Position numbers and translations under genes: made by a program
Part shown: piece by piece, positions 1-55,903 of the stretch
How the letters are laid out: every line of letters begins with the position of its first letter
Numbering within the stretch: the first letter of the stretch is position 1
The notes under the pieces: model-generated
Database searches by the model: none
What the model saw: only the letters and a program-made list of their open reading frames with translations
Told to the model about the DNA's origin: nothing
Source of the DNA: Prorocentrum cordatum
Lineage: Eukaryota
Direction of reading: 5' to 3'
Assembly: GCA_963575745.1 (NCBI GenBank)
Contig: CAUYUJ010000128.1
Span: 62,001 to 117,903 of the forward strand
DNA length: 55,903 nt

Positions 1-1110
1 CAGATTTCGCAGGTCGCGCAGGTCTCACAGTCCCCGCATGTCCCACACGTCCCACAGGTCCCACAGGTCTGTCAGGTCTCTCAGATCGCGCAAGTCCCAC
101 TAAGCGCAAGGTTCCCACAGGTCCCACTGGTCCCTCGGGTCCCACAAGTCCCCCAAGTCCCACAGCCGTCGCAAGTCTCACAGGTCCCGCATGTCACACA
201 TACCCCACATATTCACCAGGTCCCGCAGGCCCAACAAATCTTGCAAGCGCCGCAGGCCTCGCAAAAATGGGAGGTTTCGCAGGCTCCACACGTCCCAGTG
301 GTCTAACAAATCGCATGGTTCTTTCATGTTTCATGAATCCTAGAGGTCCCACAGGTTCCACATGTCCGACCGCTCCCACAACGCCCACAGGTCCCACATG
401 CCCCGCTTGTCTTCGCAGGTCTCGTTGATCCTGCAGGCCCCTCAGGTCTCACAGGACCCACATGCCCCACAGGTCCCACAGTTCCAGGAAGTCTCGCAAG
501 CCCCGCAATTCCCATAGGCCCCACTGATCCCACAGAACAGACATGTCCTACACGTCCCGCAGGTCACACAGGTCACACAGGTCCAGCGGGTTCCACAGGT
601 CCCACAGGCCCCACAGGTCGCACAGGTCTCACAGGTCCCTCAGGTCTCACGGGCCACACGGGTCCCACGGGTTCCACAGGTCCGACGGGCCCCACTGGTC
701 CCACAAGTCCCGCGTGTCTCGCAAGTCTTGCAGGTCGCACAGGCCCCACAGGTCTCACAGGTTTCTCATGTCCCACAGGCCTCAAAGGCCCTGCATTTCC
801 CACAGGTCCAACAACTCCCACACATCCCACAGGTCTCGCAGCTCTCTTTGGCCCCGCAGGTCCCACAAGTCGAGGTCCCACAGGTCCCACAGCTCCAACA
901 GGGCTCGTTGATCCTGGAGGTCCGACAAGTGCCAGAGGTCCTACAGCCCCCGGAGGGCTCGCGGGTCTCGTAAGTCCCGCAGGTCCCACAGGTCCCACAG
1001 GTCCCGCAGGTCCCGCATGTCCTACAGGTCCCACAGGTTTCGCAGCTCCAACTGGTTTAGCAGGCCTCGATGGCCCCACATGTCCTATAGGTTCCACCTG
1101 TCTCTCATGT
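1..1110. repeat. Degenerate 9-bp-unit minisatellite (CAGGTCCCA-like)
   Basis: Dozens of variants of caggtccca/caggtctcg; source of the GPV- and SHR-repeat pseudo-ORFs. Confidence 0.9.
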
Positions 1111-1325
1111 CACCTCTGCTGCTTTCGGGGTGTTTTGCTAGGGTAAGTTTTGAGGTACTGGGCGCACGTTATTGCTTGAGCTACGCGCAGTGCCAAATGG
1201 ACCATGAGCGCAAGTGGGAAACGCTGCCCCACAAATGCGACATTTCGCCCGTCCCGGGTTTTGTATGTGAACTTGCGGAGGCGGTGGTTTCCCGTCTCCT
1301 CCTCCGTTCCTTTGGCGAGGTGAAG

Positions 1326-1665
1326 GAAGGGAGGAGGAGGATGAGGAGGAGGAGGAGGAGGAGGAGGAGATGGAGAGCAAGGCAAGATGTCGGAGCAGGA
1401 GGCAAGAGGCAGGAGGAGGGGAGGAGGGGGCGGAGGACAAGGCAAGCAGCCAGAGGCAAAGGGCAGGGGGCAGGAGACTCATCGTCCCTCCTCGTCCGCC
1501 TCATGCTCCTCATTATTCTCTTCTTCCTCCTCCTCCTGCTCCTCCTCGTCCTCCTCCTCCTCCTTCCCCCCGTCTCGCCACGAAGGAGGATGAAGAGGAA
1601 GAGGAGGAGGAGGAGGACGACGACGAGGAATAGTAGGAGATGGCAGAGGAGGAGGTGGAGGAGAC
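1326..1665. repeat. Compound (GAG)n/(CCT)n microsatellite
   Basis: Visible trinucleotide runs in alternating orientation. Confidence 0.9.
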
Positions 1666-1920
1666 GGCCCGCGGTCGTGCTCAAGACTCATCGTCCCCGT
1701 GTGCAGTGCTTGTCCTTGTGAGCCCTCTGCGCCCGGGGGCTTCGGCCGGTGCCCGTTTTTGGCGGGCGCCCGTGAGCGCTCTTCGCGCGCGGAGGGTATG
1801 CCGAGCTTTCGCCTGGTGTCAGCCCATTGGGCGCCCCGTGGGCAGCCCGACAGCTTGCACCACGCAGCTTGCGCCACGCAGGCACAACACGTCGTGCAAC
1901 ACAGGGCTCACTCAGAGGAA

Positions 1921-2240
1921 GGGAAGGTACTCCAGATTTCGTATTAAAAAGGAGGGGGTCCAGACGAGAAGTTTTAGACCCCCCCCCCCCCTTGGGAGAA
2001 CCCTCCAAAACATCGTCCCCAGACCCCCCCAGGCCCTCCAAGATAGCCTGGAAGAGACCCCCCCCGAAATGAGACCCCCTCCCTTTTATTACGAAATCTG
2101 GAGTATCCATCCTGGCAGCCTCCGCCCGTTTTCCCCTTTTTGGGCCTCCTCGGAGGCCCTCGTCACCGCCCTTGGGTTCGCCTCGGAGTTTTGGTCAGCC
2201 ACGGGAGAGGTCCGGGGAGTAGCGGTATCGGTACCTTTTT
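1921..2240 (+). mobile_element. MITE family A copy (TIR ~AAGGTACCGATAC), interrupted by the TA-flanked MITE
   Basis: Core ccgttttcccc..gggcctcctcggag..ttcgcctcgga..tggtcag..gggagaggtcc..tagcggtatcggtacctt is shared with ~4225-4335, 28785-28915, 41776-41915 and 42670-42806. Confidence 0.75.
1930..2103. mobile_element. MITE with ~31-bp TIRs and TA flanks (Tc1/mariner-type)
   Basis: ta-ctccagatttcgtattaaaaaggagggggtc ... gaccccctcccttttattacgaaatctggag-ta; arms differ at about 2 positions. Confidence 0.85.
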
Positions 2241-3119
2241 GGCCCCCCCGTTTACATCGCCGTGCACCACATAGGTTGAGTCACGGAGCTTGCACCACGT
2301 AGCAAGCACAGCCTAGCTTTTACCACGCAGCTTGCACAGCGTAGAGTGCACCGCATAGCTTGCACCACATACCTTGCAGCAACTCGCGTGCACATCCATT
2401 GTCAGAGTGTCATAACTGACTGATTGGGGTCCACTCTAACGAACATCCTTTACATCCAGCCTACTTTCGCTAGAGCAGCCATGTCCTTGGCTCAATTAGA
2501 TTAAGTTGCCCCTCCGTAGCTTTTACCCTTAAGAAGACAGATTTCAGGTGTTTCTCTTGGGAGGAAGAGGCCCTCGGCCCGTATCTCTCTCGATGTATGA
2601 TTACGCCTTTTTTTCCACGCTGTTCCAAGGTGCACTCAAGTAGACGAATGCTCGACGCAGCATCGACGCATGATTCGAACGAGTGGCTCCAGGAAGGCCC
2701 TCAGAACGAACACGTAATCCATGTACGGCCGTTACCCCTCGCTGCCCGTGGGAGGACCCTGCGAGCCGACCTGGCGAAAGACAGCGACATCGCGAATAGT
2801 CACGGCTGGAGTCCCAGGCAGAACTATTATGTTGCATTTTTCTAGCTTGATTTTTATGTGTTGCCCCGGGGCCCGATACCAGACCAAACGCCCGTGCGAA
2901 CAAACATCTAACGCTTGGGCAATCATAGGATGGTGCTGGCTCGGGAGTGGGGAACCATGGAACTGGAATTGGTGACCCATCGCCGATCGATTAGCGATAT
3001 GTTTCCGTCCGATAGCAAATCCGCACGATCCTGGGCGGGGTGGACCATCGGACTATCCTGGGCGATTGGGAGTCGGCGCGTCCCCCCTGTGCTTGTCCCT
3101 CCCTAACAATGCCCCTGAA

Positions 3120-3613
3120 GAGACGAGGAGGAGGATGAGTAGGAGGAGGAGGAGGAGGAGGAGGAGGAGGAGCGGTGCGGAGGAGGAGGACGGAGGAGGA
3201 GGGAGGAGGAGGAGGAAGAGGAGGAGGAGGAGGAGGAGAGGAGAAGGGGGGAGGCAGAGGAGGAGGAGGAGGAGGAGAGGAGGAGGAGTGAGGAGGAGGA
3301 GGAAGAGGCGGGGGAGAGAGGAAGGCGAGGAGGAAGGGGAGAGGGGAATGAGAGGTCCAGGAGGAGGAGGAGGCGGGGAGGAGCGGAGAGGAGGAGAGGA
3401 GGAGGAGGAGGCAGAGGAGAGAGAGGAGGAGAAGGAGGAGGAGGAGGAAGAGGAGGAGGAGGGGGAGCGGGAAGGAGGGGGAGGATCGAGGAGGCGATTC
3501 GTGGAGGAGGGAGGAGAGGAGCAGCAGGAGGAGGAGGAGGAGGAGGAGGAGGAGGAGGAGGAGGAGGAGGATCGAGGAGGGGGGATCGAGGACGAGGAGG
3601 TCGAGGCAGAGGA

Positions 3614-3646
<33 letters not shown>

Positions 3647-3655
3647 GGAGGACGG
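3120..3655. repeat. Long compound (GAG)n microsatellite
   Basis: Direct reading. Confidence 0.95.
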
Positions 3656-3695
3656 TGGGGATGCCTCGACAAACCTCCCCCGCCTCCCGCCGCAG

Positions 3696-3803
3696 GAGGA
3701 GGGGGAGCAACGGGCCGAGGCTTCGGCGAGCGCCGCCCGGGCGGCCGCGTCTGAAGCGCTGCTTGCAGAGCTGCGGGCCGCGCAGGAGGAGCTGAGGCAC
3801 CAG
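3696..3803 (+). CDS. Candidate exon of a fragmented host gene (EEGEQRAEASASAARAAASEALLAELRAAQEELRHQ)
   Basis: Pyrimidine-rich tract then cgcAG|G acceptor, CAG|GC donor, 108 nt, phase 0, coiled-coil-like peptide. Confidence 0.5.
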
Positions 3804-4224
3804 GCCGCCCCGGCGGGGTCTGCGCAACTGTCTCGCCGTGGCACGACGACGACGACGACGACATCGTGCAAGATCACGTCTGGAGTCATGGGCCTGATCT
3901 TTCTGCGCCATGTCTCGAGCCAGATCGATATGTGAGGGCTCCGGCGCCCGAGCTCGAAGGGAGTCTCTCTTTTTTGTTCCGTACAACAAAAAGTGAGTCA
4001 AGTTTACTTGCATGGCCTTCGCCAACCCCCACCCTCGCCCCTCTTCCAACACAATCTGGCATGCAAGTGCCTCTCGACTTGTGTGCTCTCCGCACGTGCA
4101 AGTCGTTTGCGTGATCTCCGCACTTGCAGGTTCAGCCTCTTCCCCGTCCATGCAAGTAAACTTGCTGGAGTCGCTACACAAGAACTGGCTCTGGGGGAAC
4201 GGTTCCTGAGAGGAGCGGGTCCTG

Positions 4225-4335
4225 AGGTTTTTCGCCGTTGGGAAGCCCCGCGTCGCCACCGCTGGCTTCGCCTCGGAATCCTGGTCAGCAGGCGCCCCGG
4301 GAGAGGTCCCGGGAGCAGCGGTATCGGCACTTCTC
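4225..4335 (+). mobile_element. MITE family A copy (partial)
   Basis: gcttcgcctcggaatcctggtcagc..gggagaggtcccgggagcagcggtatcggcac. Confidence 0.65.
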
Positions 4336-4479
4336 GAATTCCCCAGCAGCGGGTTCTGCAGGGCCACGGGTCCCGAGGTGTTCCGCCGTGTTCGACCTCG
4401 CGGGCCCTCCACGGGCCCCCGGGACCGTCAGAAGACGACGCGGGGTAAAGAGGCCCCCCCGTGCCTGAGTGTCGGGGGA

Positions 4480-4780
4480 GGTGGAGGAGGAGACGAGGGG
4501 AGGAGGTGGGGAGGAGGAGGAGGAGGAGAGAGGATGGAGGAGGAGGAGGAGGCATGGGAGGAGGAGGAGGAGGAGGATGGAGGAGGGAGGGATGGGGGAG
4601 GAGGAGGAGGAGGAGTGGGGAGGGGGGGGAGGAGGAGAGGAGTGAGGAGGCGGATTGAGAGGAAAGGAGGAGGAGGAGGGAGGAGGAGGTGGGGGAGTGT
4701 TGCGTAGGAGGCGGAGGAAGGGAGAGTGCAGAGAGAGGTGGGAGGTAAGGAGGAGGAGGAGGAGGAGGAGGAGGAGGAGG
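4480..4780. repeat. (GAG)n-rich microsatellite
   Basis: Direct reading. Confidence 0.9.
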
Positions 4781-4919
4781 GGGCGAAATCCGAATATACA
4801 GGCACCGCTGCCCGTCTTCATGGGGCGCCCTGAACTGACACCGCGGGCGCGGAGGGGGCCACCTGCAGATGCCCAGAGAAGGAACATAGGGCGGACGGCA
4901 ATGGGGGGCAGAGCGGTCA

Positions 4920-5330
4920 GGAGCTTTGGCTCAGCGTGTCGCTACGCCGGTTCTGGCCCACCACGCCTCGGCGCGGCCCATTGTCCACATTTCAGCCCCC
5001 ACCGAGCGTCCGCGTCTCCAGTGTTTCAATTCATCCCGCCGCGCGGAGCAGAGCGACACGCTATCCGCTTGCAAGGCATGGCGCCAAGCAAACAATCCCG
5101 CCGACCGTAAGCGTGGGGTCAAGCAGTGGCGAAGCGTCCTGGCTCGCCCATAGCCCTGCCAAACAATGTTCTAAGAACCTTTTGTGGTTTCCACGAAATG
5201 TTCTTAGAGCATTTCTGGCGGAGTCTGTTTTGTTTTAACACATCGGGTTTATGTTCTAGGAACATTGTTTTTGTTCTTAGAACATTTCGTGGTAGGAGTA
5301 TAGGAATGCCGGGACGGTCGGTCCCTGCTC
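4920..5330 (+). repeat. Dispersed repeat family B, uninterrupted copy
   Basis: 5' part matches ~51882-52050; 3' part (5118-5330) matches 27227-27344 plus 28599-28710. Confidence 0.8.
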
Positions 5331-7589
5331 AACTGAGCGTTCCCCAAACTGACACTGCGGGCCCGTCCAGCCGGGGGCGGCCTAAGCAACCCCTAGCAAA
5401 CCATGCCCGTCTGTGACGCCCCCCTCGCCTCGCCTCGAGCCGTATGTGTGCGGCCGGAGGGAAGCATGGGAGGCTAGAGGAACGTCTCGGACGGGGATGG
5501 TCTGCTAGGGTTTGTTTAGGCCGCGCCCACATGATGTGCACGACAGGCGCACGTGTCTTCACCCCGCGTTTATTGCCCCCGTTAACGAACACTCCAGAAA
5601 AAGATGCACCGCTGCTCGTCCTGGACGGCTGGACTCTCCGTGAGATCCTGGCCAGCTCACATCGGGAGAGATCCCGGCAGTAGCGGCATCGGCCCCCCGG
5701 ACGGGCCGCGTCGTGGACAATGAGAAGCTCAGGTTCTCCGCTGTTCGGCCTTCGGGGGCCCTTACCGGGCCCCTGGACCGTCAGAGAACGACCTGGGACT
5801 GGAGCATTGATCCCTGGGAAACCTGTGGGGGGCCACGTGGGGAAATGATCACGACTTCGAATGCCTTGGAGTTCGCGGGTCGGAGGATCACAGCGCATCG
5901 CCGATGCATCGGCGATGCGGCGCCGTCTGGACTTCGCTTTCCTCCGTCCCGGCGTCGGCCACGCATGTCCGATGCAGCAGCGAGGCAGCCCAGACGCTGA
6001 AAGCAGGACCACCTCGTGTGCAGGAGGGGCTCAGGTTTCGAGGCCGCTCCTGCGAGTCCGGTCGGGGGATCTATTCGTGGTCAAGGCTCGACGTGGCCAG
6101 CGAGGGCGTGTTCTTACTCACGAGGCTGACGCTCCGCCGAGCCACAGGAGAGGGAAGACATTCTCGGGTGAGGCCTCTCGGGGAACCTCCAGGGTTTTCC
6201 TTTGGGGCCTCTTGGGGGTCTCTTCGGGCCTATTTGGTGTTTGTTGTGGCGTGGCGGGGGCACATCCCTGGGGACCAACGAAACACACATCAAACAAAGG
6301 GAGTAGGGTGGTGTGCAAGGGGTGCGCAGAGAGCGGATGCCTGGTGAGATCTTGAGAGGCGTTTGGATGTGCGGGCCGGTGTGGCAATAGGCTGCTTCGG
6401 AGCGTTTCTCCTAAGCGCGGCAGAAATGTCGCTTCCGTCGCACGGCAAGGAAAGCTGAAGCGCGCCAAATGTCGCACCCAGTTAAATGGGAGGTTTACGC
6501 GATGCATGGTGGTGGCGTGAAGCTGAGGCAACGCGCAGGAGGGAATCTGGAACAATGTGCTTCGCGCTTCTGGTGGGTGCGGTCGTGGTCCTGCCGAGTT
6601 CGCTGGTTTGCGGGCCTGCGTCGCAGTTTCCAACAAGAGTATGGGACTCGCGTAGATTTGCGCGCAGAGAGTGGAAGCAGGGCGAGGAGGAGGAGGGGGT
6701 GGTGCTGGAGGAGGAGGAGGAGGAGGAGGCGACAGAGGCGACGAAGCAGGACGAGAGCATCAGGAGGGGCGTGCGCAGGAGGCGGCAGAAGAGGAGACAC
6801 AGGAGGAAGGGAGGGAAGTGGGGGGGGCAAAGCGGGAAGGACACGACGACGAGGAGGAAGCCGCGCAGAGTGAATACCAGAAAGGGGATGACTTGGCTCG
6901 ACGGTCTGGTTTGAGCCAACGCGCGACATCTGTTGAGCCGCGGCGTGGGGTTAGAAGTCCGGAAGGGCAAGCAGCGAACGTGATGGAGCACACACGTGAC
7001 AATTTAGCAGGGGCTTGGGGCAAGTCCAACCACTGCCTTTGGGTTGCGGGATGGAGGCTTCGTGGATGCCTGCATCCTTTCGGAAGTGGCGTTTGAGGCG
7101 CCTCCTGGAGCCATGCTGGAGTCTCTTCGGATGCCTTGTCAGCAGTCCGTGGAGCGTTTGTCGAGGCATCTGGGGGCCTTTGGTGACTCTTGGGGGCATC
7201 CTGGACGGCCCTTCGAGCCACGCGCAGAGGGGGCTGGCGGTAGGAGGGCGGAGGCTTCTTTGAAGCAGCCCCCCTTGTTAGAAGGCGCGGGCGAGCCTTT
7301 CTGAGAAGCTGGCGGCTGCTTTTGAAAAGCTGTTCTGGGCGTGCTTCTAAGAAGGGCGTGGTATGATTCGCAGAAATTGCTTTTGTTTATGAGCATATGT
7401 TCCGTGCTCAGAATTTGCTCCGTGCTGCTTTCACGCTGCCGGGGTGGTTCTAAGAAACGGCGCGCCCTTGGGTTCTTCGATGGCGGCTGGCGCCATTTTA
7501 AGGGGCGGCCTCCTTCTAAGACCCCATCCCTCCGTCTACCCATGCGTGCGCGCCGCCAAGGTTTGGGTTTCGTAGGGGAGGCTCGAGAG

Positions 7590-8020
7590 GGCCATCTTGG
7601 GGGGAACAGCTAGACATGGCGTGTGGATTCACCTTTTGGGGCTTACCTTTGGGATCTGTTGGGCCGTCTTGGGAGCCCTTGGGGCCCGCTTGGGCCCATC
7701 CTGGGAGTACTTTGGGCCGTCTTGAGGGCTCTTGGGGCCATTCTGGGGCGCCGCTCTTGGGCCGTATCTGGGCGCACCTGGGACGATCTTGGGAGCCCGT
7801 GGGCCGTCTTAGACATTCTCAAAGCACAAACCGCGACCATCTTGAAAACGCATGTTTTCCGTCTTAGGACAGTCGGGGGCCGTCTTGACGCTAGCTTGGA
7901 TCACCGTGGGGCTACATCGGACCATGTCGACGCTTTCTTGGACTGTGTTGGCGCTTCGTTTGGGCATGGCTCGGTCGTCTTGGGGCGTCTTGGGGGTCTG
8001 GAGAGGCTCTTGAGGCCTTT
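7590..8020. repeat. Degenerate ~10-11-bp tandem repeat (GGGCCRTCTT-like)
   Basis: Recurrent gggccgtctt/gggccatctt words. Confidence 0.65.
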
Positions 8021-8544
8021 AAGAGCAAGCTCCCCCCCTCAAGCGGAATTGTGGATCCCAGGAGAAGAAGTTGGAAATGGGAAGGCGACAGCGAATCATC
8101 CCACACGCCATCTCATCCCCGACAAGCTGGAGTCGGCGGATTTCAATTCTGGCATGTTCCCCCCCCGGCCGCCTTTTCAGACAGCTCTGGGCCGACAAGG
8201 CGTGCAAGGTGCAAGTGAGTCCCGATTTGCGTGAAATGCAGATTTCTTTGGACACGTCGTCCCGCCTACCCTCATCCCCCCCCTCCACGCAAATGAATTT
8301 GCTAAGAGCTACAGCGCGAACTATCCCAAAAGATCCTTCGTTGCTAACGCACCCGTTCTTTGATTCAGTGCTTCGCCGATCGGCGTGGGCCCTCGCCGTC
8401 CTCCACCTCCCCCCCCCCAATGACCAAATCCTGGCTGCTTTGGACTGCTGCTTCTGGTGACTGGTGAGGGGCACCCCCTCCCTCGGTCTGCTGGCGCGAC
8501 GTAGTGGAAGCAGATCGGGTGAGTACCGGCCAAGGCCCAAGACC

Positions 8545-8960
8545 CCCTTCTCTTTCTCTTTCTCTTTCTCTTTCTCCTCCTCCTCCTCCTCCTCCTCCTC
8601 ACTCCTTCCCCGTTCCTCCTCCTCCCTCCTCCTCCTCCTCCTCACTCTTCCTGCTCCGTTCCCCTCCTCCTCCCTCCCTCCTCCGCCTCCTCCTCCCTCC
8701 CCTCCATCCTCCCCCCTACGCACATCCTCCTCTACCTCAAATCCATTACCGCGCCTCCTCCTCCTCCTCCTTCTTCCCGCCTCCCTCGCTCCCCTCCCAC
8801 TGTCCCCGCGTGCTTCTTCTCCCGCCTCCTGCTCCTCCTTCCCCTGCTCCTCCTTCCTCCTCCTCCTCCTTCCTCCTCCTCCATCCTCCTCCTCCTCCTC
8901 CTCCTCCTCCTCCTCCTCCTCCTCCTCCCCCCTCCCCCTCCACCTCCCTCTCCCCCTCAG
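8545..8960. repeat. (TCTTTC)n plus (CCT)n microsatellite
   Basis: Direct reading. Confidence 0.9.
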
Positions 8961-9437
8961 CCCATCTTGGCATGTTTTTCTCGGCCATGGTCTTCGAGGA
9001 GCCTCCTGGGCCATCTTGCGAAGAAAATAAACGCGCACGAAGTCGAACAGTGCGCATGGGGAGTGGACGTCCGAGCGATGGCGAGCCATCGGTCGAAGGT
9101 CGAAGCCCAGGGTAGAAGAACGCCTACCTTCCAGCGGCGCTCGTTACAGTGGGGGCCCATGCACCCTGCTAGCCTCCAGGTTCCCATGGTTTTCTTGGGT
9201 TTCGATGGTTCTGCTATGGAACGCGTGACGTTCCCACACCAAACATGGATGGACGTCCTGGGTCTTTCATTTCTCCTCTTGGGTTTGGGTGTTGTCTTTG
9301 AAGGTTTCTTTGTGGTCAAGCGACCTACTGCATTCGTTACACCACGTCCAGGCACTTCCGCAGGAGCCGAGAAAGGATTCGCGCGGGGCCGATTGGGGAT
9401 ACTTCGTCCTCCCTTTGGACGGGGCGGGCGTCTTGGA

Positions 9438-9742
9438 TCCTCCCTCCTCGTCCGCCTCGTCCTCCTCCTCCTCCATCGTCCTCCTCCTCCCTCCTCCCTC
9501 TCCTCTTCCCTCCTCCTCCCATCCTCCTCCTCTCCTCCTCCTCCCTCCCCTCCTCCTTCCTCCTCGTCCCTCCTCCTCCTCACCACAATCCTCCCCTCCT
9601 CCTCCTCCTCCTCCTCCTCCTCCTCCGCCGCCTCATCCTCTCCTCCTCCTCCTCTCCTCGGACCCTCCTCGTCTCCTCCTCCTCCTCCTCCCACTCCTCC
9701 TGCTTCTCCTCCTCCTCCTCCTCCTCCTCCTCCTCCTCCTCC
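9438..9742. repeat. (CCT)n microsatellite abutting retroelement 1
   Basis: Direct reading. Confidence 0.9.
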
Positions 9743-12700
9743 ACGATCCTCTATCAGCCCATAGACATCGTGGACCACAAGGCCGAACGCTGGAGGCGCA
9801 AGTGGACTACTGCTGAGCCAGACATAGGGGCCGAGAGGCCTTTCGTCAGGCTCGGGAGCGCGCCGACCTGGAGCCCCTCCCTGAGATCACGGGGGAGGAC
9901 ATTCGGCGCGCGGCGAGGTCGGTGCGTGCTGGCACAGGGCAAGGCATCGACCGCATGTCACCAATGGATTTTGAGCGCCTCCCGCTGGCGGCGCTGGATG
10001 AACTGGCTTTTCTTTACATGACCATCGAATCTCAGATTGCATGGCCTCACCAGGTCATGATGACCTTGGGGAGACTCCTCCCCAAGAAAACGGACGGAGA
10101 CAGAATTATCGGATTATTATCAATGTTCTGCAGGCTTTGGAGCCTCGTACGCGAACCAGAGGTGCAGCGCTGGTCCGAGGCGTCTGCACCTTTCTGGGAC
10201 GCGGCCGTGCGAGGCAATGCAGCCTTGCGAGAGGCTTTCATTCGAGCGCTCGAGGCCGAGGTCGGGCATCAGCTCGGCGTTGCCTCAGGCGTGGGGCTGC
10301 TCGACATCGACGGCTTCTACGACAATGTGCTGTGGGAGATCCTCGTGCCGCGTGGCTTGGAGCTGGGTTTCCCTGCAGCCATCCTGTGCTTGGAGGTGCT
10401 CCAGTGCGCGTCCCCGCGCACCCTCGGGCAGAGCAACTCCTGGGCCCTGCCGATCGAGCCCACCCAGTCGATCGTCCAGGGCTTGCGCAGCGGCACGAGG
10501 TTCGGGCGCATTGTGGTCTACTATGTGCTCGATCGAATTTGTCTCGCCCATCCTCGAATGGGCCACCGTATATGGGTGGACGATCTTGCTCAACGGGCCA
10601 TCGGCTCACGTGACGAGGTTCGCCGCCAGCTCATTTCCAGTTTGAAGGAGACTTGCCAGGGCCTGGCGGCGGTCAAGCTTCGCGTGGCGAGCAAGAGCAT
10701 CGTGATGTGCTCCCACCACACCGACGTGGTCAAGGTTTCCAGAGCCCTACGTCTTGCAGGTTTCCCTGTGCGGGCTGAGCGCGCCTCTGGCTACTTGGGC
10801 GTGGACTCCAGCTGCGGCGGCCGACACACGCGGGCCATACGCCGCAAGAGGTCCGCCAAGCACAAAGCCATGAATGCCAAGGTGCGCAAGTTCGCGATTG
10901 CAGGGCGCAAGTACACGGTCGCTTCCAAGTTAGAACGATTGGGGGCCCAGGCCTCAGGTGCGTACGGATTTCAGATATATGGCGTGTTCGGGGTTCACAT
11001 GCAGCAGTACCGTCAGCGCCTGGGGGCAGCCGTGGCCGCGCCGTCGCGCGGCCGCTGCCTCACGACGCTGCTGGCCATCAAGACACCAATGGACCCTGCT
11101 CTTCAGCTACCTGAGGAATGTCTTCGCACGTGGTTCAAGATATGGCAGAGTGAACCGTGGATCCGTCCAGGCGTGCGTCGTGTTTGGTCCTCCCTCGTGG
11201 CCAAGTTGCGCGAGCTTCCCCCCGAGAGGCGGTCGCGGCACGTGCGAGGACCAGTTTCAGCCACCATCAGTCTTCTTCTCAACCATGGGCTGGATCCCGT
11301 CTCGGCCACTGACTGGACGAGGCCAGCGGAGACCACCGACGGCGAGGCGATCGAATGGCATTTCCCTGATCACGTGTGGGAGGGGTGGCCCGACGTGGGC
11401 GACCCAGGGCGTTTGATCAGCGACATCCAGTTTTCGATTTCACGACAGTTATGGAAGGTTGCAGCTCAGCACTACTGCGGAGGCGGCATGGAGGGCGGGA
11501 TCGACTGCACATCTCTTCGCCGCCTCCACGCTCAACTGCTGAGCCTCGATCGGGGCAGCCGACTATCGGAGCTTCTGCTGGCCATCGCTGCAGGGGCCTC
11601 GTGGCCGCGCACACGGCGCGCCGAGGCAGCAGCAGCAAAAGGAGTTTTTCTGGACCAGTCATGCCCCCGATGCGGCCAGGAGAAGGAGGATCAGTTTCAT
11701 CGGATCTGGGGTTGCCCATGCAATACGGGGGCCCCAGCCTACGAGCACTCGAACGACCTCATCCCCGAAGCCTACGCCAACTGGCAGACGGCTGAATGTT
11801 TCTGGCTGCGGGGGCTTTTACCCGCCGAATGGGCGGCTCTGCCGCCGCCGCCTGAAGAGGAGTGCTGGTCAGGTTCAGGTTTCGCCGACAACGACGGGGT
11901 CGTGCTGTGGCTCGGCACGGGCACCCAGCAGCAGCCCCTGTACCTGTTCGGGGACGCGAGCGGCGGCAGGCACTCCAGCGACACCAGGCTACGCCGTGTG
12001 GGCTTAGCCGTCGCCGCCATCAGCAGCTTCGACCCGCTCGAGGTGTTGGCCACTGCCACAGGGCCCCTGACGGGCTCCAGGCAGTCGGTCCCGAGAGGCG
12101 AGCTGAGGGCGCTGCTGCTTGCTGCGGAGTGCTCGGCAGGATTTGTTGTTTTCACCACGGACAATCAGAATGTTGCGTCAGGCTGGGCCGAGAAAAAGTA
12201 CCTTCATCCCGAGGGCCCCGACGCTGACCTTTGGCACCGAGTAGGTGCGATCTTCAGGCACAGAGATCCAGCTTCTTTTGTGGTGTTATTCGTCAACTCA
12301 CATTTGGAGGCTGCAGGCACCGGGAAGTTCCCTTTGTGGATGATAACCGGCAACACGATTGCCGATGAGCTAGCTGGTGCCGCTGCGGAAAAAAAGTCAG
12401 ATTTCAGTGAACGATGTGTATCGAGTTGCGACATGGGAAAAGAAGGCGTTTCAGGTCCGACTACGCCTCCTGCGAGCCACCATCGACACGCTCGAAAAGG
12501 AGAAGGAGTTGCGGGGGCATGGCCCCAGAGAAAAGGCTGAGTCCCCTCCCGTCCCTCCTCCTGCCCCTTCAGTTGTGCAAGTGTTTTCCACCACCCATCG
12601 CCTCGCAGAGTACGGGCGACGATGTCTTGTGTGCTGCAGCTCTGCCACGATTCCTCGTCAAGCCCTGTGGAGACACACCGTGCTTCCAGCCGTCGTATAT

Positions 12701-13008
12701 TAACGGGGAAGTTTTCGGGGTGCCGTCGGGGGTTCAGCTGCATTTAGCGGGTGGGTGGGTGCATGAAGCACACATGATGCGTCTGCATAGTACCCTTAAG
12801 CTTTGGTTTTGCTCTAGCTGCGGGTATTTTGCCAGTCAGGTGATCAGAGGTCTTGGGCAGCCCTGCCCCAGGACCCCGAACTCCAACCGAGCTGAGCATT
12901 TAGCCAGGATCCACAGAGGGCAATGGCCCAAGGTCCTGAGTCGGGCCGAGCTCGCTCGTCGGGGTTCGTAGGTTCGGGATTCGCTTCGCGACTGGTCTCA
13001 CTCACTCA
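9743..13008 (+). mobile_element. Retroelement 1: 5'-truncated non-LTR retrotransposon (RT, Zn finger, RNase H, Cys/His C-terminus)
   Basis: Coding sequence starts directly after (CCT)n and lacks an endonuclease. It ends in (CTCA)3 at 12997-13008, followed by CCT-rich DNA. Confidence 0.85.
9853..12971 (+). pseudogene. Reverse transcriptase-RNase H polyprotein, with frameshifts near 12390 and ~12640
   Basis: RT motifs LPEITGEDI..GQGID, LLPKK..DRIIGL, LLDIDGFYD, IVQG, WVDD, YLGV. Zn finger CPRC..HRIWGC. RNase H FGDASG, PRGELRA, TDNQNV, VNSH, GNTIADELA. C-terminal H..WFCSSCG..L..PC. Confidence 0.9.
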
Positions 13009-14273
13009 CTCCTCCTCACCCTCCTTTTCCTCGTTCTCCTCCTCCACGTCCTCTTGTGGTCGAGCCCCTGCTGCAGCACGATGGCGGCACGACTCTCAGT
13101 CCCTCCTCTGCCCTCCTCCCTCCTCTGCTCTCACCCTGGGAGGGGGAGGGGCCGAGGGAGGTGGTGGTGGTGTGTATGCTTTTTGCTGGCCCCCGGTAAG
13201 TCAATACATCCACACACGGTTGAACAAAAATCAAGGCAATCACTCAATATCACTACGTTTGAGGCGTCTTGAAAAAGTCAACACTTTCGATGTCTGGGGA
13301 GGAGGAGGAGGAAGAAGGAGGGAGGAGGCGGAAGAGGAGGAAGAGGACCCCGGGGGTCTTCGAGGGTTCCGCGGGTCTCCAAGGGGCCCGAGGGTGTCAC
13401 GTATTTAGAGCGGGCCGTCTTCAAACTGTGGCTCTAGCCTCAGCGCCGCGCACATTCGTTTCACAGTTGCAGACATTTCGCGGATTGACGGCGGGTCGTT
13501 CGATCCACTCCCCAGATGTCTGTAATCCATAGCAGGGTTTGTTTTTCGGTGCCGCTCGTGTTTCCACTTCTTTCGTTGGCATGTGCTTTGTTCTCCCTCC
13601 GCTGCACCGCGCGTACTCCTCAGCTCCTCCGTTACCCGCCTCCCCCCGCCCTCCTCCGCTCGCAGCCGCTTCTGCTGCGTTGCCTGCTGCATGCTGCTGG
13701 TGGCCCGCCGATGCCATCCGCTGCTGTTGCTGCGAACGTCGTGATCAGTTCGGCAACAACCTCGCGCGGATCGCGCCCCGTGGGGAGCTTCGTCTGCGGT
13801 CCCAGCAGGGGCGCACCAAAGCGTCTGCAGCCCGCAATGGGCTCCACCCCCAGGCCCAGGGGGGACGCCCCCAAAGCGCATCCGCAGCCATTGCGGCGCT
13901 CCTTTCCCGCGGCTCGCGCCAGTGAGGGAGCTCCGCCCGCGGCCCTCGCGGGGGCGCTCCAGTGGCGTCTCCGTGCCCGCGTCGGCACGCCCCTCGCGAA
14001 GATCGCGGCCATACACCAAAGGCCCCAGTGGGAATTCCCGCGGCGTCTCCGCGCCCGTTCCGGCACGCCTTGTCAAGGGGATGGCGCCCCGCTGGGGGCG
14101 CCACCCACGAGCCCAGTAGGGGCAGTCATCCGTCTTCAACCGGTTGTCTCCCAACGGGGCAAACTCCCTCAGTAGTAAATGGGGGGGGGGGGGGGGGGTA
14201 GGGGGGGGGGGGGGGGGGGGGAATCCCCTGCAGGGGCCCATGAGAGGGAGCTTGGAGGAGGGTTTATTTCCAA

Positions 14274-14846
14274 TAATACCCAGTGCGACCCTACCTAGGA
14301 GTTGGAACCCCTAGGAAAAGCGCATTAGTATAACAGTAACGCTAAGCGGCTGAAGCTAAGCTAAAGCTAAGCTACAACTAAGCTAAAACTAAGCTAACGC
14401 TAAGCTAAAGCCAAGCTACATCTAAACTAAAGCTAAGCTAAAGCTAAGCTTTAGCTAAGCTCAAGCTAAGCTAAAACTAAGCTGAAGCTGAGCTGAAGCT
14501 AAGCTAAAGCTAAGCTAAAGCTAAGCTAAAGCTAAGCTAAAGCTAAGCTAAAGCTAAGCTAAAACTAAGCTAAAGCTAAGCTAAAGCTAAACTAAGCTAA
14601 AGCTAAGCTAACGCTAAGCCAAGCATAGCGAGCCACGCGAAGTGCGAAACGCTAGCGAACGGCTAAGCTAAAGTAAGCTAAGCTAAGCTAGCTAAACTAA
14701 GCTAAAGCTAAAGCTAAAGCTAAAGGGCTCCAGGACTGGGGGGAAACCGCTCCCAGGTGACTGGGGGAACCGCCCGGGGCGCTTTCCACTGCCCGGCCCC
14801 TTTAAGCTAGAGAGTAAGAACCCTTCTAGGCAGAGCCTAGGTAGGG
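14274..14846. mobile_element. Insertion with 11-bp inverted repeats carrying a (GCTAAGCTAAA)n satellite
   Basis: ccctacctagg at 14289-14299 and cctaggtaggg at 14836-14846; satellite at ~14340-14722; absent from the equivalent site at 24031. Confidence 0.75.
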
Positions 14847-15222
14847 AACATCGTTGATGAGTCTTGGGTTTGCACAGGTCCTCTTCCTCCTCCTCCGTCT
14901 CCAGGCGCAGCGTGCTGCGCAAGCGCTGCCACTTCCATGACCTCGCGTGGGGTGCACTCGGAATGCGGTGCCGTACCCACGGTCGGGTCGCAGCTCCCAG
15001 ACTAGCGTCAGGACAGAAGTCGAGTTCGTCGGCCCAGGGATCCGCTTCCTCAGAATCGCCCCAAATGGGGTCTTGGAGATCGTCCTCGGGCCAACCGTGA
15101 CCGTCATTACTGGCGTTCTCGCCGGGAGCATCTGTGCTGGCCGCGCCGGACCCTCGAGACGTCGACCTGGCCGTCTACCACAGATCGCCATGCGATTCGT
15201 GACACCATATGCATCCCGGTTC

Positions 15223-15239
15223 AGGCATTCTGGTTCAGG
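15223..15239 (+). promoter_or_regulatory. Relict dinoflagellate spliced leader (also at 20118-20134 and 24373-24389)
   Basis: aggcattctggttcagg versus DinoSL 3' part agccattttggctcaag (13/17), ~90 nt upstream of the ATG. Confidence 0.55.
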
Positions 15240-15327
15240 CAGACCTGGAGCAGCTTCCCCTTTGTCCGTAATCTGCACACGCGCGAAAACATTTGGCCTG
15301 CGGGTCCTTTCCTTTCAGTTCCGTGGG

Positions 15328-16934
15328 ATGGCGGTCCAGAAGGCACCTTGGACCGTGTGGTCCGCGGTTGCATTCGTCCTCAGCATCAGCGTGCCCATGG
15401 CGACCTCCATCGGTGTGAGCTCCAAGCTGAAGTGTGCAGATGACGACGCCCAAATTATTGCGCTGGCAAGCGGCATCGGCGTCAGCATCAGTGGTTGTGC
15501 TGAGGTGCAGCCTTACTGCGAGAACTCGAAGTATGGCAGCACTGTGCAGGCGACCTGCCCTGCAACGTGTGGCCTCTGCAAGGTGGCCATGCCCAGCAGC
15601 TCCCAGGCGGCGAAGGTGCTAATGGACAGCTCCAGGGGCTCCCGGGACGCGGATGATCAGCAGTCTCTGGACAGGTCTTTGGCGGCGAAAGGGCCCGACC
15701 CGACGCCGAGACCGACGCCGTGGCCGACGCCGTGGCCGACGCGGTGGCCGACGCCGAGGCCGACGCCGTGGCCGACGCCGTGGCCGACGCGGTACCCGAC
15801 GCCTAGGCCGACGCCGTACCCGACGCCGAGGCCGACGCCGTATCCGACGCCGAGGCCGACGCCGTACCCGACGCCGAGGCCGACGCCGTACCCGACGCCG
15901 AGGCCGACGCCGAACCACCCGACGTGCCCGAGGCCGAACGCCTTAGCCCGCAACGAAGCCGACCGCCGAACCGACGCCCTCCGCCGCGGCCGTACCCGAC
16001 GCCGAACCCGACGCCGCACCCGACGCCGTACCTCGACTCCGAATGCCCGGACGGCCGACCCGACGCCGAACCACGACGGCCCGAACCCGACGCCTGAACC
16101 CGACGCCGAAACCCGACGCCGAACCCGACGGCCCGTACCCGACTTCCGAATCGACGAGCTCTGAACCCGACCCCCCCGACGCCGAACCCGACGCCGAACC
16201 CGACGGCCTTCCCGACGCCCTACCCGACGGCCTTCCCCACGCCCTTCCCGACGGCCTTCCCGACGCCCTACCCGACGGCCTTCCCGACGCCTTACCCAAC
16301 AGCTTTCCCGACGCCCTACCCGACGGCCTTTCCGACGTCCTTCCCGACGCCCAGCCCGACGCCCAGCCCGACGTATCCTCTGAGTTGGCCGACGCCACAT
16401 CCAACGTTTCCTCACGCAGGTCCTACGGCGGGCGGAGCTGGCGGAGGCGTGGCTGCCACTGGCGATCCCCACCTTCAAAACGTTCACGGCGAGCGATTCG
16501 ATCTAATGCAGGCGGGCAAACATGTTCTGATAAACATTCCTCGTGGTGTGAGCGCTGAAGACGCATTGCTTCGTGTGCAGGCCGATGCCCGCCGCGTGGG
16601 TGGAAGTTGCTCGGATATGTACTTCCAAGAACTGAACATTACTGGCTCTTGGGCAGAGGCTAAGCAAGTTGGAGGGTATCACTACAGCGTGCAGCAAAGC
16701 GTAACGAAGACTCCGCAATGGGTTACTCTCGGTCAGGTTGACCTGAAAGTCGTCCATGGACGCACAGAGAGTGGCATCCTGTACTTGAATGTGTATGTGA
16801 AGCATTTGGGGCGATCAGGGTTTGCCGTCGGAGGTCTGCTGGGGGAAGACGACCACAAGGACGTGATGACTCCCCCGGCATCTTGTACCAGACACATTTC
16901 TTTGGTAGGAGTAGTGACGAGCGGGATACTTTGA
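15328..16934 (+). CDS. Array gene copy 1: secreted ShKT-like + Pro/Thr repeat + GDPH (vWD-like) protein; frameshifts at ~15915-16200
   Basis: Hydrophobic N-terminus [28 protein letters not shown]-x20-C-x6-C-x12-[11 protein letters not shown](R/W/Y/N) repeats; [22 protein letters not shown]; no introns apparent. Confidence 0.8.
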
Positions 16935-17735
16935 AACGGTGGGTATATGACAAGTGCGCTCCGGGTGACGCATGCGGTAGTGCTTTCCTGATGGTCATAA
17001 TAGAATAGAAGTATGAACCCCCAAGTGCAAGCACTGTTTGGGGAAGAGGCCTCTAAAACATTTCGCGGATGCAGGACATGACCCCCTCTGGTGCCATCTA
17101 TGACAGTGGTAGAAGTGTGGCTTCAGACCGACGTCCCCGTGGCACCCGAATTCCCCAAATGTCCGTCCTCTCTGCCTTTCCTTCGCCTCCCCTTCCCTCC
17201 TTTCAGGAGGGACGTGAGGCCGATTGTCCAGAGAGGACGCCTCATGTGTCCGCTTTCATTTTGCGGTCCGCACGCGTCCGCGCTTGCGCACACGCCTCAT
17301 GGAAGGTACTTCTGTTTTGGCCTGGTGAGGTTGATCTGCCGCCCTCGATGAGGCCGCCGCAAGGCCCGCGCTGGAACAGAAGGTGCACGTAAGAATCTTG
17401 CATCGCATACGTAGCGTTGTTGCGGATCGCATACGTAGCGTTGTTGCGGCAGTAGTCCTTCCGCCGTTCGGAGACACGGCTCCAATGCAATGCCCCCCTT
17501 CGGCAGCCGCACACCCCTCCAGGATGCCTTAGCCCTCGCCTTGCCATTCCACTCATGTGCTGTCAGAGGTTGGGGGGTGAGACCGAGGTGAAACGTGAGA
17601 TGCACCAACCGGGAAATCGCACGTGCGTGCGGGCGAGGCGAGGCGAGGCGAAGGTGCGCGAGTTCGCAGATTGGTTAGGGGCTAGGGCCAAGTCAGGCAA
17701 GAATGAGTCGCCCCACGCGCTGGCCGTGGTGTGAA

Positions 17736-18080
17736 GATGGTCCCGCTAGTTGTCCGGATGGTTGTCCCCACAGTTGTCTGGGCGATTGTCCCGATGGTTG
17801 CCCCGATGGAAATCCCGATGATTTTCCCGATGGTTGTCCCGACGGTTGTCCCGATGCTTGTTCCGATGGTTGTTCCGATGGTTGTTTCGACGGTTGTCGC
17901 GATGGTCGTCCCGATGGTCGCCCTGATAGTTGTCTCGATGGTTACCCCCGTGGCCGTCCCGCTGGTTTTCCCGATGGGCGTCCCAATGGCCCGATGGTTG
18001 TCCCCGATGCTTGTCCCGATGGTTGTCCTGATGGGCGTCTTGATGGTTGTCTCTCTGGTTGCCCGATGGTTTTCCGGATG
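17736..18080. repeat. 12-bp minisatellite (GATGGTTGTCCC)n; second copy at ~22575-22920
   Basis: Direct reading; source of the MVVP/DGCP pseudo-ORFs. Confidence 0.9.
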
Positions 18081-19196
18081 GTTCTACAGCTGTCCTGTGT
18101 TGGGTTCTTGTCTTCCTCCTCCTTCCTCCTCCTTCCTCCGTGCCTCCTGCCTCCTGCCTCGCCGTCCTGTCTGGGGCTCGCTGGGGGCCTGTGAACTGCG
18201 GAATTGCTGCCACTTTCGAGGGCTGCTGGGGGGCCAGCAGAGTTCGGACTCAGATTGGACCTCGCCATCCCTAAGGAGGCGTGCACTGCGAAACTGTTGC
18301 CACTTTGGAAGGCACTCGGGGCAGTCCCGTGGCAATGCCCTGAGCATCAGGGCAATCACGTGGGCCACGTCCTCATCCTCCATTCCCTTTCCTTATATAT
18401 CCTTGTCGCACCCCGAGGCTGGTCGAAAAGGCGGGCGGGGCGTTTCGCGTTTATAACATTGAAGTTTCAACCTTTGCAAACATGTCACGTATTTAGAGCG
18501 GGCCGTTTTCAAACTGTGGCTCTAGCCTTGGTGCCGCGCACATTCTTTTCACAGTTGCACACATTTCGCAGATGTGTAGTCTATAGCAGGGTTTGTTTTT
18601 CGGTGCCGCTCGTGTTTCCAATCTTCTTTCGTTGGCATGTGCTTTGACTCCTCCTCCTCCGTTACCCGCCTCCCCCCGCCTTCCTCCGCTCGCAGCCGCC
18701 TCTGCTGCGTTGCCTGCTGCATGCTGCTGGTGGCCCGCCGATGCCATCCGCTGCTGTTGCTGCGAACGTCGTGATCAGTTCGGCAACAACCTCGCGCGGA
18801 TCGCGCCCCGTGGGGAGCGTCGCCTGCGGCCCGCAATGGGCTCCACCCTCAGCCATTGCGGCGCTCCTTTCCCGCGGCTCGCGCCAGTGAGGGAGCTCCG
18901 CCCGCGGCCCTCGCGGGGGCGCTCCAGTGGCGTCTCCGTGCCCGCGTCGGCACGCCCCTCGCGAAGATCGCGGCCATACACCAAAGGCCCCAGTGGGAAT
19001 TCCCGCGGCGTCTCCGCGCCCGTTCCGGCACGCCTTGTCAAGGGGATGGCGCCCCGCTGGGGGCGCCACCCACGAGCCCAGTAGGGGCAGTCATCCGTCT
19101 TCAAACGGTTGTCTCCCAACGGGGCACTTCCCTCAGTGGAAATGAATCCTTGCAGGGGCCAATGGAGAGGGAGCTTGGAGGGAGGGTTTATTCCAA

Positions 19197-19741
19197 TTAT
19201 CCCAGTGCGACCCTACCTAGGAGTTGGAACCCCTAGGAAAGCAGCATTAGTAGTAACAGTAACGCTAAGCTAAAGTTAAGCTAAAGCTAAGCCACAGCTA
19301 AGCTAAAGTTAAGCTAACTTTAAGCTAAAGCTAAACTAAAGCTAAGCAACATCTAAGCTAAAGCTAAGCTAAAGCTGAGCAACAGCTAAGCTAACGCTAA
19401 GCTACAGCTACGCTAAAGCTAAGTTAAAGTCAAGCTAAAGCTAAGCTAAAGCTAAACTAAAGCTAAGCTAACGCTTAGCTAAAGCTAAGCTACAGCTAAG
19501 CTCAAGCTAAGCTAAAGCTAAGCTAAACGCTAAACGAAAAGCTAAGCGTAACGCTAAGCTAAAGCTAAGCTACAGCTAAGCTAAAGCTAAGCTAAAGCTA
19601 AGCTAAAGCTAAAGCTAAAGCTCCCAGGGGACTGGGGGGAACCGCTCCCAGGGGACTGGGGGAACCGCCCGGGGCGCTTTCCACTGCCCGGCCCCTTTAA
19701 GCTAGAGAGTAAGAACCCTTCTAGGCAGAGCCTAGGTAGGG
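19197..19741. mobile_element. Second copy of the IR-bounded (GCTAAGCTAAA)n insertion
   Basis: Inverted repeats at 19211-19221 and 19731-19741. Confidence 0.75.
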
Positions 19742-20225
19742 AACATCGTTGATGAGTCTTGGGTTTGCACAGGTCCTCTTCCTCCTCCTCCGTCTCCAGG
19801 CGCAGCGTGCTGCGCAAGCGCTGCCACTTCCATGACCTCGCGTGGGGTGCACTCGGAATGCGGTGCCGTACCCACGGTCGGGTCGCAGCTCCCAGACTAG
19901 CGTCAGGACAGAAGTCGAGTTCGTCGGCCCAGGGATCCGCTTCCTCAGAATCGCCCCAAATGGGGTCTTGGAGATCGTCCTCGGGCCAACCGTGACCGTC
20001 ATTACTGGCGTTCTCGCCGGGAGCATCTGTGCTGGCCGCGCCGGACCCTCGAGACGTCGACTTGGCCGTCTACCACAGATCGCCATGCGATTCGTGACAC
20101 CATATGCATCCCGGTTCAGGCATTCTGGTTCAGGCAGACCTGGAGCAGCTTCCCCTTTTTTGTCCGTAATCTGCACACGCGCGAAAACATTTGGCCTGCG
20201 GGTCATTTCCTTTCAGTTCCGTGGG

Positions 20226-21795
20226 ATGGCGGTCCAGAAGGCACTTTGGACCGTGTGGTCCGCGGTTGCATTCGTCCTCAGCATCAGCGTGCCCATGGCG
20301 ACCTCCATCGGTGTGAGCTCCAAGCTGAAGTGTGCAGATGACGACGCCCAAATTATTGCGCTGGCAAGCGGCATCGGCGTCAGCATCAGTGGTTGTGCTG
20401 ACTGAGGTGCAGCCTTACTGCGAGAACTCGAAGTATGGCAGCACTGTGCAGGCGACCTGCCCTGCAACGTGTGGCCTCTGCAAGGTGGCCAGGCCCAGCA
20501 GCTCCCAGGCGGCGAAGGTGCTAATGGACAGCTCCAGGGGCTCCCGGGACGCGCAGTCTCTGGACAGGTCTTTGGCGGCGAAAGGGCCCGACCCGACGCC
20601 GAGACCGACGCCGTGGCCGACGCCGTGGCCGACGCGGTGGCCGACGCCGAGGCCGACGCCGTGGCCGACGCCGTGGCCGACGCGGTACCCGACGCCAAGG
20701 CCGACGCCGTACCCGACGCCGAGGCCGACGCCGTATCCGACGCCGAGGCCGACGCCGTACCCGACGCCGAGGCCGACGCCGTACCCGACGCCGAGGCCGA
20801 CGCCGTGGCCGACGCCGAAGCCGACGCCGTATCCGACGCCGAAGCCGACGCCGAACCCGACGCCGAACCCGACGCCGTACCCGACGCCGAACCCGACGCC
20901 GAACCCGACGCCGTACCCGACGCCGTACCCGACGCCGTACCCGACGCCGTACCCGACGCCGTACCCGACGGCCTTCCCGACGCCGAACCACGGCCGAACC
21001 GACGCCGTACCCGACTTCCAAGGGCCGACGCCGAACCCGACGCCGTACCCGTCTCCGTACCCGACGGCCTTCCCGACGCCCTACCCGACGGCCTTCCCCA
21101 CGCCTTTCCCGACGGCCTTCCCGACGCCCTACCCGACTGCCTTCCCGACGCCTTACCCAACAGCTTTCCCGACGCCCTACCCGACGGCCTTCCCGACGTC
21201 CTTCCCGACGCCCAGCCCGACGCCCAGCCCGACGTATCCTCTGAGTTGGCCGACGCCACATCCAACGTTTCCTCCCGCAGGTCCTACGGCGGGCGGAGCT
21301 GGCGGAGGCGTGGCTGCCACTGGCGATCCCCACCTTCAAAACGTTCACGGCGAGCGATTCGATCTAATGCAGGCGGGCAAACATGTTCTGATAAACATTC
21401 CTCGTGGTGTGAGCGCTGAAGACGCATTGCTTCGTGTGCAGGCCGATGCCCGCCGCGTGGGTGGAAGTTGCTCGGATATGTACTTCCAAGAACTGAACAT
21501 TACTGGCTCTTGGGCAGAGGCTAAGCAAGTTGGAGGGTATCACTACAGCGTGCAGCAAAGCGTAACGAAGACTCCGCAATGGGTTGCTCTCGGTCAGGTT
21601 GAGCTGAAAGTCGTCCATGGACGCACAGAGAGTGGCATCCTGTACTTGAATGTGTATGTGAAGCATTTGGGGCGATCAGGGTTTGCCGTCGGAGGTCTGC
21701 TGGGGGAAGACGACCACAAGGACGTGATGACTCCCCCGGCATCTTGTACCAGACACATTTCTTTGGTAGGAGTAGTGACGAGCGGGATACTTTGA
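20226..21795 (+). CDS. Array gene copy 2; a 4-bp CTGA duplication at 20398-20405 causes a frameshift and stop
   Basis: Same domains as copy 1; ORFs 19842-20405 and 20332-21795 join across the duplication. Confidence 0.8.
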
Positions 21796-24477
21796 AACGG
21801 TGGGTATATGACAAGTGCGCTCCGGGTGACGCATGCGGTAGTGCTTTCCTGATGGTCATAATAGAAAAGAAGTATGAACCCCCAAGTGCAAGCACTGTTT
21901 GGGGAAGAGGCCTCTAAAACATTTCGCGGATGCAGGACATGACCCCCTCTGGTGCCATCTATGACAGTGGTAGAAGTGTGGCTTCAGACCGACGCCCCCG
22001 TGGCACCCGAATTCCCCAAATGTCCGTCCTCTCTGCCTTTCCTTCGCCTCCCCTTCCCTCCTTTCAGGAGGGACGTGAGGCCGATTGTCCAGAGAGGACG
22101 CCTCATGTGTCCGCTTTCATTTTGCGGTCCGCATGCGTCCGCGCTTGCGCACACGCCTCATGGAAGGTACTTCTGTTTTGGCCTGGTGAGGTTGATCTGC
22201 CGCCCTCGATGAGGCCGCCGCAAGGCCCGCGCTGGAACAGAAGGTGCACGTAAGAATCTTGCATCGCATACGTAGCGTTGTTGCGGATGTAGTCCTTCCG
22301 CCGTTCGGAGACACGGCTCCAATGCAATGCCCCCCTTCGGCAGCCGCACACCCCTCCAGGATGCCTTAGCCCTCGCCTTGCCATTCCACTCCTGTGCTGT
22401 CAGAGGTTGGGGGGTGAGACCGAGGTGAAACGTGAGATGCACCAACCGGGAAATCGCACGTGCGTGCGGGCGAGGCGAGGCGAGGCGAAGGTGCGCGAGT
22501 TCGCAGATTGGTTAGGGGCCTAGGGCCAAGTCAGGGCAAGAATGAGTCGCCCCACGCGCCGGCCGTGGTGTGAAGATGGTCCCGCTGGTTGTCCGGATGG
22601 TTGTCCCCACAGTTGACTGGGCGGTTGTCCCGATGGTTGCCCCGATGGAAATCCCTATGATTTTCCCGATGGTTGTCCCGACGGTTGTCCCGATGGTTGT
22701 TCCGATGGTTGTTCCGATGGTTGTTCCGACGGTTGTCGCGATGGTCGTCCCGATGGTCGCCCTGATAGTTGTCTCGATGGTTGCCCCCGTGGCCGTCCCG
22801 CTGGTTTTCCCGATGGGCGTCCCAATGGCCCGATGGTTGTCCCCGATGCTTGTCCCGATGGTTGTCCTGATGGGCGTCTTGATGGTTGTCTCTCTGGTTG
22901 CCCGATGGTTTTCCGGATGGTTCTACAGCTGGCCTGTGTTGGGTTCTTGTCTTCCTCCTCCTTCCTCCTCCTTCCTCCGTGCCTCCTGCCTCCTGCCTCG
23001 CCGTCCTGTCTGGGGCTCGCTGGGGGCCTGTGAACTGCGGAATTGCTGCCACTTTCGAGGGCTGCTGGGGGGCCAGCAGAGTTCGGACTCAGATTGGACC
23101 TCGCCATCCCTAAGGAGGCGTGCACTGCGAAACTGTTGCCACTTTGGAAGGCACTCGGGGCAGTCCCGTGGCAATGCCCTGAGCATCAGGGCAATCACGT
23201 GGGCCACGTCCTCATCTTCCATTCCCTTTCCTTATATATCCCTGTCGCACCCCGAGGCTGGTCGAAAAGGCGGGCGGGGCGTTTCGCGTTTATAACATTG
23301 AAGTTTCAACCTTTGCAAACATGTCACGTATTTAGAGCGGGCCGTTTTCAAACTGTGGCTCTAGCCTTGGTGCCGCGCACATTCTTTTCACAGTTGCACA
23401 CATTTCGCAGATGTGTAGTCTATAGCAGGGTTTGTTTTTCGGTGCCGCTCGTGTTTCCAATCTTCTTTCGTTGGCATGTGCTTTGACTCCTCCTCCGTTA
23501 CCCGCCTCCCCCCGCCCTCCTCCGCTCGCAGCCGCCTCTGCTGCGTTGCCTGCTGCATGCTGCTGGTGGCCCGCCGATGCCATCCGCTGCTGTTGCTGCG
23601 AACGTCGTGATCAGTTCGGCAACAACCTCGCGCGGATCGCGCCCCGTGGGGAGCGTCGCCTGCGGCCCGCAATGGGCTCCACCCTCAGCCATTGCGGCGC
23701 TCCTTTCCCGCGGCTCGCGCCAGTGAGGGAGCTCCGCCCGCGGCCCTCGCGGGGGCGCTCCAGTGGCGTCTCCGTGCCCGCGTCGGCACGCCCCTCGCGA
23801 AGATCGCGGCCATACACCAAAGGCCCCAGTGGGAATTCCCGCGGCGTCTCCGCGCCCGTTCCGGCACGCCTTGTCAAGGGGATGGCGCCCCGCTGGGGGC
23901 GCCACCCACGAGCCCAGTAGGGGCAGTCATCCGTCTTCAAACGGTTGTCTCCCAACGGGGCACTTCCCTCAGTGGAAATGAATCCTTGCAGGGGCCTACG
24001 GAGAGGGAGCTTGGAGGGAGGGTTTATTCCAACATCGTTGATGAGTCTTGGGTTTACACAGGTCCTCCTCCTCCTCCTCCTCCTCCTCCTCCTCCTCCTC
24101 CTCCGTCTCCGGGCGCAGCGTGCTGCGCAAGCGCTGCCATTTCGTGACCTCGCGTGGGGTGCACTCGGAATGCGGTGCCGTACCCACGGTCGGGTCGCAG
24201 CTCCCAGACTAGCGTCAGGACAGAAGTCGAGTTCGTCGGCCCAGGGATCCGCTTCCTCAGAATCGCCCCCAATGGGGTCTTGGAGATCGTCCTCTGGCCA
24301 ATCGTGATCGCCTTACTGGCGTTCTCGCCGGGAGCATCTGTGCTGTCCGCGCCGGACCCTCGAGACCGGTTCAGGCATTCTGGTTCAGGCAGACCTGAAG
24401 CAGTTTCCATTTTGTCCGTAATCTGCACACGCGCGAAAACATTTGGCCTGCGGGTCCTTTCCTTTCAGTTCCGTGGG

Positions 24478-26086
24478 ATGGCGGTCCAGAAGGTACCTTG
24501 GACCGTGTGGTCCGCGGTTGCATTCGTCCTCAGCATCAGCGTGCCCATGGCGACCTCCATCGGTGTGAGCTCCAAGCTGAAGTGTGCAGATGACGACGCC
24601 CAAATTATTGCGCTGGCAAGCGGCATCGGCGTCAGCATCAGTGGTTGTGCTGAGGTGCAGCCTTACTGCGAGAACTCGAAGTATGGCAGCACTGTGCAGG
24701 CGACCTGCCCTGCAACGTGTGGCCTCTGCAAGGTGGCCAGGCCCAGCAGCTCCCAGGCGGCGAAGGTGCTAATGGACAGCTCCAGGGGCTCCCGGGACGC
24801 GGATGATCAGCAGTCTCTGGACAGGTCTTTGGCGGCGAAAGGGCCCGACCCGACGCCGAGACCGACGCCGTGGCCGACGCCGTGGCCGACGCGGTGGCCG
24901 ACGCGGTACCCGACGCCGAAGCCGACGCCGTACCCGACGCCGAGGCCGACGCCGTACGCCGTGGCCGACGCCCCGAAGGCCGACGCCGTACCCGACGCCG
25001 AGGCCGACGCCGTATCCGACGCCGAGGCCGACGCCGTACCCGACGCCGAGGCCGACGCCGTACCCGACGCCGAGGCCGACGCCGAACCCGACGCCGAACC
25101 CGACGCCGTACCCGACGCCGAAGCCGACGCCGAACCCGACGCCGAACACGACGCCGTACCCGACGCCGAACCCGACGCCGAACCCGACGCCGTACCCGAC
25201 TCCGAACCCGACGCCGAACCCGACGCCGAACCCGACGCCGTACCCGACGACGAAGCCGACGCCGAACCCGACGCCGAACCCGACGCCGTACCCGACTCCG
25301 AAGCCGACGCCGAACCCGACGCCGAACCCGACGCCGTACCCGTCACCGTACCCGACGGCCTTCCCGACGCCCTACCCGACGGCCTTCCCCACGCCCTTCC
25401 CGACGGCCTTCCCGACGCCCTACCCGACGGCCTTCCCGACGCCTTACCCAACAGCTTTCCCGACGCCCTACCCGACGGCCTTTCCGACGTCCTTCCCGAC
25501 GCCCAGCCCGACACCCAGCCCGACGTATCCTCTGAGTTGGCCGACGCCACATCCAACGTTTCCTCCCGCAGGTCCTACGGCGGGCGGAGCTGGCGGAGGC
25601 GTGGCTGCCACTGGCGATCCCCACCTTCAAAACGTTCACGGCGAGCGATTCGATCTAATGCAGGCGGGCAAACATGTTCTGATAAACATTCCTCGTGGTG
25701 TGAGCGCTGAAGACGCATTGCTTCGTGTGCAGGCCGATGCCCGCCGCGTGGGTGGAAGTTGCTCGGATATGTACTTCCAAGAACTGAACATTACAGGCTC
25801 TTGGGCAGAGGCTAAGCAAGTTGGAGGGTATCACTACAGCGTGCAGCAAAGCGTAACGAAGACTCCGCAATGGGTTGCTCTCGTTCAGGTTGAGCTGAAA
25901 GTCGTCCATGGACGCACAGAGAGTGGCATCCTGTACTTGAATGTGTATGTGAAGCATTTGGGGCGATCAGGGTTTGCCGTCGGAGGTCTGCTGGGAGAAG
26001 ACGACCACAAAGACGTGATGACTCCCCCGGCATCTTGTACCAGACATATTTCTTTGGTAGGAGTAGTGACGAGCGGGATACTTTGA
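24478..26086 (+). CDS. Array gene copy 3; frameshift at ~24958-24975
   Basis: Same domains; ORFs 24154-25710 and 24803-26086 join within the repeat. Confidence 0.8.
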
Positions 26087-26753
26087 AACGGTGGGTATAT
26101 GACAAGTGCGCTCCTCCGAGTGACGCATGCGGTAGTGCTTTCCTGATGGTTATGCTGAAAAAGAAGTATGAACCCCCAAGTGCAAGCACTGTTTGGGGAA
26201 GAGGCCTCTAAAACATTTCGCGAATGCAGGACATGACCCCCCTGGTGCCATCTATGACAGTGGTAGAAGTGTGGCTTCAGACCGACGCCCCCGTGGCACC
26301 CGAATTCCCCAAATGTCCGTCCTCTCTGCCCTTCCTTCGCCTCCCCTTCCCTCCTTTCAGGAGGGACGTGAGGCCGATTGTCCAGAGAGGACGCCTCATG
26401 TGTCCTCTTTCATTTTGCGGTCCGCATGCGTCCGCGCTTGCGCACACGCCTCATGGAAGGTACTTCTGTTTTGGCCTGGTGAGGTTGATCTGCCGCCCTC
26501 GATGAGGCCGCCGCAAGGCCCGCGCTGGAACAAAAGGTGCACATAAGAGTCTTGCATCGCATACGTAGCGTTGTTGCGGCAGTAGTCCTTCCGCCGTTCG
26601 GAGGCACGGCTCCAATGCAATGCCCCCCTTCGGCAGCCGCACACCCCTCCAGGATGCCTTAGCCCTCGCCTTGCCATTCCACTCCTGTGCTGTCGGAGGT
26701 TGGGGGGTGAGACCGAAGTCAAACGTGAGAGGAGCGGGCGCCTCCCTTGCAAG

Positions 26754-26804
26754 GCGCGGCAGGCGCGGGAGGAGCTCGAGGCCGCCCGCGCGCAAGGGGC
26801 CGAG
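26754..26804 (+). CDS. Candidate host-gene exon (ARQAREELEAARAQGAE)
   Basis: cccttgcaAG|G acceptor, GAG|GA donor, 51 nt, phase 0. Confidence 0.45.
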
Positions 26805-26825
26805 GATACACAGGGGTCCCCCCAA

Positions 26826-27220
26826 GAGACTGTTTTTAGGGTCCGGCGATGATGATGGGCCTGTTTTCCACTGCCACAACCACCATAAGTTGGAGGGGTG
26901 AGGAGAGGAGGAGGAGGAGGAGGAGGAGGAGGAGGAGGAGGAGGAGGAGGAGGAGGAGGAGGAGGAGGAGGACGAGGACCCCCTCCCCCATCCAACTTAA
27001 GGAGGTGGTGGTGGTGGTGGAAAACAGGCCCATCAGATAACCCGGGTTATCGGGCTTGCCCCCCTCCCCCCCAAGGATAACCTAAGTTTGCCCGTTGTGC
27101 AGGTTCTGGGGGGGGGGCGCAGGCATATGCAGGGCTACCCACAGCGCGAAGGTTAGGTTATCCGCCGGCCCCCTCCCCCCCCGGATATCCCGGGTTATCG
27201 CGGATTCAAAAAACAGTCTC
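26826..27220. mobile_element. Nested MITEs: outer element plus inner element 26853-27035 with a (GAG)n core
   Basis: Outer ends gagactgttttt...aaaaaacagtctc. Inner ends tgatgggcctgttttccac..taagttgga and tccaactta..gtggaaaacaggcccatca. Confidence 0.8.
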
Positions 27221-27388
27221 CAAAAAGTCAAGCAGTGGCAAAGCGTCTTGGCGTGCCTATCGGCCTACGAAGCAATGTTCTAAGAACCTGTTGTGGTTTC
27301 CACGAAATGCTCTCAGAACAGTTCTGGCTGGGACTGTCTTGTTTCCCAACCATCCTGTGGTGTTGGGTCCTCATTTTGAAGAGACGGT

Positions 27389-28538
27389 TGGCCCCATAGG
27401 GAGCTCCACGGAAGGGCCCAGCGGCACTGCCCGCATGCGTCCGCCACCACCCAAGACGGCCCTTGCTCCCTGCGTTTCACCCACCCAGTACAGCGTTTCG
27501 TGGCACCATGTGCGGGTTCCACCGAAGGTCCCAGTGGCACCGCCCGCATGCGTCCGCCACCACCCAGCACAGCCCTTGCTCCTTGCGTTTCACCCACCGA
27601 GTACAGCTCTTCGTGGCCCCATATGGAGCTCGACCGAAGGTCCCAGAGGCACCGCCCGCATGCGTCCGCCACCACCCAGCACAGCCCTTGCTCACTGCGT
27701 TTCACCGACCCAGTACAGCGCTTCGTGGCCCCATATGCGGGTTCCACCGAAGGTCCAAGTGGCACCGCCCGCATGCGTCCGCCACCAGCCAGCACAGCCC
27801 TTGTTCCTTGCGTTTCACCCACCCAGTACAGCGTTTCGTGGTCCCATAGGGAGCTCCACCGAAGGTCCCAGTGGCACCGCGTGCATGCGTCCGCCACCAC
27901 CCAGCACAGCCCTTGCTCCTTGCGCTTCACACACCCAGTACAGCGCATCGTGGCACCATAGGGGGCTCCACCGAAGGTCCCAAAGGCACCGCCCGCATGC
28001 GTCCGCCACCATCTACCACAGCCCTTGCTCCCTGCGCTTCACCCACCCAGTACAGCGTTTCGTGGTCGCATAGGGAGCTCCACCGAAGGTCCCAGTGGCA
28101 CCGCCCGCATGTGTCCGCCACCACCCAGCACAGCCCTTGCTCCTTGCGTTTCACCCACCGAGTACAGCGCTTCGTGGCACCATAGGGAGCTCCACCGAAG
28201 GTCCCAGTGGCACCACCCGCATGCGTCCGCCACCACCCAGTACAGCCATTATTCCTTTCGTTTCACCCACCCAGTACAGCGTTTCGTGGCACCATGTGCG
28301 GGTTCCACCGAAGGTCCCAAACGCACCGCCCGCATGCGTCCGCCACCATCTAGCACAGCCCTTGCTCCTTGCGCTTCACCCACCCAGTACAGCGTTTCGG
28401 GCCCCCATAAGGGGGGCCACGCCGAAGGACCCGGTGGCACCGCCCGCATGCGTCCGCCACCACCCAGCACAGCCCTTGCTCCCTGCGTTTCACCCACCGA
28501 GTACAGCGTTTCGTGGCCCCATAGGGAACGCCACCGAA
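27389..28538. repeat. Satellite of 10 full units of 112-114 bp plus a partial unit
   Basis: The gcatg anchor recurs at 27433, 27546, 27658, 27771, 27883, 27995, 28107, 28219, 28332 and 28446. Confidence 0.95.
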
Positions 28539-28931
28539 GAAGATATTCACAATTGCGGTATTCACAACTTCATATGGTTTGGTCTTTCGCCGGGCTAATT
28601 TAACACATCGGCTTTATGTTATAAGAGCATTGTTTTTGTTCTAAGAACAGGTTCGGGCTCTACGAACATCGTGGTAGGCCTATGGGAATGCCGGGACGGT
28701 CGGTCCCTGCCCCTAAGAAGGGCCTTGCCCTCTAGGATCGAACAGTTCCAGGCCTCCTAGATGAGGTCGGAGCAGATCAGGGGAGGGAGAGGTACCCATA
28801 CCTCTACCCGTCGCCCGTTTTCCCCTTTTGGGGCCTCCTCGGAGACCCTCTTTGCCACCGTTGGATTCGCCTCGAAATTCTGGTCAGTACGCACCCCGGT
28901 AGCGGTATCGATGCCTGTTGGTTTCCGCAAG

Positions 28932-29192
28932 ATGGGGTCGGAGTAGATGGGGTTGGAGGATCGCGCCGCATGGCCGATGCATCGCCGATGCGGCTCGATG
29001 CGTAGCACGATCCGCTTCACGTCGACGTCGCCGATGCACCGTTGACGCCGCCGATGCATCGCCGGTGCATCGCCGGCGCATCGCCGGTGCATCGCCGGTG
29101 CATCGCCGGTGCATCGCCGGTGCATCGCCGATGCATCGCCGATGTACCGGCGATGCGGCGCGATCCTCCGACCCCATCTACTCCGACCCCAT
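28932..29192. mobile_element. MITE with 40-bp TIRs and an internal 11-bp tandem repeat (GCATCGCCGRT)n
   Basis: atggggtcggagtagatggggttggaggatcgcgccgcat has its inverted copy at 29153-29192; related fragment at ~5878-5930. Confidence 0.8.
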
Positions 29193-29285
29193 TGATGAGG
29201 CCTCTAGATACACAGGGAGGCTCTCCAAAAGGTTCTTGCCCTCGAGAATCGAACGGTGGGTGGTCTAAAATACGGGAACGAAGAA

Positions 29286-29435
29286 TGACATGAACATAAT
29301 AACTCGGAGCTCCGCGCGGATTTCGCGAATCCGCGCTGGGGCCTCCTGGCGGCGCCTGTGGCGCCGCCAGGGAGGGGCGTTTCAGCGCCGATCCGAGAAA
29401 CCCGCGCGGACCTCCGAGTCTTTATGTTTATGTCA
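29286..29435. mobile_element. 150-bp fold-back (hairpin) element; relatives at ~51487-51676 and ~43835-43935
   Basis: Arms pair imperfectly from tgacatgaacata/tatgtttatgtca to the centre cctggcggcgcc-tgt-ggcgccgccagg. Confidence 0.8.
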
Positions 29436-30761
29436 ATGTTTGTTCCTTTATAATTGTGTACACACGTGTCTCGAGGCCAAGACCTGTAGTTATCAGAGCA
29501 CGTCGGACCAAGATGTACTTGTATCCTCCGTCTCCCTGATCCATGGTTGGCGGGTTTGGGCGGCAGGCCAAAGGCCAGGGACAAGTTTTAAGTCGGGCCT
29601 GTCCCTCTACAGGGGGAATATGGACAAATTTTTAAACACTAGTCAGGGGATGATTTGTTTTGACAATTTTTGAATATTTTTGGAGTATGGTTAGGGTATG
29701 TTTCCCCAATCAGAGCTTGCCTCTAGGGGACATGCCCAATCGAAGACACGATGTGGACACTTCAACTGTGGGTTTGGGGGGGAGGGGTGCGAAGCAAGGG
29801 CGTTTCGCAGTTATGGTTGTTACCATGTTACGTCGCCGTACCGCCATGGGTGTGGGCACGTTTTGTCCAGGCACCGAAGGAGTTGTCATCTTTTCCTCGG
29901 CGGACGGCTGCAGAAGGGCGGCGGAAGTAGAACGAGGCCGCCTCCGCCGGCGGAAAGTCGACGGAAGGCGGCGTAAAAATATGTACCCCCAAGAGATGAC
30001 TTTGGGTTCAGGTTGCCGACATCGCCCAGATCTCGCCGTGTCCCACCATGGGAAATGGACCCGATGACGACGACGACGACGACGACGAGGTTTTTCCTCG
30101 GTTGTTGGGCTCTCGGGGCCCTCTCCTGGGCTCTGGGACCGTCGGGGAAACCGACTCGGCACTGGTCATTGGGGAGGGGCCACGGGGCCCGTTTCTTCCG
30201 GGACCCGTCTCTCGCATGCCGAGGGTCGAAAAAGCAATGCTCAGAGGCGACGACAGGGGCGAATAGCCCAGGGGAGAGCAATACATGTGTATCCAGAGGC
30301 GCCGATGACCCATGTCTCCGACGGGGTTCCCGGGCGAATGCGTGTAATGCCCGCCACTGGGCTATTCGCCGCTAGCGTCGCCGCCGACAATGCCCGCAGA
30401 AGCATGCCAGTTCGGAGGTCCGCGCGGAGGTCCTGGACCGGCGCTGGACCCCCCGCCGTGGCGCTTGTGTTTCTGCTGCGTTCTGGTGTTGAGCCCCCTC
30501 CCCCCCTGGACCGCTCCCTTCTCACAGGGCGCGTTCCAATACTCGCTGCGTGCGCACTCGCAAACGTCAACAAAAAACACACGTCGTCCTCTACGCAATG
30601 GTTCTTGCATCCCCTGTGGCGGATCCAGGCCATTTGCGAGCAGCTACTTTTGCGAGTGGTGGAACGCGCTTGTCGAGTGTCGCGCGGGGCGCGCCAGCGC
30701 CCGTCCAGGGGGCTCCACAAGCGGACCTCCGAGCGTGTGCGTTTCTCCTTCCTGCTGCGAG

Positions 30762-30848
30762 GAGGCGCGCCGCTGCGCCGCGGCGGTGGCCGCGGCGGAG
30801 GAGCCCGTGCGGGAGCTGAAGCGGATGCTGGCTGCCTCGCAGGAGGAG
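30762..30848 (+). CDS. Candidate host-gene exon (EARRCAAAVAAAEEPVRELKRMLAASQEE)
   Basis: tttctccttcctgctgcgAG|G acceptor, GAG|GT donor, 87 nt, phase 0. Confidence 0.55.
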
Positions 30849-31067
30849 GTGTGATGAGCCAAGTTCCCACCATCACTACCATATGCAGGACGGCGACTCA
30901 GGGAGGAAGGGGAGGTCCTCCCCCTCCTCCTCCTCCTCCTCCTCCTCCTCCTCCTCCTCCTCCTCCTCCTCCTCCTCCTCCTCCTCCTCCTCGTCCTCCT
31001 TCTCCTGAAAAGATCTTCAGATGTGCATTTTGGGTTTCGCTACAGATCAGGCATGGGTCGTCCTTTC

Positions 31068-31082
31068 CCATCCTGGCTCAAG
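31068..31082 (+). promoter_or_regulatory. Relict spliced leader 5 nt upstream of the first ATG of the DIRS element
   Basis: ccatcctggctcaag versus DinoSL ccattttggctcaag (13/15); ATG at 31088. Confidence 0.6.
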
Positions 31083-31087
31083 CTGTC

Positions 31088-31614
31088 ATGCGTCCGAGTC
31101 CCAGTGTCACGGCCGCGATAGCCTGGCTGGCAGCTTGGGTAACCCATTCGAGCGTGGATCGGGCCTGGCGCGTGGAGGTGGCAGCCTGCCCGCGCTGTCC
31201 CGACCTGCGCTGTGCGGAGGTCCCTGTTGGCCCCAGCTGCGCTGCGCGGAGGCGGCCGCCTGCCCTTCGCTGCACTGCCCAGCGGCGCCGGTGCCGCCCT
31301 GCCCCGTGGTGGAGTGTCCGCCGGGGCCTGTCCTCCCTCCTGCGGCCTCCGGCGAGGCCAGCCAGGAGGGTCGCGGCCCGGGGGCCGATCAGGAGCCAGC
31401 GGCCCCCCCATCGCGAGGCGGAGGGTCGGTTGGCTGGGGAGGCGCGGAGCCGTTCGGACTGGCTGGGCTGGGTGCCCGGGCTGGCTCTGGATTTGCTCGG
31501 AGGCGCCACCTGGAGTGGCGGTGCACGCCGTGCTTGTGTTCGTGCTCGTCTCGGCGCGTCCGTGCTGGAGTGCACTGCAGGCAGGCCACCCGCCCGCGGC
31601 CGCGCGTTCGCTGA
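31088..31614 (+). pseudogene. Small Cys/Pro-rich ORF with a hydrophobic N-terminus (frameshift ~31240)
   Basis: MRPSPSVTAAIAWLAAWVT..CPRCPDLRC..CPSLHCP..CPVVECP, then a Gly/hydrophobic stretch and a basic, Cys-rich tail. Confidence 0.5.
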
Positions 31615-31617
31615 CCG

Positions 31618-33079
31618 ATGGCGCCGCTGGGCGTCCAAAAGCCTGGGCGTGGGTGCAGCACGCAGGGGCCGGCCTCTTCCACTTGCAGCTGGTGCTGGGG
31701 ATCGCGGCGGGCTTTCCGGCGGCAGCGATTGACGTGGTCATCGTCACCCACGACGCGGACGTGCACTGTGAGACGTACGGGGGGGCCGATGCCAACATAG
31801 CGGCTGCACGCTGGAGTGAGTGTCGGCCTCCTCCTCCTCCTCCTCCTCCTCCTCCTCCTCCTCCTCCTCCTCCTCCTCCTCCTCCTCCTCCTCCTCCTCC
31901 TCCTCCAGGGGTCCCTCCAGGCTCGTATCGCTTCCGTCGCGAGCCGACGCCAGCTGAGTTGTTGCTGGAGTTCGAGGGGCAAGGGCGGCTGGTGGCGCGC
32001 GACGAGTTCGTGGCAAGAGATCGTCGCAATGGGGGTCGTGGGGTGGAGCCTGCTGGAGGCGCCTTGCTGCCGCTGGCCGCCGACCCCGCCCGCGCCCCGC
32101 TGTCCGCTCCTCGTTTCCCCGGGCAGGGAGAGGGCGTACCCCGGCCGATCGGCGGAGGCGACGCCGTCGGCGGAGCGGGGCGCGGAGCCGGGGGCGCGGG
32201 CGTGGGCGCAGGCGCTGCCGCCGCTACGGGAGGACCCCCACCAGTGCTGCCTCACGGCGACGAGCTGGTGTGGGTGGTCACGGAAACGCTGCACGGGCTG
32301 CAGAGGGGCATGGTCGATTTCCCTGGCGCGGGGATGCCCAGGGTCGGCGACGTTGGCCTCTATCAGGTGCCTGGCGCTGCCCTTGGACCCCGAGGGCTGG
32401 CGGTCACCTCGGTCCGCCGCATGCCGTACAAGGACTTGGACTCCTTCGTGCGGGTAGAGTCGGTGGCCGACGCTCGCATCATGCCGATCGAGCTGGTGGC
32501 AGACCGCAGGCAGCGAAGGCCTTGGCAGGTCGTGGAGCTCGTGATGGTGACCCCGTTCCACGACTGGCCTGCGCAGGGGCCTCGCACCGTGGAATGGGTG
32601 ATGAGGTTCCTCGACAGGCGTGGCAGTGGTCCTGGAGATCATCATGCGGGGTGGCGGCAAGTGAATCGTCTCTAGCGCGGCGACTGGGGCGTCGAGGTGC
32701 ACGAGAATGGGCTTCGGCGCTGGAGATGGCGGCGAGCTACGTCGCCCTGGAGATTGCCAACTGCGCCTGTCTGCAGATAATCGCCCGTGACTGTCAGCGG
32801 GTGGAGAACGCGTGCTCCCGCGAGCCGATGGGAGGAGGCCCCTCAGGGAGCAGCGACAAGGAGGCGAAGGACAAGAAGAACCGCTGCAATGTCTGCGGGG
32901 GCGCCGGCCTGCTGGAAAAGAGCGACGCGTTCCTGTGCGGCCACCGCAAGGCCGGCGAGACGGTGGTCTCGCCAGACCTCTTGGACTCATTCGCTCGTGA
33001 AGTCGAACGAGATGTCAGTATCTTGAAGCAGGTGCGCAAGGCGCGGAAGGAACGCCGCGCCCTTGGCAATGGCGCATGA
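31618..33079 (+). pseudogene. gag-like ORF of the DIRS element (stop at 32673-32675, frameshifts, in-frame poly-Pro from (CCT)n at ~31827-31905)
   Basis: Lies before pol; motifs DARIM, DWPAQGPRTVEW, PGDHHAGW, KQVRKARKER. Confidence 0.65.
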
Positions 33080-35220
33080 CGGACCCCCGTCGGGTTTCAA
33101 GTCCGGGTTCGACGGGCATCACAGGGCTGAGTTCGCACGCGGCGCAGGAGTCCCCGACCTTCGCCAGCGGGATCTTTTTCCTGTACCCCTTCTTCGGGAC
33201 ATCCGACCTCGTGGAGGACCTCCCTGCGCTGCTTGCCGGGCTACCCAGAGGAGAGCTCACCGTCAGCCCGCCATCGACGCAGCGACGGACGAGCCCATCG
33301 GTACCCTCAACGACATGCACGGGGCGACGCGTCGTGGGTCCCCCCGCGACGCCTCGAGGCCGACGATGGCGCAAAGTCTTGCCCTGGACCACCTGCGCCA
33401 ACGCGCAGCAGACACAGGGCCGGCCCCCGACGACCTCGACTGGCCAGGGGCCTTCGACGAGCTTCGGTCCAGGCCGGCCTACGACAGTTCATCCTCTCGG
33501 CTTGCTCCTCTTCGCGTGGATTTCCTGGACCTGCCTCCACCTGGATTTCGACCTGCGTCGTCGCAGGAGGCCGTGGGTTCGGTGGGCGAGCTGATCGAGA
33601 CGAGGCTTTCAGACGAGGCGCTACCAGGCGTGGAGGGGAAAGCGAAGTTGAAGCTCCTGGGCTGGCGTCGGGCTTAAACCGGCCCCGCTATGAGGGGCCG
33701 CAAGGTGTATTTGGAGATCCTGAAACGGCTCCACGCCGCCAACTTCCTCGACTTTCAGCGCAAAGTAAGACGTCGAGTGGGGTGCTTCAGTGCCTGGAAG
33801 AAGTCAGGGGCGCAAGAGCTCGTCATCGACGCACGCACCGCGATCTGTTTCTTCGAGGATCATGACCCCGCGCAGATCGCCAGCCGAGCTTGCTTCGCCA
33901 ACCTGCAGCTGGACGCGGGGCCGCCGCCGGTGCTGGGCGGCGCCGACATCCGCGCGGCCTTCTACGCGATCTCCATGCCCCCCCCCGAGGTGCGCGACCT
34001 CTTCGGCTTCGACAGGGTGCGCGCCTGGGAGCTGGGCGCGTCGGAGGAGGAGGGGCAGCCCGCCAAATCTGGCGAGTCCATCCACCCCGTTATCGCCGTG
34101 CTGCCGATGGGCTGGGCTGGGCGCTGGCTCCGCAGGCCTGCCAGACGCTGCGCGAGGAGCTGGCGCGGCGACCGCCCGACGCGTCGGAGGCCAACGCGCT
34201 GGTCGACGGCGGGCCCCCGCCCGGGCCGACGCCCATCGCGCGCGCCGGATGCGCTGACAACTCCGCGTGCTTCGGGCGGGACCCCGCCGTGGTGAGGGAC
34301 GTGGTGGCCCGCGTCCGAGGTCGCCTGGAAGCTGCAGGCCTGCCGATGCACGACATCGAGCTCAGCGCGGGTGGCGACGCGCTCGGCTGTCACTTCACCG
34401 AGGACGGGCGCTGCTCGATGTCGCTGCGCAGTGCGTGGCGGCTGCGGCTCGCGGCCCTGCGCGCGGCGCAGCTCGGGCGGGCCAGCGGGCGCGAGATCTC
34501 AGCGCTCATGGGCCACTTCGCGACGCGGGGTCTCGTCCGCGCGAGGTGCTGGGCGCGCCCTAGGCATGCTTCGCCTTTGCCCAGCAGTTCCAAAAAGAAA
34601 GAGTGACCCTGTGGCCTTCGGTGGTTCGCGAGCTCAAGCGGATTGCCACCCTAGTCTTCGTGGCCTCTCTGGAGCTCGACGCCTCCTGGAGCCCTACAGC
34701 GCGTGCGTTCAATGCGTCGTCTTGGGGGTGCGGGGTGGTGAGCAAGTACGTTGGCGAGACGGGCGCGAAGACGACGGGGTGCTGCAGTGACAGATGGCGG
34801 TTTTCAAGACGAGAAGGAGACGATCACTTTCACGATCCTCGTGGAGACCTCTTTCGGGGTGACGGAGTCGAGGGCGTCGATCGTGCGCCTCCTTTTCCTG
34901 GGCGAGTCTGGGGAGGATAGTGGCGTCGCGCGGCCTCGTTTCGGTGGGCGTCCGGGGACCGCCAGGTTCACTTGGAGCTCTCGGGCTGCTACCTGGATGC
35001 TCAATCACCTGGCCAGGACTTCCACATGTCATGGACAGCGCCACCTGATTCTCGGAGATGCGATGACTGTAATTCTTTCTCGGGCCAAGGGCCGTGGAGG
35101 CTCGTTTGGCCTCAGCCGCGCCCTTCGGAGATCGGCGGCCCTGGTGCTCGCGGCCAACCTGCCCCCCGCCTGGCGCTGGCTGCCCTCCGGGAGGGACGCT
35201 GCTGATGCGGCCTCGCGAGG
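33069..35220 (+). pseudogene. DIRS-type reverse transcriptase and RNase H, with multiple disruptions
   Basis: RDLFPVP; FSAWKKSGAQELVIDAR; ADIRAAFY; VLPMGW; CADN (degenerate YVDN); NASSWGCGV; LILGDAM..AKGR; WRWLPS..AADAASR. Confidence 0.85.
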
Positions 35221-35419
35221 CCGCCGCTGCCCGCGCGCCTCAGCCCGGGGCCCCCCCCGCGACGCCGCGGCCGCGGTTGCTCCCTCGGGGCCGCGGCGCG
35301 CGGGGCGCGGCGGCCGCTGCCCCTCGGCGAGCCGCCCGGAACGCCTTCCCCGGCGCGGGCCGCTGATAGCCGAGGCCGAGGCGCGAGGCCCACCCCGCTC
35401 GCGAGGAGGCAATCGTGCG

Positions 35420-36220
35420 CGAGGCGCGCGCCGCGGCTCGCCGCGCTGTCCGCCCCCCGCCGTCGGCGAGGGGCAGTGGGGCTCGTCGGGGATGGTGGTT
35501 GCTGGGGCTGCGCTCGGCGAGGCTGCGGCTAGAGTCAGAGTGCCGCGACCAGTTCCAGCGCTTCCTGGAGTGGGCGTGCCAGCAGCAGCTCCGCGGCCAG
35601 CGGTCGTCCGATGCCGAGAGCGCCGTGGTGGAGATGCCGAACCAGACGCATTGCGGCGGCTGGGCGTCGAACGCGGCTTCGAGGGCACGCCTGCCCTTGT
35701 CGAAGGCTGCGGCGCGCCTTGTGGCCGAGCTGCTGATGGACCAGGGGGGCTGTCTCGTCGGCGCGGCCGCCCTCTTCGCCTGCGCCCGCTACTTGAGGCT
35801 GGGCGGGCTCTTGAGGATCCGCGAGGGCGATCTGGCGCCGCCTGCGGGCTCGGAGCGCGCGCTGAGGAAGAAGTGGAGCATCGCCCTCCACCCCCAGGAG
35901 CCGGCGGAGATGTCCGAGGCAGGTGTTGGGGGCGAGACCATCCTGATCGTCGCCGTAGACCCCTTCAAGTTCGTGGAGAGGGTGACGGCGCGGCTCCGCG
36001 GGAGCGGAAGCGCCGCCCAGGTGTTTCCCGTCGCCTACCGCGAGTGGGCCGTGGCGCCCGAGACGGTTGCCGAGGCCGTGGGCCTCATCGGCGAGGCGAC
36101 GCCTGTGCTGTGCGCGCCGAGACACGGCACGGCATCCCACGACGCGATGACGGGCGCCCGCGACGCCAGGGCGATCCAGGACCGAGGGCGCGTGAACCAG
36201 GTGCTGCGGCCGCCGCCCGC
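35420..36220 (+). pseudogene. Tyrosine recombinase, truncated before the catalytic Tyr
   Basis: RYLRLGGLL (box I Arg), WSIALHP, PRHGTASHD..IQDRGR (box II). Confidence 0.75.
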
Positions 36221-36282
36221 CAGCGAGGCGAGGGCGGCCGCCGCCGCCGAGCAGACGACTTCCGCGTGGCTCCTGCCGAGTT

Positions 36283-37094
36283 GATGCGACGCTGGCGGCC
36301 GGGCAGCTTCGCTCGGCTGGGGTTCGCCCTGAAGCTGTTCGAAGGCACGGGCCGCCTGAGCGCGGCTCGGCGTCAGGCCCCGAGGCTTCGCGGTATTCCG
36401 ATCTTTGAGATCAACTCGAGGCACGGACCCCAACGCGATATTCTGCAGAGATCCCTCCAGAGTTTCATCCGAGCTCGTGTTCGAGACGGTTCTCTCCGAG
36501 CCGTGTGGCTCGGTTTGCCTTGCAATAGTTTTAGCACGGGTCGCAATCGGCCCAACGGGCTGGCGACGCTGCGAAATGCTAGTTTCCCTCTGGGCCTGCC
36601 GGGACTGAAACCCTGGGATGAGAATGCCGTCTGTGTCGGGAACGCTCTCGCCGCCTTGTCGGGTGGGCTCCTCGGTCTCGCGAGCCGATGCGGGATGCCG
36701 CTTGCGATCGAGAATCGTGGCCAGAGCTGGGTATGGAACCACTCTGCCCTCTCCCCTGGGTCGCCGTCGTCGCTGTCGTCCTCCTCTGCTCCCCCCTCCT
36801 CCACCCTCGACTTTTTCGTATATTTTTGTCTGGGGGGACTTCCCTGGGGGCAGCGGACTCGGTTTCGTGCCACGAATCTGAACATGGGGCCCGCTGTAAA
36901 ACGTTGCGACGGTCGAGGGCTGTGCGCTCGCTCAGGGGGTTTTCACACATGCAGGTAGAAGGCAAGAATATCGAGGGTACTGTGTACATTGAACTCGCCG
37001 AAGCGTGCCCTCGCAAGCTGTGCTTCCGAATCGCCACATGTTTCAGCACCGTTTTTTTTGACCAGCGCGTACGGAAGGTTCGACCCTATCTGTA
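36283..37094 (+). pseudogene. C5-cytosine DNA methyltransferase-like domain
   Basis: Motif I LKLFEGTG, motif IV WLGLPCNSFS (catalytic Cys retained), motif VI IEN, C-terminal AEACPRKLCFRIA; frameshift near 36940. Confidence 0.75.
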
Positions 37095-37599
37095 GTTTCT
37101 CGGGCCCTTGCTTTTTCCCCGGGGCGGGCCCTTTGTGCCTGGGTCCTGGGGTCGACTGATTTTCGGGTCCTTCGGGTCCGCTCCTGGGCTCGTTTCGGGC
37201 GGCCGCTCTCGCGGCCAAGTCCTGATTGTGCAGTTTGCCTGGTTGTGGATCCGTGTAAGATGCGTCCGATTCAACTCGTTAAATGTTCGGCGTGTGCCGA
37301 ATTCTGCAGAGCACGCGAGCACTTTAACACAGAACTCCCGTGGCCCAGCAGCGCGGCGCATAGCAACGAGATCCTCCTCCTCGTCTTCTTCCTCTCCTCC
37401 TCCTCCTCCTCCTCCTCCTCCTCCTCCTCCACCTCCTCCTCCTCCTCCTCCTCCTCCTCCTCCTCCCCTCCTCCTCCTCCTCCCCCTCCTCCTCCTCCTC
37501 CTCCTCCTCCTCCTCCTCCTCCTCCTCCTCGTCGTTTTCCTCCTCCTCCTCCGCCCTTTCCTTCCCATGGCAGTGGTGGCGGAGAATCGGCCCATCGAG

Positions 37600-37635
37600 G
37601 TGGCCGAGCTGAAGAGCCGCGAGGCGGCCGCGAAG
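37600..37635 (+). CDS. Candidate host-gene micro-exon (VAELKSREAAAK)
   Basis: tcgAG|G acceptor, AAG|GC donor, 36 nt, phase 0. Confidence 0.4.
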
Positions 37636-37999
37636 GCGGGCAGGGCGTCCTCTCTTCGCGCCTGGCGGCGTCGCCCTGTCTCTGGGGGCGCGACGGGGCC
37701 CGCTGCCCGACGGGTCCCACTCCGAGGAGGAGAAGCCAGGGCCACAGATACGGAGGGGAGGGTAGACATAGGGGGGGGGAGGAGGAGGAGCAGGAGGAGG
37801 AGGAGGAGGAGGAGGAGGTGGAGGAGGAGGAGGATAGGATAGGACCGTGGGGCGCCGATCCGTGACAACTCTACTGACTGCAAACTACAATCTGAAAGAG
37901 CGTGCCGCAGAGAGGGGGGTGGCGCCTGGGTTCTCCGTGCGGAGGGCTATCTTGACACGCCGCCGCGCGCTGATCGGCGCCCGTGTGGGGCCGACACAG

Positions 38000-38035
38000 G
38001 CCTGGCGGCGGGCCCAGCAGGCGCGCAGCATTGAG
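38000..38035 (+). CDS. Candidate host-gene micro-exon (AWRRAQQARSIE)
   Basis: cacAG|G acceptor, GAG|GC donor, 36 nt, phase 0. Confidence 0.35.
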
Positions 38036-38578
38036 GCTGCCGCCCTCGGCACCGCCCCCAGCTACCTGCCTGGACGGTGCCGCCCCTTTCCCTTGCCTGG
38101 CGGGCGTGGGCGGGGGAGTGCGATGGCTGGCCCCACTTCGGGAGCCGAAGGAAAGTAAACAGGAGATGGGTAGCAGCAGCAGGCGAGAGGGGAGGAGGCT
38201 CAAGGCCAGGAGGAGCAGGAATCGCAGCAGGAAGAAGAGTAAGGGGGGTGGACGCTTCAGCCAGTCCCGAGACCTGCTGCGCTGCCGATTCACTCAGCAA
38301 CCCTCGGTTCAGGAGCCTCTGAGCGTGGCGACTGGACCTCCAATCAGGGCCCACCCCCAAAGAAACAAAATTGCTGCTAGCACTAGAAGCCTGCTCGACA
38401 CTATCTCTTGAACGAGCCTCCAGGTCAGGCGGAAGTCTGGCGGGCCTAGTGGGAGAGAGCCCGCGAAGACCTCTGGCGACCCCCATTTCGGAAGCAACTC
38501 TAAGTAGCACTTGACCTGGAGTTTCTACAACAGGGGCCCTCACTGCCTCACAAGATCCTGAAGCCGCTGCCGTCACTA

Positions 38579-39269
38579 CTACTTCACCAGATCCAGAAGC
38601 CTCTGAGCCTCCCTCACAAGAACGCCTCGGGGAGCCCCTCCGATCGTTTTCTCTGCACCCTGCTCCACCAGCGCCTCGCGGATGGCCTTGAGAAGGACCA
38701 CCCCGTCGTTCGTCGTCGTGTCCAGAAGGAACTGGATCTTCACCTGCTCGCCCTGCTTGGCGTTCTTGGTCTTGAGCCTCTGTACGCGGCAGTAGCGCAC
38801 CATCTCGTGGAGCTCGTTCGGCGAGGCAGCCTTCATCACCTTCTGGTCCCAGTAGGTCTTCAGCACCTGGCGGCCAGCCTTCAGCGTGTCCCCCTCGCAA
38901 CTCGAGCTGCTCGCCCTTCTTCGCGGCCTCCGCCAGCTTCTGGCGCCGCTCCCCCGCCTCGGTGTTGAAGTTGGCCCCCTCCTCGAGCGTACGCTGGGCC
39001 ACGGCGGCGTCGAGCGGCGTGAGGAATGTGTCGTACACCGCGCCCAGCATCGCCCTCAACTGCGCCTCGTCCGTAAGCACCAGCTTGGCCAGGACCACCA
39101 CGAGCTCCTATAGCGTCTGCTTCTTGTTGGCGCCCTTGGCGCCGCCGACCGCCACGACCTGCTGCGAGCCGACTCCGCGGTCTTCGCCGCCTCGCCTGGG
39201 CTCCTTGTGAGCGGGGCCTCCGTCCCTGCGCCTGCCCATCCAAGCGGGGCGCGCCTGAGACTCTGGCAT
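38579..39269 (-). pseudogene. Uncharacterised ~230-codon ORF downstream of and overlapping the RT tail (stop at 39108-39110, frameshift ~38875)
   Basis: Three ORF fragments join into a coherent protein: MPESQARP..VVVLAKLVLTDEAQLRAMLG..YWDQKV..VRYCRV..GGAPRGVLVREAQRLL. Confidence 0.65.
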
Positions 39270-41740
39270 CAGCTTCGAGTAGCTGCTCGTCAAGATATCT
39301 GTGCTGCTTTCGGTCGTACACCCTCAACACTTGAGGTAAATGACTACTGACATGGTGTTGGTAATCGGGGAGTTCAGATGCATGGTAACCGCATATCTTG
39401 CATAAGAGGTCATCGGGCTCCTGTAGTGGCTCCTGTGAGTGACCCCCTCCAGCATAGCAGCACCCTCGGACCATAGACCCCACCAGATGTCGAGCCGCAG
39501 TCACACGGCAGGAAAACAACTCCAAACAATTCGGGCATTGATTGGTAACACATAAGACATGGCCCAAATAACGTAGGTGGTGATGAAATCGCAGATGATT
39601 GAGGGCCGATTTCTTATCACAAAACTTGGCGTTGCACCTACATCTTCTCCCCAACGTCATACCGTCCTCGCCCTCCTCCTCCTTGAAAACTCCACATATG
39701 CATCTGAACGCGACCCCTTCCACCACCTCCTGCTCGAGAACCTGGTCCAAGGGGGACTCGTACTCAGGGGGCGGGATAGCTACTGTGTGTTGTTTGCGTC
39801 GTAACTGGGTAACGTCGATCTTGCAAAAGTCCCTCCCAAGATTCTTATCCCAGGAGAGAGCGAGGAAAGACCCCTGAAGTCGTGTTAGTAATGTTTCTCC
39901 TTCTTCTAGAGACGAACGCGATTCCAGGTCGGCGTAAAATGTCCTGGCCCACGGGTTAGCAGATGCTGACAAGCGTCCCATGTAATTAAATTGAGGCCGC
40001 TCGTCCGTGGGCAAGGTACCGAACATCGCAGCCAATATCTGCGAGTTCCTGCGAGGAAACTGAACAAATTGGGCAAGCCATCCAAGCCTGCGAATCCTGA
40101 GCTCGGTGAAAGTTGGGACCATGCGCCAGTGCTCGAGCACCTTCGCATTCGACAAGGTCTGCGTGTGCCGTTCGCCTTCAAAGCTGGCACCATGCATTGC
40201 AACGCGACAATACCGAACGATAGCCGAGTCGAGCTTATTGCACTGGCTCTCCGTGACGAGAAAGGTTTCTAGATTAGATATCCCAGCGTTCTGGACCCCC
40301 AGTAGACAAGACCTTTCAAGCCGATGAGGTACCCCAGGAGTAGACCAGAACCTGCCCAAGGAATGATATGCCGACTTTATTGCCACTATTCTCTTGTTGA
40401 TCTCAGGCGCCAGTGCTCCAGAGCTGTGAATATGTGCTCCTAGGACTCGCATGGCGGGACGAACTCCGCCAGAAAAAAAGAGCGTCCCCATCCTTTCGCA
40501 GACGTCGGTTGGCATCCACAGACCCCTTCCCCGTCAGACTAATGATGGTGTTCTGCTTCATAACGTTCTGCTCCCATCCCCCCGTAGATAAGTGCTCATC
40601 TAGTCGTGCGTTGGAAAACTCGTTTATGCTGCTAAGTTCTGCCAACCCTGCGTCTTGCAAAGGAGAGTCGGGACCACCTCCAACATGCAACTTGGTCAGA
40701 TCGTCAGCATACTTAGTGAGACTCAAGTCCATGTGCTGATGCGTGACTGGGCATTCAGCTGCAAGCAGACTCTCCGAGTCAACACAGTCCAAGAGTTGCT
40801 CGCTCCAGCAATCCACTGGAGCAGCATAAGCACGGCCAAAACTTTCTACTGCGTAGGGGTCGCCCATGAGAGCCCCGCACTTGGGCTTCACGAGAAGCCT
40901 CTTGTCCGCAGCTGGCAACTGAATAGTAGCTGATCGTACTCTATCAAGCCCAAAACGCTGATCCTCGGGCTCAAGCAAGAGAGAATTGGCAAGCTCGAGC
41001 GCATCCCAGCTGGTGGACGCGAAAGCGTTGCTGAGGTCCTTGTTGGACCAGCTGGCGGAATAACCTGAAACTCGAAGCCTATGTAGCATACACTGAATAA
41101 CCAACATGGCCCCTTCCTTTCGTCGGCCTCTTGAGAAACCGTAATCCGAAGGTCCCAAGGGAAGCGGTCGCTTCCGGGCAATAGCTGCGGCAAGCCAAGC
41201 TTTTCCCAAGGGGTCGAGAAGGTGAATTACGCGCTTTCCCTTGGGCCCTGGCACCGACGATTTTGGAAGCCCACATCCGAAACTTCTGTTCCAGAGCCGT
41301 GGAAAACGTCCAGCGAAACGAACACACTGAAGGCCCTTATGCAGAGCCGTATACAAAACAGCGGAGTCCAATTCTTTGTCCGCTCCAAGCCCTAGTCGAT
41401 CTGGCGCCAGCCCAAATTCAGGATCAATGACAATCCCCCACAGTTCGCCTGGAAGAGACCATGGCGGGCATGAACGTCTCTTGGGGGCCCTACGAAGATA
41501 ACTACCAATACCAATCATATCTGTCATAGCCTCTACGCTGAATGCGCCATAATAACCGCTCTGGCCCACCTCCTCGCACTCCTCGTCCTCCGCAATCTCC
41601 TCCACCTCCATCCCCCCTCTCGGTCCTTCCAGGGCCCAAACACTCAACCACTCATCAGAAGTTAGCGTGGCACCCTGCATGTGACGATAGCTCCTACCGC
41701 GAGGGCCTCTTCCACGAGATGCCAGTAAGCGAATGAGGCG
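38881..41740 (-). pseudogene. Reverse transcriptase with C-terminal C2H2 zinc fingers; one frameshift at the homopolymer 40473-40479
   Basis: LPKS..KRVIHLLD, YGFSRGRR, KDLSNAFAS, GALMGD, KYADD, RVLGAH..EINKRI; CRCNAKF..LNHLRFHH, QCPNC..ARHL, CKICG..HHVSSH. Confidence 0.9.
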
Positions 41741-41775
41741 GGAGGAGGAGGAGGAGGAGGAGGAGGAGGAGGAGG

Positions 41776-41915
41776 AAAAGGTGCCGATACGGCTACCGTC
41801 GCCTTGTTTTCCCCTTTTCTGGGCCTCCTGGGAGGCCCTCGTCACCACCGCTGGACTCGCCTCGGAATCTCTGTCAAAACGCACCCCAGAAGAAGTCAGG
41901 GAGTGGTCCGGGGCA
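41776..41915 (+). mobile_element. MITE family A copy
   Basis: Starts aaaaggtgccgatacggctac, approximately the reverse complement of the family 3' end seen at 2218-2240. Confidence 0.65.
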
Positions 41916-42669
41916 ACGACAGGGGGGAATGGGCATAGGGGGGGATGCATGAATCCCCAATCGCCCATTGATCGCCGATAGGGGGCCGATAGCCCCCACC
42001 TGCCCAGGAACGGGCAGATTTGCAATCGGGGGCCGATCGCCGATCTATGGACGATGTATCGTCGATTCCAGGTCGATGTCTCCCCCTCGATGCCAGTCCC
42101 CACCTATCGTGGCCCCTCAAGAAGGTGCAGACAGCTCGCATGCCCAGCCCTCGTCTGGTGTACAAAATCACGGCGGGATGTTTTTCGCTACTTTCGGCCG
42201 TCAGGGGCCCTTACCGGGCCTCGGCCCTGTCAACAAAACAATTCCGGACGAAACACCGGTCCGAGGGAAGGGGTCCAGACCTTTGTGGGGGTCGACGTCG
42301 TGACACAAATCACGACGTCGGGGGTTTGGGTGGTCAGGATTGTGAGTTTCTAGGGATATCCTTGCATCCTCCACCTTCGGCGCCAAGCCTTGACCGCTTT
42401 TGCTGGCCGCGCCCCGCTCGCCAGGTGCCAGCATGGCCTCTTAAAGCCCTTGCATTCTTATTTGTCTTCCTTCTTATACGGATTGGCTGTACCGAGCAAC
42501 ACCTCGCATTCGAGCGACATGCAAGAGTAGATCCGAGCTTGCCCAGGGCGGGCTTTTTCGGCCTCACGTTTTTCATTGTTGCACGCCGAGTGGAATATGT
42601 CCACCGCGCCCGCAACAGCTCCTCTGCCGCCTGGAATGTGATTCCATTGGTCCGCAAAAAAACGGATTG

Positions 42670-42806
42670 GCTGTACCGAGACCGCTGCCCGAGCTTCGTT
42701 TTCGCCATTGTGGGTGACGCCTTCTTCGCAACGGCGGGATTCGCCTCGAAATGCTGGTCAGAAGGCGCCCCGGGAGAGGTCCGTGGAGTGACAGTATGGG
42801 CACCTT
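42670..42806 (+). mobile_element. MITE family A copy (diverged)
   Basis: gggattcgcctcgaaatgctggtcagaaggcgccccgggagaggtcc..gtatgggcacctt. Confidence 0.6.
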
Positions 42807-43015
42807 CTGTTTCCCCCCACGCATCAGGTATTAGGTGCTCGTTCGGGGGACCTTTCCTGGGCGCACCCGGCGGATCTCGTCGACCCTGCTTCGACTCAAG
42901 CTCGACACAAGTTCGACGCAAGGAGATGGAGGGTCGACGCAGCAGGAACGCGTGAGTGGAGCGAGTGGCTCCAGGCAGGCCCCCAGTTCGGGCATCTTTC
43001 GGCGACGAGAAAGGC

Positions 43016-43195
43016 GGGGGGGGGGGAATGAGAAGGGGCGGGCCTTCTCAGAAGGCTCCGAAGTCTCCGCGACTTCTGGGAAGTTTTCTGGGTCTCTTCG
43101 GGAGACGCGAAACAACACATCGGAAGGCGCGAGAGAGGTTCTGAGAAATCCCGCCGCCTTCCGAGAAGGCCCTCTCCTTCTCGCTTCCCCCCCCC
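43016..43195. mobile_element. MITE-like inverted repeat element
   Basis: ggggggaatgagaaggggcgggccttctcagaagg ... ccttccgagaaggccctctccttctcgcttcccccc. Confidence 0.7.
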
Positions 43196-44144
43196 TCCCT
43201 CGCTCGCCGGATCTCCTCTCCAGGTGGAGATGGTGCCCTCTCCGTCGGGTGTCCCGGCAGCCCCCGCCCCCCATTCTCGAGCAGGGGTGGACCTAAACGG
43301 TGTTTTGGTAATTTCGTGGGCCGTTGTCGTTTCGACGTCGTTTTGCAGCAAAGGCGAACTCAAGACAAAACGAGGCAAAGCGAACACAACACGAAAACGA
43401 AAAACACCGCTCAGGTCCAGCCCTGTTCTCGAGGCGAGTCTTTGGCAGGCCTGAGGCGCGAGGGGGGGGGGGGGGGGGGGCCCTGGCCGACCGGGGAACA
43501 GCCCGTGCAGGGAAAAGGAAAGCACCGAGGCCGCGGTCCGTCCCTCGCCACGGCCGAATATTGGCCTCGACGTCCTGGTCCCGAAGGAGAGAACGCCATG
43601 AACCTACACGTTGTTCACTTCTAATGCCTCGAAGGTTATTTGATTTTCTGGGGGGCCAAGATCCTCTCATTTCTAATTGTTCTGCCCTGGGCTTCGTCCT
43701 GGCCACTAGGGGGCCAAGAACAACTAGAAACGAGCACAATTAGGAATGAGCACGATTAGAAATGAACGACTTGTAGTCTCGAAGAAGATAATCCGCCATG
43801 AACCTAAACTTTTGGAGCTCCACGCACATCTCTTGTATTCCGCGCAGTCTCCCCCTCCCGGCGGCGCCTCCAGCGCCCCCCATTGGCTCGCTCCGCGCGC
43901 CAGCGAGGGGGGTCCGGCTCAGATTCAGGAGTTCGGCGCGCACCGTCACGAGTTGGTGTCAGCTCCGCTTGATGTTGCTCCACTGTCGGCACGCGCCGCT
44001 GGAGAGGTCCGGGGAGAAACCCCAGAGATCCGACGTCCTGATTCTTCCTAGATGGTGTCCCCCGAAGTCTCGACCCCTTCCCGGGGTCCGGCGTTTAAAC
44101 CTGGGTCGTTTCCGTTCGGGCCCGGGGCCCGGCGGGGGCCCCCA

Positions 44145-44480
44145 GAGTTTGGAGAGAGTGGAGGTTCTGCGTCTCGCGTGTTTGAGTCCGCTGGAGCTCT
44201 GGGGCGCTTCCAGTCGGACGGGGGGCTAGGACGAGCCGCCGGATCTCAGAGATCACCGATTCAAATCCTAACCCGATGTTATCTTCTCGTCCTGGCCTTT
44301 GTCTTAGAACACTTTCGTCTCGACTTTTTGAATACCTTAGAGTTCTGGGGCGGTCCCAGTCGGACGGGGCCAGGACGAGCCGATTATCCTCACCCAATTA
44401 TATCCTCGTCCTGGCCCCGTTTGGGAAAACGTGCGTCTTGACGTTTTAAGTGCCTTGGAGCACTGGGGCGGTCCCAGGGT
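44145..44480. repeat. About 2.5 diverged tandem copies of a ~125-145-bp unit, each full unit containing a hairpin
   Basis: ctggggcg..ccag recurs at ~44199, 44345 and 44463; stems aggacgag...ctcgtcct. Confidence 0.6.
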
Positions 44481-44739
44481 CTGACTTTCCCCTCCTCCTC
44501 CTCCTCCTCCTCCTCCTCCTCCTGCTCCTCGTACCTCCTCCTCCTCCTCCTCCTCCTCCTCCTACTCCTCCTCCTCCTCCTCCCTCCTCTTGCTCCTCCA
44601 ACTCCTTCTCCTCCTCCTCCTCCTCCTCCTCCTCCTCCTCTTCCTCCTCCTCCTCCTCCTCCTCCTCCCTCCTCCTCCTCCTCCTCCTCCGATGGGGAGC
44701 GGCCTGGCAGCACCTGCGGCCTGGCAGCACCTGCGACAG

Positions 44740-44772
44740 GCCAGGGCCTCGGCGGCGGGCGGCGCCGCGGAG
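44740..44772 (+). CDS. Candidate host-gene micro-exon (ARASAAGGAAE..; donor uncertain)
   Basis: gacAG|G acceptor; Ala/Glu-rich frame; possible GAG|GA donor. Confidence 0.3.
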
Positions 44773-44888
44773 GACGCCTTGGCGGACGCGGAGCGGCGCC
44801 CTCGGGGACGGGGACAGCGAAGCACAGCTCCCATCTCGTTCCTCCCCGCCCCTCCCTTTCCCAGGACCCATTCTCGTCGTCATCGTCG

Positions 44889-47800
44889 TCCTCGTGCGTA
44901 CTTCAGAGCGGGTCGTGCTTGCCAGCCAAACTGGCACCACGAACTCGACTGGTCCATGGCACCGCGGGGCAACGCGCATGGGGATCGAGCTCCAAATCAG
45001 ACACAGGCGCAATGGAAGTGCATGGGCAAGCGCGGCGGTTGCCCGAAGTGCACTCCGAGGGCGGAGTGCAGGGCCTATGGGGCCTGCGGTCCGCCCAGTG
45101 TGCTGGCGGCCATCAAGGCGCGCGGGCCCCTCAGCTTCGGAGCGGCCTTTTGGCGCGGCGGAGGACAACGGGGCACGGTCCAGCCGTAAGGCAAGGTCAA
45201 GGCCAAGCTTCAGAGCAGCGCGCGAGGTGCTCAGTGGACCGGCGGCAAGGACTGGAGCGCCCATTTGAAGACGGAGCTCGTGCAGGGAGCTGAAAGGGCA
45301 GCCGCGGGCCGTGGGGAGCCTCAGCCTGGCAGAGCTCCTCGAGGCCACCAGCAAGGGCTGTCCGGCGGGACCCCCCAGGTGCTCAAGCGGAAGGCCGACA
45401 AGAAGAAGCAGGTGGAGAAGGCCAAGCTCCGCGTGGCGGAGCGGGCCCAGGAGCTCGCGGATGCGCAGGAGGCTCACGATGCGGAGCTGCGCCAACTCCG
45501 CGAGCACGACGCGAAGCTCGCCGAGCGCGTGGCCCTGGAGAAGAGCAAGTGCGCGGAGGCGGCGATGGGCCCGGCAGACAAGATTCTGGTCGCCGCGTTC
45601 GACCAGCTCGCGAGGCTCCTCGACGCAGTCGGCCAGGAGGGACCTCGACGCCGTCCGCGCCCAGGCTGCGAAGGTGCGCGAAAAGCTCTTCGCCGCCGAG
45701 AGCGAGGCCGTTGCCGCCAAGGACGGTGCCCCTTTTTTGGCAGCTCCTGGCGCTGCTGGCCCTAGGGCCCACGCGGGCGGCGGCGATGCCAGAGGAGGCA
45801 TAGACGTGGAGGTGCCCGATCTCGATGTCGGCCAGGACCTCGCCGACCTGGCGGTCGATGAGGTCGAAAGGCTGGGCGGCGCCAGGCAAGCCTTCGACCT
45901 GGAGAAGCCCGACGACGTGGCGAAGCCCAAGCGCGTGGCCCCCAGGTTCGTGGACGTGCAAGCCCTGGCTGCCCAGCGGCAGCAGGTTTGACCTGCTGGC
46001 GGCTGGAGTGACCTGCCCGCCAGACGCCTTTTGCCAGGGAGGGAATTCGGCACGACGGACCTCGGCGTATGCTGGGACACCGACGCGTGCGACCTGGAGT
46101 GGCCAGTGTTTGGGCATCCTGAGCTTTTGCAGAGGCCGTCGGGGTGCCCGCGGGCCATCGAGCGCCGCGGGCCTGCGGGCCTGCCCACGGGCCGCCGCTG
46201 GCGCGAGGCTGGGGGGGGCGTGCCGCTGCTGGCGGGGCAGCGCGGGCGGGGCCTCGGCAGCTCAGCCAGAGGGAGGCGCGTTGGCCAGGCGGGGGGGGGG
46301 GCAGGCGGGCAGCTCGCCGAGCGCTCTGAGGCCCCCCCCCCCGAGGCAGGCGCAGCCGCGCCACCGCCCCATGGCGGGCAGCATGGCCAGCGGCGGCCGA
46401 CCGGCACCTGGAGGAGACAGCCAGCAGCGCACCGATGTTGGCCCAGACCTGCCCGAGAGGATGATGCTGGCCATGGCGAATGCCAATTTGTGGGCGAGGG
46501 GTCAGACCTTTCTGGAATGGCGACGCGACAAGAATACCGTCGACGCGATCGGCCTACAGGGGCACCGCCCCCAGCACCCTGCGAGGGTGAGGTCGGCGTC
46601 TGGCTGGGCGCGGCGCGCGCCAGCCGCGGAGACAGGCCCAGGGTCGCTCGACAGATCTGGCGGCGCGGCTGTCACGACGCCGATGGCGGCAGCGAGCGAG
46701 GAGAGGCCCAAGGAATGCAGCGCGCTGGGCCCCCGGGGAGCCCAGGCAGGCAAGCGCGGCGCGGGGCTCGGGGTCCCGATCGTCGTCTTCTCGGCCTACC
46801 TGTTGGGCAGAATCGGGGTCACTGGCGAGAATATTGTGCTGCTCGATGCCCCGCAGGCCTGGGTGGGCGGCCTCGCCTGGCCGCGGGCCATGCTGGCGGA
46901 CTGGCACATCGAGCCAGAGGACCTCGCCAGATGGGCCAAGCAGACGGCGTGAGTTCTGCGCAGACCCTGGAGCCTGACGCGCGGCACGCGGGAGCATGAC
47001 TTCGCCACCATGTCGGGAGCCCTCCCAGGCCGCGCCGGCGCCGTGGAACGCGCTGATTGGCGCGCCGAACTCACCCACCGCCATCGAGCTGAAGGGCCTG
47101 CGCGAGCGGGCCGCGGTCACCAGAGCTGTGTTCCCCAGCCGCCACCCGCTTGCCCTGCCGCTTCCTGTCCAGTCTACCCCGCCTGAGCTCGCCGAGGCGG
47201 AGTGGCCGTGGCAGCTGGGGAGTGGGCCAGGTGACATCGAGTGCGCCTCGAGGCTCTGGTACGCCATGGCGGAGGACTACCTCGACAGGCTGGCCAGGGG
47301 TTCCAGGTCGAGACGATTCCGCTAGTGCTCGGGTGGGAAACCTCGCTGCAGGAGACGACGAGCGCGGGGTGCCGCAAGTGGGCGGGCTCCCTGGCCGCTT
47401 ACAGGAAGGCGGCCACCCTGCGTGGCCACCGGGAGGACATGGGCTCGCAGAGGTTCGCCCGCTTCAAGCGCCAGGCGCGCGCCATGGGGGTCTTCGACTT
47501 CAGCGGCCGCGACTGGCCGTCGGACGGCCCCCCGGCGCACTGGGGCCACTGCGCCATCGCGAACGCGTTCGAGAGGCAGGACCTGCACGTGCACCACGGG
47601 CTCCTAGTGGACCTCCACAACTACGCGGCGACCTTCAGGCGCGTAACAAGCGCAGGCGCAGCAAGGAATGGAGGGGGTAGGCGCAGGAAGCGGCCACCAA
47701 GTCTGGGGGCCAGCGTGCATGCCGCTTCATCAAGGATGGCAGCCTAGTCTCATCGACGGTAGTGGCGCATGGTGGCGACGAGCATGACCCTGGCCTAACT

Positions 47801-50800
47801 GTCGCAGGTGACGTTGCCACAAGGTGCCGGTGCAGGAGCGGGGGGCGCCGTGGATCCGCCCTGACAGGGCAGGTGGCGCTGGCCCCTTGCAGTGGAGGCC
47901 TGGCGCCCGCGGCGCGTGGATGCACCTCCCGCCCGTGACTATGGACGCCCTCAACCACGTGCTGGCCTCGCACGGTGAGGGCACAGGCCCCGGATGGGAT
48001 TGCTCGCGCCCGCGGCAGCTGCGCTGGCTCCCGCCCCGCTACCGCAAGGCACCCCTGGATGTAGTGCGTGCTTGGGGAAGGAGCCCGACACGACGCCCAT
48101 TGCGGCTGCCACTTATGGGATTTTCCCTCCTAGCCCCCGTCTGGATGGGGTGAGGCAAATCGTCCTGGCGAGCCTCTGGACGCGAGCGTGGTCTAAGCTA
48201 CGGCAGCCCATCGTTCCCGAGTGGGGGCGCATAATCCACCCGTCACTCCATTGGGGAGAGGCAGACCGCACCTGCGAGCAGGTTTGCTTTTTGCACAACA
48301 TGATGACGGCCTTCGCGAAGAAGACAGGCGTGGAAGTATTGCGACCTCGTCAACCACAACGAGCTCTACGACCAGGTGGTCGAGACGGCGTTCCCAATGG
48401 GGGCCCTGCGCCCCAGCTACCGCCCCCCTCGCAAGGCGACGCTGGGCATAGGGGCGGGGCGGTGGGGCCGATGAGCAAGGCCAACGGCGCCGCTGCAGCT
48501 GGCTGCTCGTGCGCGGTGGGCGCGGCGAAGCTGCCGACGCACGCGCTGCTGCGCAGCCTCGTCTCCAGGTACCCGCTCGCATGAACAAAGAGAATGGCGA
48601 ACGACTGCCTCCTCCAGGCCGTCGGCGCGGCTCGCTTGGCGGGGGCCCAGCTGCCGCGGGCCGCCCACGACCTCTCACTGGGGCTGCAGAAGAGGCGCCC
48701 CGAGATCAGCTGGGACAAGACGGGTTGGATGGCTACCGACGCGGAGCTGGCTAAGGAGCTGGACCATCATTGGGCCAAGCTGGGGCCGAGCGGGCGCGCG
48801 GGCCTGAGGCGCCTCGGCGGCGAGCCGCGCGGCGGCCAAGATAGAGCTGCTGCAGCCGGCAGGGGCGAATACTTGCCACTTGCACCGAGGCCCCCCATGC
48901 GCCGCGGCGGTCTGGGTCCCTGCCGCCACGGGAGTCGCGGACGGCAAGCTGAACGGGCCGCGGGTGCACGCGCCCCGCTCCGAGGGCAGGCCCGCGGCAG
49001 GGGCCTGCCGCGCCATCGTGGCGAGCGCCATGCAGCGCGCGATTTTCAGGGGCCCGTTCGCGGTGAACGCTGGCTCCTGCAGCGAGAGATTCAGAGCGCA
49101 GTCCAGGCGGGCGCGCTGCAGCTGCCGAGCATGGAGCGGCCCTGGAATACGTGCGCTGACCCAGCCCAGGCCGCAGCGCTTAGCTTCGCCCGCGCGGGCT
49201 GCCAGCTTGCGAAGCGCGACTGTCTGCTCTACCATCGCCAGCGCGAGATCGACTTGAAGTGGGCGTTTTTTTGCTTGTTTTGTTGTCCCTCCCCCCCGGG
49301 CGGCCTGCCAGGCTGTTCGCGTCGTCGCGGGCGCTGCCTGCGACGCCGCAGCTCTAAGAAGGCCCGGGTGTCTTTGGGCGTCGGAGGATCACTGGGAGCC
49401 TGCGCTGGCCGTCTTGTCTCGCGCGTCGGAGCTGTGGGCCAAGGGGTGCAAAAACGCTCTCAGATCGGTTGATTGAGGAGCGCGCAGGAGCCAGGCCAGA
49501 TTGCACGCGAAAGGCAAGGCTGCGCACCCCGTCTGCGCGAGATGCGGGGCCCGAGGCACCTTGCGGCACAGGTGCTGTGATTGCCCCGCTGCAGAATTCC
49601 TCCGCCGAGAATTTTGCCCTCCTGAGCTGCTCGGGGCAGCTGAAATTGCGGGGCGCGCAGGAGAACAATCTGCCGAGCTCTTCGCGCGAGGCCTGCTGCC
49701 TTCGCCAGTGCGCGCTTTTCAGGGGTCTGAGATCCCCGAGGAGGACGAGATCCGCATTGCGGGGTGTATGCATGGATGGCTGTTCGAAGGCGAGATTTTT
49801 GCGGGCGGGTATGTTTTTTCCACCCAGTACGGCGCGTTGCGCTTTGCGGGGTGGGCAGCGATCTGCATCAATGATGACGGCTCGCTTCGTTGTGGGATGT
49901 AAGGCGATGTGCCGCTTGCGCGGTTCGTAACTCTGTCCTCCAGCGATGATTTAGCACTCTGTATGCTGACCCGATGTTCCGTTGACCCTGCCACCGATGG
50001 AGCGCCCACGGTCGTCCCTGACTGTTCAGGAGCGATCGCGCGTGCGAGGAGCGTCTCCAAAGCTTTCGGCCCCGTGAATCCCAACCGCCAGTTGTTTGGG
50101 GGTTGGTGGCAGGAGCACGGCAGCAGTGCGTTGGTGAAAAAGTCGCAGCACATGCTCGGGCGTCCAGCGATGCTTCTTTATAAGGCACTTGGCGCAGGTG
50201 TGGCAATGATCTATCGGACCGATGGGTTAAAAAGGGGCACAACTATGGAATACCCCACCTCAGAGGGTTCTCTCCACGGAAGCATGCGATGATTTGGCTT
50301 GCAAGCTCGTGCTCTGGATAGGTCAAGTCCATGCCTGGATAGGAGACTATGAGGTCTGGGATACTGAGGGTGTGGTTGGAACTTCGGATGTTGTCCGGGA
50401 CTTAGAATATGCAGTAGATGACCCCGATGTTGTGCTCCTAGATGCTGCCCTCAGGACCCTTGAGCTTCTAGGATGGAACTCAGGAGGTGGGAGTGGATTT
50501 GGGGGTCGTGTCTGGCAGGCCGTGGCTGTTTCAGGGGCACTCGGTGGTGACATGCTAGGTGGGGGGGCCCTGATAGCACGCGTTTGTTTTTTTGCAAGTC
50601 TTGCGGGGCCTCGCTGGCCCAGAGACTTTCCGTGGCAAACGCCTTGCAGGGGCCTGTCTGGGACCTTGGTACCCAGGGTTCCAGACCCAGAGGTCCCGTC
50701 TGCGTCGGTTCCTCTACCGCTCGGCCCCCGCTCCTCCTCCTCGGCTGTCTGCGTTTAGAGGCCCAGAGGAGGCTGATACCGAGTGGTTTCAGGGGAAACT

Positions 50801-51146
50801 GATGGGGTCCAGCTTGGGTGTTGGGTCCTCGTCGGCTGTTTCTGTCGAGTCGGGGCCCGCTGGCGGGCCTCCGGTGGGTCTCGCGGCCGATGGTACTTGG
50901 GGCCCCGCCAGCTTCCACCAGTACGGGGTGTCTGTCCCCGTCCTGGACCTGGCCCAAGATGCGCGCCTGCACGGTTTTGTTTCGCCCGGTTCTGCTGATG
51001 AATGGGCCGGGGAGTGCAGGCGCGCTAAGCGAAAGACCCGGGCCACGGAATCGTGGCCCCCCTAGGCTATTATGCCTCCGTGCCGCCGTTGTGTCGGCAG
51101 GCGGATCTGGTCCGCCCTACCCCATGTCCATTTCCATTTCCATTTC
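44889..51146 (+). mobile_element. Retroelement 4: heavily decayed near-full-length non-LTR element (coiled-coil ORF1, APE, RT, Zn finger, RNase H)
   Basis: Coiled-coil remnant at 45265-46000. APE-like ANANLW, GLQGH, SGGAAV, FSAYL, ADWHIEPEDL at 46460-46950. RT remnants GPGWD, RQIVL..RAWSKLR, AGCSCA. CARCG..LRHRCCDC. RNase H remnant AGWAA. FFCKSCG. (CCATTT)3 tail. cgtcatcgtcg on both flanks. Confidence 0.75.
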
Positions 51147-51291
51147 CGTCATCGTCGCTCTCGTCCTCCTCGTCGTCCTCGCCGTCCTCCTCGTCGTCCT
51201 TTTCGTCGTCGTCGTCCTCGTCGTCGACGTCGTCGTCGTCGTCGTCATCCTCGGTCCTCCCCCCATCCCCCCCCTCGGGGCCACGCGCAGA

Positions 51292-51432
51292 GGGGGTAGG
51301 GGGAATGGGGGGAGGCTTCTTAGAAACACCCATGCTTCTTAGAAGGCGCGGGCCTTGTCTGTAGATGCGGGGCCCTCGACTTCTAAGAAACAGCCTCCTT
51401 CTATGAAGCCTTCCCCCCTCCCCGTACCCCCC
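51292..51432. mobile_element. Palindromic element with TTCTWAGAA motifs; relative at ~7237-7540
   Basis: ggggaggcttcttagaa..cttcttagaag and cttctaagaa..ttctatgaagccttcccc. Confidence 0.6.
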
Positions 51433-52339
51433 TGAGCGCGCCGCCAACCCTCCCAGGACCCAGACCCCCTCGAGTCATTGATCAATAAAGAAAAAACGCC
51501 ATAAACAGAAATGTTTGGCGTTCCGCGCGGATTTCTTGGGTCCGCGCTGGGGCCACTAGGCGGCGCCTCCAGCGCCGCCCCTGGCGCGCTCCGCGCGCCG
51601 GCGAGGGGGGTCCAGCGCAAATCCAAGAAATCTGGTCGGAGCGCAAAAAGTTTATGTGTATGCCGTTTGTTTTTTTCCTATTCCCAGGACCCAGACCCTT
51701 GGAGCCATGGATAAATCACGACGTTGTGTGTGTGTGTTCGCTGTATTTTCTGCCTCTGGGGCCCATCGCCGGTCCTTGGGACCGTCAGACAAGCATTCGT
51801 GAGGAAGCACCAGCCCTGGTGAATGGGTCGAGGCCTGTGGGGGTCGGGGGAGGGAGGGGACATGAGCAGGGGTACGGATAGGACCTTTGGCTCAGCGTGT
51901 CGCGCCGCCGGTTCTGGACCACCGCGCTTCGGCCCCGCTTCGGCGCCAGGTATACGCTCACCACACTTTCGCCCACGCGCGTCAACGTCGCGGTCGCGGG
52001 CCCTTCCCAGCTTCGTTCCCCGCAGAGAAGAGCGACACTCTATCCGTCTTCGTTGGCCGAGGTGCCGTAAGGGAGGTCTCGCCTTTCCTGTGTTTGTTGC
52101 CGGCATGGTTGACTTGTGTAACGAGAGAGCGACTCCCCCAGATCCGATGATGGAAGCAGCGAGCGGTGCGAGGCTGATGATGGTCCTCACCCGGGGGAGG
52201 GGCGGGAGGGTATGGGAGCAGCGTCGTAGGCCATTCAGGAGATATGAAGTCCTGATGCGGGGCCCTTGCATGTTCGCGCCGTGGAATAATCGCGACGGAC
52301 GATTTTGACATGTTCTGCTTTCGGTAACCCGTAGGAGCT

Positions 52340-53565
52340 TTTTCAAGCATCATTCAGAAGCCATTTGGGGCTTCATGGGATTTCAGGAATCCTTGTGGGA
52401 TCGCCAAACAATATTTTGGACTCATTCAGGATACTTGAGGAAGCCTCAGGATTCTACTGGGAATATTCAGGACTCGTACACGAATCCGATAGGAAGGACA
52501 CCGAAGGAATCTCTTCAGAAATCGTTGCGAGTTTTTTTTTGAATTTCCAGACAGCGGATGGAATCGCCCAGAATGATGAGAAATTCTGATGCGTTTCTAG
52601 GAATTCCCAGGTATCCCCAGGACGCATCAGGAATTTCTGGGATCCTCCAAGGATGCGTCATGAAACCTGGAACCTTTTGGGATTCGGGAGGGCCCCGAAG
52701 GAATCTTTTGAAATCGTTGAATAAGCCATGAAAATAAATCTAGAGCTCTTCGGAATCCTCCCGAATCATCTGGCTCCTCAAGCTCAGTGCAGGAATCTTT
52801 TAGGAAAGCTCATGGTGTTTCTTGCCTTAGTGGGCCCTGGAAACGACATGGCCGTTTTTTTACCGGTTCCGTTTTGCCGTTGTTGTGCCGGTTCCGACGC
52901 CGTTTTTTTACCGGTTCCGTCGCCGTTTTTTTATGGGTTCCCTATCCAGCTCCAATTTTGCAGCCGTTTTTGTTGCCGTTTCCGGTCGTTGTTTTTTTGT
53001 TGCCGTTTCCATTTTCAGGGTTTTTTTTTCGGAAACGCTGAAAAAAACAGCCCAGCCGTTTCCGGGGCCCACTAAGCCCAGGACACCCCAGGAATCCCCA
53101 GTACTTTTCAGGAGCCCGTAGGAATTCTCAGAAATCTTCAAATGTTTGCGGGGCACTTCAGCTACCCGTATAAAAGTGTTTGGAATTATCCGTCACCCCC
53201 AGGAATCCAGACGAACCTGCAGGAATCCCAAGGAACTTTTCCAGTAATCGTCCAAAGTCTGCAGGACTACCATGTGGGGCAACCGTCAGGGATCCTTGAG
53301 GGTTCCATCAGGAATTGCCACGAATCCCTCCGGAATTCCAGAGTTATTCAGGGATCCATCAAGAATCGCCAGCCGTTCTTTGCACATCCTGGAGGAAATT
53401 GACGAACCCTAAGTGGTTTTCAGGAGTTCGCAGATATTCTAAATGAATCTGTCTGAGGAGTCCCCTGGATTTTTCTTGGAGTCCTCACGAATCGTTGAAA
53501 TCTCCAGAGGGGGGCCAGGAATCCTCAGGAGTCTTACAGGCATCCTCATACAATCCCTCATGAAC
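52340..53565. repeat. Degenerate AT-richer simple repeat (AGGAATCC-like)
   Basis: Recurrent ggaatc/ggattc words and a drop in GC content. Confidence 0.7.
52826..53076. mobile_element. MITE with 20-bp TIRs and internal GCCGTTTTT repeats
   Basis: cttagtgggccctggaaacg ... cgtttccggggcccactaag. Confidence 0.8.
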
Positions 53566-53891
53566 CCTAGTCGGCGCCTAGGCTGCGCCATGTCGTGTGG
53601 GAAGTAGGGCAACACGTCAAGGACGAATTACATATGCGAGAGATGCGAGTCGGACGGGGGCCAGGCCGCATTTTGGTTTTGAGCAGAGCCTGTGGCGGGG
53701 TGGAGGGGCGATGACGAGATGGGGGCGGACGTGGGCTTGGAAATCTGGGCGAAGACGAAAAGTTTTGGTCCAAGAGTCACAGAGACGGTCGCCTCAAATC
53801 AGCCAGGGGTGCCCTGATAAGCGTTGGAAAAAAGGTTTTTTATTAGCGCCGATTCTTCGTGGCACCCCGCCCCATTCAACCGGAAAGGTAG

Positions 53892-54088
53892 GTGACTGAC
53901 AAACATCGATGACCGAAAGCGTGCCCGAAGTTGTGACCGAACACGTAGTGTGACCGAAACGGTTTCTGAAATTGTAAGTCGTCTTGGTTTCGATCCAAAC
54001 ATGTCGGTCACACTCGGACGCGGTCGGAACAATTCGGGCGCCAGTTCGGGTCACATTTGACAGATGTTCGGGCACAGTTTCGGTCACG
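53892..54088. mobile_element. Fold-back element with inverted arrays of TGMCCGAA
   Basis: Four tgaccgaa/tgcccgaa copies on the left; tcggtca/ttcgggca copies on the right. Confidence 0.6.
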
Positions 54089-55047
54089 ACGCGTCAGTGC
54101 TAGAGACGAGGCTACATGAGATTGTGACCTCTCCGCCGCCTTGCCCTTGTGGTGTCCGTTCGCGGGGGGTCCCGACCCCGATTTGACGACAGCCCGGCGC
54201 CCGTTCTGGCTGCCCGCAGAAGAGGGCAACGACCCCGAACGCGAGTTTGCCGCCAAGTCTGCCAGCTGTTCCACTGCAGTGCAAGTGGGGGCCCTTATGG
54301 CGCGCGTCGGGGGCCCCGGGAACAGGCGCCACGAGGGCGAGGCGGTATGAGAGGTCAGACTCGGCACTTTTGTTTTTGAAACTTGATCCGAGCTTCCCCG
54401 GCGAACCTTGGGCGAATGTATTTGTAATGTTGGGCAGGGCCATCTCTTTCAACCTTTCGCCATAAGGCCCACGTGACAGCGCAAGTTCGCACGCTCATGA
54501 GTCACACGGGGATCCAAAGTGCATCCCCGGTTCCAGCCCAAACGCCCTGGTCTCGTAGGGCCGTCCATCTGGACGTATGTCGGCGCCTCGATCCGTCTGG
54601 CCGCCTCTGGACGTGTGTCCGCGCTTCCGTCCGTCCGTCCGCCTCCGTCCTTCTGGACGTGCTTCGTCCTCTGTGCGCCCGCATCCGTCCGTCCGTCCGT
54701 TCGCCTCCGTCCGCCCGACTCCCGAGGCCGGCAATGGTCAGAACCTTCCCGTCGCGATTTTCTCATGACCCGAGGGCTCCTGAGGAGGTGGATCTGTGTG
54801 GACGTCGATTCGGCCAGCGCGCCTTCCCCGTCGTCCCGCCACCCTCGCCCAGAAGGCAATGTGGTGCCCCCCCTGACCCGGCACGCGCGGGCTGCGACGT
54901 AGGCTCCGGCTGTCGCGCTTGACTCGCTTTTCCTCGTCGCTGCGCGCGAGGCCGTGACCGCCCAGCCGTGTGGCTGATGGGCACATGTTCCACCATTGCC
55001 ATTGGTAAGACTGGGGAGAAGCGAGGATGGGGAGGTCTTCCCGGAGT

Positions 55048-55197
55048 CTTCCTCCTCCTCCTCCTTCTCTTCCTCTTCTTTCTCCTCCTCCTCCTCCGCC
55101 TCCTCCTCCTCTTTCTCCTGCTCCTCGTCCTCCTCCTTCTCGTCTTCCCACTCCTCCTCCTCCTCCTCCTCCTCCTCCTCCTCCTCCTCCTCCTCCT
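55048..55197. repeat. (CCT)n microsatellite
   Basis: Direct reading. Confidence 0.9.
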
Positions 55198-55903
55198 TGG
55201 GCGCGCGCGGCGTACTCGGGTTCGGGCGCGGGCGCCCGGCGGCGCAAGACAGTCTTGGACGCGGCCGTGGCCTCGCCGCTGGCCCCGGCCCTGGCCTCAG
55301 CAGCTGGCACCAGGGTCCGGCGAGCCCCTCCTCAAAGCTCTTTCCCTGCAGTGCGTCCTTCTGCGGCCATTTACCGAGCCTCCCTCTCCTATCTTCAGTG
55401 GAGGCCCATGCCAAGAATCGGAGGCTGACAGACCTCGTACCCTGACACGTCGACTAGTGACTTGGCCGTTTTCGGCTCGCGAGAGGGCGTTACGGTCGTT
55501 ATGTTTGCGGGTCCAGGTCCGTCGGTTTCGGTCCTAGGCCGTTTTCGCTACGGGGTGGTTCACTAAAGGGAGGTATGTCCACCGCCGAAAGAAACAGCCT
55601 GTTTGCCTGTAGGGTGCCCCGGGTTTCTTGGGCCTGATGGCTCGTCCATGGAAAACGTGACGCTTCCACATCAAAAAGCAATATGGACGTCCTGGGTTTT
55701 CAGGGCCCCGCTTATTGTGAGAGGCTTCTTGTGGTCGGGCCCCACACTGTATTGTAGCGATGGTGGAAGTTTGCGCCTGAGCCCGTGCCCGCGCCTCAGC
55801 CCGAGCCCGAGCCTGCGCCCGAGTGCGCCGCGCGCGCCCGCACGAAGGGGAGGAACAGGAGGAGGAGGACGACGGCGACGAGGAGGAGGAGGAGGAGGAG
55901 GAG

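What the first reader, a model, noticed from the sequence alone, without database searches (positions are those of the whole stretch)
38579..39600. Non-LTR retroelement with an unknown second ORF downstream of, and overlapping, the RT
Seen: after the RT and three C2H2-like fingers, a different frame on the same strand encodes a ~230-aa, apparently helical protein ending GGAPRGVLVREAQRLL. It has only one stop and one frameshift and overlaps the RT frame by ~390 nt. Established: LINE accessory ORF1 normally precedes RT. Inference: this is an integral 3' ORF of unknown function (RNA chaperone, targeting factor or nuclease) that would survive 5' truncation.
Basis: partly seen in the sequence, partly recalled or inferred. 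Interest (0 to 1): 0.72.

Follow-up and report, generated by a model that had tools for sequence, protein, structure and literature searches.

The report
Dead LINE-like element with real 3' gene
A decayed dinoflagellate retroelement carries, just after its reverse-transcriptase-like gene, a broken copy of a real but unstudied family of about 240-residue basic proteins with no recognised fold, an unusual gene order for this kind of element.

Summary
The ORF is real. A profile built only from outside homologues hits both halves (E 1.6e-34 and 1.5e-17). The C-terminal half finds 38 protein clusters among 1.84 billion.

The coordinates and details need correcting. The ORF runs on the minus strand from ATG 39269 to a double TAG at 38576-38581. 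Bases 39270-39600 are the Cys/His tail of the RT-like ORF. The "frameshift" is a ~74-nt deletion of 25 conserved codons. The TAG is copy-specific. The 390-nt "overlap" is an ordinary GC-rich open frame. The window copy is dead and 5'-truncated.

Linkage to the RT-like gene recurs in a second, diverged Prorocentrum cordatum locus (P0007). Both loci fall in one clade, so a single capture of a host gene is not excluded.

The family is basic and has no invariant catalytic-type residue. It matches no Pfam family, no solved structure by sequence, and no clear fold.

My best reading (0.55) is a non-enzymatic accessory protein encoded 3' of a LINE-like RT and translated from its own AUG. The RT itself matches no RT profile; it is identified from the order of its motifs and language-model similarity. 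It is a new variant of a known kind, of moderate interest.

The parts
40406..41815 (-). RT-like ORF, N-terminal, fingers and palm part. Motif A SNKDLSNAF lies at 41021-41047, motif B GALMGDP at 40856-40876, and YADD at 40700-40711. The copy is 5'-truncated or interrupted upstream.
   Evidence: tblastn of outside homologues P0048 and P0049 (39-42% identity) covers 41815-40496. No Pfam, PADLOC or NCBIfam RT profile hits it. In the ESM Atlas, 27 of 30 feature hits are clusters carrying RVT_1.
39340..40533 (-). RT-like ORF, second frame after a frameshift near 40495. It holds the motif-E-like and thumb-like region and an extension, then three Cys/His motifs at 39577-39642, 39460-39537 and 39340-39402.
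   Evidence: P0048 residues 327-554 align to 40665-39994 in the other frame, and P0007 residues 330-410 align to 40041-39799 at 67%. The Cys/His motifs were found by regular expression. Pfam zf-C2H2_4 scores only E 1.4.
39108..39269 (-). 3' ORF, first part: start ATG 39267-39269 (MPESQARPAWMG...), a Gly/Ala/Lys/Arg-rich linker, then a premature TAG at 39108-39110.
   Evidence: Transcript-derived protein P0001 starts at the same Met and has Glu at the TAG position. 3 of 3 X1 contigs read GAG there.
38898..39107 (-). 3' ORF, N-terminal conserved domain (ELVVVLAKLVLTDEAQLR...KKGEQLEL).
   Evidence: The A1 profile hits it at E 1.5e-17, positions 45-110. It is 83-91% identical to P0001, P0002 and P0003.
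38888..38897 (-). Site of a deletion of about 74 nt (25 codons lost, frame changed).
   Evidence: Profile positions about 111-131 are missing. The homologue sequences are and the junction bases. One X1 contig joins 38888 to 38897 with further letters between.
38579..38896 (-). 3' ORF, C-terminal conserved domain (EGDTLKAGRQVLKTYW...GGAPRGVLVREAQRLLDLVK) and its stop codon.
   Evidence: The A1 profile hits it at E 1.6e-34. It finds 38 clusters at E <= 1e-3 among 1.84 billion representatives.
37836..38578 (-). Non-coding 3' part shared by other copies of the repeat family. It is followed on the coding strand by a (CCT)n microsatellite at about 37770-37835.
   Evidence: X1 contigs cover 37835-38635 at summed depths of 18-24, similar to the ORF region, and depth drops to 0-0.9 across 37301-37834. 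The sequence was read.

Best explanation
The window holds a dead, 5'-truncated copy of a dinoflagellate LINE-like retroelement on the minus strand. Its order is an RT-like ORF with a Cys/His-rich tail, then a separate ORF of about 240-250 codons, then about 740 nt of 3' untranslated sequence ending in a microsatellite.

The 3' ORF belongs to a diverse, previously unnamed family of basic alpha/beta proteins. Members share a Met followed closely by a P-x-W motif, a disordered Gly/Ala/Lys-rich linker, a globular domain, and a C-terminal G-[PA]-A-P-R-G-x-L-E-R-[ED]-A-Q-x-L-L helix.

I infer that it is a non-enzymatic accessory protein of the element. The likeliest role is a nucleic-acid-binding or RNP-forming factor that does the job ORF1p does in classical LINEs, but encoded downstream of the RT. 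I infer that it is translated from its own AUG, plausibly from a short mRNA (a 5'-truncated copy or a trans-spliced sub-transcript) rather than by fusion to the RT.

Shown: the ORF is real and conserved; this copy is broken; the order RT-like gene then ORF recurs in a second diverged locus; the family has no known family or fold. Inferred: that the gene belongs to the element, what the protein does, and how it is expressed.
For: THE GENE IS REAL.
- The C-terminal piece finds 38 clusters at E <= 1e-3 (best 7.5e-37) among 1,835,955,588 representatives. 17 of the hits are 195-280 aa long, and in 16 of those 17 the match ends within 10 residues of the C-terminus.
- The N-terminal piece finds 7 proteins at E <= 0.01 among 390 candidates.
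- An outside-only profile recovers both window pieces.

OWN START CODON.
- All 12 alignment members with a complete N-terminus, and the window copy, have a Met 4-14 residues before the W of the P-x-W motif.
- Transcript-derived P0001 starts at the window's ATG.

LINKAGE TO THE RT-LIKE GENE.
- P0007 is collinear with the window. RT motif A matches at 71%, the RT thumb extension at 67%, the ORF N-part at 46% and the ORF C-part at 32%. Both genes have therefore diverged together.
- One X1 contig of 381 nt with 17 differences spans 39047-39427, across the junction between the Cys/His tail and the ORF.
- P0032 is named '...i1.p2'. Read by the usual TransDecoder naming (recalled), that marks a second ORF on one Trinity transcript.

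A TE-LIKE POPULATION.
- P. cordatum alone yields P0002, P0004, P0005, P0007, P0008 and P0036. They are 32-83% identical to the window, and several are partial or internally deleted.
- 2912 records of X1 were laid on the 8-kb stretch 36500-44500, mostly at under 95% likeness (60/408/1029/1415 by identity band). Most of them lie on the neighbouring high-copy repeat. The element region itself, 37835-41572, has summed depths of only about 5-27.

A NON-ENZYMATIC, BASIC PROTEIN.
- The invariant columns are only L, P, G, P, L, R and L.
- 16 of 17 members have pI 8.8-9.65.

NO SECOND RT.
- There is no RT-like sequence downstream of the ORF.
Against: - Both RT-linked loci (the window and P0007) lie in one P. 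cordatum clade with 100/99 support. Linkage could stem from a single event.
- I could not see the DNA around any member of the other lineages. Two metagenome scans, one viral scan and one prokaryote-genome scan found nothing. No whole genome is held.
- 21 of the 22 non-NCBI clusters with a recorded contig length sit on contigs of 523-1743 nt, too short to hold an RT. That fits stand-alone genes as well as short element transcripts. The collection's contigs are short anyway.
- Only one long fused model, P0007, was found among 7997 scored candidates of 413-2000 aa.
- The 'RT' matches no RT profile: Pfam at E <= 10, PADLOC, NCBIfam, and PDB sequences searched with a profile. hhalign against phage BPP-1 Brt gave probability 0.24. 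Its AlphaFold2 model was unusable, with mean pLDDT 35.8.
- No endonuclease domain was seen, because the copy is truncated.
- The functional assignment has no direct support. The best structural matches are Z 4.0-5.0.
Confidence: 0.55

Rival explanations
1. The ORF family is an ordinary multi-copy host gene family of dinoflagellates, one of their many 'dark' genes. In the Prorocentrum lineage one member became joined to a LINE-like element once, by 3' transduction, template switching or a neighbouring insertion. The composite was then copied. The protein would have no role in retrotransposition.
For: All evidence of RT linkage lies in one clade. Most other members are known only from contigs of about 0.5-1.7 kb or transcripts that carry a complete ORF with its own start and stop. 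Only 1 fused long model was found. Retroelements of another dinoflagellate genus, Symbiodinium, are known to capture host genes: SymbioLINE-Dnmt carries a DNMT as its ORF1 (PMC5890265, passages read).
Against: In P0007 and the window the RT-like parts and the ORF have both diverged (67-71% and 32-46% identity). The pair has therefore been kept together over a long period rather than in one recent duplicate. P. cordatum holds many diverged, partly broken copies. No relic spliced leader was found in the window, using the 21-nt motif recalled from memory with up to 3 mismatches: 0 matches. Even under this rival the ORF would be a captured 3' gene of this element lineage.
Confidence: 0.27
2. The ORF is the conventional ORF1 of a second element lying directly downstream in tandem. 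On this reading the apparent 3' position is an accident of two adjacent insertions.
For: Classical LINEs place their accessory ORF upstream of the RT (established knowledge). The 5' part of this element family was not seen.
Against: The RT-like profile A3 hits only 40406-42103 and 38884-40533 in the whole window at E < 0.5. Downstream of the ORF come about 740 nt of family-specific non-coding sequence and a microsatellite. In P0007 the residues after the ORF part show no match to the RT-like region. The ORF start lies only about 70 nt after the last Cys/His motif, with no intervening 3' end or 5' UTR.
Confidence: 0.04
3. The 3' ORF is the element's missing endonuclease or another enzyme, such as a restriction-like endonuclease following a zinc knuckle as in R2-type elements.
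For: The position after an RT and a Cys/His motif recalls the CCHC-plus-RLE arrangement of R2/CRE-type elements (recalled, not tested). No endonuclease was found elsewhere in the truncated copy.
Against: No invariant or near-invariant acidic, His, Lys, Cys or Ser residue occurs in 18 aligned members. The ORF sits in a separate frame with its own AUG. No nuclease appears among the fold-search rows I read (50 rows each). No Pfam family is matched by more than 1 of 18 members.
Confidence: 0.04

Closest known systems
LINE ORF1 proteins (RNA-binding or chaperone accessory proteins of non-LTR retrotransposons; RRM/CCHC, coiled-coil-RRM-CTD and esterase types)
   Same: It is a small, basic accessory protein with no conserved catalytic residues, encoded beside an RT-like gene on the same strand. 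It has its own start codon and a disordered basic linker. The core gives weak ferredoxin-like matches, the topology class that includes RRMs: Z 4.0-4.2 with 77-80 residues aligned to S6 permutants. That is a lead only.
   Different: It is encoded downstream of the RT, not upstream. No Pfam ORF1-type family is hit. It has no CCHC knuckle.
Extra 3' ORFs (ORF3) of bdelloid LTR retrotransposons and Penelope-like Athena/Terminon elements (PMC5408684, passages read)
   Same: Both are accessory ORFs placed after the polymerase gene, of varied and partly unknown function, thought to have been captured and shared between elements.
   Different: Those ORFs belong to LTR and Penelope-like elements, not LINE-like ones. 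The recognised types (env-like, GDSL esterase, DEDDy exonuclease) have identifiable domains. This family has none.
SymbioLINE-Dnmt of Symbiodinium (PMC5890265, passages read)
   Same: It is a dinoflagellate LINE-type element that acquired an unconventional accessory gene kept under selection.
   Different: There the extra gene is a DNMT and occupies the ORF1 position upstream of the RT. Here the extra gene is of unknown family and lies downstream. That RT was recognisable to its authors, whereas this one matches no profile.
R2/CRE-type non-LTR elements (RT followed by a Cys/His motif and a restriction-like endonuclease); recalled, not tested against sequences
   Same: The RT is followed by Cys/His motifs and then a further conserved protein segment.
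   Different: In R2 types the segment is in frame with the RT and has PD-(D/E)xK residues. Here it is a separate frame with its own AUG and has no conserved acidic or Lys residues.

Membership tests
Non-LTR (LINE-like) retrotransposon | Reverse transcriptase domain recognised by RT profiles (Pfam RVT_1 and relatives) | tested here: not met
   0 Pfam families at E <= 1 or 10 for the window pieces and for homologues P0048 and P0049. 0 PADLOC hits and 0 relevant NCBIfam hits. The PDB search by sequence and by profile gave nothing relevant. hhalign against the BPP-1 Brt RT gave probability 0.24.
Non-LTR (LINE-like) retrotransposon | RT motifs 0-7 in LINE order, with the catalytic Asp of motif A and Y/FxDD in motif C | tested here: inconclusive
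   Read by eye in alignment A3 against patterns recalled from memory: P..slP.ELW; W..s....K...PGP.GKR..H.L.P.GK; GF...RRKEGA; D..NAF; G..MGDP.AV.SF; KYADD; QN..KQ; LG...........E...R....K.A...LG.FW. All are present in that order (coordinates). In the ESM Atlas, 27 of 30 feature hits are RVT_1 clusters at scores 0.91-0.94, but only 158 features are shared, below the tool's 170 guide value. The structural test failed, with mean pLDDT 35.8.
Non-LTR (LINE-like) retrotransposon | Endonuclease (APE-type upstream of the RT, or RLE downstream) | tested here: inconclusive
   None was found. Homology to P0049 starts only at 41815, next to a poly-Ser microsatellite and an unrelated high-copy repeat. The upstream ORFs I scanned (42337-43047, 41993-42952, 44449-46671) have no relevant Pfam hit. 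The copy is truncated, so the absence says little.
Non-LTR (LINE-like) retrotransposon | Dispersed, multi-copy, 5'-truncated copies with a simple-repeat or A-rich 3' end | tested here: inconclusive
   Diverged copies are present in DNA run X1 across 37835-41572. The family-specific sequence ends at a (CCT)n run. Target-site duplications and other copies' ends were not examined, because no genome is held.
LINE ORF1p families (Transposase_22, RRM/CCHC, esterase types) | Sequence membership in a known ORF1 family | tested here: not met
   No Pfam family is matched by more than 1 of 18 members, with a best E of 0.0044 to an unrelated DUF. The window pieces gave 0 families.
LINE ORF1p families (Transposase_22, RRM/CCHC, esterase types) | Position upstream of the RT ORF | tested here: not met
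   The ORF lies downstream of the RT-like gene in the window and in P0007.
LINE ORF1p families (Transposase_22, RRM/CCHC, esterase types) | RNA binding and oligomerisation | not testable with these tools
   Only indirect signs exist: pI 8.8-9.65 in 16 of 17 members.
   1 of the 3 motifs is canonical (CKICGYHASELPDYQHHVSSH, 39340-39402). The other two are CX2CX12HX8C and CX4CX7HX3H. Pfam zf-C2H2_4 scores E 1.4 and 10.3 bits against a cut-off of 27. No homologue covers this region.
Restriction-like or other nucleases | Conserved catalytic acidic, Lys or His residues | tested here: not met
   The invariant columns of A1 are L57, P125, G228, P231, L235, R237 and L243. The near-invariant ones are L54, L59, R66, T75, W158 and L242.

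The most novel reading that the evidence does not exclude
A dinoflagellate retroelement lineage has inverted the classical LINE gene order. Its RNP-forming protein, with a fold not seen in solved structures, is the last cistron. It is expressed from its own AUG on short, possibly spliced-leader trans-spliced, mRNAs. Because LINE insertions are truncated from the 5' end, most dead copies would keep this gene, so the genome would hold a large reservoir of 3' ORFs able to supply the protein in trans. The accompanying RT is so diverged that standard RT profiles miss it, so the whole lineage would be invisible to routine TE annotation.
Probability: 0.2. Interest if true: 0.8.

Novelty: new variant of a known kind. 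Interest (0 to 1): 0.55.

Why it matters
Dinoflagellate genomes are huge, repeat-rich and full of genes of unknown function. Three things would follow if the reading holds.

First, this ~240-aa family would move from 'dark gene' to 'retroelement accessory protein'. That changes how many gene models in these genomes should be read. Several P. cordatum models (P0002, P0004, P0005, P0007, P0008, P0036) would be element ORFs or chimeras.

Second, it would show a LINE-like element whose accessory gene lies 3' of the RT. That arrangement bears on cis-preference and on what 5'-truncated copies can still express.

Third, the partner RT-like protein escapes Pfam RVT_1 and every other profile tried here. 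Repeat annotation that relies on such profiles probably under-counts this lineage.

The window copy itself is dead and of no functional consequence.

Tried and rejected
- Whole-genome search: no genome is held for this window.
- Wrong frame: the 'C piece' given (protein 1) and one search was in the wrong frame. I corrected it and repeated the search.
- Genomic context of homologues: the alignment A1 was too diverse for pattern scanning. Scans with A2 and P0012 against metagenome contigs, A2 against viral contigs and A2 against prokaryote genome contigs found pattern matches, but none encoded a relative.
- Expression: no RNA holder was listed for the stretch. Only DNA runs kept as contigs could be laid, so transcript ends and spliced-leader junctions could not be examined.
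- Relic DinoSL: the motif was recalled from memory. The 21-mer gave 0 matches with up to 3 mismatches. The 13-mer gave 1 match at 31070, at chance level.
- Fold of the ORF protein: the model has pLDDT 78.2 and pTM 0.67. Foldseek against the PDB gave a best E of 0.44, with 0 matches at <= 1e-3. BFVD gave a best E of 0.22. VIA-align against 48,161 chains gave 0 matches at Z >= 5 in the whole-model count, with a top re-aligned row at Z 5.0 on 51 residues. The second look at 998 chains gave a best Z of 4.8.
- ESM Atlas for P0005: no usable hit.
- PDB sequence search for the ORF protein: nothing for P0005. The A1 profile gave a best E of 0.093, to mitoribosomal bL35m, which I judge to be noise.
- RT structure: the model has pLDDT 35.8, so I did not search with it.
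- hhalign of A3 against the phage BPP-1 reverse transcriptase: probability 0.24. This is a weak test, because one side was a single distant sequence.
- Earlier findings of this scan: nothing by place, sequence or words.
- Literature: five full-text searches and passages read in six papers turned up no description of a dinoflagellate LINE with a 3' ORF, or of this protein family. Supplements were not consulted. The proteome tables of PMC10449503 might show whether CAK0838501.1 (P0005) is detected as protein.
- dN/dS: not computed, because no homologue DNA was available.
Full report
WHAT IS AT THE COORDINATES

The feature lies on the minus strand. Reading 5' to 3' on that strand there are four parts.

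(a) An RT-like ORF in two frames, 41815-40496 and then 40533-39340. A frameshift near 40495 separates the two frames.

(b) Three Cys/His motifs at 39577-39642, 39460-39537 and 39340-39402. Only the last has canonical CX2CX12HX4H spacing. Pfam zf-C2H2_4 reaches only E 1.4.

(c) A second ORF in another frame. It starts at ATG 39267-39269, about 70 nt after the last Cys/His motif, and ends at TAG TAG 38576-38581.

(d) About 740 nt of non-coding sequence ending in a (CCT)n run near 37835.

The reported interval 38579-39600 therefore joins the second ORF (38579-39269) to the Cys/His tail of the RT-like ORF.

IS THE SECOND ORF REAL?

Yes. Pfam gives nothing for any piece. However, the 69-aa N-terminal piece finds 7 proteins at E <= 0.01 among 390 candidates. 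These include unnamed Prorocentrum cordatum proteins and transcript-derived EukProt entries at 83-91% identity.

The 102-aa C-terminal piece was scored against all 1.84 billion cluster representatives. It finds 38 at E <= 1e-3, 4 at <= 1e-10 and 1 at <= 1e-30. One of the 38, P0016, is a Lys-rich repeat protein and looks spurious. Seventeen hits are 195-280 aa long, and in 16 of those the match ends within 10 residues of the C-terminus.

A profile built from 18 of these outside sequences (A1) recovers both window pieces at E 1.6e-34 and 1.5e-17. It recovers nothing else in the window below E 0.2.

THE WINDOW COPY IS BROKEN

Homologues have Glu where the window has TAG. All 3 of 3 contigs of DNA run X1 that cover 39110 read the Glu codon.

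The change of frame near 38897 is a deletion of about 74 nt. It removes 25 codons (PKM.APFLRTF...DKDEAY) that P0002 and P0003 retain. These correspond to profile positions of about 111-131, including the conserved GPP.LH.W segment. One X1 contig joins 38888 to 38897 with extra letters between.

The RT-like ORF is also frameshifted. Its homology begins only at 41815, beside a poly-Ser microsatellite and an unrelated repeat of very high copy number. The element is therefore a dead, 5'-truncated copy.

THE '390-NT OVERLAP'

The RT frame does stay open to 38881. But beyond the ORF's ATG its translation is Arg/Gly-rich and has no homologue. In this GC-rich window, 17.9% of all 111,506 codon positions have at least 130 open codons ahead. 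I treat the overlap as incidental.

Where the RT frame stops in intact copies could not be determined. The second ORF is in the +1 frame relative to the RT frame, so a -1 frameshift fusion does not apply.

LINKAGE TO THE RT-LIKE GENE

Gene model P0007 (952 aa, P. cordatum) contains the following, in order and on one strand:
- RT motif A, 71% identical to the window;
- the RT thumb extension, 67% identical;
- the ORF N-terminal part, 46% identical;
- the ORF C-terminal part, 32% identical.

This is a second, well-diverged locus with the same order. A 381-nt X1 contig with 17 differences bridges 39047-39427. P0032 carries a name ending '.p2'. Read by the usual TransDecoder naming (recalled), that marks a second ORF on one Trinity transcript. 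No RT-like sequence follows the ORF in the window or in P0007, so the 'ORF1 of a tandem neighbour' reading is unsupported.

There are limits. In a maximum-likelihood tree of 35 rows, the window's relatives form one clade with 100/99 support. These are P0002, P0003, P0004, P0005 and the ORF part of P0007. P0036 and P0033 lie elsewhere. I left out of that tree P0016, the RT-like proteins, the short fragments P0001 and P0006, and every sequence under 140 aa. All linkage evidence therefore comes from a single clade.

Only 1 fused long model was found among 7997 scored candidates. Of the 22 non-NCBI clusters with a recorded contig length, 21 lie on contigs of 523-1743 nt and one on a contig of 10,530 nt. 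Such contigs cannot hold an RT. This fits short mRNAs or 5'-truncated copies as well as stand-alone host genes, and the collection's contigs are short in general. Attempts to fetch the surrounding DNA failed, and no genome is held.

WHAT THE PROTEIN LOOKS LIKE

The family consensus has four parts:
- a Met followed within 4-14 residues by the W of a P-x-W motif, in all 12 members with a complete N-terminus and in the window copy;
- a Gly/Ala/Lys/Arg-rich linker, at pLDDT below 50 in the model;
- a globular part;
- a C-terminal G-[PA]-A-P-R-G-x-L-E-R-[ED]-A-Q-x-L-L helix.

The AlphaFold2 model of P0005 with A1 has mean pLDDT 78.2 and pTM 0.67 and is alpha/beta. It has no significant match in the PDB by Foldseek (best E 0.44), in BFVD (best E 0.22), or by VIA-align against 48,161 chains (no Z >= 5 in the whole-model count). 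The second-look alignment gives only weak ferredoxin-like rows, such as S6 permutants at Z 4.0-4.2 with 77-80 residues aligned. That is a lead and no more. The two halves were not folded separately.

No Pfam family is matched by more than 1 of 18 members. PDB sequence and profile searches give nothing credible. 16 of 17 members have pI 8.8-9.65. The only invariant or near-invariant residues are Leu, Pro, Gly, Arg, Thr and Trp, which argues against a hydrolase or nuclease.

IS THE UPSTREAM GENE AN RT?

Two outside homologues, P0048 and P0049 at 42% identity, were found among 8000 candidates. Alignment A3 shows, in the order expected of LINE-type RTs, segments resembling motifs 0, 1, 2a, A (D..NAF), B (G..MGDP.AV.SF), C (KYADD), D and E. 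That comparison is with patterns recalled from memory.

In the ESM Atlas, 27 of 30 feature hits are RVT_1-carrying clusters at scores 0.91-0.94, but the shared-feature count of 158 is below the tool's guide value of 170.

Against this, every profile test failed:
- Pfam at E <= 10;
- PADLOC and NCBIfam;
- PDB by sequence and by profile;
- hhalign against the BPP-1 RT, probability 0.24.

The structure prediction was unusable at pLDDT 35.8. I rate RT identity at about 0.85-0.9 on motif order alone. No endonuclease was seen, which means little in a truncated copy.

MECHANISM

Shown: a conserved protein-coding gene with its own start codon sits directly 3' of an RT-like gene in two diverged loci, and the gene family is diverse and basic.

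Inferred: it is an accessory protein of the element, non-enzymatic, probably binding nucleic acid and helping to form the RNP, analogous to ORF1p. It would be made from its own AUG. Given the many short contigs carrying only this ORF, it may be made from short transcripts, either 5'-truncated copies or trans-spliced sub-transcripts.

I found no direct evidence on how it is expressed. No RNA run was listed, and no relic spliced leader occurs in the window.

COMPARISON WITH KNOWN SYSTEMS

Classical LINE accessory proteins lie upstream of the RT. Extra 3' ORFs are documented for bdelloid LTR elements and Penelope-like Terminons (PMC5408684, passages). DIRS-1 has overlapping RT and recombinase ORFs (PMC5006619, one passage). 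Dinoflagellate LINEs are known to have captured a DNMT as ORF1 (PMC5890265, passages).

Five full-text searches found no description of a dinoflagellate LINE with a 3' ORF or of this protein family. Passages read in PMC10449503, PMC11453091 and PMC12130899 did not mention one either.

VERDICT

The feature is a new variant of a known kind: a LINE-like element with a downstream accessory gene of an unnamed family. The copy in the window is a pseudogene.

Confidence that the ORF is an integral accessory gene of the element lineage is 0.55. Interest is 0.55.

Noticed in passing
window 41840-43975: A repeat of very high copy number lies directly upstream (on the minus strand) of the truncated RT-like ORF. 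Summed contig depth in DNA run X1 is 325-2637 per bin here, against about 5-27 over the element. Many internal joints and loose ends were seen. The ORFs there have no Pfam hit.
   Followed up: partly
window 14941-16161, 20329-21792, 24148-25707 (+): Three long open frames spaced about 4-5 kb apart each carry a ShK-like domain hit (E 2.6e-5, 3e-3 and 8.6e-5). Two of them also hit a Pro/acidic repeat family. This suggests a tandem array of related genes.
   Followed up: no
window 337-1143 (+): An open frame with a collagen triple-helix repeat hit at E 1.7e-13.
   Followed up: no
window 34742-36955 (+), especially about 36300-36800: A long open frame contains ...GLPCNSFS... and ...AIENRGQS.... 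These recall motifs IV and VI of C5 cytosine methyltransferases (recalled from memory), which dinoflagellate LINEs are known to carry (PMC5890265). Pfam found nothing at E <= 0.1.
   Followed up: partly
proteins P0001, P0003, P0006, P0019 (EukProt set labelled Pyramimonas sp. CCMP1952): Transcript-derived proteins filed under a green-alga label are 90-96% identical to this element's ORF, whose named genomic relatives are all from P. cordatum. The label or the purity of that data set looks doubtful.
   Followed up: no
window 37400-37835 and 41747-41776: Long (GGA)n/(CCT)n microsatellites flank the element's 3' end, and a poly-Ser-coding run interrupts its 5' end. Read laying skipped these stretches.
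   Followed up: no
RT-like ORF, window 39340-41815 (-), and homologues P0048 and P0049: An RT-like protein family with LINE-type motif order is missed by Pfam RVT_1 and by every other profile library tried. This may be a blind spot for repeat annotation in dinoflagellates.
   Followed up: partly
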